64,000 nt of DNA, taken from Candidatus Bathyarchaeota archaeon. GTDB lineage: Archaea; Thermoproteota; Bathyarchaeia; Bathyarchaeales; Bathycorpusculaceae. Location: NCBI GenBank assembly GCA_963828195.1, contig CAWHDT010000004.1, positions 49,512 through 113,511 of the forward strand, in the 5' to 3' direction. The notes beneath the pieces were generated by a model. It searched no databases, had not been told where the DNA came from, and was given only the letters and a program-made list of their open reading frames with translations. Shown piece after piece: positions 1 to 64,000 of this stretch; position 1 is the stretch's first letter, and every line of letters starts with the position of its first letter. Both the position numbers and the translations under genes were made by a program.

Positions 1-1734
1 TTCGGTTTTTGCAACTTCATAAACAAAGTTTGTTTGGAAGAGAAAATAAGGAACTATTATAGCAACAATGAGTAACGAAAACAGTATTTTTTTCTCATGC
101 TTGAAGACAAACTGGACTGATGTCCACATGCCTATTACGCAGAAAGGTGCTAAGAACATTAGCAATATGTGATAGAACCGCGTCATGTTTAAGGCGTTTG
201 CTAATCCTGGAACTGCAATTAATGCAGCCAACAAACCTAAAGCTACAATACTAAAAATCGTGTATTCTCGGTCAAAACGAAAACGAGTTTTTTTCAAGAT
301 TAAAGCAAATATGCCTATGGCAATAAAAACTTCAGTCAAATATGCGAAGGCTCTGCTGACAGTATTTAGCATGGAAGGAGACTGCGCTAACCCTATTCCG
401 GTTAAAACTTCCGTACCTCTAGATGCTGGGTTAAAAATCCCGCCGAATTGGGAAGCAACTAGATTTGCGATTGAAGTGAAACTGTTAAAGACGGCGGAGC
501 CTGAAGTAAAAATGTACCAGGCGAACATTGCCACGAAGAAAAATACAATCATGCTAAACTGCAAATTGAAGTGGGGGCGTTTCAGATACACTGAAGCGAG
601 CCATGCAGCAAAAATCATAAAGAGAAAAATTTCTGCCAATGCATAATGGGATAAAATTAAGCCAACGCTGAAGATGGCAAAACTTGCGAATTTAACGCCT
701 TGCTTGATTTTCTTGTTTAACAGCACCAGCAGTAAGAGGACAAAAAATAATTCACCAATCATCTGCCGGTTTAACCCAGTCAATTCGGTGAAAAATGTTA
801 TATCAGCCATGAACACGAAGGCTGAGAAAAAAGCAAATTTCTTGCCAATGTATGGCTTCCAAAGAAGGTATAGACCCAGAGGGACTAATGCAAAGATGAG
901 GGGATAAATTACTTTGTACACCCAGGTAAGGGAGATTCCAAGTAGGTTTGAGTAGACAGTTGGAAGTATGGTGATGCTGAGCATTGCGTTGTATCTGCCA
1001 AATGTCAGGTCGGAAGGCACAGAAAATACTGGATTCCAATGAGAGAGAAGTTGGGTTGTTCCGGCAACGAAAAGTTCGTTTGGAGAATCGCTTCCATAGG
1101 GCAGTATGTAGTTAGATATCAGGGAAGTCTGAAACAGCAACGCTATAGCGACCATAAGTATAGCGAATGGGTAAATATTTGTGGATTTTCCATGAAATGC
1201 GATGGCGGTGAACAGCAGGGCAACAGATGCAATCATGATTAATAAAAATACGTTGTCGCCTGATACGTTTACAAAATATGCGCCTATGATGCTTAAGAGA
1301 GGAATTAAAGTTAAAAGCAAAAATGACGGGGAAAAGCTTTGGTTTTGAGGATTCGAATCTGGTTTTGCTTTTTCCTGTCTTAGTTGAGTTGCGACCGCGC
1401 CTACAAGTACCAGGGTATTTATGGATAAGGACAAGGGTAAAGTAGAAAGAGGAAAGCTGTACCCAACTAATGCACCAAACTCATTTATAATCAATCCTGC
1501 AACCAAAAGAAAAGCAACGCTAAAGCCAACGGCGTAGATGATGAATTCAGCTGTGCCAAGTTCAAGTTTTAAAAGCTTAATAACGATGAAGCCTGGGACA
1601 AATGTCAGGTAAAAAAGGCCAATTACTTCCCTAGCCAATGGAAAATTAAGAAAAAGCGAAATGTACATTGCAACTTGTAGAAAAACAACTATACCTAGAA
1701 AGTGCCGCGAAAGATATTTTTGATTAAAATCCAT
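1..1734 (-). CDS. DUF2206-like polytopic membrane protein (3' end runs off window)
   Basis: Not in ORF track; partial manual translation from ATG at 1734: MDFNQKYLSRHFLGIVVFLQ...FYLTFVPGFIVIKLL...LLFQTSLISNYILPYGSDSP; many TM segments typical of archaeal glycan-locus DUF2206 proteins. Confidence 0.75.
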   Translation of the reverse strand, partial: MDFNQKYLSRHFLGIVVFLQVAMYISLFLNFPLAREVIGLFYLTFVPGFIVIKLLKLELGTAEFIIYAVGFSVAFLLVAGLIINEFGALVGYSFPLSTLPLSLSINTLVLVGAVATQLRQEKAKPDSNPQNQSFSPSFLLLTLIPLLSIIGAYFVNVSGDNVFLLIMIASVALLFTAIAFHGKSTNIYPFAILMVAIALLFQTSLISNYILPYGSDSPNELFVAGTTQLLSHWNPVFSVPSDLTFGRYNAMLSITILPTVYSNLLGISLTWVYKVIYPLIFALVPLGLYLLWKPYIGKKFAFFSAFVFMADITFFTELTGLNRQMIGELFFVLLLLVLLNKKIKQGVKFASFAIFSVGLILSHYALAEIFLFMIFAAWLASVYLKRPHFNLQFSMIVFFFVAMFAWYIFTSGSAVFNSFTSIANLVASQFGGIFNPASRGTEVLTGIGLAQSPSMLNTVSRAFAYLTEVFIAIGIFALILKKTRFRFDREYTIFSIVALGLLAALIAVPGLANALNMTRFYHILLMFLAPFCVIGMWTSVQFVFKHEKKILFSLLIVAIIVPYFLFQTNFVYEVAKTE

Positions 1735-1869
1735 TTTTAGATGCACCAAAATCAAACAATTTTTCTGACTATCAAAGAACGGAACTAAAAATCCATTTCT
1801 TGGATGGTCAAAACGTTTTACGGCTTGACTCTACTAAGCAAGCTCTCTTCTGAACAATGTCTTTTTAAT

Positions 1870-2505
1870 TTATAAAAAGGTTTTGTTTATGAAAGCTTTT
1901 AGCCATGATTGGACAATGAGAGCATGACCAACAGGTGTGGGATGAATTCCGTCTTGTGACCAAAACTTCGGATCTCTTTTTCTGGCAGCTTCTCCAAAAA
2001 TCTTGTCTAATGGAATAAGAAGAGTTTCGAATTCTTCGGAAAGTTTTCTCACAACTTCAATTTTTGGATCCAAATCTTCTCTAAGTTTGAGCTGGTCTTT
2101 AGCCACGATTATTGAAAAGGGTTCCATTAAAATCATTTTGGAGTTGAAGTTGTCACGCGTCTTTTGCAGTATCATTCGGTAGTAATTTTCAAAATCTGCC
2201 GTCGATATTGGACTATTCCAGAAGTACTTGCCTAACGTATCGTTGATTCCTATAAGAATTGAAACGATATCGGGTTTCAGATCCAAAGTGTCTTTTTGCC
2301 AGCGATTACAAAGGTCTTTGATTCCGTCACCTTTTACACCTCGATTAAGAACCTTGACTTCTGTTTCTGGATACATCGCCGATAACCATAATGCGGCCAA
2401 CAAGACGTAGCCAGTTCCAAGATTCTCATCGTTCTTGTAATTTCTTCCTGAATCAGTTATGCTGTCCCCTTGAAATAGAATCGTGATTTTTGATTGCAGC
2501 TCCAT
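1870..2505 (-). CDS. SGNH/GDSL family esterase
   Basis: FQGDSITD, NRGVKG, GINDT and DGIHP blocks. Confidence 0.9.
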   Translation of the reverse strand: MELQSKITILFQGDSITDSGRNYKNDENLGTGYVLLAALWLSAMYPETEVKVLNRGVKGDGIKDLCNRWQKDTLDLKPDIVSILIGINDTLGKYFWNSPISTADFENYYRMILQKTRDNFNSKMILMEPFSIIVAKDQLKLREDLDPKIEVVRKLSEEFETLLIPLDKIFGEAARKRDPKFWSQDGIHPTPVGHALIVQSWLKAFINKTFL

Positions 2506-2538
2506 TTATTGAACCCTCGAATCATTTCTTATTTTTAA

Positions 2539-2574
2539 AAGAACAACAACACCGGGAAAACAACTGTTGTTCTT
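2539..2574. repeat. Palindromic intergenic motif copy A (AAGAACAAC-N18-GTTGTTCTT)
   Basis: Perfect inverted arms; related copies at 29284, 29348 and 63941. Confidence 0.75.
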
Positions 2575-2601
2575 CTAAGGTGATTTGAGGGCAGAAAGAA
2601 G

Positions 2602-3219
2602 TCATTTTGAGCTTTTCCAAAACTTGTTTATGAAGCTCTCGGTATCTTGGTAGAAATAATCTATGTTTTCCTTGATTTTGCTTTCTTCCCAATCCCACCA
2701 CCTGATCTTTAGAAGCTTTTCGATTTGGTCTGGTGGAAAACGATATTTTACTACTCGAGCGGGATTTCCTACTGCAATTGCATACGGTGGAATATCTCTA
2801 ACGACTACGGAGCCTGCTCCTATCACCGCTCCGCTTCCAATTCTTACCCCTGAAAGGATGATTGCGCCTACGCCAACCCAAACATCGCTTCCGATAATCA
2901 CAGGTCCCTTGCTTTTACTGTCCACGTTATCGTTTTCTACATTTTGCAATTTTTTTTTCAATGGAAAAGCAGTTACCTTGTTTATGTCATGCTCGCCGCC
3001 CATTAATACTATCACATTACTTGCAAACATGCAAAACTTTCCCACTACAAGTTGGTCATCTGAGCGCCAAGAGAGGATTTTGGGCCCGCCAGAGCTATAT
3101 TTTCCAATTTGCACGCTCCCTTTAGGCTCAGCATTGTCACATCGGTAAATTGCTGTTAAAACTAAGTTTCTTGCAGTTATGCTTCTACCAAGAACGGTTA
3201 ACACAATTCTATCCAGCAT
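2602..3219 (-). CDS. CatB/Vat-type hexapeptide O-acetyltransferase
   Basis: IGSDVWVG...[36 protein letters not shown]...WWDW. Confidence 0.9.
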
Positions 3220-3295
3220 GAGATCATTTCCAAATTAGTGAATTTCAACTAGCTTAAATTCTTAAAATTAGAAAAGCAGCGAAGGGAAAGTTAGT

Positions 3296-4252
3296 CTACA
3301 GGGTTTTTCGACGTTCGAAAGATGTGAAAACACCTGCTTTTATTTCTTTTAAATGTCTTGCCATGTTGATTTCAGCTTTAATAGTGTACAGTGAGAGTTT
3401 GCTATTCCGGGTTAATAGGCTGGCGGCGAAGCGACCTAAAAAGATGCCGTAGACGAAATTCGCGAGGTTCCATGGAGTTTGTTTTACGTTTTTGAAGAAG
3501 AAATAGGTATGGTATGATATTTCCATATGTGTTCGGTATTCGCTGCTGATTCTTGCCAATTCGGAGTGCTTATGTAAAACTTTCGCGTTAGGGGTCATTA
3601 AAACAGATTTTGGGTGGCTTTTCTGTATCCTATAGGAAATGTCCATATCGTCACAAAGTGAATATCTACTTAAGTTTTCATCCCATTTGAACTGGCCTAA
3701 TATCTTTCTTTTATAGGTACAGTTGTTGCCACTTAGCCATTCGCATTCAATAGTATGAGTTAAAGGATAAGGGTAAGATACTCCGGTTGCAAATACTCGT
3801 GACTTGTCTTTTTCTAAAAAGAAAGAGGGAAACAGCTTGCAAATAGCGTTAGAGCGCGCTGGGAAACCAAGACCTATATTTATTACGTGCCCGGCAACTC
3901 CAGAGACATCTGGATAAGCCTCATAAACTTTCAATATTTCTTTAATGTAATCTTTTTGCAATATGACGTCGTCGTCTAGACTGCAGTGAATTTCGCCTGT
4001 TGAATTGGCAATGCCTGCGTTCCTCGCTTGTGTTACTCCTTGCCCCTTGCCCCGCAAGTATTTGAGCTCTATATTCTTGCTAGAAAAATCTTTCTGCATT
4101 CGCTTAACTAAATTTTTAGTTTCATCGTTTTTACTATCATCCACTATAACTACTTCTTTTGGATACACTGACTGGTTCAAGATGGAAAGTAAAAGGTGAC
4201 TAAGAACTTCAGCTCTATTCAGAGTTGGAATAGAAATGGAAAAATTTGACAT
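3296..4252 (-). CDS. GT2 family glycosyltransferase
   Basis: ISIPTLNR, VIVDDS, ARNAG, LDDD motifs. Confidence 0.9.
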   Translation of the reverse strand: MSNFSISIPTLNRAEVLSHLLLSILNQSVYPKEVVIVDDSKNDETKNLVKRMQKDFSSKNIELKYLRGKGQGVTQARNAGIANSTGEIHCSLDDDVILQKDYIKEILKVYEAYPDVSGVAGHVINIGLGFPARSNAICKLFPSFFLEKDKSRVFATGVSYPYPLTHTIECEWLSGNNCTYKRKILGQFKWDENLSRYSLCDDMDISYRIQKSHPKSVLMTPNAKVLHKHSELARISSEYRTHMEISYHTYFFFKNVKQTPWNLANFVYGIFLGRFAASLLTRNSKLSLYTIKAEINMARHLKEIKAGVFTSFERRKTL

Positions 4253-4358
4253 TTATGTTTCCTTCGCAAAAAATTTGATAATATAACTTGTCTTAATCCT
4301 ATGCCGGTTAAATAAAATTTCGGATCTTGGAGTATAAAGTCCTGAAAGACTTAACGTT

Positions 4359-5525
4359 TCAGTTTTGAGATATTTGCTGCTGAAGTATTTGTCCTGCTTG
4401 ATTAGATGCATAGTTCAGTTGTCCGGAAACGAGGCCCCACTGAGTGCCAGTGATCCATGGCGCCCAAGCCCACGCACAAAAACCTACATTGTATTGATTA
4501 AGAATTGCCAAAGTATTATTGAACCATGCGTACTCTTCGCTCATGTTTGTAGCCCATAGGTTGCAGCCTATTTCGCCGACCCATACAGGATGTTGCGACG
4601 CAAAGGAAAGCAAGCCTGTAACATTCAAAGCCCAAAGCACGTCAGAATAACTGTATTTTTGAGAATAATTGTTTAATGAATCATAGAAGCCGTCGCTGTA
4701 GAGATGCGTACTGTAAATAATATTATTCAGAGGATCATAGAGTGGATATGAAGAGACCCAGTTCATTGAGCTCATGGTTGTTGAGGAACTGGAGTAATTC
4801 TGGAAATCTAAGTAAGTGTTAGTACCCCATTGGGCAACGATGATATTTGTTGAACCCGTTTGGCGGACTGCATTAATGCACTGCTGGGTAACGTTAAACC
4901 AGCTTGCTTCTGCCGCTGCGTCACCGTTGGGCTCATTCCACAACTCAAACATCACATTAGGATAGACCTTTAAATTGTTTGCAACACTTGTCCACACATT
5001 AACAAAGTCGCCGACACTGTTGATAATTCCGTTGCCGTTGTCGTAAGGCGGATAAGGCAATGCGGAATCCTCACTTGAACCGCTGTTTCTCCAAAAAGTG
5101 AAGTCAACATAGATTCCCCGCAAGGCGGCTTGCGCAATAAAGTATTCCAGGTTGCTTTGAAAATTTTGTGTGTTCTGAACCCACCACTGAGTTGTTGCAA
5201 GTACTCGAACTGAATTGCAGCCCCAACTTTCTATGGCATCAAGATTGCTGTTTACAGCTGCTGTGTCCCAAGTGTTAAATTCTAGCTGACCATTCGGAAG
5301 CAGCCAGCTGCCACAGGGTCCATCAATAAAATACGTGTAATCGACCCCGCGCAAAACAACCGCGGTGCTATTTGACGTGAGTATTTGGTTACCCGCGACA
5401 TGAAGAGATCCAGTCGAATAATCGGTTGAAAAAGGAGGGTTAGTTGGAACAGGCTGAGGGGAAACTTTAACGTTGTTCAAAACGGGAGATAATATTGAAA
5501 ATATGATAAGCAGACATGTTAACAA
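4359..5525 (-). CDS. GH5 (cellulase-family) glycoside hydrolase with hydrophobic N-terminus; start uncertain
   Basis: VVLRGV, ELWNEP acid/base, STHLY, WVGEIG nucleophile, AWAW. Confidence 0.85.
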   Translation of the reverse strand: MLTCLLIIFSILSPVLNNVKVSPQPVPTNPPFSTDYSTGSLHVAGNQILTSNSTAVVLRGVDYTYFIDGPCGSWLLPNGQLEFNTWDTAAVNSNLDAIESWGCNSVRVLATTQWWVQNTQNFQSNLEYFIAQAALRGIYVDFTFWRNSGSSEDSALPYPPYDNGNGIINSVGDFVNVWTSVANNLKVYPNVMFELWNEPNGDAAAEASWFNVTQQCINAVRQTGSTNIIVAQWGTNTYLDFQNYSSSSTTMSSMNWVSSYPLYDPLNNIIYSTHLYSDGFYDSLNNYSQKYSYSDVLWALNVTGLLSFASQHPVWVGEIGCNLWATNMSEEYAWFNNTLAILNQYNVGFCAWAWAPWITGTQWGLVSGQLNYASNQAGQILQQQISQN

Positions 5526-5625
5526 TATGGCAAAAGCAAGTATTTTTCTTCGCAGAAGAATTCACTCTCGAAATCTATCAGGACATTAAATTCATTAAAA
5601 TATTCTTTCTAATATTTCAGTTAAG

Positions 5626-6540
5626 TTAAAGTCGGGTTGCTAAATCTTGGATTTGACCTTTCATAAATCCGAAAGTCCAAGCTGAAAGTTTTAATCCAAA
5701 ATGAAAAGGTAAAAGAAAAACAATTTTTTTACGTAGAAACTTGTAGCCTTGAATAGAATAAAAAAAGCCAGCAACGAAACCAGCTATCGGCGTCATGCGA
5801 GGTATTGAGAACGCCTCTCCCGTTTGGCGAACAGTCCTTTGACATCCATAGCCGTACCAGAAATATTTTTTCCACAGGTCTTTAGGCTTAGATAACCCGC
5901 CATGCAACTCATAAAGTTCAGCCATGTTAGGTCTTATTCGCCAACCTGCTTTTTTAATTCTTAAGACCAAGTCAGTGTCTTCGCCGGCACCTTTAATTTT
6001 TTCGTCAAAACCATTTACTTGCCGCAGGGCTTTAATTCTGAAGGTTGTTCCTCCAGTGCCTATCAGCTTGTCGGTTTTCCAAATGAAGCTCTTAGGCTTA
6101 AGATAGTTTCGTTGGTTGACTATGTATGGAATTACCTCTAGGTTCAAAATCAAGTTGCCAGGAACGGTCTTGAATATCCCTGCAGTTATGCCTACCTCAG
6201 GATACTTTTCAAGGGTCTCTAATTGGGTTTTCAAATAATTGCTCGTTAATATCTGGTCAGCATCAACAAACAGTAGGTATTCTCCGTCGGCATTTTCAAC
6301 GATTTTGTTTCTTGCATGGCCTAAACCCATCCATGTGGTTCTGAAAGATTTCGCTTGTTCGCCGAGCCTTGCTACATAATCGGAAATGATTTCGGGGGTG
6401 CTATCTTGGCTGCCGTCGTCGACAAAGATTAATTGCATCTGTTTTTTGGGAAAATCTTGATTGATTACGCTGTTAACGGCGTTTTTGAGCATATTCTCGC
6501 CGTTGCGAACGCATATGCCGACGGTTACAAGAGGTTTCAT
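5626..6540 (-). CDS. GT2 family glycosyltransferase
   Basis: FVDDGSQD, ARN, FVDAD, GFDE..GEDTDL. Confidence 0.9.
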   Translation of the reverse strand: MKPLVTVGICVRNGENMLKNAVNSVINQDFPKKQMQLIFVDDGSQDSTPEIISDYVARLGEQAKSFRTTWMGLGHARNKIVENADGEYLLFVDADQILTSNYLKTQLETLEKYPEVGITAGIFKTVPGNLILNLEVIPYIVNQRNYLKPKSFIWKTDKLIGTGGTTFRIKALRQVNGFDEKIKGAGEDTDLVLRIKKAGWRIRPNMAELYELHGGLSKPKDLWKKYFWYGYGCQRTVRQTGEAFSIPRMTPIAGFVAGFFYSIQGYKFLRKKIVFLLPFHFGLKLSAWTFGFMKGQIQDLATRL

Positions 6541-7721
6541 GCGTTATCCTTCCGAGAAATCGGGTATTTTGAAGTAAATTGCAAGTACTCTTCTTCGAGT
6601 TGACTGGTGATTTTTTTCCAATCGTAGTTCGCTGCAATTGCTCGTCCAGCTTCGCCAATGTTAGAAGAGAGTGTCTTGTCTTTTAGAAGTTGGACTATGT
6701 GCTCAGCGAAATTTTCAAAGTTATTATCGATGAAAATGTTTTTCCCATTTTTAATTGATAATCCTTCTGCACCAACTGAGGTGGAGACAACTGGGATTCC
6801 GCTTGAAAAGTATTCAAGAATTTTAAGCCTTGTTCCAGACCCTTGAAGCAAAGGGGCAATGCCAACATTTGATGCCGCCAATAAATCTGCGATGTTAGGC
6901 ACAAAACCCGTGAATGCAATGCCTGGAAGATTTATTTCGGTTCTTTTTTTCCCAACAACGATGAATTTCACTGTTTTTACTTTTTCTCTGACCTTCGGTG
7001 CGATCACCGAAGAGATCAATTTTATGGCTTCACGATTAGGCTCATAGGCTAAATTGCCAACAAAGACGACAGTTTGGGAACCATCCAGCCCGTATTGTCT
7101 TCGAGTTTCCTGCAAATCAGAATGGCGGCTGAATAATTCAGTGTTAACGCCATTGGGAACAACAATAATTTTCTGAGTTGAAAAACCCAATGAAACCAAG
7201 AGCTTTTTTTCTTTCTCAGAAACAGTTAAAATTAAGTCTGCATTCCTGTAAGCTATTTTTTCTAGAAAAGTCTCAAGAATTCGCCTAACCAAACTTGTAT
7301 GCTTAACTCTTAAAGCCTGAAAAACATCATGGCAATCAATGGCAACAGGCTTCTTCATTGTTCTCATGAACGGAGTAAGAAGAATGCTCAAAGCAGGCTG
7401 TTCTATTTGAACTATATCGACATTTTGAACAAGACGAGAAGCTCGAAACGCAAAAAGGAAGTCGAAGAAGTATAGAGCTGAAGGTTTTTCTATCTTCCCA
7501 ATTTTTCCAATAATTTTAAGGAGTGACTTGGGCAGAAAACCGTTCAATCCATAAACAGAAATTTTATCCACATATTCTGTACTGGTATGGAATTTTGGTA
7601 ATATTACATTGACTTTGTTTCCAGTTGCAGCAAGTCCTTTTGCGAGGTTGATTATTCTTACGGAAGCGCCTGAATCGTTCTGCATCGAATCTTCGTAAGC
7701 GCTTAAAATGCTGATTCTCAT
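6537..7721 (-). CDS. GT4 family glycosyltransferase
   Basis: VVPNGV, FVGNLAYEPN, GSGTRLKILEY..SGIPVVST. Confidence 0.9.
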   Translation of the reverse strand: MRISILSAYEDSMQNDSGASVRIINLAKGLAATGNKVNVILPKFHTSTEYVDKISVYGLNGFLPKSLLKIIGKIGKIEKPSALYFFDFLFAFRASRLVQNVDIVQIEQPALSILLTPFMRTMKKPVAIDCHDVFQALRVKHTSLVRRILETFLEKIAYRNADLILTVSEKEKKLLVSLGFSTQKIIVVPNGVNTELFSRHSDLQETRRQYGLDGSQTVVFVGNLAYEPNREAIKLISSVIAPKVREKVKTVKFIVVGKKRTEINLPGIAFTGFVPNIADLLAASNVGIAPLLQGSGTRLKILEYFSSGIPVVSTSVGAEGLSIKNGKNIFIDNNFENFAEHIVQLLKDKTLSSNIGEAGRAIAANYDWKKITSQLEEEYLQFTSKYPISRKDNA

Positions 7722-7746
7722 CTATCATCCGGCCCACGCTTTGCAT

Positions 7747-8916
7747 TTAAATCAAGTTGTAAGAAGCTAAATTTTCTTTAGTGAACCAGACTCTGTCGTC
7801 GGGTTGTGCCCAAACAGAAAATTTTTTCCCAAACAAGACTGCCAAGATAGAAATGAAAAGCAAGATGTTGTTTTCAACAACCTGATAAACATAAAACCTT
7901 GCTTGAGGGACAAAAAGCAATAAAGAGGAAAACAACAGCAAAGGATAAGATAGCACTAAATAGCTCGATAGAACCAAAAAAATTGCAAATGCAATTGGCG
8001 AGAACAAATAGAGAAGCATGTTTGGGATAACTGTGCTCTTTGTTGACTTAATTTTTCCCTTGACCAGTAGATCAAGGTATTTCGAGAACACTCTTATCAG
8101 CTGGTTTATGCGCCTAAGCTTAATACCGATTTTTCCGCGAAAAGTTGCAGGGAAACTTGAGTAAAATTTTGCGTCTTTTACGAGCATAGCACGATAGTTC
8201 TTTTCGATAACGCTAATAATGGTGCCACAGTCGTCTGAACCTGTTCCGTAAGGATCGAACTTACCAAGAGCCTCCTTCTTGAAGGCGCTAAAACCTCCTT
8301 CAAAAAAAACGGTAGACCCACATTTAGATTCTCCGACCCTTAGATAATTGGCAGATTTTAGATAACTTTCTTCCATTCTAGTAATCCAAGTTTGACTTGA
8401 ATTAAAAAGAATTTTTGGTCCGGCGATAGCTCCAACTGTTGGGTCAGCTAAATAGGGCAAGGATTTTTCAAGGATATCTGACGGCCAGAAGCAATCTGCA
8501 TCTGAAATTATTACTACGTCGCCTTTGCAATATCCTAATGCGTTGTTTAAGGCGTGGGATTTTCCTTTTCTTTCGCTTTCAACTATGAGTTTGATGTTCG
8601 AGTTTTTTTGTTTTTCTGAAAAGTCTCGCACTATTTTAGCAGTATCATCGGTGGAGTTGCTGTCTACAACAACGATTTCCATAAGTTCTTTAGGATATGA
8701 CAGTCTAATGGAATTATCCAGCTTATACCCGATGATGCCAGCTTCATTGTACGTTGGAATAATAATTGAAACCTTAGGTTTGTAGGCAGAATCAACCTTC
8801 GTTGGCCAAGATGCCTTAGACTTATGCTTCATGTACAGAAAAATAAAGGCAGGAGGACCAAGAGCTAGAAAGCCAAACAAAAACCAGACTGCTAAGAAAA
8901 AAATCATAAGCTCCAC
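7747..8916 (-). CDS. Membrane-bound GT2 glycosyltransferase
   Basis: IIPTYNE, GKSHALN, SDAD; N- and C-terminal TM helices. Confidence 0.88.
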   Translation of the reverse strand: MELMIFFLAVWFLFGFLALGPPAFIFLYMKHKSKASWPTKVDSAYKPKVSIIIPTYNEAGIIGYKLDNSIRLSYPKELMEIVVVDSNSTDDTAKIVRDFSEKQKNSNIKLIVESERKGKSHALNNALGYCKGDVVIISDADCFWPSDILEKSLPYLADPTVGAIAGPKILFNSSQTWITRMEESYLKSANYLRVGESKCGSTVFFEGGFSAFKKEALGKFDPYGTGSDDCGTIISVIEKNYRAMLVKDAKFYSSFPATFRGKIGIKLRRINQLIRVFSKYLDLLVKGKIKSTKSTVIPNMLLYLFSPIAFAIFLVLSSYLVLSYPLLLFSSLLLFVPQARFYVYQVVENNILLFISILAVLFGKKFSVWAQPDDRVWFTKENLASYNLI

Positions 8917-9022
8917 TCATTTTTTTACAAAAAAGACAAATGCTAACTCCAACGTTTCAAAGTAATTGCTTAGCAGTGATTTTCATATGCTGATCGGTTT
9001 TTTTCCAGTATAATGGTGAGGT

Positions 9023-9955
9023 TTATTTTTCCATGAAAGGTGGAAGAACGTCCCCTGAAATGTCTGTGTAGGTTTTCAGCATTTTTAGTTGCAAACCCCA
9101 AGTGATCGAGTGCATAGTGTGGCTGTAATGCGGAAAGCCCTTTTTCATTTCTGCTAATGTAGCGCCGTCTTCGATTATGTTTATGTCTTCTGCCTCACCG
9201 ATCTTTTCTTTTGCTGCCAAAGCGAGGTATGGAACTTTTTTAGGATTGAAACTCATTATTTTTGATGCCACAAAATCATTTGTTAATGGATTATCGCTTG
9301 CTATTATGGCGCCCAATTTCTTCGGACACTTTCCCCGGCAGATTAAGCCGTCAACCACAACAATGTTTGATTTTACAATCTTGTTCGCTGCAACAATCAC
9401 ATTCACGATGTTACTGTGATAGGAGTATTTTCTAGGTTTTGAGATTGCACCGAAAATGTTTTTCATCGCACAAGTAACGCCGATAAAATTGTGAGTTTTA
9501 AGCTTAGGCACGTTTATGATTAAATCAGCGTTCAATAGATCCTCGTTAAACGGCAAGGTAACTTCGTTCCCGCCGACCGTAACAGTCTTTTCAACAATGT
9601 TTCCTTCACTAAGGTTCTTCAATGCCACATTGCTTTTTCTGCATAACTCGTCGTAGCCTAAAATCTTAAAAGCGTATTTCGTTTTCATCGCAGACGCATC
9701 AGCTTCAGCCACTGAAATGTTAACTTTTTCACCTATTTTTTCTTGAACGTATTTTATTACCGAACTAACCACTCGGCTATCTGTCGTTTCCCCTGTTGAG
9801 GCGTTCCAGTAATAGCAAAGGTTTGGCTTAATGACAACATTTTTTACTCCACCAAAATCGTAGTTCAAGTCATCAATCGCTTTCCCGACCGCATCATCAA
9901 TTTCATTTACAGGAAAATGATGATTCTCCACTGAGGTAAGAGCAACTTTCGCCAT
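9023..9955 (-). CDS. DUF362 domain protein
   Basis: VVIKPNLC, INVPKLKTH, VTCAMKNIFG. Confidence 0.85.
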   Translation of the reverse strand: MAKVALTSVENHHFPVNEIDDAVGKAIDDLNYDFGGVKNVVIKPNLCYYWNASTGETTDSRVVSSVIKYVQEKIGEKVNISVAEADASAMKTKYAFKILGYDELCRKSNVALKNLSEGNIVEKTVTVGGNEVTLPFNEDLLNADLIINVPKLKTHNFIGVTCAMKNIFGAISKPRKYSYHSNIVNVIVAANKIVKSNIVVVDGLICRGKCPKKLGAIIASDNPLTNDFVASKIMSFNPKKVPYLALAAKEKIGEAEDINIIEDGATLAEMKKGFPHYSHTMHSITWGLQLKMLKTYTDISGDVLPPFMEK

Positions 9956-11085
9956 TATTTAGCCTCATTTAACGGATATTTTGAATCGACCATTTGCATT
10001 GTTCCTGATGGCTGTTTCTCTAAAATCAGATTATTCAACCGATAAGCCGAATCGATTATTCGCATAACATCCAACTGTTCCTCCAATGAAACCGGAAAGT
10101 CCGAGCCGTTTTTTAGCGCATCAAAAAATAACTCCATAATAGTATAGAAAGAAGAGTAATAGTAAGTATAGGATAGGTAGTTTAGTTTTTTGCCTGCTAC
10201 TTTTCGCATGAGATTCAGGGCGCCTTCTTTAGCAGCGTTTTTTATAGGATCAGATGGGAGATAACGGTCAGTAGAATCGAAACCGACTGTTCCATGCAGG
10301 TTAATTCTGAAATTGAAATCTGGGAAAATCGATTTTGAAAACCAGCCAATATTCACAATTCCGGTTGCATTACAGCTTTTTGACTTCAATACAATTGTTC
10401 CAGCATCTTCCACTGGCAAATGCATCGTATTTTCTAGAGTTGAGTATGCCACATCAAAATCGCCAAGTAACCAGCTTAAAAGATCAATCAGGTGATAGCC
10501 CAAATCCACCAGCGCACCGCCACCTGCCAAATCTTTGCTAAGCCACCATTCAGGAACTGGAACTGGCACAACAGCGTGTGAAATAGGCCCGTTAAGAACC
10601 AATTCAGAAGTGGCTATCAATGGATCGCCTATTGCGCCGTTTTCAAGCTTGTTCTTCAGTTTCTGGACACATGGGAAATACCGGTAATTGACACCAACCA
10701 TCATTCGAACCTTTTCTTTCTTGACTTTTCCAACCATATCCTGCGCTTCGGCAAGGTTTCTGGCAATGGGTTTATCCAAAAAAATATCCAGTCCCTTTTC
10801 AGCAGCGTAAAAAACGCCTTCTTTCTTTAAGAAATTAGGCAGCGAAATAATGACAGCGTCCAATTTTTCATTGTCTATTAATTCTGTGTAATCGTCGTAG
10901 GTTTTAACATGGAACCTTTCTGCATATTGACGGTTTTTTTCGCTTTTATCGGCTCCAGCTACAACTTCGACTCCTTCTACACGCATTGCATTAAGCATGT
11001 GAAGTTGACCCATGTGGCCTAAACCAACAATTCCAACTTTTGTCAAAATTTTCACTCCAAAAATTACAGTTGACTTACTCATCAA
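9955..11085 (-). CDS. Gfo/Idh/MocA NAD-dependent oxidoreductase (true start probably slightly downstream)
   Basis: GIVGLGHMG Rossmann motif, LDKP, GGGALVDLGYHLID. Confidence 0.9.
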   Translation of the reverse strand: MMSKSTVIFGVKILTKVGIVGLGHMGQLHMLNAMRVEGVEVVAGADKSEKNRQYAERFHVKTYDDYTELIDNEKLDAVIISLPNFLKKEGVFYAAEKGLDIFLDKPIARNLAEAQDMVGKVKKEKVRMMVGVNYRYFPCVQKLKNKLENGAIGDPLIATSELVLNGPISHAVVPVPVPEWWLSKDLAGGGALVDLGYHLIDLLSWLLGDFDVAYSTLENTMHLPVEDAGTIVLKSKSCNATGIVNIGWFSKSIFPDFNFRINLHGTVGFDSTDRYLPSDPIKNAAKEGALNLMRKVAGKKLNYLSYTYYYSSFYTIMELFFDALKNGSDFPVSLEEQLDVMRIIDSAYRLNNLILEKQPSGTMQMVDSKYPLNEAK

Positions 11086-11150
11086 ATAAAAAATTACAAA
11101 AAAACTTAAAACGATACTATCAAAAAAGAGAAAGTTCAGTTGCTAACTTT

Positions 11151-11918
11151 TCAAAATTTTACGCTTTCGACGAGAATTCTCTTCATTATTCCTAAGCCAT
11201 GTCGAAGCTTGAGCTTTTTTTCACCCAATCTACTCCTGTAGTTAATTGGGATTTCAACAATTCTGTAACCACTTCGCCCAACTACAGCGTTCATTTCAGC
11301 CTCTACGTCGAAGCCTTTGCTCTTGGGTTTCCAAGCGTCAAGTAGCTCACTTCGTACAACACGCAGGCCAGACAGGGGGTCACCGAGGTTAACACCGTTC
11401 ATTATCAACTGGGCAAATGCAAACATCTTGTTGCCTAAGTAAAAAGGGTTTGCCACTGATTTGCTATCGTTGAGTTCGCCCTTGAACCTGTTCCCAATGA
11501 CCATTCCTACGTCAGGATTTTTCTCTAAAATCTCAACCATTTCAGGGATGTATTCAGCTGGATAAGTATAATCAGCATCGGTAAAAACCACATAGGGAAC
11601 TTTTGAGCCAATGTTGTGGAACCCCTGAAACATAGCGTCGCCCTTGCCAATACCCTCTTGAAGCAGGACATCTGCGCCCATATTTTTGGCTATTTCAATG
11701 GTTCTGTCAACGCTATTGCCGTCTACAACAACCAAGTAGGGCTTATCCAGAACGTCTTGCAATTCACTAATCGTGGGTCCCACTCCATCTTCTTCATTAA
11801 GCGTTGCTATAACCACTGATACTTTTGATCGATGTTCTTCAGCAAAAGTTAAACCTGATCTTTCTCCTTCACTAAATGTTCCTATAATCACTGGGGTACT
11901 TGAACGAATTTCAGTCAC
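11151..11918 (-). CDS. GT2 glycosyltransferase, DPM1/AglJ-like polyprenol-phosphate glycosyltransferase
   Basis: IATLNEE, VVDGNSVD, DADYTYP, VEIPINYRSRLGEKKL. Confidence 0.88.
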   Translation of the reverse strand: MTEIRSSTPVIIGTFSEGERSGLTFAEEHRSKVSVVIATLNEEDGVGPTISELQDVLDKPYLVVVDGNSVDRTIEIAKNMGADVLLQEGIGKGDAMFQGFHNIGSKVPYVVFTDADYTYPAEYIPEMVEILEKNPDVGMVIGNRFKGELNDSKSVANPFYLGNKMFAFAQLIMNGVNLGDPLSGLRVVRSELLDAWKPKSKGFDVEAEMNAVVGRSGYRIVEIPINYRSRLGEKKLKLRHGLGIMKRILVESVKF

Positions 11919-12060
11919 AAAAAAACCTCCAAAAAACCTAAAAATTAGCGTTATGTACTAAGCAGGAAAACAAGCTATTAAAGTCGTAAGGATTAAATAT
12001 CTCGAACAATCAGCAGATGTTCTATATCTTTTCAGCAAAATTCCAGAGGAATCCAAGTTA

Positions 12061-12735
12061 TTACTTGTAAAACACTTCTTTATTTCCAAGGTGACCCTTA
12101 GTTTCTACAATGGGTTTCGTTTGATTGCTTAACCATATCTGAGTTTCGCTTCTGAACTCTTCCACTGCCCGTTTCTTAATGTCCAAGTAATCTGAAATGT
12201 TGACAACTCTCGTTCGGTTACTTAAGAAACCAATCATTTTTTCGAATTTTGGTCCAATGCGCGAAAATTTGTGAGTGATAGAATACTGAAACACACTATT
12301 TTCCAAGTTACGTTTTTGAAGGCAACGTCTAATCACTCTGCTTGCAGATTGATGATCAGGATGCCAGTCTCGCTTTAGTGGGAAATATACTTCATCGGGA
12401 AAATGCCCTTCTAAGAAAGCAGTTACTGCTTGCTCGACTTCAGGCTCATGTTGTGAAAGAGTATAATCTTCGAAATCAAAGAAAAACAAGTTGCTCTTCA
12501 GCACACCTAAAATGGAAACGGCGTCAGTAACCTCTTTTTTTCGAATTTGCTTTATTTCTTCTGGAGTTGGGTTTGACGTTATGCTTAAAACTTTTGAGAA
12601 TGCATGCCTGCCATCAGTCATGATTACGACAAATACTTTGTAGCCTTCATTGATTCTTTTAGCTATTGTTCCTCCACAACCCAGCGTTTCATCATCGGGA
12701 TGGGGAGCAAAAAATATGGCCGTTTTCTCGCTCAT
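12061..12735 (-). CDS. PIG-L/LmbE family N-acetylhexosamine deacetylase
   Basis: APHPDDETLGCGGTI and HPDH metal motifs. Confidence 0.92.
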   Translation of the reverse strand: MSEKTAIFFAPHPDDETLGCGGTIAKRINEGYKVFVVIMTDGRHAFSKVLSITSNPTPEEIKQIRKKEVTDAVSILGVLKSNLFFFDFEDYTLSQHEPEVEQAVTAFLEGHFPDEVYFPLKRDWHPDHQSASRVIRRCLQKRNLENSVFQYSITHKFSRIGPKFEKMIGFLSNRTRVVNISDYLDIKKRAVEEFRSETQIWLSNQTKPIVETKGHLGNKEVFYK

Positions 12736-12780
12736 AATACACGCCTTATTCCAAAAAGTGTAGAGTTAGCGTCTTATTTT

Positions 12781-13899
12781 TTAACTGCTTTTTTTAAGAG
12801 AGATTTTTAGTTTTGTGGCGATGTTCTCAACGGTGTTTCCCCAAGTAACACGATCGTATAGCTCGCTGATTATTTTTTTGTGAACAAGCCGCACTTCAAA
12901 GTTTCTTCTGTAATTGTTGGTCCATTGTTTCTTGTAGGGTTCATCTCCTCTGGTCATATCGTATTCTGTGAAACCCTTTGCTATGCATTCTCTTAAAAGA
13001 AACATAATTATTAAATTTCCAACAGAGAACTCGGAGTACTTTGGAAGAAAACCCGCGAGGTAATAATACATTTTTTTATCATACTCAAACGTGTATTGGG
13101 CAGCCACGGGTTCTCCGTCTATCCTGAGAAAATAGATGCCCAACCAATTATTCCCCGCAAAAACTTCGGCTACATCCTTGTGAAAATTCCTAAAGGTTTC
13201 CTCAGCGAAGGCTCCAGGCTGACCTTCTGATTTCCACTTCAGCTCATGCAACCCGATGAAAATATTCATCGCTTCTTTAACTGAGAAACCGGCTTCATCA
13301 AATCTCTTTAGGTCTACAGTATGATTTTCCTGAATTTTTCTAACGTATCGATTTAGGTTTTGCCTCAAATTTCGGCCAAAACTCTTTCTTAGGCTGTCGA
13401 ATGTATTTGGCAGCGCAACATACGGACATAGGTTACAGACTCTTTCCTTCGTTTCAAGGTTTAAAGAGGGAGCCATAAACAGTTGTTTTGAATAATTAAT
13501 GTTTTCAGGAATCTCTTTTAGTTCAATCCAATCCCAATCTTCTTCTTCAGTAAGATAGTCTAGTATGTACCTCATGAACTCATTTTCTTTTTTTGAAACG
13601 ATAAAATTGTTATAATCTGAATGGCGAGCCCCCAGAAATTCGATTTTCTTAATTGAGCCAAAACTTGCCAGTTTGTATTTAGATAACATCAGTGGAGCTA
13701 TTCCCAAAATTTTGTTGTCTTCTTCGACTTTTAAGAGCAAAAGTTTTCTTTGTGCTCCGAAATGCTTCCACCATGTGGATAACCAATCTACTGTTAAGAA
13801 AACGTTGTTGCCAAACCGGTTTTCTTTAAGGATTTGATCCCACACGTTTCGAATACTTTCAAAATCGTCAACTTCGGTTACTTTCAATGTATCCTTCAA
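12781..13899 (-). CDS. Fem-clan double-GNAT protein (CelD/BcsL, Acetyltransf_6 type)
   Basis: FLTVDWLSTWWKHF, SDYNNF, YYYLAGF, EYDMTRGDEPYKKQW. Confidence 0.85.
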   Translation of the reverse strand: MKDTLKVTEVDDFESIRNVWDQILKENRFGNNVFLTVDWLSTWWKHFGAQRKLLLLKVEEDNKILGIAPLMLSKYKLASFGSIKKIEFLGARHSDYNNFIVSKKENEFMRYILDYLTEEEDWDWIELKEIPENINYSKQLFMAPSLNLETKERVCNLCPYVALPNTFDSLRKSFGRNLRQNLNRYVRKIQENHTVDLKRFDEAGFSVKEAMNIFIGLHELKWKSEGQPGAFAEETFRNFHKDVAEVFAGNNWLGIYFLRIDGEPVAAQYTFEYDKKMYYYLAGFLPKYSEFSVGNLIIMFLLRECIAKGFTEYDMTRGDEPYKKQWTNNYRRNFEVRLVHKKIISELYDRVTWGNTVENIATKLKISLKKSS

Positions 13900-13923
13900 C
13901 TCTTCGGAGTTAAAACTGAAGAT

Positions 13924-14823
13924 TTAATGTTCACTGAATAAATGTAAATAGACATTAGCAGCTGTTGTTCTTAAATTATCTTTAAGGGTTTTACTTGGAA
14001 ATTGCTTCATGAAATAATCAAATTCCCCAATCGGAGAAAAATGAAAAGTGCCAATTCCTTTTTTATCTGCCAAAGCAACTGCGCCAACTGATTTCGGAGA
14101 TAAACCCACCAGTTCTGAAACTGCACTATCTGCCGCCACCACGTCTTCACTGGACATGACCATGTTCAACCGTTTGGTATGCGTCCCAATTACAGCCAAA
14201 CCATCAAGAACCACCAAATGCGTCTTTATCTCTTCATTTATTGCAACGATAGCCTCATCTAGCACCTTGTGGTAGATGAACTTATTTGGATAAGCGTTGC
14301 ATCCAAAGAAGTTTTTTAGCGCACAAGAAATCTTAACCCTTTGCATATATTTCGGCTTAGGAACATTTACCACCAGATCAGCCTCGGAAAACAATTCAGG
14401 TATATGAAACTTGAAGTCTTTACCGTCAAATGTTCTGTTAACGATTTTGTATTTCTCTTCAGTCAAGTTAACCATGTTTACCTTTTTTTCCGTTGCCATC
14501 TTATTGTACCCAAGCATACTAAACGCGTTTTTGCATTTCATGGCTGAAGCATCCGATTCAACAACAAAAAATTCTGAAGCATCCGTGTTTTCCCTGAAAA
14601 CATCAATCAGGGCTCCTACAAACCGGGGGTCAGTCACTTCCCCCGTTGACGGATGATAATAATAGCACATATTTGGCTTGATTACGATTTTTTTAGACTT
14701 TCTGCCAAAATCAAATTTAATTAAATCAAGCGATTCCTTAATGGCTTGTTTTACTGCTTCAGGTTCACAGTTTTTAGTACGCACAAAACTAACAAGGCTC
14801 AAAGTGTATTTCCTCCAGAACAT
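13924..14823 (-). CDS. DUF362 domain protein (paralog of 9023-9955)
   Basis: IVIKPNMCYY, VNVPKPK, SCALKNFFG. Confidence 0.85.
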   Translation of the reverse strand: MFWRKYTLSLVSFVRTKNCEPEAVKQAIKESLDLIKFDFGRKSKKIVIKPNMCYYYHPSTGEVTDPRFVGALIDVFRENTDASEFFVVESDASAMKCKNAFSMLGYNKMATEKKVNMVNLTEEKYKIVNRTFDGKDFKFHIPELFSEADLVVNVPKPKYMQRVKISCALKNFFGCNAYPNKFIYHKVLDEAIVAINEEIKTHLVVLDGLAVIGTHTKRLNMVMSSEDVVAADSAVSELVGLSPKSVGAVALADKKGIGTFHFSPIGEFDYFMKQFPSKTLKDNLRTTAANVYLHLFSEH

Positions 14824-15813
14824 TTACGCCATTACTTGAGCGTTCCTATATGCTAACGAAATTGCTTGCAAACCGAGAAGTCCTTCTTCGCCGGACGGTT
14901 GCGGTTGCTCATCCTTTTGTATGCAATTAACAAAATGTTGCAGTTCCAAATAACGTGAAGTTTCTTTAGCCAATCCAAATTTTCTTGCAATTCCTGCCCG
15001 TATTATGCTTGAAGTGCTGACTGGAGCCAATTGAACTGATGTGTTTTTGGCTGTACCGCAAACTTGAAGTGACGAGATGAAGCTTTTTGAAAACCAACCA
15101 GCCTTAACAGTTCCAATAGCGCCATTCTTAAATTTTAATGTGCAAGTCGCTACGTCCTCCAAATCCGTTCTGAACAGGTATTTGAGGACGCTACTTGCAG
15201 ATTCAACTTCACCGAAAAACCATATTAGTATGTCAACGAGGTGCGAGCCTAAATCTAGCAAGGCGCCTCCTCCCGTTAGCTCTTTGTCAAGCCACCACGA
15301 AGGCACTTTGACAGGTCCTATGCTGTCACTCCTGGGAGAGAACGGTCCACCGCTTATGTTCGTAGCTTCCGCAATTTGCACTTCACCGAAATAACCATTG
15401 ACTATTTGATCATGAAGCCTGATAACAAGAGGATCAAACCGCATGTTAAAGCCAACCATTAACTTTACGGAGTTTTTCTGGACTGCAGACAGAATTTTCT
15501 CGCCCTCCTCGACATTTCTTGCAAGGGGTTTTTCCAAAAGGATATGTTTTCCTGCTTCCGCCGACTTCACCGCAGCTTCTTGATGAAGAAAATTCGGCAA
15601 ACTGATGATGACCCCGTCAATATTCGCATCTTTGAGGAGATCTTCATATTTTTCATAGACGTCTTTGACTCCATATTTTTTTGCGGTATTTCTGGCCTTC
15701 GGAGATAAGTCTGCTACAGCTTCAATCTTGAATTCTTTTAACTTTAAAGAACTGCTAAGTAGGGATTTGCCTTCAACGCCAAGACCGATAAGTCCCAAAT
15801 TAATCGTTTTCAA
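14824..15813 (-). CDS. Gfo/Idh/MocA oxidoreductase (paralog of 9955-11085)
   Basis: GLIGLG, LEKP, GGGALLDLGSHLVD. Confidence 0.9.
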   Translation of the reverse strand: MKTINLGLIGLGVEGKSLLSSSLKLKEFKIEAVADLSPKARNTAKKYGVKDVYEKYEDLLKDANIDGVIISLPNFLHQEAAVKSAEAGKHILLEKPLARNVEEGEKILSAVQKNSVKLMVGFNMRFDPLVIRLHDQIVNGYFGEVQIAEATNISGGPFSPRSDSIGPVKVPSWWLDKELTGGGALLDLGSHLVDILIWFFGEVESASSVLKYLFRTDLEDVATCTLKFKNGAIGTVKAGWFSKSFISSLQVCGTAKNTSVQLAPVSTSSIIRAGIARKFGLAKETSRYLELQHFVNCIQKDEQPQPSGEEGLLGLQAISLAYRNAQVMA

Positions 15814-15951
15814 AAAATAACCTCTTTTTTTTACAAATAATAAAGTTTCAAAGATAACGCAGCAAATGTTATAGTGATTTTTATTTCTTTTCCAATATTT
15901 TGCACAAATTATCGAGTAATGCTTTGAATTGCCTGATGAATCGTGAGCAGG

Positions 15952-16695
15952 TCATGCCTGACTTTTTTGAGTTTCTTTCAGTTGAAGAAGTGCGTATATT
16001 CTTATTGCCGCCCACTCTTCTTTAAAGTGAGCATCATACTGGCCTATATCTATTATCTCATAGTTGTGATCAAACAACAACTTTAGCATGGCATTGTAGC
16101 CTTTATAGTGTGGTGAACTGATTGTAGCAAGCTCATCTACGAATGGGCATGTTAGAGTAGGCACGTCAATGTTTTTTCTGTTTGTCTCAAGGAAAAATAA
16201 GCGGGGTTTGTTAACATTCAGTAATTTATCCATTAAAGATACAAAAGATGTTTGACTGCATATATCAAATGCTCCGAGAAGAAGAATTGCGGAGAACAGA
16301 CGATCTGACCCTGATTGCAGATTTAACTTTTCAAAAGAAGACGAATGTACCCAGGTACCTTTTGGATAAATTTGTTTAAGGTCTTTAATTGCTTTGGCGC
16401 TGTTGTCAAAACCTGTTATATTGTATCCCGATTCTAAAAGTGGACCTGCCAACGGAGAATACCCACACATGACATCCAAAAAATTGTCGCCCGGGTTAAG
16501 ATAGGGCTTTATTATGTTAAGAAGAGTTTCTCCGCGGTTGTTGACGTTTTTTAAATATGGATATTCATATCGAGAAGTGATTTTGCGCAAAACAGTTATC
16601 GCTGGCTTTTCTAAATGTAGAAAACGCAATGTCTTTTGCGCTGAATGTTTAACGCTCTGCTTGTTCATTGTTTTCCTTTCCGATGCCCTATTCAT
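15952..16695 (-). CDS. Class I SAM-dependent methyltransferase-like protein
   Basis: FLDVMCGYS motif I, ITGFD motif II; close paralog at 23642-24349. Confidence 0.75.
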   Translation of the reverse strand: MNRASERKTMNKQSVKHSAQKTLRFLHLEKPAITVLRKITSRYEYPYLKNVNNRGETLLNIIKPYLNPGDNFLDVMCGYSPLAGPLLESGYNITGFDNSAKAIKDLKQIYPKGTWVHSSSFEKLNLQSGSDRLFSAILLLGAFDICSQTSFVSLMDKLLNVNKPRLFFLETNRKNIDVPTLTCPFVDELATISSPHYKGYNAMLKLLFDHNYEIIDIGQYDAHFKEEWAAIRIYALLQLKETQKSQA

Positions 16696-16755
16696 TGTTA
16701 ATTTTGTAAGAATTTGGATGTTAATCGCTGAGTTTTACAAGGGATCGTTGCGGAT

Positions 16756-19700
16756 CTAATTGGAAAAGGGGGAGGTTACGTCATTTTTCCGTTTTTTTAA
16801 TGACAGTGCAACCGCGCCAAAGGTCACAAGCACAATTGCTAACAAGACTAAAATGAATGCTACAGTGCTGAACTCTGGTACTGTTGGGGTTGGAGAGGGA
16901 GATGCAGTTACAATCGGAGTAGGAGACGGAGACGCAGTTGGAACTGGAGTTGGTTTTGGAGTTGAGACTGGAGTAGGTGAAGGGGTCGAAGTAGGTGAAG
17001 GAGTTGGAGTAGGTGCGACAGATACAGTAATGGTAGATGCAGTAGAGTTCACCGCGATACCCGTATTGTCAGTTACTTGGAGGATAAAGTTCCAGTCGCC
17101 AACAGCAGTAGAAGATGAAATTGAAAAGTTGTAGAAAGACGAAGTTGCACCGCTAATAGAAGAGTATGAGAGTGCACCAGGAGCCTTGCTAAACCATTGA
17201 TAGGTGTAGGGCGAAGTGCCAGTTGCCAAAGCAGATGAAGTTACATTGACTGTTTGCAGTGTCTGGCTTTGAACGATTGTGCTAGGAGTAGGCGTCAACG
17301 AAGGAGCAGCCAAAACAGAATTTACCGTAACAGAAGGCGAAGCGGATTGAGGCGAAGTTATACCTAAGCTGTCAGTAACAGTTGCCGTAATTAATGGGGA
17401 ACCAGAAGCACTAGCAGAATAAGTATAGGTTGAAGCCGTTTTGCCGCTTTGAGCTACGCCGCCAACATACCATTGGTATGATGAATAACTACCTGAACCT
17501 CCAGTGGGATTAGCAGTAAATACATTGGACTGACCAACGTCCAAAGTCAATGAAGTAGGCGTTATAGAAACAGTTGGAGAACTCACCATAACAGTGGCTG
17601 CAGTAGAGTTCACCGCGGCACCCGTATTATCCGTCACTTGAAGGATGAAACTCCAACTACCGGTAGCCGTTGAAGCCGAAGTGACAAAACTGAAACTTCC
17701 TAAGTTTGGACCCTCCTTAACGTAACTTCCGCCTGGAGCCTTCTCAAACCATTGATACGTATATGGCGAAGTGCCAGTTGTAACAGCAGTAGAAGTCAAA
17801 CTTGAAGTCTGGCTCTGATCAACAGCGACAGGTGAAGGAGAAACTGTGGGAGCAGCCAAAACAGAATTTACCGTAACAGCAGGAGCAGAAGACTGAGGCG
17901 AAGTTACACCCAATAAACTGTCAGTAACAGTTACCGTAATTAATGGGGAACCAGAAGCACTAGCAGAATAAGTATAGGTTGAAGCCGTTTTGCCGCTTTG
18001 AGCTACGCCGCCAACATACCATTGGTATGATGAATAACTACCTGAACCTCCATAAGCAATAGCAGTGAACATCTCAGATTGGCCAGCATCCATTGTCCAA
18101 GAAGTAGGCGATACAGTAACAGTTGGAGTGACGGTCACCATAACAGTGGCTGCAGTAGAGTTCACCGCGGCACCTGTGTTGTCAGTCACTTGGAGAATAA
18201 ATTTCCAGTTGCCAGCAGTCGTAGACGAAGAAGTCACAAAGTTGTTGTTGGACGAAGTTGCGCCACTTATAGATGTGTAAGATAATGCACCGGGGGCTTC
18301 ACTGAACCACTGGTACGTGTAAGGAGTAGTACCTGTTGTAACCGCGGTAGAAGTTAAACTACAAGGCTGACCCCGACCGATGATACTTGGATTAGGCGAT
18401 ACAGTCGGAGCAACCAAGGCAGAGTCAACAGTTACAGTTGCAGAAGCAGAATTCAGCGTTGATCCGCCTCCAGTGGGGGTCAATTGAAGCTGGAAGCTCC
18501 AGCTGCCCACAGCTGTAGAAGCGGAAGTCACAAAGTTATAGCTAGACGATGTTGCGCCGCCTATAGGTGTGTAAGAAGATGCGCTTGGAGCCTTACTAAA
18601 CCATTGATATGTGTAAGGCGAAGAACCCGTCACGGCAGGAAAAGTCAAACTTGAAGTTTGACCCTGATTCACTGAGCCAGGCGAAACGGATACGGTGCGA
18701 CCAGCTAAAGTTGAGCCATCTGGTATTACTGAGGCTATTTGGGACAGGGCATTGCCTATAAATATCTCTCCCAAGCCAGAATCATACGCAGCGCCATAAG
18801 GAACCATTCCCACTCCGATATTTTCAATTACGGAGTTACCGCTGTCTGATATCACCGAAACAGAGCTAGAAAACTCGTTGGCAACGAATATTTCGCCCAA
18901 GGCAGGATCATAAGCCATGCATTCAGGTTGGGTTCCGACGTCTATGGGCGTACCAACCACGGTGTTAGTACTGTCAGATATCACCGAAACCGTGCCGGCC
19001 CAATAATTGGTTACGAATATCTCGCCCGTGCCAGAATCATAAACTACACCATCCACGCCAGACCCCGGACTTCCCACAGTTATGGTTGTGATAACAGTAT
19101 TAGTGCTATCCGATATTACAGAGACCGTGCCGGAATTATAGTTGGCGACAAATATTTCACCTTTGCCAGAATCATAAGCTAAACCATATGGGTAGGTTTG
19201 CACGGGTATGGTTGCCACCACGGTATTGGTAGCATCATTAATCACAGAGACAGAGTTGCCGCCTGGTTGCGTAGATGAAGACTCATTTCCATAATTGGTA
19301 ACGAATATTTCGCCTTTTCCGGAATCATAAGCTACACATGAGGGACCGAGACCAGTGGTTATGTTTGCTACCACTGCATTGTTGCTGTCTGATATCACAG
19401 AAATCGAGTTGGTTGTATAGCTGCTTACGAATATTTCGCCCTTAGCAGAATCATAAGCTACGCCATAAGCCCAGTTTCCTACAGGCAAAGTCGCAACCAC
19501 CTCATCATTACTATCAGATATAACCGAGACAGTGCCGGCTCCAGCATCAGCCACGAATATTTCGCCCTTACCAGAGTCATAAGCAACATCTTGGGGCCAG
19601 CTTCCCACGGGCACCGATGCAACCACAGTATCCGATATGATTGAGACAGAGGTAGACCCAGAGTTGGCAACGAATATCTCACCCAGATAAGAATCGTAAG

Positions 19701-20616
19701 CTTCGCCAGAAGGATCAGAACCCACAGAAATAGTTCCGCCGGTTGTAAGCACTGCATTTGTGCTGTCAGAAATTATCGAAACAGTTCCAGAGCCACTGTT
19801 CGCCACGAAGATCTCACCCGCGCCAGAATCATAAGCCACACCAGAAGGACCGCTTCCAACGGATGGAGAAGCAATCACGGTATTAGTGACGTCAGATATC
19901 ACTGAGACAGAGCCAGACCCTTGATTAGCAACGAATATTTCGCCCTTAGCAGAATCATAAGCTAGACTTTCAGGATCAGATCCCACAGAGATAGGTGTAC
20001 CAACTACGGCATTAGTGCTATCCGATATCACCGAAACACTCCCAGAGCCACCGTTGGCGACAAATATTTCGCCCTTAGCAGAATCATAAGCTACAGCAGT
20101 AGGATCAGTTCCCACAGTAACGTTTGCCACAACCGTATAAGTGCTAAGCGAAATCACCGAGACATTGCCTATTCCGGAATCAGCCACGAATATTTCGTTT
20201 TTGCCAGAATCGTAAGCCAAGCCTGAAGGACCGGCGCCGGCACCCAAAGACACATTTGCCACAACTGCATAAGAGTAATCATCTAGCGCGTAAACCGTGT
20301 TGGACCCAGAGTTTGAAACGAATACCTGATTTCCAGAATCCCAAACTGCACCAATGGGATCTGATCCCACTGACACGTTCGCAATCACCGCCTCAGTGCT
20401 GTCCGATATTACAGAGACGTTGTCGGAGCCGCTATTGACAACGAATATAGTCCCCTTGTTAGAATCGTAAGCTACGCCCGCAGGATTGGTTCCTACTGTT
20501 ATGGTTGCGTTTATTGCGGTGCCGGAGGCTATATCCACATGGGTTATTAAAGTGGCAAAAATCATAATGAAAATAATGAAAACGAATCCTAAAAGTTTAG
20601 AAAACTTTACTTTCAT
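16756..20616 (-). CDS. Cell-surface protein: YVTN beta-propeller repeats, Ig-like repeats, Pro/Thr linker, PEF-CTERM-type anchor
   Basis: Signal peptide; about 14 repeats of AYDSxKGEIFVAN.GSGSVSVISD; repeated YTYQWF/WxFILQVTD modules; C-terminal VPEF-TM-KKRK. Confidence 0.9.
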   Translation of the reverse strand: MKVKFSKLLGFVFIIFIMIFATLITHVDIASGTAINATITVGTNPAGVAYDSNKGTIFVVNSGSDNVSVISDSTEAVIANVSVGSDPIGAVWDSGNQVFVSNSGSNTVYALDDYSYAVVANVSLGAGAGPSGLAYDSGKNEIFVADSGIGNVSVISLSTYTVVANVTVGTDPTAVAYDSAKGEIFVANGGSGSVSVISDSTNAVVGTPISVGSDPESLAYDSAKGEIFVANQGSGSVSVISDVTNTVIASPSVGSGPSGVAYDSGAGEIFVANSGSGTVSIISDSTNAVLTTGGTISVGSDPSGEAYDSYLGEIFVANSGSTSVSIISDTVVASVPVGSWPQDVAYDSGKGEIFVADAGAGTVSVISDSNDEVVATLPVGNWAYGVAYDSAKGEIFVSSYTTNSISVISDSNNAVVANITTGLGPSCVAYDSGKGEIFVTNYGNESSSTQPGGNSVSVINDATNTVVATIPVQTYPYGLAYDSGKGEIFVANYNSGTVSVISDSTNTVITTITVGSPGSGVDGVVYDSGTGEIFVTNYWAGTVSVISDSTNTVVGTPIDVGTQPECMAYDPALGEIFVANEFSSSVSVISDSGNSVIENIGVGMVPYGAAYDSGLGEIFIGNALSQIASVIPDGSTLAGRTVSVSPGSVNQGQTSSLTFPAVTGSSPYTYQWFSKAPSASSYTPIGGATSSSYNFVTSASTAVGSWSFQLQLTPTGGGSTLNSASATVTVDSALVAPTVSPNPSIIGRGQPCSLTSTAVTTGTTPYTYQWFSEAPGALSYTSISGATSSNNNFVTSSSTTAGNWKFILQVTDNTGAAVNSTAATVMVTVTPTVTVSPTSWTMDAGQSEMFTAIAYGGSGSYSSYQWYVGGVAQSGKTASTYTYSASASGSPLITVTVTDSLLGVTSPQSSAPAVTVNSVLAAPTVSPSPVAVDQSQTSSLTSTAVTTGTSPYTYQWFEKAPGGSYVKEGPNLGSFSFVTSASTATGSWSFILQVTDNTGAAVNSTAATVMVSSPTVSITPTSLTLDVGQSNVFTANPTGGSGSYSSYQWYVGGVAQSGKTASTYTYSASASGSPLITATVTDSLGITSPQSASPSVTVNSVLAAPSLTPTPSTIVQSQTLQTVNVTSSALATGTSPYTYQWFSKAPGALSYSSISGATSSFYNFSISSSTAVGDWNFILQVTDNTGIAVNSTASTITVSVAPTPTPSPTSTPSPTPVSTPKPTPVPTASPSPTPIVTASPSPTPTVPEFSTVAFILVLLAIVLVTFGAVALSLKKRKNDVTSPFSN
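17303..18052 (-). repeat. Near-identical ~200-bp intragenic duplication (about 17303-17502 vs 17849-18052)
   Basis: Shared DNA encoding GGSGSYSSYQWYVGGVAQSGKTASTYTYSASASGSPLIT. Confidence 0.85.
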
Positions 20617-20996
20617 AAAAAATCCCTCTTAAAATTTCATTTAATAAAGCTACTTAGCTCTGCCTTTTATGGCAAGCGCTCTTCTATTTTTATTAGAATA
20701 ACTTAACTTATAAGCATTTTGCAAAAAACTTTTGAAATTAATTTTTTTAATGGGGTGTTTATGTTTTTCCATATTTTGAAAACCTCTTAACATATTTTAT
20801 GTTGTGGGGCAATAAGCTCGTTCACTATCATTGATGATCTACAAGAGGGTTGGGTGCTTAACGTGGACAGAATTGAACCTGCGCCAAGTCAACGGCGGCT
20901 TCATTGAATGACAAATCTAGAAAAGCTGACTGCAAACCTTTACTTTTAAAAATAATGTAAAGAATGGGAATAACTGGTAAAACAACGTTCGAAACC

Positions 20997-22157
20997 CTAA
21001 ATATCCTCTATTTCATACGAGTCAGAAAACAATTTCTTCTTCAGAGATGATGGCACTACATCGTAGAAACGTGCAAGAGAGTCAAGAATCCCGTCATAGC
21101 ACTTTACAAAATAAAAAGATTCATCAGATTCGCAGCCCCTCTTCAGCTTAATTTCCGCCATGCCTGTACCATAATAGATTTCTTTGATGCCGTTTTCAAT
21201 TGCCCATTTTATTGGAGCGTAATAAACCAAATTAAGATAAACATAATCATTGTTTGAGCAGGCTGAATAATCGAAGCCACATTTAAAACCTTCTAAAGTT
21301 TCTTTATGCTGCATGCATAAGGTAAAGCCAACAATTTTTTCGTTCTTTTTGGCCAGAAATAACAACGTTTTATCTCCAGCGTGCCTACTTAAACTTTTAA
21401 AGAAAGAAGCATCGTAGTAAGGTGATTGCCTTCTGTTATATTTGAAGTAAAGATTTGAGTAGAGATTTGACAATACCAAAGACAGCTGCTCGAATTCAGA
21501 TATGGCTTCAATTTTAACACTGTTTTCGCCCGATTTTTTCAACTCACGTCTAACATTTTTACGAACTTTATAATTTAGGCTCATTAAATATTCGTCGAAA
21601 GTAGTCCACCGGATTTTGATGGTATAAGTTTTTCTCCAAGGTAATTTGCGGTATCCGAAATCATTTAAACTATTCATGAGATTTGCTTCTGAAGCCGAAA
21701 CACAGATAAAACAACTAATTGAGATTCGTCCCGTTTTGCATAAGCAATCGATTCCTTCAGATATCTTACCTATAATTAGGCTTTTATCATAGTTTTCATC
21801 GCAAAGAATTCCGCTACGCCAACAGCCAGCTGGAGAATGGCAAAGTAATGCATGGCGATTGTATAAATTGAGAAAGTCCGCAAAGGTCAATATTTTTGTT
21901 AAGAATGGGATTAATTTTGGTGTGTTAGCGAAATAGGTATCTTTTTGGTCAATGAAACATGGAGTAAAAGCTACCGGATTTGCGCCACAAAAAACAGCTA
22001 CGTAGTATACATCTTGTTTCATGATGTTTTCCATTGTTTTAAACCATTCATAAGTGCAATGAGGGTCAGTTGAAAGGGAATTAACGAAACTTTTGCCCAA
22101 GATATCCACGGATTTTAAGATTTTGAAATTCAATTGTTCAGTCAACTTGACTACCAT
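20997..22157 (-). CDS. FemAB-like (DUF482-type) GNAT-fold protein
   Basis: FDEYLMSLNYKVRKNVRRE and YLNLVYYAPIKWAIENG..IYYG....IKLKRG resemble the FemAB_like C-terminal motif. Confidence 0.8.
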   Translation of the reverse strand: MVVKLTEQLNFKILKSVDILGKSFVNSLSTDPHCTYEWFKTMENIMKQDVYYVAVFCGANPVAFTPCFIDQKDTYFANTPKLIPFLTKILTFADFLNLYNRHALLCHSPAGCWRSGILCDENYDKSLIIGKISEGIDCLCKTGRISISCFICVSASEANLMNSLNDFGYRKLPWRKTYTIKIRWTTFDEYLMSLNYKVRKNVRRELKKSGENSVKIEAISEFEQLSLVLSNLYSNLYFKYNRRQSPYYDASFFKSLSRHAGDKTLLFLAKKNEKIVGFTLCMQHKETLEGFKCGFDYSACSNNDYVYLNLVYYAPIKWAIENGIKEIYYGTGMAEIKLKRGCESDESFYFVKCYDGILDSLARFYDVVPSSLKKKLFSDSYEIEDI

Positions 22158-22197
22158 CGTGAAAGATATTTTCGGTAAGAAAGTTTGCCTCTTGATT

Positions 22198-23433
22198 TCA
22201 AAAACTGACCCGTGGAGGACTCCACGCGCGGCTTTTGTCTTTTAACATGTTAATTAAGCCCAAAGGAGAAAAAGCAAGTCTAAATAGAAAAGGCGCAGGA
22301 TCGTTTACTTCAAATAAATCGTAAAACAAACCAGGTTCATAAAACTTAAGCCAACTGGCAAGCAACTTCAAATCGCCTTTCTGCAAATTTGAGTTTGCTG
22401 AGGAATCCTTGATTAGCTTTACAATGTACAGGAGGTCTTGCTCGAGATATCTGCCTTTAACACCCTCTTTATAGTTGAATGTCCCCTTGACGTCTCCATC
22501 CATTGCTATTTTGTACAATAAATAAGGAAAGTCCACCCCAGCTTTGACTGCAACACAAAGTGATCCCCAGAACCGCGGATTTATCTCCAGCAGTTTGGGA
22601 GTATTGTCGCGAGGGTCAAGTCTGAACTCGACTTCAGCTATTCCGTGCCAATTCAGTGATTCAAGAAGCTTTTCAGTATACATCTTCATGCGAGGGTTCA
22701 GCGGAGCACTTTCGCGGTAACAACTGTTGCCTCCACTAGGAGGCCAAGCTCGGTTAACTTTTATGCAGCAGAAGGCTCTAGGTTTTCCATTGTTGTATAC
22801 TGCAGCGACTGAATAGTTGATTCCTGGAACATATTCTTGAATTAACGGATATGGAAAATACTGGTTTATGCTGTTGTAAGTTGCAATAAGTTCCGAAGCA
22901 GAGTTGACGAATCCGCCCCGCCTATCAAAAGCGCGATCTTTCTGCCACACCACTGACCAACGTGGTTTAACAACGCAGGGGTAGCTCATTTCCTGAGCAG
23001 CAAGTTTTAGTTCCGCTGAATTTTGAACAAAACGAGTTTGTGGAATAGGCACGCCATTTTCCATCGCCAACTTAAGCGTCGAGCTTTTATCAAAACATGA
23101 CAGAATTGAATCGTGACTGGCGATGGGCAGTTTAACGTAAGGAGTTAATCTGTCTCTGTTTTTGGAAATCGGCACCAGAGATGCTTCAGAAAGCGGAAAA
23201 TACATATCAAACTTTGAGTTTTTAACTATTTTTTCAACCGCTTGAGCATATTCTTTTTCAAGGCTAGTTGATGGGACTAAAAATTGTTTTCGACAAAATT
23301 TGGAAAAACGGGAAGTATACACGGGAAAGTTTGTCAGGACAGCTGTGTTTATGTTCCTTTTTCCTAGAGACCGTATGATTGGAAGGCTGATGGGACAATA
23401 TCCTTCAGCCACTAAGACGCCGTCGCTTTCCAT
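22198..23433 (-). CDS. ATP-grasp ligase (carboxylate-amine ligase type)
   Basis: DKSSTLKLA..GVPIP, YPCVVKP, IQEYVPG, VEFR.D, LLEINPRFWGS; ATG at 23433 preferred over TTG at 23457. Confidence 0.9.
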   Translation of the reverse strand: MESDGVLVAEGYCPISLPIIRSLGKRNINTAVLTNFPVYTSRFSKFCRKQFLVPSTSLEKEYAQAVEKIVKNSKFDMYFPLSEASLVPISKNRDRLTPYVKLPIASHDSILSCFDKSSTLKLAMENGVPIPQTRFVQNSAELKLAAQEMSYPCVVKPRWSVVWQKDRAFDRRGGFVNSASELIATYNSINQYFPYPLIQEYVPGINYSVAAVYNNGKPRAFCCIKVNRAWPPSGGNSCYRESAPLNPRMKMYTEKLLESLNWHGIAEVEFRLDPRDNTPKLLEINPRFWGSLCVAVKAGVDFPYLLYKIAMDGDVKGTFNYKEGVKGRYLEQDLLYIVKLIKDSSANSNLQKGDLKLLASWLKFYEPGLFYDLFEVNDPAPFLFRLAFSPLGLINMLKDKSRAWSPPRVSF

Positions 23434-23465
23434 GTTAATCAACCAATAAGGATTCAATTGTTAAT

Positions 23466-23539
23466 TGGAGCCAGGGGTTGGATTTGCACCAACATAAACG
23501 GCTCTGCAGGCCGTCGCTTTCGTACTCAGCCACCCCGGC
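23466..23539 (-). tRNA. tRNA-Cys(GCA), atypical D and T loops, encoded CCA (copy 2)
   Basis: Folds as GCCGGGG UG GCU-GAGUACGAA-AGC G ACGGC-CUGCAGA-GCCGU UUAU GUUGG-UGCAAAU-CCAAC CCCUGGC U CCA; U73 discriminator; no intron. Confidence 0.92.
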
Positions 23540-23571
23540 GACATCATTTTTTAATCCGCGGAAGATCCAAC

Positions 23572-23586
23572 ATTATAATTTTCTGG
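23572..23586 (-). promoter_or_regulatory. Putative BRE/TATA upstream of tRNA copy 2
   Basis: Minus strand reads CAGAAAA-TTATAA about 35 nt upstream of G1. Confidence 0.45.
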
Positions 23587-23641
23587 GCTTAAAGCCGTTA
23601 AAGCCACGTCGGGAAACAATATTTTCTAAATAATAAGCAAG

Positions 23642-24349
23642 CTAAATAGCTATTGATTTGGGTTTCTCAGCTAGAATTGCGTATATCCTCATTGTTGCCC
23701 ACTTTTCTTTAAACTGAGCATCATATTGGCCGACGTCTATTACTTCGTAATTATGATCAATTAGTAACTTTAGCATCGCGTTGTACCCTTTAAGGTGTAC
23801 AGAGCGAATTGTCCCAGATTCCTCTATGAATGGACTGTCAATTGTGGGTGCCTTTTCGATGCTTCTATTTGTTTCCAGAAAGAACATGCGGGGTTTGCTA
23901 ACACTCAAGAGTTTGTCGATTGAAGATACGAAAGCTTGTTGACAACATAGCTCGAATGCTCCGAGAAGAAGAAAGATTGAAAATTGTCGTTCTTCGTCAG
24001 GTTCGGTTTTAAAGCTTCCATAAGAAGAAAGTACCCACTTTCCTTCTGGATAAATTTTTCTCAAATCTTTTATCGCCGTGCGATTATCGTCAAATCCGGT
24101 TATATTGAATCCTGACTTTAGCAATGGCTTCGCCAACGGAGAATAGCCACACATTATATCCAAAAAATTGTCTCCGGAATTAAGATACGGCTTTATTATG
24201 TTAAAAAGAGTTTCGCCCCTTAAACTAACGCCTTTCAGATAAGGATATTCGTATCGGGAGGTAACTTTGTTTAAAATCACTAAGGCAGGTTTTTCTAATC
24301 TCAAAGTTTGTAAAGCCTTATGGCCAAAATTTTTTATTCCTGAGCCCAA
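23642..24349 (-). CDS. Class I SAM-dependent methyltransferase-like protein (paralog of 15952-16695)
   Basis: FLDIMCGYS, ITGFDD; shares TSRYEYPYLK and RGETL with the paralog. Confidence 0.75.
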   Translation of the reverse strand: MGSGIKNFGHKALQTLRLEKPALVILNKVTSRYEYPYLKGVSLRGETLFNIIKPYLNSGDNFLDIMCGYSPLAKPLLKSGFNITGFDDNRTAIKDLRKIYPEGKWVLSSYGSFKTEPDEERQFSIFLLLGAFELCCQQAFVSSIDKLLSVSKPRMFFLETNRSIEKAPTIDSPFIEESGTIRSVHLKGYNAMLKLLIDHNYEVIDVGQYDAQFKEKWATMRIYAILAEKPKSIAI

Positions 24350-24416
24350 ATTTTATTTACCCCCTATAATGCCTCGGTTACATTAAAAGTTTGGTTATAA
24401 ACGATTTTTAAATTAA

Positions 24417-25529
24417 TTATGAAGATTTTGCTACGGAAAGACGCTTTCCAAGAGTGTTAGTCAGTGGAGAAAATACATCCTTTTTAGTTATAAAATTGTA
24501 AACGAGTGGAACAATTCTTTTTTTGATAGCTCTAATCTCAAGGTTATGCCTTATCAAAGTATTCCAATTTTGCTTGTAGGATTCATCGCCTCTCATGAAA
24601 TCGAATTCATTTAAGCCATTATCGATAGAATTTTTTATCGAGTATAAGAAGAGAAGATGCCCTAAATGGTAATCAAAGTATTTCGGGTCAAATCCTGTAA
24701 GATAGTTAAACATTTTATTTCTGTATTTGAATGCATAAATTGCTGAAACAGGTTGATTGTTTAGTGTAAGAAAACAAAGATTCAACCATCCCCTTTCGGC
24801 GAAAGACCTGGCAACGCTTAAGTGAAAATCACGGAATTTTGGGTCTGCAAAAGCTCCAGCGCTGTTTTCCGACTGCCACTTCATTTGGTGTAGATTAAAA
24901 AATGTCTTCATGGCCGTATCAAGGGTATCCAAATCGTTATGAATATAGAAATTAACTTTGAAATCATTTTGTAGCCTTTTGTCCCATCGCCGCATATTTC
25001 TCCGCCAATTAGAACCTAAGCCTTGAAAGTAAGCTTCAAACTTATTTGGCAAGATGATATATGGACAAATGTTGAGATTTCTTTCCGCCAATTCTAGTTT
25101 TTTCCCTGAACAAGTCTTCAGAGCCTTTATCGTGTCGGAGTCTTCTGGAACATCTTCAAATTCGATGCAGTCCCACTTTGAGCTTGCATGATTTGCGTAA
25201 TCCATCATTAGCTTAGCGCACTCTGCCTTTTTGTCCGCCAAAAGAAAAGTTTGATAGTCGGCTGCTGGAGTTCCTATGAACTCCATTTTTGTTAGTTTGA
25301 GTCCAGCTAATTTATATTTAGAACGCATCAACGGAGCCGCTGCAACTAGTTTTTCGTCGTCGCTAACTGTTATTAGACTGAATATCCTTTCGTCGCCGAA
25401 GTGCTTCCACCATGTTGACAGCCACTCCCACGTGAGAAATATGTGGTTATCACCGCTTCTTTGAAGAGCGTCGGCCCATTCAGTTTTATAATTCAAAAAC
25501 TGCTCAAAAGATAACTCGGCTACTTTCAT
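24417..25529 (-). CDS. Fem-clan double-GNAT protein (CelD/BcsL type, paralog of 12781-13899)
   Basis: FLTWEWLSTWWKHF, ADYQTF, YLTGFDP, EFDFMRGDESYKQNW. Confidence 0.85.
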   Translation of the reverse strand: MKVAELSFEQFLNYKTEWADALQRSGDNHIFLTWEWLSTWWKHFGDERIFSLITVSDDEKLVAAAPLMRSKYKLAGLKLTKMEFIGTPAADYQTFLLADKKAECAKLMMDYANHASSKWDCIEFEDVPEDSDTIKALKTCSGKKLELAERNLNICPYIILPNKFEAYFQGLGSNWRRNMRRWDKRLQNDFKVNFYIHNDLDTLDTAMKTFFNLHQMKWQSENSAGAFADPKFRDFHLSVARSFAERGWLNLCFLTLNNQPVSAIYAFKYRNKMFNYLTGFDPKYFDYHLGHLLFLYSIKNSIDNGLNEFDFMRGDESYKQNWNTLIRHNLEIRAIKKRIVPLVYNFITKKDVFSPLTNTLGKRLSVAKSS

Positions 25530-25628
25530 TTAAAATTCAAATCCTTTTTTTGAGTGAAGATCAGATTTTTCGACTTGGATGCACATCTTGAAACTCCAAC
25601 ACCCGAAACATGAAGCAATAATTGCTGT

Positions 25629-25702
25629 TGGAGCCAGGGGTTGGATTTGCACCAACATAAACGGCTCTGCAGGCCGTCGCTTTCGTACTCAGCCACCCCG
25701 GC
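25629..25702 (-). tRNA. tRNA-Cys(GCA), atypical D and T loops, encoded CCA (copy 1)
   Basis: 74 nt identical to 23466-23539. Confidence 0.92.
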
Positions 25703-25795
25703 TCTTTTTTGGAATTGATTAACAATCAGCAATCAGTATCCAAAAAGCTGCTGTTTTGAAAAATGTGAACTTTTCCAGCAATGTTTGACTGCCAA

Positions 25796-26395
25796 TTATG
25801 CAGTCATGTTTAGCCATAAGCTGACAAATCTTTGATTATACTGGAAAGCGTTAGCTGTATCATTAAAAATCCAAAGTTCAAAGAAGACGTTTCCGAAAAA
25901 GCCGTTATTTTGGGGATCAAATGCAACGGTTGTTTGGCTTAGACTTAATGGGAAACCGTTAACGATGATGTTTTGCATGTCTACTTGATTAGGGTTATTT
26001 TGATCAAGTTGGTACTGTAAAGAAAAGCTGATGGGGAGTTGCAGTGACTGATTATTAGCAACGCAAAATGGGATATCAACTAAAGACGGCAGATTGCTGC
26101 TTGTACCATTGAAACTGTCCGGAGCCGATTGCGTTTCGTTTCGGAATTTTACTTCGATCTGATAATAAGCAACGGACCCTATATGATTGTTAACATTAAG
26201 ATATAATGAGTAATTTTGAGCTGCTTCAACGTTGTAAGGATATGTGGCATTGTGGTAAGCCCCAAAGATCGATAATTCCGTTAAGGGCGTTGGCGCTGGG
26301 GCTGCGGCAAGTTGCTGAATTGCAGGTGAGGCAACAAACAACGCTAAAACGACAGTTGCGACAAGTAAGAGTGTTCTGTATTGTCTGATAGCCAT
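25796..26395 (-). CDS. DUF1616-like membrane-anchored protein
   Basis: N-terminal TM, TELSIFG, YPYNV, YLNVNNH, C-terminal VSLWLNMT. Confidence 0.7.
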   Translation of the reverse strand: MAIRQYRTLLLVATVVLALFVASPAIQQLAAAPAPTPLTELSIFGAYHNATYPYNVEAAQNYSLYLNVNNHIGSVAYYQIEVKFRNETQSAPDSFNGTSSNLPSLVDIPFCVANNQSLQLPISFSLQYQLDQNNPNQVDMQNIIVNGFPLSLSQTTVAFDPQNNGFFGNVFFELWIFNDTANAFQYNQRFVSLWLNMTA

Positions 26396-26869
26396 TCAAG
26401 TCTTCCTCGGTTTTCGATTCAATTTAATCCAAACAGCTGTGCCTGCACCTAAGATAGCCACAGAGCCAATTATGGAGAAAATAGTAACCATGAATTTTTG
26501 ATTGTCATTGTTATTGGCGTTTTGCTGCAGGGCTGTAGCTTGGGAGCTAAAGCTGTTTAACACGTTTTGGCTTTGAGTCGCATAATTATAAGCTGCATTG
26601 TAGTCATTGCTTGCGTAAGCTAATTGAGCCTCAGACATTAAACCAGCAGCGTCGTTAAGAGTAACCATTAAAGAGGTTACGTTTGCTCCTGCCGATTGCG
26701 CTTGTTTAGCTGCATCATAGCAGCTTTTGAAGTTGTTTTGTGCTGAAGCAATGGCTGTTTGGGCGCTATTTTGTTGAGCGAAAACAGGAGAAACAAACAA
26801 AGCAACAGCTATAAAAAAGATTACAAAAGCTATAGCGCAAGTCTTTAAGCCTTTAATCAAGTTGAGCAC
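26396..26869 (-). CDS. Hypothetical exported helical protein with C-terminal TM
   Basis: Signal peptide, Ala/Gln-rich helices, TM plus basic tail. Confidence 0.7.
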   Translation of the reverse strand: MLNLIKGLKTCAIAFVIFFIAVALFVSPVFAQQNSAQTAIASAQNNFKSCYDAAKQAQSAGANVTSLMVTLNDAAGLMSEAQLAYASNDYNAAYNYATQSQNVLNSFSSQATALQQNANNNDNQKFMVTIFSIIGSVAILGAGTAVWIKLNRKPRKT

Positions 26870-26894
26870 CGTTAAAAATCAGGTCACAGAAAAA

Positions 26895-27236
26895 TTAGGT
26901 TGATTGTGAGTCTGATAGGAATTGTTTAATTGGGCACAATTCTTCTAAAGCTTTCTTTTTGGTGGAAAAATCGTAAAGGTGCTTTTCCATGGTTTTGCTG
27001 CATCGAGCGTATTCTTTGTAAGCATCTAAATATTCATGTCCTTTGAAGGTTAATTTGTAGCGTTGATTATTATCTTCGAATGTTATAAGCGAAGCATCTA
27101 TTATTTCGGTTAGATAACGTTGCAAAACCTTGTAGCTTAAGTTAGCTTGATACATTATCTGGGTTTTTTTAGGGTCCTGACTCGCAACGTTTAGAATGTC
27201 AGCTATTATGTCTAACCTATCTCGATAATTACCCAC
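26895..27236 (-). CDS. Winged-helix transcriptional regulator
   Basis: YRDRLDIIADIL...KTQIMYQANLSY...YKLTFKG; GTG start at 27236 preferred. Confidence 0.85.
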   Translation of the reverse strand: MGNYRDRLDIIADILNVASQDPKKTQIMYQANLSYKVLQRYLTEIIDASLITFEDNNQRYKLTFKGHEYLDAYKEYARCSKTMEKHLYDFSTKKKALEELCPIKQFLSDSQST

Positions 27237-27283
27237 GGTTTGCGTTCTCCTAAAAATCAAATAAAAACAAAAAATTTTAAACT

Positions 27284-27667
27284 TTAAGCGTGCAGCCAGC
27301 CTCTGCCGTTTTTCCTTAATTGATGTTTCTCCTTTTTTTCTTCAAAAGGCTGTTGGGCTAACTTTTTTCTTTGCGGTTTCTGAGTGGTGATGTTAGTTTT
27401 AATAAATTTGGTCCATCCGCCAACCTGAGGGTCAGGAGGGATATATCTTTCTGCGTTCAAGACTTCATGTTCTTCTAGGATTTCCTTAAAGTTCAGGGCT
27501 TTGAAGTCTCTGGTTGCATGGATTATTGTGCCTTGGTCGATGAACAATTGATTGTAGCTATTGAGCGCTATGCCTTCAGCTCGAACTTTGTCGTCGTACC
27601 TTTCGCGCCAAAGTTTTTTCCATTCTACTTTTAATTCTTCCACGAATTCTTTTTGGTTTAGCGACAT
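27284..27667 (-). CDS. Hypothetical protein
   Basis: 127-aa ORF with GGAGG SD; first gene of the minus-strand locus. Confidence 0.7.
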   Translation of the reverse strand: MSLNQKEFVEELKVEWKKLWRERYDDKVRAEGIALNSYNQLFIDQGTIIHATRDFKALNFKEILEEHEVLNAERYIPPDPQVGGWTKFIKTNITTQKPQRKKLAQQPFEEKKEKHQLRKNGRGWLHA

Positions 27668-28084
27668 GTCTAAAAAAGTCCCTCCATGATAGAAGCGGAT
27701 TTGAAAAAGCTGTTTTATAATGATAAAACTAGCAGGAGAAGTTCTCCCTAACTATTTTATGTTTGAATTGTCTTATTTAAGGTGTAAGGATGAATTGTTC
27801 TATTTTTATTAAACATTAAGGGTTTTTTTCTGTATTTTAAATGATTTAATGTTTAATTTTGTTATTGTTTGATATAGAACATTTCATGTTTTTTTACAGA
27901 ACAATTTCGCACATATTTGCCTATTGCGAAGGAGCGGTCGGTCAGGAACCGCTTGGTTCTAACGGAAAGAACATAAATAATTTAGTTTTGGGTTCTAATA
28001 AGTGTTACCACTTGCTTCTTTGGCGGCTTAGCTACTTTGCAATGTTTAAATTCTACTTTTACTATTAGGAAAAGTGGTATTGTT

Positions 28085-29266
28085 ATGGCGAGCTTAATTT
28101 TTGCTAAAGATGTCTATACAAATAGGTTTAACTCTGTTCAAGAAAATGATACATTGTCGCGGTGTTTAGAAGCATTTGAAACAGGTATGCCTCCGGTTTT
28201 AGCTGTTTTAAATGATAAGGGCAAATATGAAGGTGTGATTACTAGACGCGCGATTTTAAGGTCAAGACTTGACTCTACGGCGACGAAGGTAAAAACATTG
28301 ATGAAGGTTGCGCCTCCTGTGACGGTTGAGTTTTCGCTCAGTAAAATGGCGAAGTTGATGATTGAGAGTGAGATGAGGCAGCTTCCGGTTTTTGAGAAGA
28401 ATAAGCTGTTAGGGTTTGTTACTGACGAGAGTATAATTCATGCGGCCGTTCTTCAGGAGTGGGGTGGCACTGCGGTTGAGAAAATCATGACTCGTGCGCC
28501 TCACACGATTGAGGGTAATCGTTCTGTGGGGGCTGTTCTTAGTTTAATGAGGGAATACGGCGTTTCTCATGTTCCAGTCATGGACAACGGCAAGCTTGTA
28601 GGAATAATCAGCATTGAAGATATTTTGGAGAATATTTATTGGCCTCAGAAACGCCAGACAACAGGAGATATAGTGGGAGAGAAAATTGAAACATTAAGCT
28701 TGCCAGCTAAAGGCATAATGAACAAACAATTAATTACTGTTGAACCTCAAACGAGCCTGCGTGTTACCGAGAAAATGATGTATGACCACGACATAGCCTG
28801 TTTACTTGTTGTTTCAAACGAGCGGCTAGTTGGCATCGTGACGAAACGTGATTTTCTTGAGCCGATTTCCCAGTTGGAAGTTGTTGAGAAAAAATTGTCA
28901 GTTCAGTTCGGCGTTAAAGACGTAGAGGTTAGTCCTGAACAGCAGGGATTTATGATGGAAGAATTCGATTCCTTCGCTCATAAATACCAAGAGGCTTTCC
29001 AGTTAGGAACACTTTTTATCTACATGAAGAGCCACGGCAACACAAACCTAAGGGGAACACCGCTGATTCACTGCCGATTACAGTTCCGGACGGTGAAGGG
29101 GACATTTTTTAGCGCCAGCGAAGGCTGGGGGGTTGAACCGACTTTCAGAGTGGCTTTAGATCGACTTGACAGAAGGCTGCTGCGGAGCAAAGAGCTGCTA
29201 GCTTACAATCCAAGATACGCGAAAGATTACCTGCGCAAGATTGGGCTTCCACAAGAAGAAACTTAA
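28085..29266 (+). CDS. 4xCBS protein with C-terminal HPF/RaiA-like domain (candidate ribosome hibernation factor)
   Basis: CBS motifs (QLPV..LLGFVT, HVPV..LVGIIS, LVGIVTKRD); C-terminal pattern ending FFSASEGWGVEPTFRVALDRLDRRL. Confidence 0.8.
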   Translation: MASLIFAKDVYTNRFNSVQENDTLSRCLEAFETGMPPVLAVLNDKGKYEGVITRRAILRSRLDSTATKVKTLMKVAPPVTVEFSLSKMAKLMIESEMRQLPVFEKNKLLGFVTDESIIHAAVLQEWGGTAVEKIMTRAPHTIEGNRSVGAVLSLMREYGVSHVPVMDNGKLVGIISIEDILENIYWPQKRQTTGDIVGEKIETLSLPAKGIMNKQLITVEPQTSLRVTEKMMYDHDIACLLVVSNERLVGIVTKRDFLEPISQLEVVEKKLSVQFGVKDVEVSPEQQGFMMEEFDSFAHKYQEAFQLGTLFIYMKSHGNTNLRGTPLIHCRLQFRTVKGTFFSASEGWGVEPTFRVALDRLDRRLLRSKELLAYNPRYAKDYLRKIGLPQEET

Positions 29267-29283
29267 TTTTTTTCTTTTTTCAA

Positions 29284-29383
29284 AAGAACAACAATACTCG
29301 GGAAGCAACTGTTGTTCTTCTTCTCGGGCAGCATTTTTTTTTAAAAGAAGAAGAAGCCTCAAAAAACCGTTTTTCTTCTTCTT
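29284..29383. repeat. Two tandem 9-18-9 palindromic motifs (copy B 29284-29319, copy C 29348-29383)
   Basis: AAGAACAAC-N18-GTTGTTCTT and AAGAAGAAG-N18-CTTCTTCTT. Confidence 0.75.
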
Positions 29384-29607
29384 CTGCCCTGTGTCTTTTT
29401 TGTTGTTTTCCGTGTTTACGTTGAAGTTTTTGCTTTTGTGTGGTTTTGTTGTAAAAAGTAGGCAGGGAGAGAGGTTTTGGGTGTTTGTGTTTTGGGTTGG
29501 TTTTTTGGTTTAGCGTTTGAAGCTGTTGCAGGTTAGGGTTAAAAAAGATATAAAAAGGTAGAAAAAGATACAGAAAGATATGGAAAGATGGGAAAAGGTG
29601 CAGCCAC

Positions 29608-29991
29608 ATGCCGCTAACAAAGCAGGAAACATTCAAAGCTAAACTCCAACGCCACAACCGGATCGCAGTTCCAAAGCTGCTGCGGTGGCGCTACAAAATG
29701 GAGCCGTGTGAACCGTTAAAAGTCACCATTAAACCGCTTGAGCAAGAAAGCTACGGCGAAGAAGAGTTCCTGGCTAAAACAGCCACCGACGGACGCTTAA
29801 CAGTGCCAAAACTAAACATGAAAATCCTTGAGCAAAAGGAGGAAAAGAGCCTTGCAGGCGCCATTTTTGAAGTCACAATCAACCCCGCAGGCAACCCAAA
29901 CGACGCCGCGCCTCAGCCTGAAGCCTATCCCCAAGAAAACACCGAAACAAAACTACTCGACAAAATCAAAGACACCCGAAAAAACCTCTAA
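29608..29991 (+). CDS. AbrB/SpoVT-like DNA-binding protein with duplicated motif
   Basis: FKAKLQRHNRIAVPK and FLAKTATDGRLTVPK. Confidence 0.65.
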   Translation: MPLTKQETFKAKLQRHNRIAVPKLLRWRYKMEPCEPLKVTIKPLEQESYGEEEFLAKTATDGRLTVPKLNMKILEQKEEKSLAGAIFEVTINPAGNPNDAAPQPEAYPQENTETKLLDKIKDTRKNL

Positions 29992-30080
29992 CGCAACCCC
30001 ATAACAACCCAAACCGCTCCAAACGGCACCACATAGAAAAAATCAAACCACCCATCAAAAAGCCTGGGATTCGCCTAAAA

Positions 30081-30133
30081 AGCTGGGGAGGGGAATTGAA
30101 TCCATATGTAACAGCTCTGCAGGCTGTCGCCTG
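30081..30133 (-). pseudogene. 3'-half tRNA-Cys fragment
   Basis: Minus strand GCG-ACAGC-CUGCAGA-GCUGU-UACAUAUGGAUUCAAUUCCCCUCCCCAGCU; intact GCA arm, no 5' half. Confidence 0.7.
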
Positions 30134-30161
30134 ATTTTTGTGATAATTTATTATAATGAAA

Positions 30162-30211
30162 TCGTTCTATAATAAAACAGAAAATTATATATTTCGTTCT
30201 GCAATAAAACA
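30162..30211 (+). promoter_or_regulatory. TATA box flanked by 18-bp direct repeats
   Basis: TCGTTCTATAATAAAACA (30162) and TCGTTCTGCAATAAAACA (30194) around TTATATAT, just before ATG 30215. Confidence 0.6.
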
Positions 30212-30214
30212 ATT

Positions 30215-31471
30215 ATGGCAGCCTCTGCAATTTTCGAGGAATGGAACACCTACGCTCAGCGAAGAGTCCTTGTTAAGCGTCAAGTGAATCTAGACGCGAT
30301 GGAGCGTAATTCACAGTCGAAGATAGTTGCCATCACAGGCATAAGACGCTGTGGCAAATCAAGCGTTTTGATGCTGTTAGCTCAGAAACTGACAAAAGAA
30401 GGAAAAAAAGTCTGTTACATCAATGTGGAGGACAGCCGGCTTGGAGCCGAAAAAGATGTTCTGGATCAGATTCTCAAGTGGTTTGGCGATGAAGGCTTCT
30501 TGTTGCTTGATGAAATAACCAGCGCCAACGATTGGAGCGGCTGGCTCGCAAGAACACATGAACTCCTCAAAGGCAAGCTGCATCTAGTGGTGGGTTCTTC
30601 TCGGAGGAGTTTGGTTACTCCAAGCAAACCATTGCGCGGTCGCATACTTTCAGTCGAGCTTTTTCCACTCTCTTTCAAAGAGTTTTTGACCTTCAGAAAT
30701 ATAGAGGTTGAAAAGACCACGGTTGGGAGAGGGAAATTGGAGCGTGCACTTTCTGAGTATCTGAAGTTTGGAGGATTTCCGGAGGTCGTGCTTGCGGAAG
30801 ATGTGATGGATAAAGTGAGGATTCTGGACTCTTACTTCAAGGATATTGTGGGTCTTGACGTAGCTGAGGTTTCGCGTGAAGATCCAACGACAGTTGCAAC
30901 TTTTGGAAGATGCGTAATCCAGAGCACTTACTTCTCCGCCTCTAAGTGCCTCAACTTCTTCAAAAGCTTAGGATACAGAATAGGCAAAGAGAAGCTGCTA
31001 CAGCTTGAAAAATACGCCGAAGCAAGTTACCTTTTCTTCTTTATCCCAGTGTACTCACATAGCATAAAAACTCGCTCATTATACCCTCGCAAAGCATACT
31101 GCGGGGACGTTGGATTTTCATACGCTACAACTGGAAAGACCGATTGGGGAAGGCTGTATGAAAACGCCGTGTTCCTTGAACTAAAAAGAAGATTGAAAGA
31201 TCAAGAAATCTGCTACTGGCGAAACAAAGTCGGCGAGGAAGCTGACTTTGTAATAAAGCGCGGAAGTGACGTGGACGAAGCATACCAAGTGGTCTACGAT
31301 TTGAGCGGTGCTGAGACCGAGAACAGAGAAGTTGCAGGGTTAATATCATGCATGCAAGAACTCAAACCATGCACTTCACTCATACTAACCAAAGAAGCCT
31401 CGGAGACCCGCAGAATAGGTGATTCCACAATCAGGTTTAAACCTCTCGTAGATTGGCTTATAGAAGAATGA
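30215..31471 (+). CDS. AAA+ ATPase, AAA_14/DUF4143 type
   Basis: GIRRCGKS Walker A, LLDEI Walker B, GGFPE, LYENAV..EL, EADFV. Confidence 0.9.
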   Translation: MAASAIFEEWNTYAQRRVLVKRQVNLDAMERNSQSKIVAITGIRRCGKSSVLMLLAQKLTKEGKKVCYINVEDSRLGAEKDVLDQILKWFGDEGFLLLDEITSANDWSGWLARTHELLKGKLHLVVGSSRRSLVTPSKPLRGRILSVELFPLSFKEFLTFRNIEVEKTTVGRGKLERALSEYLKFGGFPEVVLAEDVMDKVRILDSYFKDIVGLDVAEVSREDPTTVATFGRCVIQSTYFSASKCLNFFKSLGYRIGKEKLLQLEKYAEASYLFFFIPVYSHSIKTRSLYPRKAYCGDVGFSYATTGKTDWGRLYENAVFLELKRRLKDQEICYWRNKVGEEADFVIKRGSDVDEAYQVVYDLSGAETENREVAGLISCMQELKPCTSLILTKEASETRRIGDSTIRFKPLVDWLIEE

Positions 31472-31518
31472 AGTGAACAAAAGACGAAACCATATCCGCA
31501 ATAGCTTGTTACTCATAA

Positions 31519-31564
31519 AGAGCGGAGATAGGAATTGAACCCATATATGACAACTCTGCAGGCT
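31519..31564 (-). pseudogene. 3'-half tRNA-Cys fragment
   Basis: Minus strand AGC-CUGCAGA-GUUGU-CAUAU-AUGGG-UUCAAUU-CCUAU-CUCCGCU; paired T arm. Confidence 0.65.
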
Positions 31565-31701
31565 AACTAATTATTGATGCCTAAGTGACGGCTAATGAAA
31601 CGTGTAGTCTGATGTCTTTCAAATCCGCGTCTCAATGTTGCCGGATAATATTGCATAAGCGTCTTGCTGGACAAGGTTTCTTGACTAAGGATTTATTTTG
31701 A

Positions 31702-32420
31702 TTACTTGGGTGTCTGCACTGTAACGAGGTGCTTAAATTCTGCAGGTTCTTTGCCTTCAAACTTTTGCCAATTGTGTTTGCAGGGATGTGCCAGCAAATC
31801 TTCAAAGTCTTCGGATAGTAGGTAAAGACCATGTTTTGACTGATCCACTCATCAGGTTTATCCCACCATTTCAATTCAAGCAGCTGCTCAATAACCTCTG
31901 GACTAAATCTATATCTTATTATTTTACTTGGGTTTCCAGCAACTATGGCGTAGGGCGGGACATCTTTGGCTACGACGCTGCGTGCCCCAATGATTGCGCC
32001 GTCCCCAATTTTGACGCCTGACAATATGAGAGCTTCGTATCCTATCCACACGTCGTTTCCAACGTTTATGTCTCCCTTGCTCCTTGTCGGGTAGGGGTAT
32101 TTGCGGTAGTTTTTGTCCACTACGCTAAACGGGCAGGTGGTTAACCATTTGGAGTTATGCTCTAAGCCCAAGATGAAGGTCGCGGAATTTGAGATTGAGC
32201 AGTACTTACCCACTTTTAATATAGCTGCTCCGCACCCGATAATTTTCGGTCTTGCAAAGCTGACTTTACCGAAATTAGTCAAAGTGGAACCATGAGTATG
32301 CAGCGCTATTCGCATGTAGGTATGCCAGAAAACTCGCAGGTAAATATACTGAAGAGCACGCTTGCATTTTCGCCTTCTTCCTTCTGCGGGCAGAGGGGTT
32401 TTCAAGAGGGATTCATTCAA
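31702..32420 (-). pseudogene. CatB/Vat-type O-acetyltransferase, frameshifted near the C-terminus
   Basis: VGNDVWIG...DVPPYAIVAGNP..IIRYRF...WWD; the expected tail LLSEDFEDLL is in another frame from 31821, stop at 31702-31704. Confidence 0.65.
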
Positions 32421-32603
32421 TGTAATGAACCTCCACCGCGTTTAAGCGTGTAATGCTGAATTTGTATTTCTCATTCGAAGACTCGCTGGCAGTTCCCATG
32501 ATTATAAGTTTGAAATTTTTGGTAATAAAAGGTTCTTGTACAGAACTCTTGACCTCAGCCAAGTCAAACTTTCTTGACTAATGTTTGCTCAACAATAAAA
32601 GAA

Positions 32604-32640
32604 CTGGTGATTGAAATTGAACCCATATGCATCAAGCAGG
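32604..32640 (-). pseudogene. Highly decayed tRNA 3' fragment
   Basis: AATTGAACCCATAT core shared with 31533-31546. Confidence 0.4.
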
Positions 32641-32719
32641 TAGGAAGGTCATGGACCTTTAAGAGGGAACCTAATTAATTTTTTGAAAGTTTTTTCATCG
32701 AGATTGTGCCAAACCTCGG

Positions 32720-33004
32720 CTACTTATCTTTGACAATGTAGTCTGCTTCGAAGGTTCTTGGGTTTATCTGCCTTGTTTTAATCTCTTTCAACTCGGATTT
32801 GGCGCTTAATGTTTTGAATTGTTGTGCGAAGCCCTCAACGATGTCAAGTACACCGCACCCGTAGCAGAAACCGCCTGAAAACGAAACCGTAAGCATGGCT
32901 TGCGAGGCAAACACGAGTTTAGCAGTAACCTCAGGGCTCCTAACCCTGTTATAAAGGAGGACCGCTTTTTTTGCAAGCGCTTCCAGGTCTGGCGGTGGCA
33001 ACAT
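32720..33004 (-). CDS. Small hypothetical protein with CxxC
   Basis: YNRVRSPEVTAK...FSGGFCYGCGV; follows pyrK. Confidence 0.7.
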   Translation of the reverse strand: MLPPPDLEALAKKAVLLYNRVRSPEVTAKLVFASQAMLTVSFSGGFCYGCGVLDIVEGFAQQFKTLSAKSELKEIKTRQINPRTFEADYIVKDK

Positions 33005-33021
33005 GTTTATTGAATGCCGGT

Positions 33022-33840
33022 TTAGAAGGGTATCCTTGAGCCGTCAAATCCGAGTTTTGAAATTCCCAGCTCTTCTTTGACTTCCCTTAGCTGTGCAGCG
33101 TTGAAAACTGGTCCATCTTTGCAGACGCGGTATTTGCCGATCAGGCAGCTTCCGCATAAGCCAATCCCGCAGCGCATTAGCCTCTCAAGGCTTGCTTCTA
33201 GGGGCAGTTTGCGTTGTTCGGTTAGCTCAAAGATTTTTTTGACCATGACTTCTGGACCGCAGGTGTAGATCATGTCGAATTTCTCTTTATCCAATAGGCT
33301 GCCAAGCGGCTCAGTTACCATGCATTGCAAGCCGTAAGTTCCGTCTTCTGTTGTTGTAATCAAGTTTTTCTCGTTGCATACGCCCTTTAGCTCGGAAACA
33401 AAGAGGAGTTCATCTTTGCTTTTGGCGCCCTCAACAAAGGACAACCGCTCAGTTTTAGCAGTAAGCTGTTTCGCCAAAAACAGCAAAGGCGCCGTTCCCG
33501 TTCCGCCGCCTACCAAGAGAACTCTGCCCCGGCTTTCAGTGAAACTATTCCCGAAAGGTCCACGAACCCCGACGACTTCGCCTGCCGCCATATTATGCAA
33601 ATGCCGTGTTGCATCGCCAACCTGCTTCACCGATACAGAAACCAACCCGTTATTTGCGTCCATTATGCTCAATGGGATTTCATCGATTCCTGGAATCCAA
33701 AGCATCAAGAATTGCCCTGGCTTAGCTTTAGAGCATAACCTGTCGGGAACGATGAAGGTTTTAACGGTTGGACTCTCAACCGTAACCCGCACGATTTCCG
33801 TCGTTCTAAGTGTATTAACTGCGGTGAGCGAGGCCGACAA
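33022..33840 (-). CDS. pyrK: Dihydroorotate dehydrogenase electron transfer subunit
   Basis: PGQF, RGPFGN, GGGTG, CGP, ERLMRCGIGLCGSC...CKDGPVF. Confidence 0.95.
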   Translation of the reverse strand: MSASLTAVNTLRTTEIVRVTVESPTVKTFIVPDRLCSKAKPGQFLMLWIPGIDEIPLSIMDANNGLVSVSVKQVGDATRHLHNMAAGEVVGVRGPFGNSFTESRGRVLLVGGGTGTAPLLFLAKQLTAKTERLSFVEGAKSKDELLFVSELKGVCNEKNLITTTEDGTYGLQCMVTEPLGSLLDKEKFDMIYTCGPEVMVKKIFELTEQRKLPLEASLERLMRCGIGLCGSCLIGKYRVCKDGPVFNAAQLREVKEELGISKLGFDGSRIPF

Positions 33841-34738
33841 TTTCTTTCACACTCCCAACATGTTTTCTTCTCAAATAAGTTTCCACTCCCTTAGTTATGG
33901 CTTGGAAAACCTCCGTGTCCTCCAAAGCTATGGCACTTCCAACTTGAACTGCGGTGGCGCCAGCCAAGAAAAACTCCACGGCGTCACGCCAACCCGTTAT
34001 TCCGCCGCAGCCTATTATTGGCACATCAGGCAGTTCCTCGCGAATGTCATAGACACATCTCAGTGCAACGGGCTTGATGGCTGGACCTGACAAGCCGCCT
34101 TTTATGTTGCTTAAAATTGGACGCATTGTTTCAGAATCAATAGCCATCGCTTTCAAGGTGTTTACGGCTGTTAAAGCGTCTGCGCCAGCCTCAACCGCTA
34201 CTTTGCCTAAAGCAGCTATATCTGCAACGTTTGGGGACAGCTTCACAATAACAGGTTTACTGACTGCAGCCTTCACCGTTTCAACTACTTCGGAGAGGAG
34301 CCGTGGGTTTTGACCGATTTCTGCTCCAGTTTGCTTGACATGTGGACAGGAAACATTTAGTTCAACCGCGTCTGCACCTGCTGCAACGGCTTTTTCTGCA
34401 ACTGCGGCATATTCCTCTGCTGAGTAGCCAAACACGCTGACTATAAGCGGTAAGCGCAGAATGACTTTTGAGTACTTGATTTCTTCAGTGTACAGGTCGA
34501 TTCCCGGGTTCGGCAGCCCCATAGCGTTGATTAACCCGCTTTCTGCCTGAATCACAGTTGGGTTTGCATAGCCAACTTTCGGTTCTATGCCTATGGATTT
34601 TGTGACTACGGCTCCTGCGCCGCCTTTAGCCACGCGGTGAAGCGATTCAGCTGAGTAACCCAGTATTCCAGATGCTAGAATGGTTGGGTTTTCCAGCTCT
34701 AAGCCTGCAAGGCGTGTACTTAACGGATTGCTCTCCAA
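33815..34738 (-). CDS. pyrD: Dihydroorotate dehydrogenase family 1B
   Basis: ASG, NAMGLPNPG, ELNVSCPH, KLSPN, GGLSGPAIKP. Confidence 0.96.
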   Translation of the reverse strand: MESNPLSTRLAGLELENPTILASGILGYSAESLHRVAKGGAGAVVTKSIGIEPKVGYANPTVIQAESGLINAMGLPNPGIDLYTEEIKYSKVILRLPLIVSVFGYSAEEYAAVAEKAVAAGADAVELNVSCPHVKQTGAEIGQNPRLLSEVVETVKAAVSKPVIVKLSPNVADIAALGKVAVEAGADALTAVNTLKAMAIDSETMRPILSNIKGGLSGPAIKPVALRCVYDIREELPDVPIIGCGGITGWRDAVEFFLAGATAVQVGSAIALEDTEVFQAITKGVETYLRRKHVGSVKEIVGLAHRS

Positions 34739-34942
34739 ACATAATCACCATTCTATCTAGGTTGAATTACTTTTAAAAAGATAAAGCTTCACTCGGCAAA
34801 TTATTTTCTTCCGCCGAAAAAAAACGGAGCGGTTTTTTGATTGGTAGAAGCACATTTATGTCTAATTTACCGCATCGTTGAAGAAGTAAAATATCATTTG
34901 TGAAAAAAGAAAATAAGGGGTTAGGCTAACCTTGAAAGCGAC

Positions 34943-34993
34943 TTATTTCTTCTTTTTAGCCTTTTTATCTTCTTTCTTTGGAGCTTTAGCCAC
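34943..34993 (-). CDS. Putative 16-aa Lys-rich microprotein MAKAPKKEDKKAKKKK
   Basis: GTG start with GAGG SD, TATA-like AAATATAAAT at 35031-35040, U-rich tract downstream. Confidence 0.5.
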   Translation of the reverse strand: MAKAPKKEDKKAKKKK

Positions 34994-35254
34994 TTTAATA
35001 ACCTCTAAATAACAATTGACTTCAATCTGTATTTATATTTTGCTAAAGACTAATCATTCTGACGCAACAACCTAAAATACCTAAAAATAGCCGCTATAAG
35101 CAAAATAACCGTAAAATCAGACGATTAATCTGATGTTTTTTCCATGCTATTTCACCCAGTCAAATTTTACATTTATATGTCAATATTGAAGAGTTGTTTT
35201 TAAGGAAGATTTATGAAGCAAAATCAACGCAAGAAAAGTTTCCCACAGAAAACC

Positions 35255-36814
35255 CTATTTTGTAAACATTGCCCTGTCTTGGATGTACTCTTTTCCTGTT
35301 CGCAGAGCAATTTCAGCTTTCGCCAATTCGCTCCCTAAATAAGCCGCGTGGTCTTTCGTTGAAACTAATCCTAATTTAATAATTTTGGTGTAGAGGGCGT
35401 CGGCGGTTTTGCCTTTGATAATCTTGTCGGGCTGTTGCATAGTAGCAGAAGAAAAATGCATCGTCACTATGCATTCGTTGATGCGGTCTACTATGACTGT
35501 GAATGAACCCAACTTATCCAATTCGGTTAAGTTTGGCTTTTCAGCCTTGAGCACCCGAACGTTTTTCTCAACCGATTTATCATACCGCTCTTCACGGTTT
35601 CTTTTGTCTTTAAAAAACAGCAGGTCTACCCCTAGGTCTTTGGGTACTGAATTGCGTTTCTTTGCCAGAAACATCATCTTAGCCGCAGCCGCCTCCTCGC
35701 CAACGGTTCCTTTTGCTTTGTCACTTTTCTCCGTCGCCAACAGCATGCTCGCCCCCACTTCAGATGATAAACGTGCCAGCAAAGCGTTAACTCCCACCGA
35801 ATCCGCATCCATCAATTCAGTAACGTTTGAAACACCAACAAACATTGGCACATCGGGATTTCTTTCAGCAAATTGGCGAAAAGCAGTAAACGACACCAAA
35901 ACGTCTGACGGATCAAGAATCAGATCCGCAATGCACCTTGAAATTCCCAGATTTTTTGCTTGCTCAAGAATCTGCTCTAGGAACTGAACCCGTTCTTTAG
36001 CTTTTTTGGGAAAAATGCCTTCCTTCTGGTTTGTCGGGATGACGACCACGGCGACGTCGTGGACATAGGGTGCAATTGCTTCAATGTTTCCTGCATCCCC
36101 GCTCAAAACGAGGTCTGCACCCGCATCGACCGCTGCTCGGATCTCGGCTGGGTCAAGCGAATCTACGCTAACAGGAACAGTAACAACCTGCTTTACAAAT
36201 TCAACTATTTTTTTGGCATCCGAAGGTCGGGATTCGCCCGCAGCCATGCCGACATCGATGATGTCTGCGCCAGCCTCTACAAAGCGTTTTGCAAGCCGCT
36301 GAATTGCTTCTTTATCCATTGACGGCGCATCTACGATTTCGGCTAAAACCCGCATTGGAAAGTCTTTGCCAACCGCCAAGTTCCCAATCAACATGTTGCC
36401 AGGTTTCTTAAGCAACGCTTCACGGCTCTGCTCTGCCGTCTCTATTTCCTGCAGCGCTTTTTTCTGGAGCTTTTCCCGAAGCAAGTCGTCGGCAGGCATA
36501 ATTGTTGAAAGCTTAATGTCGCCTAAGCATTCAAGCACAGTGGGCAGGTCAGCAGCGTACCTTGGACCTTTAAAAGTCTGGATGCCAACCGCTTTTGTAA
36601 TCGTCGCTACGTCTCCTGGTATGAGCCCAGGCACCAAAATCACCTCAAAACCCGTTAAATCAGCGTCTTTTAATGCTTTGGCGATGGTTTCGGGAGTAAG
36701 CAGGGCGGCAACTGGAATCTTGAGGGCAACGGTCGTGGTTTTTGCGTTGCTTTCTTGTGCAGAGCATTTTACTATGTCCTCCGCCAATGTACCCGTAACT
36801 AAGAGCACCCTCAA
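35255..36814 (-). CDS. Dihydropteroate synthase-like protein with DUF4346-type C-terminus
   Basis: MRVLAEIVDA, GADIIDVG, NVTELMDADSVGVNALL, DHAAYLGSELAKAE.AL.TGKEYIQD. Confidence 0.88.
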   Translation of the reverse strand: MRVLLVTGTLAEDIVKCSAQESNAKTTTVALKIPVAALLTPETIAKALKDADLTGFEVILVPGLIPGDVATITKAVGIQTFKGPRYAADLPTVLECLGDIKLSTIMPADDLLREKLQKKALQEIETAEQSREALLKKPGNMLIGNLAVGKDFPMRVLAEIVDAPSMDKEAIQRLAKRFVEAGADIIDVGMAAGESRPSDAKKIVEFVKQVVTVPVSVDSLDPAEIRAAVDAGADLVLSGDAGNIEAIAPYVHDVAVVVIPTNQKEGIFPKKAKERVQFLEQILEQAKNLGISRCIADLILDPSDVLVSFTAFRQFAERNPDVPMFVGVSNVTELMDADSVGVNALLARLSSEVGASMLLATEKSDKAKGTVGEEAAAAKMMFLAKKRNSVPKDLGVDLLFFKDKRNREERYDKSVEKNVRVLKAEKPNLTELDKLGSFTVIVDRINECIVTMHFSSATMQQPDKIIKGKTADALYTKIIKLGLVSTKDHAAYLGSELAKAEIALRTGKEYIQDRAMFTK

Positions 36815-36872
36815 ATTTTTGCGGGATTTGTTAATCGCAGGGGGTGCTTGCTTCTTAGCTGAAGATTCTGCA

Positions 36873-37574
36873 TTAGCTTTCAGTTTTGCTCCTCCATGAC
36901 TCTATTCGTTTTGTTAAATCAGTCATAACTGAAGAGTAAACAGAGTTTGGGGCTGCACGATCCACCACTTGCCGGCAACCACTAATAACCTCCAAAAGTT
37001 TTTCCACGTGCTTTAGCTGTTTTTCATCGTTTAAGAAAATTTTAACGCGTGTTGCATGGATAATTGCCTCAACAGTCAATGCCATGGCGCGGCTAAACAC
37101 CTGAGGATACTTTTGTGTCGCCTCTATCGACTCAACTTTGAGCAATGCGCGGGTTTTCATGGTTCCTTTTGTCGCAATTAGCTCCAAATGCGCCACTGAA
37201 ACCTCAATTGATGCCTCAGCCAAACTAAGCTTAGGAGCATTAACAAACTGTGCTTTTTGGAACCATTCGCCTGGGAGTTTGCCGTTTGGGTTGACTTCTT
37301 TGAAGGTTGAACGGTAAAAAACTTCTATGTTGTCTGTTAAGTTTACGACGGCGCAACGGTTTGCTTTGATGTTGCGGTAGGTTTGGGATGAGTTGAAGAG
37401 GTCAACTGTAAGGTGTTGTTCATCCTGCAAGGTAAAGCCCATTGGTGCCGCGTTAGGTTTCCCATCCAAGTTATAGGTGGAAACTATGCATTCTGCAATT
37501 ACGTCTTTCACGAATCCTAAATCCGTTAACTTCGCCGCCAAACCAATCCAAGCCAGACAGAAGGCTGCAAGCAT
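36873..37574 (-). CDS. DUF447 family protein (start probably about 11 codons downstream)
   Basis: ECIVST...PNAAPMG, S.TY.N, VEAIIHATR. Confidence 0.8.
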   Translation of the reverse strand: MLAAFCLAWIGLAAKLTDLGFVKDVIAECIVSTYNLDGKPNAAPMGFTLQDEQHLTVDLFNSSQTYRNIKANRCAVVNLTDNIEVFYRSTFKEVNPNGKLPGEWFQKAQFVNAPKLSLAEASIEVSVAHLELIATKGTMKTRALLKVESIEATQKYPQVFSRAMALTVEAIIHATRVKIFLNDEKQLKHVEKLLEVISGCRQVVDRAAPNSVYSSVMTDLTKRIESWRSKTES

Positions 37575-37690
37575 TCTTGCAACCGAATTTAAAATTTCGC
37601 AGAAACATAATAAAGCTTTGCCAACCTAATGTGTCAGTTGAGTTCAGGAAGGTTTGTTGGCTGGTCCCGGTGTGCTTCCACTATACTGCG

Positions 37691-38074
37691 TTAAAGCTTG
37701 ATTGCGTTGGCAGCCATTAAAATCAACAGTATAGAAATGGCGATGATGCCGGCGAGAAGTATTGCGGCTGCTATAAGCAGTTTTTTGCTGTTGTCTTTTT
37801 GCTCGCGCGTTTGAACCGCTCGCTCTGGAAACTTGTCAAGCATTTGAACCGCCAAACGGCCTCTTTCTGTTAGACTGTATCTTCCATCGTCGAGTTTTTC
37901 TATAAGGTCGCCAAGCACTTTTAGGTGGTAATTGAACCTGCCCGTGTTAGTAACTTTTGCGAACCCCATAAGTTCACCGTAAGGCAGAGGTCCTTTATCG
38001 TTAAGGAGCTTTAGAATCTCTCTTCGTGTAGGATCTTTTAGGATTTTATGAAGCCCAGAAAGCTCCACAGTCAT
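37691..38074 (-). CDS. ArsR-like winged-helix protein with C-terminal TM
   Basis: LKDPTRREIL, FNYHLKVL, YSLTERG; hydrophobic tail. Confidence 0.8.
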   Translation of the reverse strand: MTVELSGLHKILKDPTRREILKLLNDKGPLPYGELMGFAKVTNTGRFNYHLKVLGDLIEKLDDGRYSLTERGRLAVQMLDKFPERAVQTREQKDNSKKLLIAAAILLAGIIAISILLILMAANAIKL

Positions 38075-38082
38075 TTACTGGT

Positions 38083-38931
38083 TCATCGCCTTTTCCCACG
38101 CATAATTAAAGCGATAACACCCAAAAATACAACAACCAGTGCAACAAAGGAAGCAATTAGGATTTCGTAGATAGAAGTTGGGCTCTGAGTTGAGGTAGGG
38201 GCGGTTGTTGACGTTGATGACGAGGGGCTTGACGTTGAAGTAGAAGATGATGGGGCAGGTGAAGAGCTTAAGGGAACGTTGGCAGGTATTGTTACTGTTT
38301 GTGTATTGCTCCAACCGCTTGTTTGACCAGTAAACTCCCACGGGTACATGTCTAATAGGCTTGTTGCGTTAGGATTATAAACTCTACTGACATACCCTAT
38401 CATCGCTTCAACTTGGATATCGGTTTGAGTGCCTTCAGGAATCGGTATTCCCACCTCTGAAAGGTTACTCAGAGGGATTGATGTGTTGGTGTAATCAGAA
38501 TCTGACTGTGTCAGATAACCGTTGTCAGCAGTGTAAATATCAGACCAGCTACTTTCGTTATGGTTTTTTATTTGAATATTGTAGTAGAACAAAATATTTT
38601 GAGCAAGATTTGAATCAAAATAAGATGTAAAGGGTTGATTCTTAATTGTCACTACTACATAGCTGAATTCATTGGTGTAGCCAATTTGAGCCACGACCTG
38701 TCCCGTGCTTTGGTTTAACGAATAAGTCGTAGGTACAGTGTAAGGCGGACCGACAGGCTGTACAGTGAATGTTGGAATGGAGGGAGTGGGAATAGGAACA
38801 GACGAAGGCGTGGGAGTCTGAGCAAATGCTGGTTTAGCAATTATTAAGCACATAATGGCTAAGATAACAATAAGAAGCGATGAGAAACTCTTGCTATCCC
38901 AACCCTCACCCACTCTTGAAAATAGTTTCAT
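38083..38931 (-). CDS. Exported Ser/Thr-rich membrane-anchored protein
   Basis: Signal peptide, SGWSNTQTVTIP, S/T linker, C-terminal TM plus basic tail. Confidence 0.75.
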   Translation of the reverse strand: MKLFSRVGEGWDSKSFSSLLIVILAIMCLIIAKPAFAQTPTPSSVPIPTPSIPTFTVQPVGPPYTVPTTYSLNQSTGQVVAQIGYTNEFSYVVVTIKNQPFTSYFDSNLAQNILFYYNIQIKNHNESSWSDIYTADNGYLTQSDSDYTNTSIPLSNLSEVGIPIPEGTQTDIQVEAMIGYVSRVYNPNATSLLDMYPWEFTGQTSGWSNTQTVTIPANVPLSSSPAPSSSTSTSSPSSSTSTTAPTSTQSPTSIYEILIASFVALVVVFLGVIALIMRGKRR

Positions 38932-39187
38932 GCAGGCAACTCCATCGAATGATAAATACTTCAGGCATTGGTTTAAGGATATTTGACTAAATATTTTACC
39001 AAAATCTTATCATAGGGTAGCAATTCCCATCTAAAACGAAATAACACGATAACTGCAAACAGATGGTTGCGGCGTTGCGTTGACCCCAACGTTTATTTTA
39101 TGTAAGGTTTTTAAGGGATAATCGCCTAAGTTTTAATGAGGATTTCAAGCCTTTTTGAGAACCTGTTTTTTGGTGGTTAATAATTAA

Positions 39188-40564
39188 ATGGCAGTTAAGG
39201 TCGCTTTGGTTTACCCATACTTTCACCCTGCAAATGACAACTCCATTTTCCGTTTCCCACCTCTGGGACTAGGCTACGTCGCCGCCGCCCTGAAAAAACG
39301 TGGCTTTGAGGTTGAGTTGGTTGACTGCACTTTTCTCACGTTAAGCGAAGCGGTTGAGCGGGTAAAATGGGCTAAAGCACAAATTACCGGGTTTTACTCA
39401 ATGTTCTCAATGAAAAAAACCACTCTTGAGCTTGCAACTGCAATCAAAAACGCCTGCTTGGGCGATTGCGGTTTGCTCGTGGTTGGTGGGCCTTTGCCTT
39501 CTTGGAATCCTAAAAGCTTTCTTGACATCTTCGATGTGGTTGCTGTAGGCGAAGGTGAGGAAACGATTGTGGAACTCGCCAAATGCGTTGCGAACGGGTC
39601 CGGGCTCTTAGGTGTGAGAGGTCTCGTGTTTAAGGATGGAAACCGCGTTGTGCATACTGGCCCAAGAGACTTTGTTGAGGATTTGGATGGGCTAGCTTTT
39701 CCTACACGTGAATTGTTTGATAATGAAGCGTACAAACGGTACTATCTTGACCGATTCGGATATTCTACTTCCTCCATGATAACATCCAGGGGATGCCCGT
39801 TTTCATGCGATTTTTGCAGCCGACCAATTTTCGGCACAAACATCAGAACCCGCTCGGCACAAAACATTGTTGATGAGGTGCAGGAGATTACGGATTTGGG
39901 TTATGAGAGGGTTTGGTTTGCTGATGACTGCTTCACGTTGAACCGCAAGCATCTGCTTGATGTGTGCAGCGAAATGGTCCGCCGCAAAGTTGACGTTGGC
40001 TGGGAGTGCTTGTCGCGTGTGGATACAATGGACGCTGAAGTAGCAAGGGGGATGAAGCGAGCTGGTTGCCTAAGGGTTTTCTTCGGTATTGAATCAGGTA
40101 ATGATTCAGTTTTAGGGTTGATGAACAAGCACATTAACACTTCACAAGCCAAAAACGCGGTTTATACAGCTAAGAAAGAGGGGCTCGAGGTGGGGGCTTT
40201 CTTTATTGTCGGCTACCCAGGCGAAAACAACAAGACGGTGCTGGATACGGTGCGTTTTGCGTCAGGTTTGCCGCTTGATTACCTGTCGTTCACTTTGCCA
40301 TACCCCATTCCTGGGACGCCACTGTACGAGCGGGTTAAAGATAACGGCGTTTCAATAGACGACTGGGAAGAACCCAAAAACTACCATTTGATTAGGCATA
40401 AACTGCTTTATGCTTCAGGCTTCAGCGAGGCAAAATTGAAATTCGCCATCGGGAAAGGCCAAGCGCAGTTTTACGGCAGAAAACATCTTGGGAAAGTCGG
40501 TTACAGCGTCTTAGGGAAGCCGTTTGAACGTTTAACGGACATCACGTTTGGAATTATGCGTTGA
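39188..40564 (+). CDS. B12-binding radical SAM protein
   Basis: PPLGLGY, VGGP, GEGE, TSRGCPFSCDFC, GIESG. Confidence 0.92.
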   Translation: MAVKVALVYPYFHPANDNSIFRFPPLGLGYVAAALKKRGFEVELVDCTFLTLSEAVERVKWAKAQITGFYSMFSMKKTTLELATAIKNACLGDCGLLVVGGPLPSWNPKSFLDIFDVVAVGEGEETIVELAKCVANGSGLLGVRGLVFKDGNRVVHTGPRDFVEDLDGLAFPTRELFDNEAYKRYYLDRFGYSTSSMITSRGCPFSCDFCSRPIFGTNIRTRSAQNIVDEVQEITDLGYERVWFADDCFTLNRKHLLDVCSEMVRRKVDVGWECLSRVDTMDAEVARGMKRAGCLRVFFGIESGNDSVLGLMNKHINTSQAKNAVYTAKKEGLEVGAFFIVGYPGENNKTVLDTVRFASGLPLDYLSFTLPYPIPGTPLYERVKDNGVSIDDWEEPKNYHLIRHKLLYASGFSEAKLKFAIGKGQAQFYGRKHLGKVGYSVLGKPFERLTDITFGIMR

Positions 40565-40599
40565 ACCCTGAGAGTGTAAATTCTTAAAAATTACGTATC

Positions 40600-41169
40600 T
40601 TGATAGGCAGGCATTTAATCTCAAACCTACAAGAGAATATCGAAAGCCAGTTGCAAAAACTAATCGTTATCCCCGCCGCCATAAGCTCAATGCGAATCGC
40701 AGTTTTACCGCTCTTCCTTTACCTCTACAGCACGGGAAACATTGCTGCATGCTTAATTCTGCTTGCTTTTTCAGCTGCAACAGATTTTTTTGACGGCTAC
40801 TTAGCAAGAAGATTAAACGCAGCATCGCAGTTCGGCGCCTACTACGATGCCACAACAGACTTTATTTTGGTATTAGGAATATACACAATCTTTTTTGCAA
40901 GAGGGTACTTCCCAATTTGGTTATTGCTTCTCATAGCCGCCTCATTTATTGTGTTCCTTTCAACGAGCCGCTCTGCAAAAAAAATGTATGACCCAGTTGG
41001 AAAATACATCGGAAGCGCCCTCTACATAGGCATAGTTTTAACGTTGATTTTTCCGACCCAAGCAGTTTTTACCTTTGTGGAATTTGCCTTCCTTGGGTTT
41101 TTTTTAGTTTCACTTGGAAGCCGCATAGTATATTTTGGCAGAAAACGCCGTCAGTTAGCCCTAAACTAA
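40600..41169 (+). CDS. CDP-alcohol phosphatidyltransferase
   Basis: DFFDGYLARRLNAASQFGAYYDATTD signature. Confidence 0.88.
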   Translation: MIGRHLISNLQENIESQLQKLIVIPAAISSMRIAVLPLFLYLYSTGNIAACLILLAFSAATDFFDGYLARRLNAASQFGAYYDATTDFILVLGIYTIFFARGYFPIWLLLLIAASFIVFLSTSRSAKKMYDPVGKYIGSALYIGIVLTLIFPTQAVFTFVEFAFLGFFLVSLGSRIVYFGRKRRQLALN

Positions 41170-41205
41170 TATACTGTTTTCCCAATAATGTTACCGTAAA
41201 TTTCG

Positions 41206-42237
41206 GTGCAGCCTTTGTCAGAAAAAATATGCCCAAACCCAAGGGGGTTACCTGAGCAAATTCGTGTTTCAACGGGCACCGCTATAGTTCTTGGGCTGTT
41301 AAAAGGCAAGTTAGATGCTGAACCTACAACTGCGTATCTTATGACGTACAAAGAGGGCAAGTGTACGGCTAACTGCGGTTTCTGCCCCCAAGCAAGAGCA
41401 AGCAAAAGCAACACCGACTTGCTGTCAAGGATTTCATGGCCAACTTTTCCAACCGCTGATGCCCTGACAGCAGTCGCCAAAGCGGTTAAAGAGGAAAAAA
41501 TCCGGCGGGTCTGCATCCAAGCCCTGAACTACCCAGAGGTTTTTTTGCATCTTGAATCGCTGGTTAAGGAGATAAAAAAGCAAGCGGCGGTTCCTATTTC
41601 AGTTTCTTGCCAACCGCTAAAAACCGGAAACATTGAGCTTTTGGCAAAGGCAGGCGCGGACAGGTTAGGCATAGCATTGGATGCAGCAACCGAAGCCTTG
41701 TTCAACCAGGTGAAAGGCAAAGCTGCAGGCGGGTTTTACGATTGGGAAAGCCAGTTTCTGTTGCTAAGTCAAGCCATCGCCGTTTTGGGTAAGGGAAATG
41801 TCAGCACTCACGTGATTGTAGGGTTAGGCGAGACGGAGAAAGAGGCAACACAAATAATTCAAAGATGCGTTGACATGAGCGTTCTGCCAGCTCTTTTTGC
41901 TTTCACGCCTATACGAGGAACCAAGTTGGAGAAAAATTCGCCGCCCGCACTTGAGTCTTATAGGCGCGTGCAGCTTGCCAGGTACTTAATCGCTATGGGA
42001 TTAGCTCAAGCAGACGGGATGCGTTTTAATGTTGCAGGCGAAATTACATGTTTTGGCGTGGCAAAAGAAACTTTGGAAGAAGCAGTTAAGTCTGGTGAAC
42101 CCTTTCGTACTTCAGGCTGCGGTGGCTGTAACCGCCCTTTTTACAATGAAAAACCAAGCGGACCCATCTACAATTACCCGCGACAAACAAGCCGGGAAGA
42201 GATAGAAGAAATAAGAAAGCAGCTGAAGCTCAGCTAA
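41206..42237 (+). CDS. Radical SAM protein, biotin synthase-like (LipS2-type candidate)
   Basis: CTANCGFC and C-terminal TSGCGGCNRP. Confidence 0.8.
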   Translation: MQPLSEKICPNPRGLPEQIRVSTGTAIVLGLLKGKLDAEPTTAYLMTYKEGKCTANCGFCPQARASKSNTDLLSRISWPTFPTADALTAVAKAVKEEKIRRVCIQALNYPEVFLHLESLVKEIKKQAAVPISVSCQPLKTGNIELLAKAGADRLGIALDAATEALFNQVKGKAAGGFYDWESQFLLLSQAIAVLGKGNVSTHVIVGLGETEKEATQIIQRCVDMSVLPALFAFTPIRGTKLEKNSPPALESYRRVQLARYLIAMGLAQADGMRFNVAGEITCFGVAKETLEEAVKSGEPFRTSGCGGCNRPFYNEKPSGPIYNYPRQTSREEIEEIRKQLKLS

Positions 42238-43580
42238 GAAAGCAACTGATCGGCTGTTTGCTGGGATTGAACTTTATCTTTGGGCAACTTGGGCTTCTGC
42301 CTTGTCACCTGCTCAACAAGCCGCCAGAACTCCTCCATAGTGTAACCCTTCAGAAGCTCCTTCATGAGTTTTTTCACTTGGTAATAAATCATTTGGGCTT
42401 CACCCTTATCCAAGCTTTCCTGAGGACCCTTAATACGCCTGAAAAGCTCATCCATCTGCCGCGGGGAAGCTCGGATTCCGGCTTTCTCCAAAAGCTTCTG
42501 TATAAGCGTTTGTTCCGTGTTTCTGCCGACGAAAATTGTTGTTTCTCTGCCCACAATTTCAGGGGGGAAAGGCTCAAAAACCAGTGGGCAAGCCATCATT
42601 TCCTCTACATCTTCCTCTACTTCATGGGTGAAAATGTTTTCGCCGATTATGGGCTTATGGAATTGGATCGGTAGGGCAAAAGCTTTTTCAGCCGATTGAG
42701 CGATCCGATAGATTTTTCCTAAATCGACGCCTGTATCGATGTTGTAGAGAAGCTCCAGCGCCGTTACAACTTCTTCAAAAGGAGCTATGCCGGCGCGTTC
42801 CCCAAAGCCAGCGATGCAGGTGTGTATGTATGAGACTCCTTCTTCTACAGCAGCCAAAGTGTTTGCCGTCGCCATCCCGAAATCATTGTGGCAGTGAATA
42901 GAAAGCGTTACCTTCTTTTTCACAGAATCAGGTAACCCATCGCGAACATGAGACATTAAATAACGCATAGAAAGGGGCCTTATGAATCCAACGCTGTCAG
43001 CTATCGCTAACCTTCTTGCTCCCGCATCAGCCGCCGCCACAAAAACCTGCAAAATATCTTCCAGCGGGGTTCTGGTGCCATCCATAAGAACAAAGCTCAC
43101 CGTTGCCCCATGCTTTTTAGCGTAATCGATGCTTTCAACCAATTTTTGCAGAGCTTGCTCTTTGCTTAATTTTAACTTGCACTGCAAGTTTAAACCGTTA
43201 AAAGGGGTCTCAATGGTTACATCTTTTATACCGCACTCCAGACAGGCTGCAACGCTGTTCGTAGTTGCCTCAGCCGAAGCCGTCAGCTTCACGTTTGAAA
43301 AACTTTCATTTACGATGCGCTTAACATTGCGTTTTTCATCTTCAGACAAAGCCGGGAAACCCACGTTAATCTCAGAGACCCCCGCTTCATCCATTAGCTT
43401 CGCCAGCCTAACCTGCTCCACATAAGTCAGATAAACAGTGGGCGCTTTGATGCCTTCTCTGAAGGTTTCGTCTGAAACAAACACGCGGTCGGGAAGTTTA
43501 GGCGGCAAATTCTTTCTTAAACGATTGTAATTCGCAATTAACCCTTGCGCTTCAAGCTTCTTAAATATCGTCTTTCTCAT
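42234..43580 (-). CDS. DRE-TIM metallolyase (homocitrate/isopropylmalate synthase family), divergent active site
   Basis: DETFREG, IHCHNDFGMATAN, GFGERAG, HKPIIGENIFTHE. Confidence 0.8.
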   Translation of the reverse strand: MRKTIFKKLEAQGLIANYNRLRKNLPPKLPDRVFVSDETFREGIKAPTVYLTYVEQVRLAKLMDEAGVSEINVGFPALSEDEKRNVKRIVNESFSNVKLTASAEATTNSVAACLECGIKDVTIETPFNGLNLQCKLKLSKEQALQKLVESIDYAKKHGATVSFVLMDGTRTPLEDILQVFVAAADAGARRLAIADSVGFIRPLSMRYLMSHVRDGLPDSVKKKVTLSIHCHNDFGMATANTLAAVEEGVSYIHTCIAGFGERAGIAPFEEVVTALELLYNIDTGVDLGKIYRIAQSAEKAFALPIQFHKPIIGENIFTHEVEEDVEEMMACPLVFEPFPPEIVGRETTIFVGRNTEQTLIQKLLEKAGIRASPRQMDELFRRIKGPQESLDKGEAQMIYYQVKKLMKELLKGYTMEEFWRLVEQVTRQKPKLPKDKVQSQQTADQLLS

Positions 43581-43810
43581 TGAGACTCAATCCAACAATA
43601 TGAAACCTAAACGATAATGTTAATTTGCTAATTCAAATATAAAAACTAAATCACCACAGCATAAAGTCGCGTTTCAAAATATTTAAAAAAAGGTTTTTTA
43701 GCCTTTCCACAGCCTTTTTAAAGGGCAGGGTTTGCTTTGTTGAAGTAGGTTTATTGGCAAAAGTTTTAAGTGTTGACAGAAAATGTATTAGCCGCCGAAG
43801 GCAACAGAAA

Positions 43811-43999
43811 ATGAGCAGCTTAAAGGATACTGTTGAAAAAATAAAAAATTTAGAAAACGAGAAAAAAAATCTTTTACTTGAAATTGAAGCGCTCAAGAAA
43901 AGGGCTGATGCTAAAGCTACTGAGTTAGAAAGCGAGGTTGCCACGCTGCGTGAAGAAGCTAAATCTTTGAAAAATTTGATGGGTCAATGGCAGCTATGA
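43811..43999 (+). CDS. Small coiled-coil protein
   Basis: MSSLKDTVEKIKNLENEK heptad pattern. Confidence 0.6.
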   Translation: MSSLKDTVEKIKNLENEKKNLLLEIEALKKRADAKATELESEVATLREEAKSLKNLMGQWQL

Positions 44000-44051
44000 G
44001 TAGACCAGCTTTAAGTGGGTTAATGCCGGGCAGCTTTTTCTTTTCTTTTGG

Positions 44052-44909
44052 CTACTGGGTCTCTGCAGGTAGGGGCATTCTTTGAAGAAGAGCATTTACT
44101 GAATTCGCCAACGCGCTGCACGCTGCCTGCCGCGCCTCTGTGGACGTGTCAGTTTCAAGTCTTTCAAGTTCTTTATGCAAAGCATCGACTCTATCCGTAA
44201 TTTCTTGCTTCTTCTTCTCGTAATAATCATGCATTTTCTCTTGGTCAGCCGTGAAGGTTTGCAATGCAACTTCCAACTCGTTTTTTGCCGACTTCAATTC
44301 CTTTCTGGTTTGGGCAAGCGTTTCTGCAGCTTTCTTTTTAGCTCTCATCTTGTAAAAGCGGATTTTGATTTCTTCTTGACTTGCCACATCATCCTCTAAC
44401 TCGCGGATTTTTGTGCTTAAACTCTGAACCTCCGCGTTCCGCTTGAAGCTTAGCTCTCTTGTTTTCTCAGAATATTCCTTATCGGTTTCCACCAAAAGAT
44501 GATTATTGTCAAAAAGCTCCTTTGCCTCGCCAGTCAGGTTTGTTTCCTGAAGCCTTTTTTCGGCAAGCGCTCCTTCAACATCTAGAAAAATCTGGGTGCG
44601 CTCCTTAACAAATTGTTCATCCACCTTAATCATCGGGGTTGACTCGAATTCCGAAATCATTTGGCGCAGATTCGTAAGCCAATCATCGAAATACTGGCTG
44701 AAAGGGGAAAGCGCAAAAATTTGATTCCCGAACCTGCTTAAACCGATGAGAGTTTTTTCAACAACCTCCTTAGCAGAAACCTCAGTTGCCTCTTCCAGAT
44801 ACTTGCCGCCGGAGCGCTGCTTTTTCTCTTTTGTCTTCTTTTCATGCGCGGACTTTGAGAGTTGCCGACCGGCGTTTCGGCGTGAACCAGTTTGAGACCT
44901 GTTGCTCAT
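44052..44909 (-). CDS. Coiled-coil hypothetical protein
   Basis: Long E/K-rich ORF; FALSPFSQYFDDW segment. Confidence 0.75.
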   Translation of the reverse strand: MSNRSQTGSRRNAGRQLSKSAHEKKTKEKKQRSGGKYLEEATEVSAKEVVEKTLIGLSRFGNQIFALSPFSQYFDDWLTNLRQMISEFESTPMIKVDEQFVKERTQIFLDVEGALAEKRLQETNLTGEAKELFDNNHLLVETDKEYSEKTRELSFKRNAEVQSLSTKIRELEDDVASQEEIKIRFYKMRAKKKAAETLAQTRKELKSAKNELEVALQTFTADQEKMHDYYEKKKQEITDRVDALHKELERLETDTSTEARQAACSALANSVNALLQRMPLPAETQ

Positions 44910-45001
44910 AGACAAACCAGTGTGCACAAGAAATATTTAAACAATGACATATGCGCCAAGATAATTGTGATTTGTTTGTTAAAAAAACAATTGGCGAAAT
45001 T

Positions 45002-46048
45002 TCAGTCCGTGCGCTTATTTCTTGCTTTTCTTGCTTGTTTTACCGTTTCAGGGGGCTTTCGCGACTTCATGACAAGTATGGTTCCGACGACTACAATGAG
45101 AACCACCACAATGGCTACTGCGTAAATTGCCGTTAGGTTCGATGAGTTATTTGAGTTTGAGTTAGCTGAAGTTGCTGGGGTAGATGACGGTGAGCTAGAT
45201 GAACCTTGAGTGGGAGAAGTTGTAGAAGCGGGAGAGCTTGAAGAGCCAGGAGACGGAGTGTTGGAAGAACCGGGGGATGGAGTAATTAAAGGTCCAGTTC
45301 CTTGGAGAATTGGTCCATCTGCTTGGATTAGAAGCGAGTATTTTGTGATTTTTTCGCTGGTGATTATTCCTGTCTGGTTTATGTCAAAAGCTCCGAGCTG
45401 AAAGGACTCTGATGCGGAAGATGATAGGCTTGCATCGGTGTTTGAATAGCCTACTGCGACAACGCTGCCTGTGGAGTTGTAGAAGGTTCCAAATACCGTG
45501 ACGTTCTCGGCGGTTTGGCTGCCCGTGTTTTGGACGTTGCCTGTGACCCAATAAACGCCCGTGTCATTTACTGTGTTGCCGATGTATGATTTGCTGCTTG
45601 AAACAGTTAAACCTGGATATTGGTAGCTTGTAGTTGCGTTTGCTTCAGCGACGGCTAACTCGATGCTTGCAATAGTTACTGTTGCCCATGTTCCGTCTGG
45701 AGAATTGTTCGGTGCCCAAAATTCCAAGTAAAAGGGTGCTATTTGATTTGGGCTTAGATAAAGGATCGACATGGGATCTATACCGATGGTTGCATACGTA
45801 TCTCCCTGATCTGTCCCTGTATTGTCAATTACTGAACCCGTCACTAGCACACCAAATACGGTGTTTGGGCCTTGATTTTGCACTTCGCCGACAACGTCAA
45901 GAATACCTTGGTTGTCAACGTAGTAGCTGTAGCTTAAAATCTTCATATCTTGCGCTTGATTAATTTGGCAGAAGACATCTGGAACTAAAGCTAACCCCAA
46001 AGACATCAGGGTCAACGCAACAAACAAATAAACAGAGCTTTTTCTCAT
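45002..46048 (-). CDS. Exported FxLYD-like domain protein with S/T/P linker and TM anchor
   Basis: Two VVGEVQN/VTGNVQN...GTFYN modules, signal peptide, C-terminal TM. Confidence 0.75.
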   Translation of the reverse strand: MRKSSVYLFVALTLMSLGLALVPDVFCQINQAQDMKILSYSYYVDNQGILDVVGEVQNQGPNTVFGVLVTGSVIDNTGTDQGDTYATIGIDPMSILYLSPNQIAPFYLEFWAPNNSPDGTWATVTIASIELAVAEANATTSYQYPGLTVSSSKSYIGNTVNDTGVYWVTGNVQNTGSQTAENVTVFGTFYNSTGSVVAVGYSNTDASLSSSASESFQLGAFDINQTGIITSEKITKYSLLIQADGPILQGTGPLITPSPGSSNTPSPGSSSSPASTTSPTQGSSSSPSSTPATSANSNSNNSSNLTAIYAVAIVVVLIVVVGTILVMKSRKPPETVKQARKARNKRTD

Positions 46049-46224
46049 GGAACTATCCCCTTACCCCAATAAATTCCACTAATACGGGTTTGTACTATAA
46101 AACAGTTTTTCAAAATTACACCTTAAATCCAAAATAGGGTTTTGCCCAAGATTCCGCAGTTAAACTGGCTAAAATTTGTTGGGTCGTGGGGATAACTTGG
46201 GTTTTTGTCGGCTAGATTTTTGAG

Positions 46225-46350
46225 TTGAGACTTTGCCTTGGCGTAAGTTGCGACTTTCCGTCTTGGGTCTTTGTGTTTCGGGTTGCTTTTTTGGTTTGGG
46301 GTCTGGGGCGTTTGTGCGTTGCGACTTTGGCATTGTCGGATTGCGACTTT
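46225..46350 (+). repeat. Four TTG(C/A)GACTTT direct repeats in two pairs
   Basis: Starts at 46225, 46248, 46319, 46341. Confidence 0.7.
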
Positions 46351-46661
46351 GCATGTTGAGTGCATATTGAAGTTATTGTCGGTTATGGGCGGCTGGCTTC
46401 GGCGACGGGTTCGGCTCTGCAGGTTAGGAAAGGGCGTTTTAGCTCAACTGTGGCTTATTTAAAAGCGCCTGGGAAAGTGTTCGGGCTAAATTTTAGGGTG
46501 ACGGAGGAGACGCGCTGCCTTGTCCAAAAATTAAGTGTTAAAGTAAGACAGCGAAGTTGTTTCGTCTTTTCGTAGTATTTTGAGCGGCGCCCCATTTAGA
46601 AACGAGCATAAGCGCTCTTAAATGAACCGATGTTTATAGTAAAGTAGCCGGAGGTTTTGTT

Positions 46662-46985
46662 TTGCCAAAGACCAAAATTGAATTTCTCTATTTTCAAGGT
46701 TGCCCAACCTACAAGAAAACTCTGAAGGATTTACAAGACATAATAAAGCAGAACAAGTTAGACGTAGACTTAGTCAAAATAAAAGTCAAATCAGACACTG
46801 AAGCTCAAAGCTTTAGATTCTTGGGCTCCCCAACAATCAGAATAAACGGAGTGGACATAGAACCCGCAGCAAAAGAATCAAACGATTATAAATTTGCATG
46901 CAGAATCTACAGAACACCCGGAGGCAAATCTCAGGGCTTTCCGCCAAAAGAATTGATAATGAAAAAGCTTAGATTACTAACTTAG
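46662..46985 (+). CDS. Thioredoxin-fold protein
   Basis: LYFQGCP, FLGSPTIRINGVDI, ACRIY; GGAGG SD. Confidence 0.75.
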   Translation: MPKTKIEFLYFQGCPTYKKTLKDLQDIIKQNKLDVDLVKIKVKSDTEAQSFRFLGSPTIRINGVDIEPAAKESNDYKFACRIYRTPGGKSQGFPPKELIMKKLRLLT

Positions 46986-47016
46986 AAAAGTCTTAATCTT
47001 TTCCTCTCAAGCAGTA

Positions 47017-47418
47017 TTAGCGCGCCCACTCATTTTCGCTATTAGCGAAACAATATAAAGCAGAGCGAAAGAACTGCGTGGAATTTTTTTGGTCAATTCT
47101 GAGACCCCAGTCTTTCTCAATGCTTTCAAGCAGCACACCAGCAGCTTCTTCTCCGCGAGCGGGAAAATTGAAAAGATCCACGTACAACCGCACCTTACTC
47201 ACCACGTTAACTCCGCCATCATTGGTCAAGCCATGGGACATTTGGAGCGGAACCAAACGCCATTTCCATAAACCTTCAAGTTTCCCATGCAACCTCACCC
47301 CAACATACTGTTCAATAGTTGCCTTTTCGAGCCCCTTCAACACCTGTTCTTTTCCATTTTTCGGAAGTTTATCAAACTTCATAGTAAAGCTGCGAAGAAA
47401 AATGATCTTGTGAGGCAA
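47017..47418 (-). pseudogene. Truncated RelE/ParE toxin fused to an unrelated fragment
   Basis: RelE-like up to LHGKLEGLWKWR (47257), lacking the YRI segment; then RLYVDLFNFPARGEEAA. Confidence 0.6.
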
Positions 47419-47421
47419 CTA

Positions 47422-47628
47422 TTAGTCCTTCATAAGCGCTTCTCTAATTTTTTCAGGACTTGAAACAACGTATTCTTTCTTCTTGTATTCCTCAAGAGCC
47501 TTCTCAATCCTTTCCAAACCTTCTTTATCAGAGAGTTCTTCAAGAGTCGCCAAGATTTCCTCAATTCGATCAAAATGTTCATAGAGCGCCTTCAGAAGAG
47601 GCAGAGGAATAGATACAGTTTCAGTCAA
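47422..47628 (-). CDS. Putative type II antitoxin
   Basis: Acidic small ORF (EEILATLEELSD...IEKALEEYK) directly upstream of the RelE-like gene. Confidence 0.7.
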   Translation of the reverse strand: MTETVSIPLPLLKALYEHFDRIEEILATLEELSDKEGLERIEKALEEYKKKEYVVSSPEKIREALMKD

Positions 47629-47853
47629 CCAAAGCACTTCTCCAGTATATAACACGTTAAGCTATTGATCTTACTTGCCAGATTAGGTAAAGCGTTAGTT
47701 CCGCAGCAGAATTCGAACGTTCGAACCCTGCAGAACGGATTTCCCGTTTGAGCGATCAGAACAGCGTGTCTATCGTGAGTTCTTAGCCGAACCTAATTTC
47801 CCGTGTTCAAGGATTGGAAAACAACAACCCAGCAGTCAAAAGTTCGAGAAGAG

Positions 47854-47998
47854 TTATTTAATTTTAAGGATTTCCTTTGCTTTCGAAAGCAATTTTTCTG
47901 CTCCGCCGATTGTTTCTAAAGCACCTGTCTCAGAAAACTTAAGACCGTAATCGGCTTCTTGCCTTTTCACTTAGCAGTCTGGCGATTTCAGCGTTTAC
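47854..47998 (-). pseudogene. HEPN gene remnant with internal deletion
   Basis: VNAEIARLLSE joined out of frame to RQEADYGLKFSETGALETIGGAEKLLSKAKEIL*. Confidence 0.6.
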
Positions 47999-48618
47999 TC
48001 TAGTTCCCACAGTACTATGCCTCTCTCAATGTTTTCATACAAGGGTTTGTCTTCACTTTTTAGACGAATGAACTCGTTCATATCAACTACGATAGGCGCT
48101 ATTTTCCTGTCGCTCCCTCTATTAAAGTCACTGAGCAATTTGCTAACGGGTTCTTTCTCCGCCGCAACGATCAGTAAGTCAACATCGCTTTCTTTTGTGT
48201 CTGTACCTTGAGAGCAACTGCCAAAAAGAACAACTCTTCTGGAACAACTTTTTAGGCTATCAACTAGCTTTTTCAGGGCGAAGGTATTGACCGCGATTTT
48301 CAGCTGTTTTACAGTAGGGTCTTTTACGTTAAGTCTGTACATTCGCATTCTGCCCCGCTCTTGCCTGGATAAAAAATCCTCACTTGCCAGCATGACCAGA
48401 ATCTTATGCGCAGATGCTCGGCTTACATTAGTTTTTCTCGCCACTTCCCTCTCGTAATACTCATTCATTGGGTCGAATAAGAAAAACTCCAGCACAGTCA
48501 AAACCTTAGGCGTCAAAAAACGCAGCCCTTTATCTCCATCCCCGTCTTCAATGTCGTCGGCTGCATGAGTCTTCACATCTGTTCCTGTACCGCAAACTTC
48601 GCTCATTTTTTTATACAT
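47995..48618 (-). CDS. HTH-fused minimal nucleotidyltransferase (MNT); start uncertain
   Basis: REVARKTNVSRAS HTH; LFGSCSQG..TKESDVDLLIV. Confidence 0.85.
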   Translation of the reverse strand: MYKKMSEVCGTGTDVKTHAADDIEDGDGDKGLRFLTPKVLTVLEFFLFDPMNEYYEREVARKTNVSRASAHKILVMLASEDFLSRQERGRMRMYRLNVKDPTVKQLKIAVNTFALKKLVDSLKSCSRRVVLFGSCSQGTDTKESDVDLLIVAAEKEPVSKLLSDFNRGSDRKIAPIVVDMNEFIRLKSEDKPLYENIERGIVLWELE

Positions 48619-48938
48619 TCAGCTCATTATTTTATACCTTAAGCTACTTAAAATTTGCGGCAAACTCGAAAACTTGCCATGCGAGACGCCTTAGCGCTGC
48701 GGATGAGAATGAACCTGCGAGCTCCTAAGGGAAAGGATTTTCCGTCCAGAATGGCAAAGCTGAAAACGTCAATCTTGGTTGAAAGAGAATTAACTCAAAA
48801 GTCAATGGTGGGTTTTATTGGGTTGTGGGGTTTGGAGATAGTTTGAGGGGGAGAAGGGGAGAGCGAGCAAAAATATAATGTCTCCAAACCTTTCCACCCA
48901 ACCCATTGTTTTGGTTTTTGTTTTTTCCCTCTCTCCTG

Positions 48939-50123
48939 TTAGAGTGCTTTGAAAGCCTCGAACCACCTGTTATAGTTTGACAGCATATCTAGGGAGACGC
49001 TTGGTTTGCGCTGTTCCAGAATCTGGCGGAAATCAGCCATCGTTAAAGATCTAGGTTTAGCCTCTTTATCCATCGCTTTGCCTGACTCGAAGAATTCTCC
49101 AATAAGGCTAAGCTGGGCTGATTGACAAACATCGCGTATGTCGCTTCCTGAGAAGCCTTCTGACAGCCGAGCTAGCTCCTGCAAGTCCACATCTGAATCT
49201 ATGGCTAAAGTGCTTGAGTAGAGCTTCAGCATGCTTAGTCGGGTAGCATGATCTGCCAGGGGAACCAGAATTCTTTTTTGGAAGCGTCTAATGAAAGCCC
49301 AATCTAAATCCCAAGGCTTGTTTGTTGCGCCAATTACATAAACGTGCAAGTTTTTGCCTTTATCCACAATTCCATCCATTTCTTTAAGGAATTGGTTTCG
49401 AACTCGTATCTCTCCGCCGACCTCGTTAGTGTGCGCTCCCATCAAAGAATCCAACTCATCAACAAACACGATAGCGGGTTTACCTTCAATTGCTGATTTG
49501 CGGGCGGTACCAAATAATTTTGAAACATTCTGCTCAGCTTCACCAAGCCACTTAGACATAATGGATGCTGCATCAATTGAGTAGAAGTTTGCGTCGATTT
49601 CTGTTGCAACAGCTGCTGCGAGCAAAGTTTTTCCGCAGCCAGGAGGACCAAACAGCAAAATGCCCCGTGGCCAACCCAACGGGAACAAATCGGGTCTTTG
49701 AACGGGGTAAACGATGGCTTCTTTCACTGCTTTTTTAGCGGTATCTAAGCCGACGACTTCGCCCCAGTTAATATTAGGTTTCTCAGTCATCACAAGTTCC
49801 TCGTGTTTTCCATTTCCGTTTCCGCTGCCGTTGCCTTCCACGGTTGCGCCTCCGCCTTCACCGTCATTGTTGGTTGCTTCGTTCATTTCGGTTGATGAAA
49901 CGGCTCCCTGCAATGCTTTGATTCTTTCTTGGTAAGCTATTGCTCGTTGAACGTAAACTTTATTCAAGCCGTATTCGGGGTAAAGCTGAACAAGCTGCAA
50001 GAGACTCTCTATTGCTTTTTGGTAGAGGGTTATGGCTCTTCCTTTTTGTCCTTGCTTATCTAAGCGTACGGCATCTAAAGCGTAAGCTGTTGCGGATTTC
50101 TCTAGTTCACTTGAGGCACTCAT
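48939..50123 (-). CDS. cdvC: Vps4-like AAA ATPase CdvC
   Basis: N-terminal MIT domain, GPPGCGKT, MSKWLGE, DELD, ATNKPWDLD..FIRRF. Confidence 0.95.
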   Translation of the reverse strand: MSASSELEKSATAYALDAVRLDKQGQKGRAITLYQKAIESLLQLVQLYPEYGLNKVYVQRAIAYQERIKALQGAVSSTEMNEATNNDGEGGGATVEGNGSGNGNGKHEELVMTEKPNINWGEVVGLDTAKKAVKEAIVYPVQRPDLFPLGWPRGILLFGPPGCGKTLLAAAVATEIDANFYSIDAASIMSKWLGEAEQNVSKLFGTARKSAIEGKPAIVFVDELDSLMGAHTNEVGGEIRVRNQFLKEMDGIVDKGKNLHVYVIGATNKPWDLDWAFIRRFQKRILVPLADHATRLSMLKLYSSTLAIDSDVDLQELARLSEGFSGSDIRDVCQSAQLSLIGEFFESGKAMDKEAKPRSLTMADFRQILEQRKPSVSLDMLSNYNRWFEAFKAL

Positions 50124-50136
50124 GTTTTTTCTTCTC

Positions 50137-51036
50137 CTATTCAGGCGATTTTAACTCAATTTTTATTTTACCCTTTGTTCCTAAACTTTCAAGGGCACGC
50201 TCAATTTCTTCGTTGGAAGTTTGCAATTCACTTGAACAGCGGCTTAAATCGACTTCTCCATTAGTCTTGCGGACATATTCAAGAAGCACATCTTCCAAGC
50301 AAGGCTTCTCTACTTTTAACGAAAACTCTTTAATTTCAGATTTTTTGTAGGAAAACACCGTCTTTGAGGGGTCAAACCCAGATTCTTCCGTAGTTTTATG
50401 ACCAATCAACTGTGAAGAACTGGCGGTGAGAGCTACAAGCTCCTTAATCGGCGATTTCTCCTTCACAGGAGTTGCAGCAGGCGGCTCGGGAAGGTTTTCA
50501 GCTATCTTTTGCTGCATGAAGCAGGTAACTTCTTTGAGGATTTCTTCGCCGCCTTCAGTCTTTTTGCCGACTGGAATCAACTCTTCATCAGCAGATAGTT
50601 TTGTTGCGTGAAGAGTCTCTTGGATTGTGGAGTTAACGTTGTCAAGTTCTGAGCTGACATCAGGTAAAACTTGAAATAGCTCCGAAGAAACATTCTGAAG
50701 CAGCCGCAATGCGGGCTTCAAATCAGAAACAATGTCGCCGAGCTCTTTGATTGTTTCTAGCCGAAGAATCACACGTTCAATGGCTAACTGAACATTATAC
50801 AGAAACTTTACAAGCTTTCGGACCTCAGCGAGCTCAGTAGCGCAGATCGCGGCTCTTTCGCGATTGTTCTTTTTGAGGGCACCCATGCAGGTTTCAAAAA
50901 GTATGCGGTCTCTTTCTTTTAATCGAAAACTTGCCTGCTCAAGCTTATTTTGCTGAATTCTAAGGGTAGAAATAGATTTGTTTGCGACGTCACGTATAGG
51001 CGGAGGGGGCTGATTGATCAGGCTTAAACTTTTCAT
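50137..51036 (-). CDS. cdvB: ESCRT-III CdvB with C-terminal winged helix
   Basis: QLAIERVILRLETI core, LPEPP MIM2-like motif, VLLEYVRKTNGEVDL wH. Confidence 0.88.
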   Translation of the reverse strand: MKSLSLINQPPPPIRDVANKSISTLRIQQNKLEQASFRLKERDRILFETCMGALKKNNRERAAICATELAEVRKLVKFLYNVQLAIERVILRLETIKELGDIVSDLKPALRLLQNVSSELFQVLPDVSSELDNVNSTIQETLHATKLSADEELIPVGKKTEGGEEILKEVTCFMQQKIAENLPEPPAATPVKEKSPIKELVALTASSSQLIGHKTTEESGFDPSKTVFSYKKSEIKEFSLKVEKPCLEDVLLEYVRKTNGEVDLSRCSSELQTSNEEIERALESLGTKGKIKIELKSPE

Positions 51037-51080
51037 ATTTTACCCCTCCCTCTGGACGATGTCTTTTGTTTGTTTGGCTA

Positions 51081-51794
51081 TTATATGCCAGCTTTCCCGA
51101 TCTCTTTAACGTAGACAACTACTGGGGGCTCAGGGAGCTTCTGGGCAACGCTTACCTGTTCAGCGTAAGTTTTTGATCTCTGGGTTGTATCTTGTGTGTC
51201 ACCTAGCAGCACGCTTGAGACCTTGCTTTTTGTCAGTTCGAAATCGGTTTTCTCTAAAGTTGCACGCTTCAGCGTTTCTTGTAGAAGTGCAAAAGCGTTC
51301 TTGTAGTTTTCTTCATCTACTTTGCCTATTTCGTGTTCAATTTCCAAGTTAGCGATGGCGTAGCTAAGCGACGATATTTCTTCTTGGCACCGTTCAATTT
51401 CTATGATGGACTCGTCAACTATGATTTGAGCGTCCTTCTTTAGCTGAGTTAAAACGCTCGTGAAGCTAGTGTGAAGTTCCTGATACAGGTCCGGCGCGAT
51501 TTTTCTTTTGTCATTTAGATCTTTCAAAGCTTGGTCTTTTCGCCATATGAGGGGAATCTGGTCACAAAGGATACCTGCTTGGTTCTTAATTTTTGAAATG
51601 TAAGTGACTTCAGCGCCATTAAACCTTAAAGTTTCCATGGGCTGTTTTGTGAATTGGCCGTCTCCAAATTCGACGAAGACAGCGTCAAATTTTCCACTTG
51701 GGGTTAATGCGAAAGATGCGACTTTACCAATAATGCGTCCATACTCGTTTTTGATGGGTTTACCAATATAAAGAAAAAGATTGGAGTTAGACAT
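51081..51794 (-). CDS. cdvA: CdvA cell-division protein
   Basis: PRC-barrel N-terminus IGKPIKNEYGRIIGKV, coiled coil, C-terminal PVVVYV strand. Confidence 0.88.
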   Translation of the reverse strand: MSNSNLFLYIGKPIKNEYGRIIGKVASFALTPSGKFDAVFVEFGDGQFTKQPMETLRFNGAEVTYISKIKNQAGILCDQIPLIWRKDQALKDLNDKRKIAPDLYQELHTSFTSVLTQLKKDAQIIVDESIIEIERCQEEISSLSYAIANLEIEHEIGKVDEENYKNAFALLQETLKRATLEKTDFELTKSKVSSVLLGDTQDTTQRSKTYAEQVSVAQKLPEPPVVVYVKEIGKAGI

Positions 51795-51815
51795 GTTTGT
51801 TGTTTTCCTCCTATT

Positions 51816-52475
51816 TTAGAAACTCTGTGTTGATTTTTCTGTTTGCGGGGTTGATGGCATTCCTGGGGGCAGATCTGGGAACTTGTCTTTTATCTTCTGC
51901 TCTGCAACGGTTGCTGCTTCTGTGAGAATCTTTGATGCGTCCTCGTTTACTGTGTCGAAGTTTAATGTCATTCCTGAACCTTGGCCTGCTTCAATCATGA
52001 TTCCGCTCAGCATGTTGCCAATTTCGCCCAGTTCGCTCTCTGCTTCTGGAAACACGCTAACTAAGCCCGCTTTGACTGAACGTAGAACACCTACGGCTGG
52101 GCCTAAGGTCGATACTACATCGCCTAGTTCTGATACAGTTCGTAACCTTAATGTTATTTGTTCAAGTGCAAGTTTCGCATTCATTATTAACTTTGACATT
52201 TTTCGAACTTCAGCTAATTCGTTGGCGAAGACATTTGCGCGTGCGCTGTCATGTTTTGCGTAAGCATCAACTATTCTGGCGAAGATTGCTTTGTCTCTTT
52301 GGCTGAATCTGTCAGTGGCTTGATCAAGCTTCTGTACTTGAAGATCGATACGCCTGACTGCGAAGTCTAATCGTGGCTTCAATGGTCCCGGTGGTTTTAC
52401 AGCGTCTTTGATGCGGTTTGAGAACGGCTCATCGTCCCGTTTACTTTCCCACTTTTTTGCAAATCTTTCTGACAA
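51816..52475 (-). CDS. ESCRT-III (Snf7/CdvB paralog without wH)
   Basis: ANELAEVRKM, LALEQITLRLRTV, FPDLP. Confidence 0.9.
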   Translation of the reverse strand: MSERFAKKWESKRDDEPFSNRIKDAVKPPGPLKPRLDFAVRRIDLQVQKLDQATDRFSQRDKAIFARIVDAYAKHDSARANVFANELAEVRKMSKLIMNAKLALEQITLRLRTVSELGDVVSTLGPAVGVLRSVKAGLVSVFPEAESELGEIGNMLSGIMIEAGQGSGMTLNFDTVNEDASKILTEAATVAEQKIKDKFPDLPPGMPSTPQTEKSTQSF

Positions 52476-52548
52476 TTTCGATTACCTCTGAAGACAGACA
52501 TGACATAGTACAATCTTATACATTGTTAATATGGTAAAGATATGCACG

Positions 52549-52566
52549 TATAGCTGTACAGCTATA
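52549..52566. promoter_or_regulatory. Perfect 18-bp palindrome upstream of the cdv operon
   Basis: TATAGCTGTACAGCTATA equals its reverse complement. Confidence 0.6.
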
Positions 52567-52702
52567 TGTCCACCAAAAAGTCGCCTTAGGCTTTATATAT
52601 AAGAGTTAAAGGCGGCGGGAGCGCTAAACCGTTTAGACAGAAATATGTAAGTTAGACTAAAAAGAAGCGCCAAGTAATGCTAAAAATAAAAAGGTGATTT
52701 GA

Positions 52703-52927
52703 TTGAATAGTAGATTGAAAATATTTGGAGTAATCGCAGTTTTAGGCTTCGTAGCAGGCATTATAGCACAAGTCACAGCAGTCTTCGTTATCCCATGGCT
52801 GATTGCAGTTTTGCCGTTGCTCGGGGGAATGAGCAGCTTCCTGATTTCAGGACTTGCAGGCGCATGCTTAACCGTTGCAATAGTCGGCGCTTGGGCATAC
52901 ATGACCGGGAAAAAAGAACCATACTAA
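52703..52927 (+). CDS. Small two-TM membrane protein
   Basis: Hydrophobic 74-aa ORF with AGGTGA SD. Confidence 0.7.
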   Translation: MNSRLKIFGVIAVLGFVAGIIAQVTAVFVIPWLIAVLPLLGGMSSFLISGLAGACLTVAIVGAWAYMTGKKEPY

Positions 52928-53287
52928 AATAAGAACAACTCTCCAGCCTCCTTTCTTTATTGAACCCTCTTTTTGATTAGCCACAAAACCCATTAAAACT
53001 TGTAGTAATGGACTCGGTAGCGGAAAAAAACTTCACAAGCCTCCAGCTTAAATTCCCCGCCTTCAGCTTCATCGTACCTCGATTTCCTCATCGTCCGAAA
53101 TTATAGCTTTCCGCACCAACTTATTTGCGTTTCTTAAAATGTTTAAGCTTTAAAGCAATCCAGTCCACTTGATCAATTCAAGCCGTCTTTTCCATCTCCA
53201 ACTTTGGCGCTTTCGTTGTAAGCTTTTGAAAATCGGAGCCGAAAATGCATATAAGAACCGTTCTAAACCATCAATGTGGTGATCTTC

Positions 53288-53884
53288 ATGGTTGATTTAA
53301 AATTAGATTTGAATAAGACCGCTTTGGTTGTTATAGATCTGCAAAGAGGCATTGTTGGATCTGAAAGAAAACTTGAGCCTTACAGCGTAAAAGAGGTTGT
53401 CGCCAACGCCGCAAAGCTTGTTGCCGCTTTTAGGGATGCGGGAATGCCTGTTTTCCTCGTGCATGTAACATCCATCGATGGAAAAGATATGCTGCATCCC
53501 GTCATCGACCAGCAATCCCCATGGGGATCGGGCCCAAGACCAGCAGACTGGGCAGAATTCGCCGAAGAAATAAAACCCACAGGCAAAGAAATTGTCATAG
53601 CGAAGAGGCAGTGGGGCGCCTTTTACGGAACCGAACTCGATCTGCAGCTGAGACGCAGAAAAATCGAAACCATTGTTCTCTGCGGAGTTGCAACCAACTT
53701 CGGCGTTGAAACAACTGCCAGAGACGCTTACCAACGCGGGTACAACCAAGTCTTCGCTGTAGATGCAATGGCTGCAAACAGCAAAGACGAACATGAAGCA
53801 ACATTAAAATTCATTTTTCCAAGAATCGGACAGATAAGAACCACAGACGAAATCCTGAAAGCTGCTGAGAACGGCAAAACTTAG
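53288..53884 (+). CDS. Isochorismatase-family cysteine hydrolase (YecD-like)
   Basis: ALVVIDLQ, KRQWGAFYGT.L, GVATNFGVETTAR. Confidence 0.9.
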   Translation: MVDLKLDLNKTALVVIDLQRGIVGSERKLEPYSVKEVVANAAKLVAAFRDAGMPVFLVHVTSIDGKDMLHPVIDQQSPWGSGPRPADWAEFAEEIKPTGKEIVIAKRQWGAFYGTELDLQLRRRKIETIVLCGVATNFGVETTARDAYQRGYNQVFAVDAMAANSKDEHEATLKFIFPRIGQIRTTDEILKAAENGKT

Positions 53885-54128
53885 GCATTTTTTTAAAAAA
53901 TAGGTTCTTCGTTTAAACCACAAGCTACCGTTACAAAAACTGGCAGCAACGTAAGGGCATCGGGGTAACTCCATGCTTTGAAGGAGGCGCAGCGGATTTC
54001 CCTCAACTATTTTCTGGTTGGTTGCTTTAACCAAATTTTCGTTAAGTAAGTAGATAAATACGGGGTTTGCATATGTTGTGAAATAAGAGAAAACAAGATC
54101 TTCGGAATAATCTTTGGGGCGGACAATA

Positions 54129-55358
54129 ATGAAGTACATACTTGTTGTTGGAGATGGCATGGCGGATTACCCTGTGCCTGAACTGGGAAATAAAACGCCG
54201 CTTCAAGCAGCGTACAAACCCAACATGGATTCCATAGCAGCCAACGGGCGAAACGGCGTAATCAAAACCGTTCCAGACGAGTTAAACCCAGGCTCAGAAA
54301 CAGCCATATGTTCACTTTTGGGGTATGATCCAATAAAGTATTGCACGGGCAGAGGTCCCCTTGAAGCGCCAGCCAGAGGCATAAAACTGGGACCAAACGA
54401 TGCAGCGTACAGGTGCAACTTGATAACTGAGAAGGACGGGGTTATACTTGATTACTCCGCGGGTCACATAACAACTGACGAATCAAGCAAACTCATCGCG
54501 TCGATAAATAAGGCGTTTGGAAAACTTGGCAAAATCGAATTCTACTCAGGCTTAGACTACAGGCACTTTCTGATACTGCGGAACATTCCAAAGCCGGAGC
54601 TTATCAAATGCACGCCGCCGCACGACGCTGTCGGCGTCAATTTTTCGGAGGTGCTGCCAGAAGCCAAGTTGCCTGAGGCAGAAAAAACAGCGCGGCTACT
54701 CAGAGAATTGATTATTCGTTCAGGAGGCATTCTTCGGACTCACCCTGTGAACGTTGCCCGCGTAAGAGCTGGCAAAAACCCGGGTAACTTGATTTGGCCT
54801 TGGGGCGGAGGCAAAAAACCTGCCATGCCTACGTTGGAGGAAAAGTACGGTTTGAAGGCAGCGGTCATATCTGCGGTTGATTTGGTGAAGGGGATCGGAA
54901 TTTACGCTGGAATGGAAGTCATCAACGTTCCTGGGGCAACGGGTTTGCAAAACACTAATTATGAGGGCAAAGCAGATGCTGCATTAAAAGCGCTCAAAGA
55001 CAATGATTTTGTTTTTGTCCATGTGGAAGCGCCAGACGAAGCGGGGCACTGCAAAGATTACGCGTTAAAAGTAAAAACCATTGAGGACTTAGACAAGAGG
55101 CTGCTTGGCAGAATCCTAGGCGGCTTAACGGAGCCTTACGCAATTGCGTTATCGCCTGACCATCCTACGCCAATCAGAATTGGAACACACACCAGGGAAC
55201 CTGTGCCTTTCGCAATAAAGTCGCCGCTTCTGAAGCCCGACGGCGTGAAAAAGTTTGATGAAATCTCCGCAAGAAACGGAGCCTTCGGGCTAGTAGAACA
55301 CGACTACCTCATTTCACTTCTTCTATCGTCAGCAAACCCCAAAAATAAAACTGCTTGA
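54129..55358 (+). CDS. apgM: Cofactor-independent phosphoglycerate mutase (archaeal type)
   Basis: GDGMAD, KTPLQ, PGSE, GRGPLE, HVEAPDEAGH, PDHPTP, THTREPVP. Confidence 0.9.
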   Translation: MKYILVVGDGMADYPVPELGNKTPLQAAYKPNMDSIAANGRNGVIKTVPDELNPGSETAICSLLGYDPIKYCTGRGPLEAPARGIKLGPNDAAYRCNLITEKDGVILDYSAGHITTDESSKLIASINKAFGKLGKIEFYSGLDYRHFLILRNIPKPELIKCTPPHDAVGVNFSEVLPEAKLPEAEKTARLLRELIIRSGGILRTHPVNVARVRAGKNPGNLIWPWGGGKKPAMPTLEEKYGLKAAVISAVDLVKGIGIYAGMEVINVPGATGLQNTNYEGKADAALKALKDNDFVFVHVEAPDEAGHCKDYALKVKTIEDLDKRLLGRILGGLTEPYAIALSPDHPTPIRIGTHTREPVPFAIKSPLLKPDGVKKFDEISARNGAFGLVEHDYLISLLLSSANPKNKTA

Positions 55359-55381
55359 TCACCCAACCTGAAAAGTGACGT

Positions 55382-56248
55382 TTAGGCTAAGGAAATAAGA
55401 ATTAACCCCGCTAAAATCGCAATTATCCCCAGTTTCTGGTTGTTAACCAGTCTTTCCTTCAGGAAAAAGTAGGCAAGCACTATGGTTACAGCTGGAGCAG
55501 TCGCCGCTATTGGGCTAACTATGGAGACCAGTTGGGTGCCTAGGCTCAGGTTGAACGCCGTATAAGCCAAAAAATCCAGAAGCCCCGCGGCTGCGATGAA
55601 AAGAAAGATCATTTTAGTTGGAATCGAAATTTTTGTTTTAGTGACTCCTGTCCACGAAAACAAAGTCGCGGTTGCGAGCACTTTAAGAAACAAAAGTGTC
55701 ATGATGGGCCCCACTGCCGCAACTATCGGTCTTAGCAGAGCATAGCTGATTCCCCAAGCAATCATCGATATTAAAGCGTCGCCGACGCCAGCTGATCTTC
55801 CCTTTTTGAGGCTGGTTTTGAGTTCGGCAAAATTGGTGGAAGCAAAAAACACGCCGATAAACACAGCGACGACGCCTATGATTTGCAGAGGCGTCAGCGT
55901 TTCTTGGAAGAGAAAGAACGCCAACAAAATTGTTATAACCGACCAGCTGGCGGTAATTGGAGACACGACAGAGACATTGCCCTTTTGGAATCCTCTGTAC
56001 AAAAAAATGTACCCGAAAATTCCTGAAATTCCCGCCACCACAGTTACGCCGACTAAGCCAATTGACAGGGGAGGCAGTTTGAAGAATAGGATTGCAAAAA
56101 TAACCGCTGGAACCAAAGCGACTGTTTGATTGAGAACTAAAGATGTTTTATAACCAACTTTGTCTATCGCCTTTTTTGCGAGAAAGTCCGCTATCCCCCA
56201 ACTCAACATCGCAGTGACAGCTAAGAGGATCCCTAAGTCTAAAGCCAT
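55382..56248 (-). CDS. EamA/DMT family transporter
   Basis: Two EamA repeats (VSVVSPI...FLFQE; VSIVSPI...FLKER). Confidence 0.9.
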   Translation of the reverse strand: MALDLGILLAVTAMLSWGIADFLAKKAIDKVGYKTSLVLNQTVALVPAVIFAILFFKLPPLSIGLVGVTVVAGISGIFGYIFLYRGFQKGNVSVVSPITASWSVITILLAFFLFQETLTPLQIIGVVAVFIGVFFASTNFAELKTSLKKGRSAGVGDALISMIAWGISYALLRPIVAAVGPIMTLLFLKVLATATLFSWTGVTKTKISIPTKMIFLFIAAAGLLDFLAYTAFNLSLGTQLVSIVSPIAATAPAVTIVLAYFFLKERLVNNQKLGIIAILAGLILISLA

Positions 56249-56592
56249 AGTCTAATCCAATGGTCATAAACATTTGTTTGACCAGAATTTAAGCTTAAAA
56301 AGATCATAATAAAGGGTTCTGTAAAGTCTTCGTTGTTTTTGGGTTCATGTAAACTTTCGTTGGCTATCTTTTTATATGTCAGAGTTTTAGGTGTATCTCC
56401 TCGAAGTTCATTAAGTAATGCAAGGGATTTTCCAACTAGTGACCGCATAAGGGTTTCGTTAGGTATGTTAATTTTGTAGTCAATTATCCATTGGCAAGTA
56501 ACATTTAACTGTTCTAACAGTTCAAAATTAAGTTGGTGCATTCTCTTTAATTCACTAAGGGTATCAATTACATTTTGAATAGCTTCAGACAA
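56239..56592 (-). CDS. Passenger hypothetical protein reading out through the left TIR
   Basis: Overlaps stop of upstream passenger; last ~25 codons lie in flanking DNA. Confidence 0.5.
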   Translation of the reverse strand: MSEAIQNVIDTLSELKRMHQLNFELLEQLNVTCQWIIDYKINIPNETLMRSLVGKSLALLNELRGDTPKTLTYKKIANESLHEPKNNEDFTEPFIMIFLSLNSGQTNVYDHWIRLWL

Positions 56593-57073
56593 CCATACCC
56601 TCTCCGTTCTTTTTCCTTTGTTCTGTCTCTTTCTGTAAATTTGCGAAAAACTGAATTACAGCGGTAATTTTTGGACCCGTGATATCTTTCAATTGTTCAA
56701 CATCTTTGTCTAATTTAGAAAAGGCTGCTAATTCTTTTGAAGTTTTTCCCTGATTTCGTTGCATTGTATCATTAAGCGACAATACCGCATGATTCAACTT
56801 ATCAACGTATCCGTAAAGTTCTAGAATATTATCTTGGTCTAGAGCTATCATTTCTACAGTTCCTTTGAACATCAGTAACATGCTTCTCCTATTACCCCAC
56901 ACCCAACGAGATTTAAGAGACCCATTAATTTTCTCTAAAAGACCTTGATAGTATTTTTTGGCATATTTGCGCATATCATCATATGACGGATTTTCTGTTC
57001 CGAAAATACGTTTTATTTCTTCTTTTGAAGTAACGTCAATATAGGTTACTTCTTCTTTATCTTCGCTGCTCAT
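56585..57073 (-). CDS. Passenger coiled-coil hypothetical protein
   Basis: ATG at 57073 (MSSEDKEE) with upstream AGGAG. Confidence 0.65.
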   Translation of the reverse strand: MSSEDKEEVTYIDVTSKEEIKRIFGTENPSYDDMRKYAKKYYQGLLEKINGSLKSRWVWGNRRSMLLMFKGTVEMIALDQDNILELYGYVDKLNHAVLSLNDTMQRNQGKTSKELAAFSKLDKDVEQLKDITGPKITAVIQFFANLQKETEQRKKNGEGMVV

Positions 57074-57223
57074 TTTTGCATTTCTCCTGTTTTTCAATCC
57101 ATTCTCGTACAGCTTGGTCTATGAGTTCGCTTAAAGTTATGTCGCATTGGAGAGCAGATATTTTGGCTTGTTTCCATAACTCAGGGTTTACCTTTAGAGA
57201 GGTTACAATTTGGTTTTTTTCAT
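57057..57223 (-). pseudogene. Ribbon-helix-helix regulator, apparent frameshift in the A7 run after ATG
   Basis: QIVTSLKVNPELWKQAKISALQCDITLSELIDQAVREWI is out of frame with ATG 57223. Confidence 0.55.
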
Positions 57224-57363
57224 TTATTGACGTTTTTAATCACCAATTAGTTAATATTGTGTGGTAGTATAAATAGTTTTAGCTTATTGTTTAGTTTAAA
57301 CTAAATGGTAGTAAGCCTTAAATAGCTGTTTAATACTATACTACTGATTAGTGGCGTAGTAAA

Positions 57364-58497
57364 ATGGCAACAATAACAACAAGAGAAGAACGGGGTCAAG
57401 CAATCGTAAACCTTTCTAATCAAATAGAGAGAGCGGATGATTGCATTTACACCGTTAAGTCTCAATCTCACGAAGGCGAATACTGTGTTTTCAAGGTTAA
57501 CGGAGAATGGAATTGTGAATGCCCAGATAACAAGTTTCGCCATGTGAAGTGTAAGCATATTTTTGCGGTTGAGTTTTCAAGCCAATTAAGAAAAGAGGTT
57601 CAAATTAACCGAGTTATCCAAGAAGTAAACGTTAGCAACTGCCAATATTGCGGTTCAAACAACCTTAGAAAACACTGTGTAAGAAAAAATAAAGCGGGTA
57701 ATCTCCAAGTGTTCTACTGTCGAGACTGCCACAAATACTTCACTATAAACATTGGTTTTGAAAGAATGAAGCACAATCCTCAAGCAATAACCTCAGCTAT
57801 GCAGTTTTACTTTAGCGGAGAATCATTAAGAAACACAATGAACTCTCTAAAGCTGTTAGGTGTCGAAGTCTCACACCAAACCGTTTACAACTGGATTAAA
57901 AAATATGTTCGATTAATGAAAGACTACGCTGAAACGATAAAACCCAATGTTTCCGATAATTGGAGAGCAGACGAATTATATGTTAAAATTGCTGGAAACA
58001 TGAAGTACCTGTTTGCCATGATGGATGATGAAACACGCTTCTTAATCGCTCAGGAAGTAGCTGAAACAAAGGATAAGCATGATACAAGAAACCTATTACG
58101 CATGTCTAAAGAGCTAATGGGAAAGAAGCCAATGACTTTCACAACTGATGGATTGCAGTCTTACCATGATGCTTACAAAAAAGAGTTCTGGACTTTGAAA
58201 GGGCCTAGAACCGAGCATATCAGACACATCAAACTAAGTGGAGATATGAATAATAATAAGATGGAGCGGATAAATGGCGAAGTCCGTGACCGAGAAAAGA
58301 CTATGAGAGGACTAAAAATAAATGATACTCCTATTTTACAAGGCTACCAATTATTCCACAATTACATTAGACCCCATGAAGGCTTAGACGGCAAAACCCC
58401 AGCTGAGGCATGCGGAATAATCATTGAAGGGAAAAACAAATGGAAAACACTAATTGAGAACGCAAGCAAAAAAGACCGATTAGACTATCTGCGATAA
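57364..58497 (+). CDS. IS6-family DDE transposase with SWIM and zinc-ribbon N-terminus
   Basis: CECPD..CKH SWIM, CQYC/CRDC ribbon, VSHQTVYNWI HTH, WRADE, TDG, NNKMER. Confidence 0.92.
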   Translation: MATITTREERGQAIVNLSNQIERADDCIYTVKSQSHEGEYCVFKVNGEWNCECPDNKFRHVKCKHIFAVEFSSQLRKEVQINRVIQEVNVSNCQYCGSNNLRKHCVRKNKAGNLQVFYCRDCHKYFTINIGFERMKHNPQAITSAMQFYFSGESLRNTMNSLKLLGVEVSHQTVYNWIKKYVRLMKDYAETIKPNVSDNWRADELYVKIAGNMKYLFAMMDDETRFLIAQEVAETKDKHDTRNLLRMSKELMGKKPMTFTTDGLQSYHDAYKKEFWTLKGPRTEHIRHIKLSGDMNNNKMERINGEVRDREKTMRGLKINDTPILQGYQLFHNYIRPHEGLDGKTPAEACGIIIEGKNKWKTLIENASKKDRLDYLR

Positions 58498-58531
58498 TTA
58501 TATATGCTTAAAATAATTAAACAGTTTAGTC

Positions 58532-59062
58532 ATGTCAGACTTGCGAGCAGAGATTTACCGGTGGTCATTAAACCTCATTGAAAAAGGGTTTAAGTTGGAA
58601 GGTATCTTTTTACTACTTTCAACTTGGAATTTTGCATATTTCAGATACCATCTGATAGAGTTTAAGATAGAAGAATTTAAAAAACTTCTGGATGATTGTG
58701 ATTTTGAATTTTTTAAAGATATACGATTTGAGACTGTTGATTTATCAGATAATGAGATTACTAACAAAATAAAAGTGATATATTCTTCCTTATCCCAATT
58801 TAAAGGAATAAAATATGTTGGGGCTACTAAAGTAATGCATTTGCTAAGACCTAATTTTTTTGTCATGTGGGACACGAAAATGATAAAGAATTACAAAAAA
58901 GAGACCCCAAAAGGTTACATAAACACTTCTCCTTCTGGTTACGTCAATTTTATGAAAGAGATGCAAAAAAGATATAGAAACAATGAATTTCTAAACCTTG
59001 CAAAAGGAGTATCCATTCCTCGTGCTATAGACCTTTATAATTGGGAACATAGGGATGCATAA
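58532..59062 (+). CDS. Passenger protein with HhH/DNA-glycosylase-like motif
   Basis: LSQFKGIKYVGATKVMHLLRPNFFVMWD and RAIDLYNW. Confidence 0.55.
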   Translation: MSDLRAEIYRWSLNLIEKGFKLEGIFLLLSTWNFAYFRYHLIEFKIEEFKKLLDDCDFEFFKDIRFETVDLSDNEITNKIKVIYSSLSQFKGIKYVGATKVMHLLRPNFFVMWDTKMIKNYKKETPKGYINTSPSGYVNFMKEMQKRYRNNEFLNLAKGVSIPRAIDLYNWEHRDA

Positions 59063-59094
59063 TTCACAGATTTTAACAACCTTAGTATGCTCGG

Positions 59095-59216
59095 TATCCC
59101 ACGAAAGTTAACACCGAGAAAAATTATCCCACGACACTTAACATGGAGAAAAAACCAAGAGAAGTATCTCACGAAACTTAACAGAAAAACTCATCCCTTA
59201 AGAACTTAACAGAACC
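59095..59216 (+). repeat. Four TATCCCACGAAACTTAACA-like repeats ending in a TIR-like CAGAACC
   Basis: Units at about 59095, 59125, 59165, 59193. Confidence 0.7.
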
Positions 59217-59261
59217 CTAAAAAAAGGTGTGGTTACTCGCTATAAAAAGAAGGCGAGTCAC

Positions 59262-59453
59262 TTATTTTTCGTTCCATTTTTCCCTTACCGAACACAGGTC
59301 TTTAATTAACCCCTGCCTTTTTTGCACGTATTCCTTAATGGCGTTTTCAAATGCTTTTCCTATGCTTTCTTCTAGGCCCAAATTAGTTAGTTTTTTGGCG
59401 TTGCAGTAGGCTTCTTCTGGAACAGTTACGGACTTAAATCCGTTGAGAGGCAT
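59262..59453 (-). CDS. Small RHH-like protein
   Basis: MPLNGFKSVTVPEEAY...AFENAIKEY; AGGAG SD. Confidence 0.6.
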   Translation of the reverse strand: MPLNGFKSVTVPEEAYCNAKKLTNLGLEESIGKAFENAIKEYVQKRQGLIKDLCSVREKWNEK

Positions 59454-59974
59454 TTTTCTATCTCCTGATTTCTGCTTCTCTATTACTTCGACAAAGTATA
59501 AATAGTTATGTACCACATATACCACATTAACGTATGGTATATACCATGACGGAAGAGCAAAAATGTTTAATGAGGGGGAAAGAGGTGATAAAAATTGAGT
59601 CTAAACCTAAGTAACCCAAAAGGATTCTTACCTATGTTGTTATTCGTTGGCTTCGTTTTTGCTTTAATAGGTATTGGTTTTTACAGTTTAGGCGCTAATT
59701 CAGGTTGCTTGTTGACGGATTCGCTATAATGACTGTTGCTGTTCTTTTGTTTATGATGATGAATCGGCGAAAGATAGGGTTCTGATGGTGTTAAATGCCC
59801 TTAACATTTAGCTCCAACATAAACACCAACTCTTTTTTCGCAATTAAACTTTACTCTTTTTTGCTAAATTCTTTGGCATTACAGAACCCAAAACTCTGAT
59901 TCAGAATGCGAGCAAACTTGAAACTGCCAAAGGTGTTAAAAGCCAAGAATCCTATTAAGATAACAGGTATTTGA

Positions 59975-60337
59975 ATGAAAATTTCAAACTATACAAAAGC
60001 AGTTATTTTTCTACTATTACTAACAGCTTTGGGCAGTAGCGTATATGCACAAACTCTCCCCTCGCAACAACCACACTCAGCACAATCTGGAAGCTCAACA
60101 ACTGTACTGGGATCGGGTTCTTTTCCCTATGTACTTGTAGCCGTGATAGTTATCATAATTGTCGTTGTTGTTGCAGTCATCGCTATTATTCGACAATCCA
60201 AAAAGAAAAATATGCACCCTCAGCCAACAACAGAAAAAGCCTTAGTTATTTGTCCGAAATGTTACAATCGGATTGATGCTGTTAACGATTTTTGCCCTAA
60301 ATGCGGTACAGATATTAGACCTAAAAACACACAATAA
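59975..60337 (+). CDS. Membrane protein with C-terminal zinc ribbon
   Basis: Signal peptide, TM, CPKC...FCPKCG. Confidence 0.75.
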   Translation: MKISNYTKAVIFLLLLTALGSSVYAQTLPSQQPHSAQSGSSTTVLGSGSFPYVLVAVIVIIIVVVVAVIAIIRQSKKKNMHPQPTTEKALVICPKCYNRIDAVNDFCPKCGTDIRPKNTQ

Positions 60338-60482
60338 CAAAAGTAAGAATTAATAAATATTGATGAGATTAGAACCAACGGATTTTTACAGAGAAAACAA
60401 AACAACGAAGACTTTACAGAACCTAATAAAGCCCCTGTCAAATTGGGCTACTTCACGAGAATATTGCCTCGGCTGCTGCTTT

Positions 60483-60782
60483 CTAAGCGGTCCGTTCCGA
60501 GTCGATGGCTTTTATCCGTTTGCTGATGACTTTTTGGATGTCTGGGTCTTCTTCTTTTTGTTTTGCTTCATCCAAGAGGTTTTTTGCTACATGGATGCTT
60601 TTTCCGCCGAAAATTTTTGCAAAGTTGCTGGATCGTCTTTCAAGCAAGCGGAGGTATTGAGGCAGAACGCAGACGAAGTTTAACGGGTAACGCTTGTTTT
60701 TGTCTAAGTCAACAACGACCAGTTGGACGTTGCGGTCAAGTCTTTGATTGCCCCTTTTGATTGCATAAAGTTTTAAGTTCAT
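60483..60782 (-). CDS. Hypothetical protein
   Basis: ATG 60782 with GTGAGG SD; YPLNFVCVLP segment. Confidence 0.65.
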   Translation of the reverse strand: MNLKLYAIKRGNQRLDRNVQLVVVDLDKNKRYPLNFVCVLPQYLRLLERRSSNFAKIFGGKSIHVAKNLLDEAKQKEEDPDIQKVISKRIKAIDSERTA

Positions 60783-61005
60783 TCCCCTCACCAACCTTAA
60801 CATATCAAATTTAGATTTAACTCTTCGATACAGTTTCCATGGACTCCAAATCATATTAATATTCTTGAGAAGCAGAATCAACCTTTTTGTCAACTTTAAA
60901 TAACAAAAAGGGGGCAGAACACGCCCAACAAATTTCAGGGCAAATCAGCCCAATTTAAGCTAAACAGTTAAAGCACCCTTTTGCCCGATTAGTTTATTTG
61001 GGAAA

Positions 61006-63903
61006 ATGCAAACCGAAAATTCACGCTGTGTTTTCGAGTTACTCGCCAAACCAGTCCGCAATGCGCTAGCAGAGCTTGGCTTTTCAGAGCCGACTTTGCC
61101 GCAGACTTTGGCGGTCCCGCCTGTGCTTGAAGGGAAGAATGTGCTTTTGATTGCGCCCACGGGCACGGGAAAAACTGAAGCCGTTCTGCTTCCCATCTTT
61201 TCAAAGCTTGTTGAGCAGAAAACTGAAGAACAAAAAGACGTGGGCATACAGGTTATCTACATTACGCCTCTTCGCGCGTTGAACCGGGACATGTTCAAGC
61301 GGTTAACGTTTTGGAGCGAGCAATTAGACATAACTGTTGAAGTTCGCCACGGGGACACAGAAATGAAAATTCGCCGAAAACAAGCACTTCGCCCCCCTCA
61401 GATGCTGGTTACCACGCCTGAAACTTTGCAGGCGATTCTTCCCGGCTCACAAATGCGCAAACATCTAAGCAACGTACAATGCGTCATCATTGATGAAGTG
61501 CATGACTTGGCTGAAAGCAAACGTGGGGCGCAGCTTGCAGTTGCGCTTGAACGGGTTCTAGAGGTGACAGGTAAAGAGTTTCAAAGAATCGGTTTATCCG
61601 CAACCGTGGGCAACCCAGAGGAAGTTGCGCGGTTTGTTGCGGGAACCAGTAGAGAAATCAGCATCGTGCGAGCTGTGCTGGCTAAAAACTACCGTTACAG
61701 GGTAGAGTATTTGACGCCGACTGAAAAAGATTATGAGTTAGCTGCAAAACTTGAAACCACACCTGAAGCATCAGCCAGGATTCGAAGGCTAATCGAACTG
61801 ATCGACAGTCATAAATCAACTTTGGTTTTTGTTAACAGTCGAACCGTCGCCGAACTGCTGGGACACAGATTCGACCAGCTTAACCGCACGGACATATCGG
61901 TGCATCATGGCTCCCTGTCACGGGAAGAAAGAGTCATCGCGGAAGATGCGTTCAAAGCTGGAACAATAAAAGCAATCATCTGCACAAGCACACTTGAGCT
62001 GGGCATAGACATCGGCAACGTGGATTTAGTTATCCAATATATGTCTCCGCGGCAAGTCAGTAGCCTAATTCAGCGCGTGGGCAGAAGCGGACACAGCCTT
62101 GAGCGGCTCTCAGAAGGAGTAATCGTCACGGCGTACCCCGATGACACTTTGGAATCGATGGCTGCTGTGGAAAACGCCAAGCAAAACAGGCTTGAACCGG
62201 TGCTTTTGCATAAAAACGCCCTCGATGTTTTGGCTCACCAAGTTGCGGGCGTCCTTATGGATAAAGAAACCGTAACTCAGGATGAACTATTGGGGATTGT
62301 TAGAAGAGCTTACCCATACAGCACGCTTGCAGCTGAGAAGCTTTCGGAAGTTGTATATTTTTTAGAGAGCCTACACAAACTTAGACTGGAACAAGAAGGA
62401 AAACTGTTGAAGAAAACAGGCAGAACACGCGAATACTACTACAGCAACCTATCGATGATGCCTGACGAGAAACGTTACCCAGTAATCAACGTGTTGACTG
62501 ACCGAAAAATCGGCACTTTAGGCGACGAATTCATGACCTTGCATGCGCGGGTCGGATTGCATTTTATCATGCGGGGAAAGGTTTGGCGTATCGTCCAAAT
62601 TAACGACGAGTCGGGAACGGTACATGTTGTTCCTGCGGAAGACCCCTCGGCTGCTGTTCCAGGCTGGGATGGGGAAATCCTTCCAGTGCCCTTTGACCTT
62701 GCCCAGCAAACAGGCGAAATGCGGGAAAAAATCGGCAGACTCCTCAAAGAAGGAAAGAAGCCGGAAGCGGCAGCGGAGCAGTTAGCCTCAGAATTGAAGA
62801 CTGATAAAGCAACGCTTCTTGACGCGGCGTTGGAAATCGACGAGCACCTCAAGTCGGGAGCGCCGCTGCCTACGCAGAACCGCATAGTCATTGAAGCGTT
62901 GGATCGGTACATTGTTGTTCACGCGTGTTTCGGCGAGATAGTTAACCGCACTTTAGGCGGAATATTCGATTCAATTCTCTCTGAGCGAGAAGCAATCACG
63001 GGCTGGTGGACCGACGGCTACCGAATCCTGATTGAAACCACCCATAAACCCTCCAGACAAGAAGTTGACGCCTTGCCAAAAGAACTCTTAGACTTAACCG
63101 ACAGCCGCATCGATGAGGCGTTTTTGAGTTACGTAAACTCCAAGTTTCCTTTCGTCAGCAGAATGAAAGCTATCGCTGAAAGATTCGGCGCCATGCCAAG
63201 GGGAAAAACGTTAGCTATGTCGGAGCGCGGCGAAAAATTGAAAGCGGCTTTTGAAGGGACACCGATTTACGATGAAACACTGCGGGAAGCCATGATGGAT
63301 AAAGTTGATTTACAAAAAACCAAGCAGATAATGCATGACATCAAAGAAGAAAAAATAACTGTCACCGCACTTTCCCGCGAAAAGCCGTCGCCGCTGGCGT
63401 ACCACATTTTGATGCAGTACGCCGACACCGCAGAGTTGATGGCGCCTGAGCGCGTCATTTTAAGCAATATTGACCGGATGAAACATTCCATTGAAGCCCG
63501 AACCGCCAGGCTGCTCTGCATGAACTGTGGAGCATGGACAACGCAGGTTCGCGTAAAAGATCTGCCCGATGAGCCAACGTGTGGAAACTGCAGCTCGCGG
63601 TTGCTTACGCTGCTGTATTTCAGCCAAGACGTCGAGAAGCTAAAGGGGGATTTGCTCAAGCGCCGCGAAGGCAAAGAGCTTACCCCTGAAGAGCTCAAGG
63701 AGCTGAGCACTGCCAGACGCAAAGCCGACTTGATCCTTAGCTATGGAAAGCAGGCGGTTAAGGCGCTGCAGGTGAAAGGGGTTGGTCCAGAAACGGCTTC
63801 GCGGATTTTGGGGCGAATGCATCCGCAGGAAGAGCAGTTTTACATGGATCTGCTGAAGGCGAAGATTCAGTATTTGCGGACAAGAGAATTCTGGGACAAA
63901 TAG
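61006..63903 (+). CDS. lhr: Lhr-like SF2 DEAD/DEAH helicase with C-terminal Cys motif
   Basis: APTGTGKT, PLRALNRD, RHGDT, TTPETL, DEVH, SAT, HHGSL, LELGIDIG, QRVGRSGH; CMNC/CGNC. Confidence 0.92.
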   Translation: MQTENSRCVFELLAKPVRNALAELGFSEPTLPQTLAVPPVLEGKNVLLIAPTGTGKTEAVLLPIFSKLVEQKTEEQKDVGIQVIYITPLRALNRDMFKRLTFWSEQLDITVEVRHGDTEMKIRRKQALRPPQMLVTTPETLQAILPGSQMRKHLSNVQCVIIDEVHDLAESKRGAQLAVALERVLEVTGKEFQRIGLSATVGNPEEVARFVAGTSREISIVRAVLAKNYRYRVEYLTPTEKDYELAAKLETTPEASARIRRLIELIDSHKSTLVFVNSRTVAELLGHRFDQLNRTDISVHHGSLSREERVIAEDAFKAGTIKAIICTSTLELGIDIGNVDLVIQYMSPRQVSSLIQRVGRSGHSLERLSEGVIVTAYPDDTLESMAAVENAKQNRLEPVLLHKNALDVLAHQVAGVLMDKETVTQDELLGIVRRAYPYSTLAAEKLSEVVYFLESLHKLRLEQEGKLLKKTGRTREYYYSNLSMMPDEKRYPVINVLTDRKIGTLGDEFMTLHARVGLHFIMRGKVWRIVQINDESGTVHVVPAEDPSAAVPGWDGEILPVPFDLAQQTGEMREKIGRLLKEGKKPEAAAEQLASELKTDKATLLDAALEIDEHLKSGAPLPTQNRIVIEALDRYIVVHACFGEIVNRTLGGIFDSILSEREAITGWWTDGYRILIETTHKPSRQEVDALPKELLDLTDSRIDEAFLSYVNSKFPFVSRMKAIAERFGAMPRGKTLAMSERGEKLKAAFEGTPIYDETLREAMMDKVDLQKTKQIMHDIKEEKITVTALSREKPSPLAYHILMQYADTAELMAPERVILSNIDRMKHSIEARTARLLCMNCGAWTTQVRVKDLPDEPTCGNCSSRLLTLLYFSQDVEKLKGDLLKRREGKELTPEELKELSTARRKADLILSYGKQAVKALQVKGVGPETASRILGRMHPQEEQFYMDLLKAKIQYLRTREFWDK

Positions 63904-63940
63904 GGACTGCGTGAAAAATCAGCGGTCTGGATTTTTTTTA

Positions 63941-63976
63941 AAGAAGAAGCTTGGAAAAATCGTTTTTCTTCTTCTT
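63941..63976. repeat. Palindromic intergenic motif copy D (AAGAAGAAG-N18-CTTCTTCTT)
   Basis: Spacer CTTGGAAAAATCGTTTTT resembles copy C spacer CCTCAAAAAACCGTTTTT. Confidence 0.75.
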
Positions 63977-64000
63977 CTTCCAGAAACGGGTTAATTTATA

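What the first reader, a model, noticed from the sequence alone, without database searches (positions are those of the whole stretch)
20997..25702. Candidate non-proteinogenic tRNA-Cys plus Fem-like transferases: tRNA-dependent cysteinylation of an archaeal glycan
Seen: minus-strand order tRNA-Cys > Fem-clan GNAT > methyltransferase > identical tRNA-Cys > ATP-grasp ligase > FemAB-like GNAT, inside a glycosyltransferase locus with a third Fem-clan GNAT at 12781. The tRNAs keep Cys identity (GCA, U73, CCA) and paired stems, but the D loop has no GG (AGUACGA), the T loop reads G-UGCAAAU instead of G-UUC, and the T stem has U50-A64/U51-A63. Established: FemABX enzymes use aminoacyl-tRNA as donor, and staphylococcal non-proteinogenic tRNA-Gly species lack the D-loop GG, have GUGC in place of GTPsiC and carry weak EF-Tu determinants in the T stem. 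Inference: these tRNAs are diverted from translation to supply Cys (or phosphoserine if charged by SepRS; G37 is present) for acylating an amino sugar, possibly extended by the ATP-grasp ligase. I know of no such system described in archaea. Caveats: G55 occurs in some translating tRNAs, and aa-tRNA use is not shown for these GNAT subfamilies.
Basis: partly seen in the sequence, partly recalled or inferred. Interest (0 to 1): 0.93.

Follow-up and report, generated by a model that had tools for sequence, protein, structure and literature searches.

The report
Glycan-cluster tRNA-Cys with Fem-like transferases
A soil archaeon keeps an extra, oddly shaped cysteine tRNA gene inside a sugar-modification gene cluster beside enzymes shaped like bacterial transferases that take amino acids from charged tRNAs, which suggests, without proving, that archaea can decorate sugars with cysteine by borrowing from the translation machinery.

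Summary
Two identical tRNA-Cys(GCA) genes sit on the minus strand among an Acetyltransf_6 GNAT, a SAM methyltransferase, an ATP-grasp ligase and a FemAB_like GNAT. A third GNAT lies next to a PIG-L deacetylase, all inside a glycosyltransferase locus of a Bathyarchaeia genome.

- A canonical tRNA-Cys lies on another contig.
- Of 36 tRNAs, only these two lack the D-loop GG and carry G55.
- The variant recurs in the same cluster in other genera and families, and in metagenome contigs, with compensatory stem changes. It was not found outside that setting, except for a few short or ambiguous contigs.

AlphaFold models of two GNATs are closest to aminoacyl-tRNA-dependent enzymes (FemX, FemA, Sbb17/Sba18, MprF).

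Limits:
- The tRNA has decayed or is missing in some clusters whose enzymes are intact, so it is dispensable.
- One family's cluster tRNA has normal loops.
- No SepRS was found, so phosphoserine is unlikely.
- The EF-Tu T-stem argument does not hold across the family.
- The donor chemistry is untested and there are no RNA data.

Best reading (about 0.5): a cluster-dedicated tRNA-Cys supplies Fem-type transferases that acylate a deacetylated amino sugar. I rate it a new variant of a known kind, of high interest.

The parts
25629..25702 (-). Variant tRNA-Cys(GCA), copy a: no D-loop GG, U54-G55-C56, 4-nt variable loop, U73, encoded CCA
   Evidence: ARAGORN; Rfam 59.2 bits; sequence; unique loops in this genome
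24417..25529 (-). Double-GNAT protein of the Acetyltransf_6 (PF13480) type, specific to this genus's form of the cluster
   Evidence: Pfam 1.8e-32; orthologs of 76-84% identity in L021 and L026-L030; no [QR]xxGx[GA] motif
23642..24349 (-). Class I SAM-dependent methyltransferase
   Evidence: Weak Pfam hit; PDB 3sm3 at 1.2e-5; Atlas 0.97
23466..23539 (-). Variant tRNA-Cys(GCA), copy b, identical to copy a over 74 nt
22198..23457 (-). ATP-grasp ligase (the listed ORF starts at a TTG 8 nt after the tRNA; the true start may be the ATG about 40 nt downstream)
   Evidence: Pfam; NCBIfam PRK12767-like; PDB 2pn1; 63-83% orthologs in the related clusters
20997..22157 (-). FemAB_like (PF04339) double-GNAT protein; 3.9% Cys
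   Evidence: Pfam 1.5e-24; AF2 pLDDT 84.3; Foldseek best hits Sbb17/Sba18 and FemX; Cys content
16756..20616 (-). Large NHL-repeat / PKD-like protein, probably a surface protein; not a constant member of the cluster
   Evidence: Pfam; present in G004 but not at this position in L026-L030
15952..16695 (-). Second class I methyltransferase, a paralog of 23642-24349
   Evidence: Pfam; both match the same gene in L026-L030
14824..15813 (-). GFO/IDH/MocA oxidoreductase; best NCBIfam match is archaeal UDP-GlcNAc 3-dehydrogenase (144 bits, below the cut-off)
13924..14823 (-). DUF362 protein paired with the oxidoreductase
12781..13899 (-). Acetyltransf_6 double-GNAT protein next to PIG-L; orthologs of 55-77% identity in most clusters, and a related GNAT of 41-42% in G296 and G414
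   Evidence: Pfam; AF2 pLDDT 89.1; Foldseek best hits FemX, FemA, Sba18/Sbb17 and MprF; invariant K319 aligned to the FemX 'FKK' segment
12061..12735 (-). PIG-L family de-N-acetylase; best NCBIfam match BshB1 (77 bits, below the cut-off)
11151..11918 (-). GT2 glycosyltransferase
9023..11085 (-). Second DUF362 (9023-9955) plus GFO/IDH/MocA (9955-11085) gene pair
25796..27667 (-). Conserved upstream module that precedes the tRNA in most loci: DUF1616-like membrane protein (25796-26395), an unknown protein (26396-26869), an HTH_45 winged-helix protein (26895-27260) and an unknown protein (27284-27667)
   Evidence: Pfam; synteny
3296..8916 (-). Flanking glycan genes: GT2 (3296-4252), GH5 (4359-5525), GT2 (5626-6540), GT4 (6537-7721), GT2 (7747-8916)

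Best explanation
This is a Bathyarchaeia amino-sugar or glycan modification cluster that carries its own lineage of tRNA-Cys genes.

Shown:
- The cluster encodes sugar oxidoreductases, a PIG-L de-N-acetylase, glycosyltransferases, methyltransferases, an ATP-grasp ligase and up to three double-GNAT proteins with a Fem-type fold.
- The tRNA is a conserved, foldable tRNA-Cys, distinct from the housekeeping tRNA-Cys and tied to this cluster.

Inferred:
- The single full-length CysRS charges the cluster tRNA; its GCA anticodon, U73 and G13.A22 are retained.
- The PIG-L enzyme exposes a free amine on a GlcNAc-type sugar.
- The neighbouring Fem-type GNAT transfers cysteine from Cys-tRNA to that amine.
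- The further Fem-type GNATs, the ATP-grasp ligase and the methyltransferases extend or tailor the substituent. In sister clusters a hisC-like aminotransferase and a lysA-like decarboxylase also take part.
- The altered elbow (no G18G19, and G55) biases this tRNA away from the ribosome, by analogy with the non-proteinogenic tRNA-Gly of S. aureus.
- The housekeeping tRNA-Cys can probably substitute, which would explain why some clusters have let the extra tRNA decay.
For: (1) Linkage in genomes. Of 14 homologous clusters, 12 carry at least one tRNA-Cys gene at the same place, 1 carries a decayed remnant (L028) and 1 has none (G414).
- A covariance model of the variant, run on 151 genomes of the family, scored 87 bits or more only in G000, G124, G179 and G114. 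All of these hits lie in the cluster. Canonical tRNA-Cys scored 65-76 bits.
- None of 19 paralogous-GNAT loci, nor the genome's own paralog locus on C8, has a tRNA-Cys.
- The GNAT family is itself rare: 26 of 401 genomes of the class have a match at 1e-60.

(2) Independent replication in metagenomes. A pattern for the G55 hallmark hit 26 metagenome stretches, and 22 of them show cluster genes beside the tRNA. Of the 9 with at least 4 kb visible downstream, 7 hold a Fem-type GNAT. In L110 the tRNA is followed directly by a PF02388 FemAB gene.

(3) Purifying selection as a chargeable tRNA-Cys.
- 92.4% of cells are paired, against 28-53% in the slid controls.
- 4 pairs changed on both sides, and 0 of 500 shuffles reached the covariation score. 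RNAalifold recovers the cloverleaf on its own.
- The anticodon GCA and U73 are invariant in the 10 aligned copies, while the D loop drifts.
- The variants are 83% identical to each other, while the linked proteins have diverged to 55-65% identity.

(4) A separate canonical tRNA-Cys is present in all 7 genomes checked. The variant's loops are unique among 36 tRNAs.

(5) Enzymes.
- The AF2 model of 12781-13899 (pLDDT 89.1) matches best FemX of Weissella (1e-12), FemX of S. aureus (TMq 0.63), FemA, Sba18/Sbb17 and MprF. The first acyl-CoA enzyme, VipF, has TMq 0.36.
- The FemAB_like model (pLDDT 84.3) matches best Sbb17/Sba18 bound to the amino-sugar substrate streptothrisamine (TMt 0.78-0.80), and then FemX.
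- The G026 protein at the same position hits S. aureus FemX by sequence (1.6e-7) and Pfam FemAB.
- K319 is invariant in 40 of 40 homologs and aligns, through that protein, with the FemX 'FKK' segment.
- The canonical CoA motif is missing from the C-terminal GNAT domain in 39 of 40 and 13 of 13 homologs.

(6) A PIG-L deacetylase sits next to the cluster's most widely conserved GNAT.

(7) Precedents. For the S. aureus non-proteinogenic tRNA-Gly (loss of G18G19, weak T-stem pairs) I read passages of PMC4052509. For the aa-tRNA-dependent GNAT-fold enzymes, including Orf11, which acts on an amino sugar, I read passages of PMC12945691.
Against: - The tRNA is not needed for the cluster to persist. 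L028 keeps only a pseudogene (41 bits with my model, nothing by Rfam). G414 has none. L026 and L030 have mismatches at 29:41 and C50.A64 and a U37. L027 lacks an encoded CCA. In all of these the enzyme ORFs are intact.
- G296's cluster tRNA has a normal UUCAAAU T loop. Several variants keep a GG somewhere in the D loop (G026, G124, G179, G114, L029a), though not at the aligned position of the canonical G18G19. So the 'non-proteinogenic' features are not universal.
- Six translating tRNAs of this genome have C55, so position 55 is flexible in this lineage.
- L109 shows a G55 tRNA-Cys in a glycan locus with no Fem-type GNAT in the 10.6 kb visible downstream. L123 shows none in 4.7 kb.
- The three window GNATs hit PF13480 or PF04339, not PF02388, and have no sequence match to any solved Fem protein.
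- In the passages I read, a PF13480 protein (Brucella BspF) is linked to protein crotonylation. NCBIfam names it a crotonyl transferase, which I take to imply an acyl-CoA donor.
- There is no evidence on expression, charging or the product.
Confidence: 0.5

Rival explanations
1. The gene is an ordinary extra tRNA-Cys that travels with a horizontally exchanged glycan island. It is used in translation, or is nearly neutral. Its odd loops reflect relaxed constraint on a redundant copy, not a special function.
For: - Copies decay in several lineages (L026, L028, L030, and the second copy in G114) and the tRNA is absent from G414.
- G296's copy has normal loops.
- The cluster is patchily distributed: 4 of 151 genomes of the family draw carry the variant.
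- C55 occurs in six translating tRNAs, so the lineage tolerates a T loop without U55.
Against: - A neutral copy would not keep four compensatory stem changes, an invariant anticodon and U73 while the neighbouring proteins diverge to 55-65% identity.
- G55 is shared across at least two families and many genera, so it has been maintained rather than arising as random decay.
- The cluster is not Cys-rich: 16 of 17 proteins are under 2% Cys against a genome mean of 1.14%. There is therefore no evident translational reason for the linkage.
- The tRNA lies inside the conserved unit, about 2 kb from its upstream edge, not at an island boundary.
Confidence: 0.2
2. The tRNA acts in cis as an RNA-processing element. 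It is co-transcribed with the operon and cut out by RNase P and tRNase Z, or through a flanking helix. This defines the mRNA ends and couples the expression of the downstream genes. The released tRNA would be a by-product.
For: - The tRNA always lies on the coding strand immediately upstream of an ORF: 14 nt in G026, 29-32 nt in G004, and 8-40 nt before the ATP-grasp gene in the window.
- The second copy sits at a junction between gene modules.
- In four 'a' copies the leader and trailer are complementary, with duplex energies of -12.7 to -19.3 kcal/mol.
Against: - A processing signal needs the cloverleaf but not cysteine identity. Yet the anticodon GCA, U73 and G13.A22 are kept in all 10 aligned copies, while the D loop, which forms the elbow that processing enzymes use, is the least conserved part.
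- The leader-trailer pairing is weak or missing in L026, L027, L029a, L106 and L113, and the minimum-energy fold does not use it.
- There are no RNA data.
Confidence: 0.12
3. The tRNA copies are relics of site-specific integration, or recombination anchors, left where variable glycan modules were swapped in.
For: - Two copies flank variable inserts: GNAT plus methyltransferase in G000; GT4, GNAT and an unknown gene in G004; aminotransferase plus methyltransferase in G114.
- Short inverted repeats flank some copies.
Against: - Whole tRNAs of 74 nt are duplicated, not 3' halves, and the flanks are unrelated.
- No integrase-family Pfam hit among the ORFs I annotated between 1870 and 31471.
- The tRNA lies inside the conserved unit.
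- Relics would not keep compensatory stem changes.
Confidence: 0.05

Closest known systems
S. aureus / S. epidermidis FemXAB with non-proteinogenic tRNA-Gly isoacceptors
   Same: A Fem-fold double-GNAT transferase occurs together with an extra isoacceptor that has lost the D-loop G18G19 and the canonical T-loop sequence, alongside a normal isoacceptor for translation (passages of PMC4052509).
   Different: - This is an archaeon, the amino acid is cysteine rather than glycine, and the presumed acceptor is a glycan or amino sugar, not peptidoglycan.
- The tRNA gene is embedded in the biosynthetic operon.
- The T-stem 'weak EF-Tu' pairs are not a consistent feature.
- The window's enzymes belong to PF13480 and PF04339, not PF02388.
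- The tRNA is dispensable in some lineages.
[quoted passage not shown]
   Same: These are the best structural match of the FemAB_like protein (9wqx, 9wqw, 9wqy; TMt 0.78-0.80). They are GNAT-fold enzymes that transfer an amino acid from aa-tRNA to the amine of an amino sugar (PDB titles; passages of PMC12945691).
   Different: They come from bacterial antibiotic pathways. In the passages I read no dedicated tRNA gene is mentioned: 'tRNA gene' occurs 0 times in PMC12945691. Sequence identity is only 12-14%.
Mycothiol / bacillithiol biosynthesis (GT4, then a PIG-L deacetylase, then a cysteine ligase)
   Same: The proposed chemistry has the same logic: deacetylate a GlcNAc derivative, then attach cysteine to the free amine. 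The PIG-L protein's best NCBIfam matches are BshB1, BshB2, Mca and MshB.
   Different: - All of those matches are below the cut-offs (77 bits against 182).
- The cysteine-adding step would be a Fem-type transferase using tRNA, not MshC or BshC.
- The genome's truncated CysRS paralog is unlinked and does not co-occur with the cluster.
- The many glycosyltransferases point to a polymer rather than a small thiol.
- My knowledge of the MSH and BSH pathways is recalled; it comes from no call.
Bacterial PEP-CTERM / exosortase-A exopolysaccharide loci with a FemAB-family protein and a PLP decarboxylase
   Same: The window GNATs give weak hits to TIGR03019, the 'FemAB family XrtA/PEP-CTERM system-associated protein'. 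The sister clusters' decarboxylase hits TIGR03099, the 'exosortase A system-associated decarboxylase', at 126 bits. So the pairing of a Fem-like protein and a decarboxylase in a polysaccharide locus is shared.
   Different: All these scores are far below the cut-offs. No tRNA gene is known to me in those loci (recalled). Their chemistry is also uncharacterised as far as my searches show.

Membership tests
tRNA-Cys (Rfam RF00005 tRNA) | Cloverleaf that scores above the Rfam gathering threshold | tested here: met
   59.2 bits against 29; 92.4% of cells paired, with 4 compensatory pairs across 10 copies
tRNA-Cys (Rfam RF00005 tRNA) | Anticodon GCA and discriminator U73 (CysRS identity elements, recalled) | tested here: met
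   Invariant in all 10 aligned copies
tRNA-Cys (Rfam RF00005 tRNA) | Canonical elbow: G18G19 in the D loop and U54-U55-C56 in the T loop | tested here: not met
   D loop AGUACGA and T loop UGCAAAU; the other 34 of 36 tRNAs of the genome have a GG, and none of them has G55
Non-proteinogenic tRNA (staphylococcal tRNA-Gly type) | A separate proteinogenic isoacceptor in the same genome | tested here: met
   G000 C5:397519-397594; also present in G004, G026, G124, G179, G114 and G296
Non-proteinogenic tRNA (staphylococcal tRNA-Gly type) | Loss of G18G19 and of the canonical T-loop sequence | tested here: met
   Met in the window copies. G55 is shared by every cluster copy except G296's. The state of the D-loop GG varies among relatives.
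Non-proteinogenic tRNA (staphylococcal tRNA-Gly type) | Weak elongation-factor determinants at T-stem pairs 49:65 and 51:63 | tested here: inconclusive
   49:65 is G-C in all copies. 51:63 is U-A in 3 and C-G in 7 of the 10 copies. The canonical tRNA-Cys has A49-U65. The bacterial rules (PMC4052509) may not apply to archaeal aEF1A.
Non-proteinogenic tRNA (staphylococcal tRNA-Gly type) | Excluded from translation and used by a transferase | not testable with these tools
   Needs charging, aEF1A-binding, polysome and transferase assays
FemABX aminoacyl-tRNA-dependent transferases | Tandem GNAT fold closest to solved Fem proteins | tested here: met
   Foldseek: FemX of Weissella at 1e-12, FemX of S. 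aureus with TMq 0.63, and FemA; Sbb17/Sba18 and FemX at 1e-13
FemABX aminoacyl-tRNA-dependent transferases | Sequence membership in Pfam FemAB (PF02388) | tested here: not met
   The window proteins hit only PF13480 and PF04339 and no PDB Fem sequence. Positionally equivalent proteins in G026 and L110 do hit PF02388, at 4.3e-14 and 2.4e-15.
FemABX aminoacyl-tRNA-dependent transferases | Catalytic lysine (FemX of Weissella K305; passages of PMC12945691) | tested here: inconclusive
   K319 is invariant in 40 of 40 homologs. It aligns through G026 'RWKREW' with S. aureus FemX 'AFKKVW'. That this segment corresponds to K305 of the Weissella enzyme is recalled, not tested.
FemABX aminoacyl-tRNA-dependent transferases | No acyl-CoA pyrophosphate-binding motif [QR]xxGx[GA] (motif recalled) | tested here: met
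   Absent from the C-terminal GNAT domain in 39 of 40 (A2) and 13 of 13 (A3) homologs, and from all three window GNATs
FemABX aminoacyl-tRNA-dependent transferases | Uses aminoacyl-tRNA as the acyl donor | not testable with these tools
   Biochemical assay needed
Mycothiol / bacillithiol pathway | MshB/BshB-type deacetylase scoring above the model cut-off | tested here: not met
   BshB1 77.5 bits against 182.5; MshB 28.4 against 224. Pfam PIG-L itself is met: 99.4 bits against 28.2.
Mycothiol / bacillithiol pathway | MshC-type cysteine ligase linked to the pathway | tested here: not met
   The CysRS paralog scores 183 bits against 485 for MshC, lies on another contig, and occurs in 3 of 5 cluster-bearing and 4 of 5 cluster-less genomes. 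BshC was not searched.

The most novel reading that the evidence does not exclude
Bathyarchaeia have a true non-proteinogenic tRNA. It is an operon-embedded tRNA-Cys, kept off the ribosome by a remodelled elbow, and its only job is to hand cysteine to Fem-type transferases. These build a cysteinyl-amino-sugar, either as a thiol-bearing decoration of the cell-surface glycan or as a bacillithiol/mycothiol-like small thiol made by a tRNA-dependent route. To my knowledge this would be the first Fem-type aa-tRNA-dependent pathway in archaea and the first dedicated non-translational tRNA outside bacteria. My literature searches found no precedent.
Probability: 0.3. Interest if true: 0.9.

Novelty: new variant of a known kind. 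Interest (0 to 1): 0.78.

Why it matters
Aminoacyl-tRNA-dependent GNAT-fold transferases and their dedicated tRNAs are known from bacterial cell walls, lipids and antibiotics. My literature searches found no archaeal case and no glycan-linked tRNA-Cys.

If the reading is right:
- It extends the non-translational use of tRNA to archaea.
- It predicts a cysteine-bearing, thiol-bearing sugar in one of the most abundant archaeal classes of sediments and soils.
- It gives the large, uncharacterised Acetyltransf_6 ('CelD/BcsL') and FemAB_like families a testable donor substrate.
- It offers a natural series, from intact to mismatched to pseudogene to absent, for studying how a dedicated tRNA is gained and lost.

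Even under the rival readings, a divergent tRNA lineage that has co-inherited with a biosynthetic operon across families is unusual.

Tried and rejected
- Phosphoserine (SepRS) charging is rejected. No SepRS was found: TIGR00470 best hit 47 bits against 381.
- A dedicated synthetase is rejected. The truncated CysRS paralog does not co-occur with the cluster.
- A translational boost for Cys-rich cluster proteins is rejected. Only 1 of 17 proteins, the FemAB_like one, is Cys-rich.
- Sequence searches of the window GNATs and their family profiles against PDB gave no Fem hit. The link came only from structure and from the G026 bridge.
- C18-G55 / G19-C56 compensation in the elbow: I considered it, but the D loop is too variable across copies to support it.
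- Expression: no RNA holder is listed for window:20900-25800. Read laying was not used, because all 11 listed runs are DNA contigs.
- The leader-trailer helix is seen in some copies only and is not in the minimum-energy fold.
- The ~300-aa neighbour of the tRNA in G026-type loci has no Pfam, NCBIfam or PDB match, and the Atlas returns only 'hypothetical protein' clusters.
- L032 (Heimdallarchaeota; ATP-grasp 29% identical) has no tRNA and none of the other cluster genes by tblastn. I left it out of the cluster tally.
- Supplementary files of papers were not consulted. They may hold tRNA or gene-cluster tables of Bathyarchaeia studies that bear on the novelty claim.

Full report
WHAT IS THERE

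The window is contig C4:49512-113511 of a 2.83-Mb, 44% GC genome in 9 contigs. Record titles of its closest relatives name it Bathyarchaeia / 'Candidatus Bathyarchaeota'.

ARAGORN and Rfam both find exactly two tRNA genes in the window: identical tRNA-Cys(GCA) genes at 25629-25702 and 23466-23539 on the minus strand, at 59.2 bits against a gathering score of 29. Only the 74 nt of the tRNA itself are duplicated; the flanks differ.

- tRNA
- Acetyltransf_6 GNAT (24417-25529)
- class I SAM methyltransferase (23642-24349; weak in Pfam, supported)
- tRNA
- ATP-grasp ligase (22198-23457)
- FemAB_like GNAT (20997-22157)

Further along the same strand lie an NHL/PKD protein, a second methyltransferase and a GFO/IDH/MocA oxidoreductase with a DUF362 partner. 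Then come a third GNAT (12781-13899) next to a PIG-L de-N-acetylase, a GT2, a second oxidoreductase/DUF362 pair, and four more glycosyltransferases with a GH5.

Upstream of the first tRNA is a four-gene module: a DUF1616-like protein, an unknown protein, an HTH_45 protein and another unknown protein.

(a) Are these the only tRNA-Cys genes? No. A third tRNA-Cys lies at C5:397519-397594, with a D-loop GG, a 5-nt variable loop and a UUCAAUU T loop.

(b) Are the loop variants the lineage norm? No.
- Of the 36 intron-less tRNAs that ARAGORN calls in this genome, 34 have a GG in the D loop and only the two variants lack it.
- Positions 54-56 read UUC in 27, UCC in 6, AUC in 1, and UGC only in the two variants.
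- The canonical tRNA-Cys is nearly identical across the genus.
- Canonical copies fetched from six further variant-bearing genomes all have the normal loops.

(c) Is there linkage in other genomes? Yes, as follows.

LINKAGE

A BLAST of the variant against 41 relatives found close copies in G004 (two copies, 3.6 kb apart) and in G026, which belongs to another family.

Searching all species genomes for the ATP-grasp protein gave seven Bathyarchaeia loci and one distant Heimdallarchaeota locus.
- ARAGORN found variant tRNA-Cys genes in four of the seven.
- Infernal found mismatched copies, at 36.8 and 35.5 bits, at the same spot in two more, L026 and L030.
- My covariance model found a 41-bit remnant in the seventh, L028. 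Its sequence is clearly degenerate.

I built a covariance model (R1) from 10 distinct copies (alignment A1) and ran it on 151 genomes drawn from the family.
- It scored 87 bits or more only in G000 (97.6, twice), G124 (93.2), G179 (93.0) and G114 (87.7, plus a second, degenerate copy at 72.2).
- Canonical tRNA-Cys genes scored about 65-76 bits.
- All three new genomes carry the tRNA inside the homologous cluster.

For a less biased test I searched 401 genomes of the class with the cluster's most widely conserved GNAT. There were 26 genomes with a match at 1e-60. I fetched about 10 kb on each side of the matches outside G000, G026 and G114; 24 loci covered them all.
- A tRNA-Cys appeared only in homologous clusters: the three already known, and G296.
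- G296, from family f6, has the tRNA at the usual place but with a canonical UUCAAAU T loop. It also has a second tRNA-Cys elsewhere.
- G414, from family f7, has the cluster without any tRNA.
- None of the 19 remaining loci, which carry paralogous GNATs in other contexts, has a tRNA-Cys. Neither does the genome's own paralog locus on C8.

The tally over 14 homologous clusters is: 12 with at least one tRNA-Cys gene, 1 with a pseudogene and 1 with none.

As an independent replication I scanned the metagenome collection with an IUPAC pattern for the anticodon arm through the G55 T loop. It gave 26 stretches, two of them from one contig.
- 22 show recognisable cluster genes next to the tRNA.
- Of the 9 with at least 4 kb visible downstream, 7 contain a Fem-type GNAT.
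- In L110 the tRNA is followed directly by a PF02388 FemAB gene.
- The exceptions are L109, with glycan genes but no GNAT in 10.6 kb, and L123, with none in 4.7 kb.
- L105, L101 and L120 are short or ambiguous contigs. In L105 the tRNA follows hemB at a contig end.

IS IT A WORKING tRNA?

- Across the 10 distinct copies, 92.4% of pair cells form standard pairs, against 28-53% when the partners are slid.
- Four pairs changed on both sides. One is 51:63, which is U-A in 3 copies and C-G in 7. None of 500 shuffles reached the observed covariation score.
- RNAalifold recovers the cloverleaf independently.
- The anticodon GCA, U73 and the G13.A22 mismatch are invariant, while the D loop is the most variable part.
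- The cluster tRNAs form their own lineage, with a 4-nt variable loop and a GU(U/C)GG T stem. They are 83% identical among themselves and 75% identical to canonical copies. Meanwhile the linked proteins have diverged to 55-65% identity.

This argues for long-term purifying selection on a chargeable tRNA-Cys.

The genome has one full CysRS (503 bits) and no SepRS, so cysteine rather than phosphoserine is the expected cargo.

THE ENZYMES

None of the three window GNATs, nor their family profiles, matches a solved Fem protein by sequence. The structural evidence is as follows.
- The AlphaFold model of 12781-13899 (40-sequence alignment, pLDDT 89.1, pTM 0.88) is closest to Weissella FemX (1e-12, TMq 0.60-0.62), S. 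aureus FemX (TMq 0.63), FemA, Sba18/Sbb17 and MprF. The first acyl-CoA enzyme, VipF, comes at rank 13 with TMq 0.36.
- The FemAB_like model (pLDDT 84.3) is closest to Sbb17/Sba18, which the PDB titles describe as aminoacyl-tRNA-dependent peptide synthases bound to streptothrisamine (TMt 0.78-0.80). FemX, FemA and MprF follow.
- In G026 and G114 the gene after the ATP-grasp is a protein that hits Pfam FemAB (4.3e-14) and S. aureus FemX (1.6e-7) directly.
- Through that protein, the family's invariant 'PYK' (K319, in 40 of 40 homologs) lines up with the FemX 'FKK' segment. A review names a single catalytic lysine, K305, in Weissella FemX (passages of PMC12945691). That the two positions are equivalent is my inference.
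- The canonical CoA-binding motif is absent from the C-terminal GNAT domain in 39 of 40 and 13 of 13 homologs.
- A PIG-L de-N-acetylase accompanies the GNAT in the clusters examined. It is adjacent in G000, L026-L031, G179 and G114, and one gene away in G296 and G414.

Sister clusters add a hisC-like aminotransferase and a lysA-like decarboxylase, and sometimes two methyltransferases or a radical SAM enzyme.

MECHANISM PROPOSED

The shown facts are the gene content, the distinct tRNA lineage, its linkage and its conservation. The chain of events is inferred:
1. CysRS charges the cluster tRNA.
2. PIG-L frees an amine on a GlcNAc-type sugar.
3. The adjacent Fem-fold GNAT moves cysteine from the tRNA onto that amine.
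4. The other Fem-fold proteins, the ATP-grasp ligase and the methyltransferases extend or tailor the substituent.
5. The glycosyltransferases assemble the glycan.

The remodelled elbow would disfavour use by the ribosome, as proposed for the S. aureus tRNA-Gly species that lack G18G19 (passages of PMC4052509).

WHAT SPEAKS AGAINST IT

- The tRNA decays or is lost while the enzymes persist (L028, G414, L026, L030). It is therefore an optional helper at most, and the housekeeping tRNA-Cys would have to suffice.
- G296's cluster tRNA has normal loops.
- C55 in six translating tRNAs shows that position 55 is flexible in this lineage.
- L109 is a possible case of the tRNA without a Fem GNAT.
- PF13480 includes a protein linked to crotonylation.
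- The T-stem argument is not a family trait.
- There are no RNA data.

RIVAL READINGS

The rivals are a hitchhiking translational copy, a cis processing element and an integration relic. Each is weighed in its own section. None of them explains together the conserved cysteine identity, the compensatory changes and the strict linkage to a rare enzyme family.

NOVELTY

Seven full-text searches found no archaeal Fem-type or tRNA-dependent glycan system and no cluster-linked tRNA-Cys. A 2026 review of aa-tRNA-dependent enzymes does not contain the word 'archaea'. The library lacks most subscription journals, and supplements were closed. So this is absence in what I could search, not proof that nothing is in print.

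The kind of system is known: a Fem-type transferase with a dedicated isoacceptor. The domain of life, the amino acid, the glycan context and the embedding of the tRNA gene in the operon are new.

Noticed in passing
G000 C5:234635-235879 (+) = L034:1498-2748: A second, shorter CysRS-like gene of 416 aa. It scores 309 bits on TIGR00435, below the cut-off of 340, covers only model positions 1-403 of 466, and is 37% identical to the full CysRS. HIGH and KMSKS are kept, but the canonical 'WHIECSAMS' segment reads 'WNIQDAAIV'. It sits directly after a PrxQ-like peroxiredoxin. It is present in 7 of 10 genomes checked, regardless of the tRNA cluster.
   Followed up: partly
G000 C3:100933-101016 (-) = L125:334-419: A tRNA-Sec gene (ARAGORN; Rfam RF01852, 65.8 bits against 47), so this Bathyarchaeon may use selenocysteine. 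I did not look for SelB, PSTK or SepSecS.
   Followed up: partly
G000, six tRNAs (Glu, Asp, Asn, Val-GAC, Thr-GGU, Sec): Their T loops read U54-C55-C56 (UCCAAAU or UCCGAAU) instead of UUC, so the usual U55 (pseudouridine) position is C in a sixth of this genome's tRNAs.
   Followed up: no
window 25703-25745 and 25600-25628 (flanks of tRNA copy a); also L021, L030, L122: The 5' leader and 3' trailer of the 'a' copy carry short inverted repeats (for example ATTGCTG ... CAGCAAT), with duplex energies of -12.7 to -19.3 kcal/mol in four loci and changes on both arms between loci. The repeats are weak or absent in five others and are not used in the minimum-energy fold. This could be a processing helix or a repeat relic.
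   Followed up: partly
L022:8544-9473 (G026); also L065, L066, L067, L099, L102, L108, L109, L117, L123 and others: An unannotated ~300-aa protein family is highly conserved (65-87% identity across families) and lies immediately beside the cluster tRNA, usually paired with a GFO/IDH/MocA gene. It has no Pfam, NCBIfam or PDB match, and the Atlas gives only 'hypothetical protein' clusters, mostly bacterial. It is absent from the window's own form of the cluster.
   Followed up: partly
window 9023-11085 and 13924-15813: Two tandem pairs of a DUF362 protein and a GFO/IDH/MocA oxidoreductase. The pairing recurs in every related cluster, which suggests a two-component sugar-modifying enzyme of unknown chemistry.
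   Followed up: no
G000 C8:40909-42015 (+): A paralog, 50% identical, of the GNAT at 12781-13899 lies on another contig. ARAGORN finds no tRNA within about 10 kb on either side.
   Followed up: partly
L021:11138-12254 and L021:14637-16026 (G004): In G004 the ortholog of the GNAT at 24417-25529 is split into two ORFs (147 + 212 aa) and the decarboxylase into two (288 + 185 aa). These are frameshifts, pseudogenes or assembly errors in a MAG that is 71% complete.
   Followed up: no
L066:8388-9389 (G179): A radical SAM/SPASM enzyme sits between two Fem-type GNATs in G179's version of the cluster, which hints at further tailoring chemistry.
   Followed up: no
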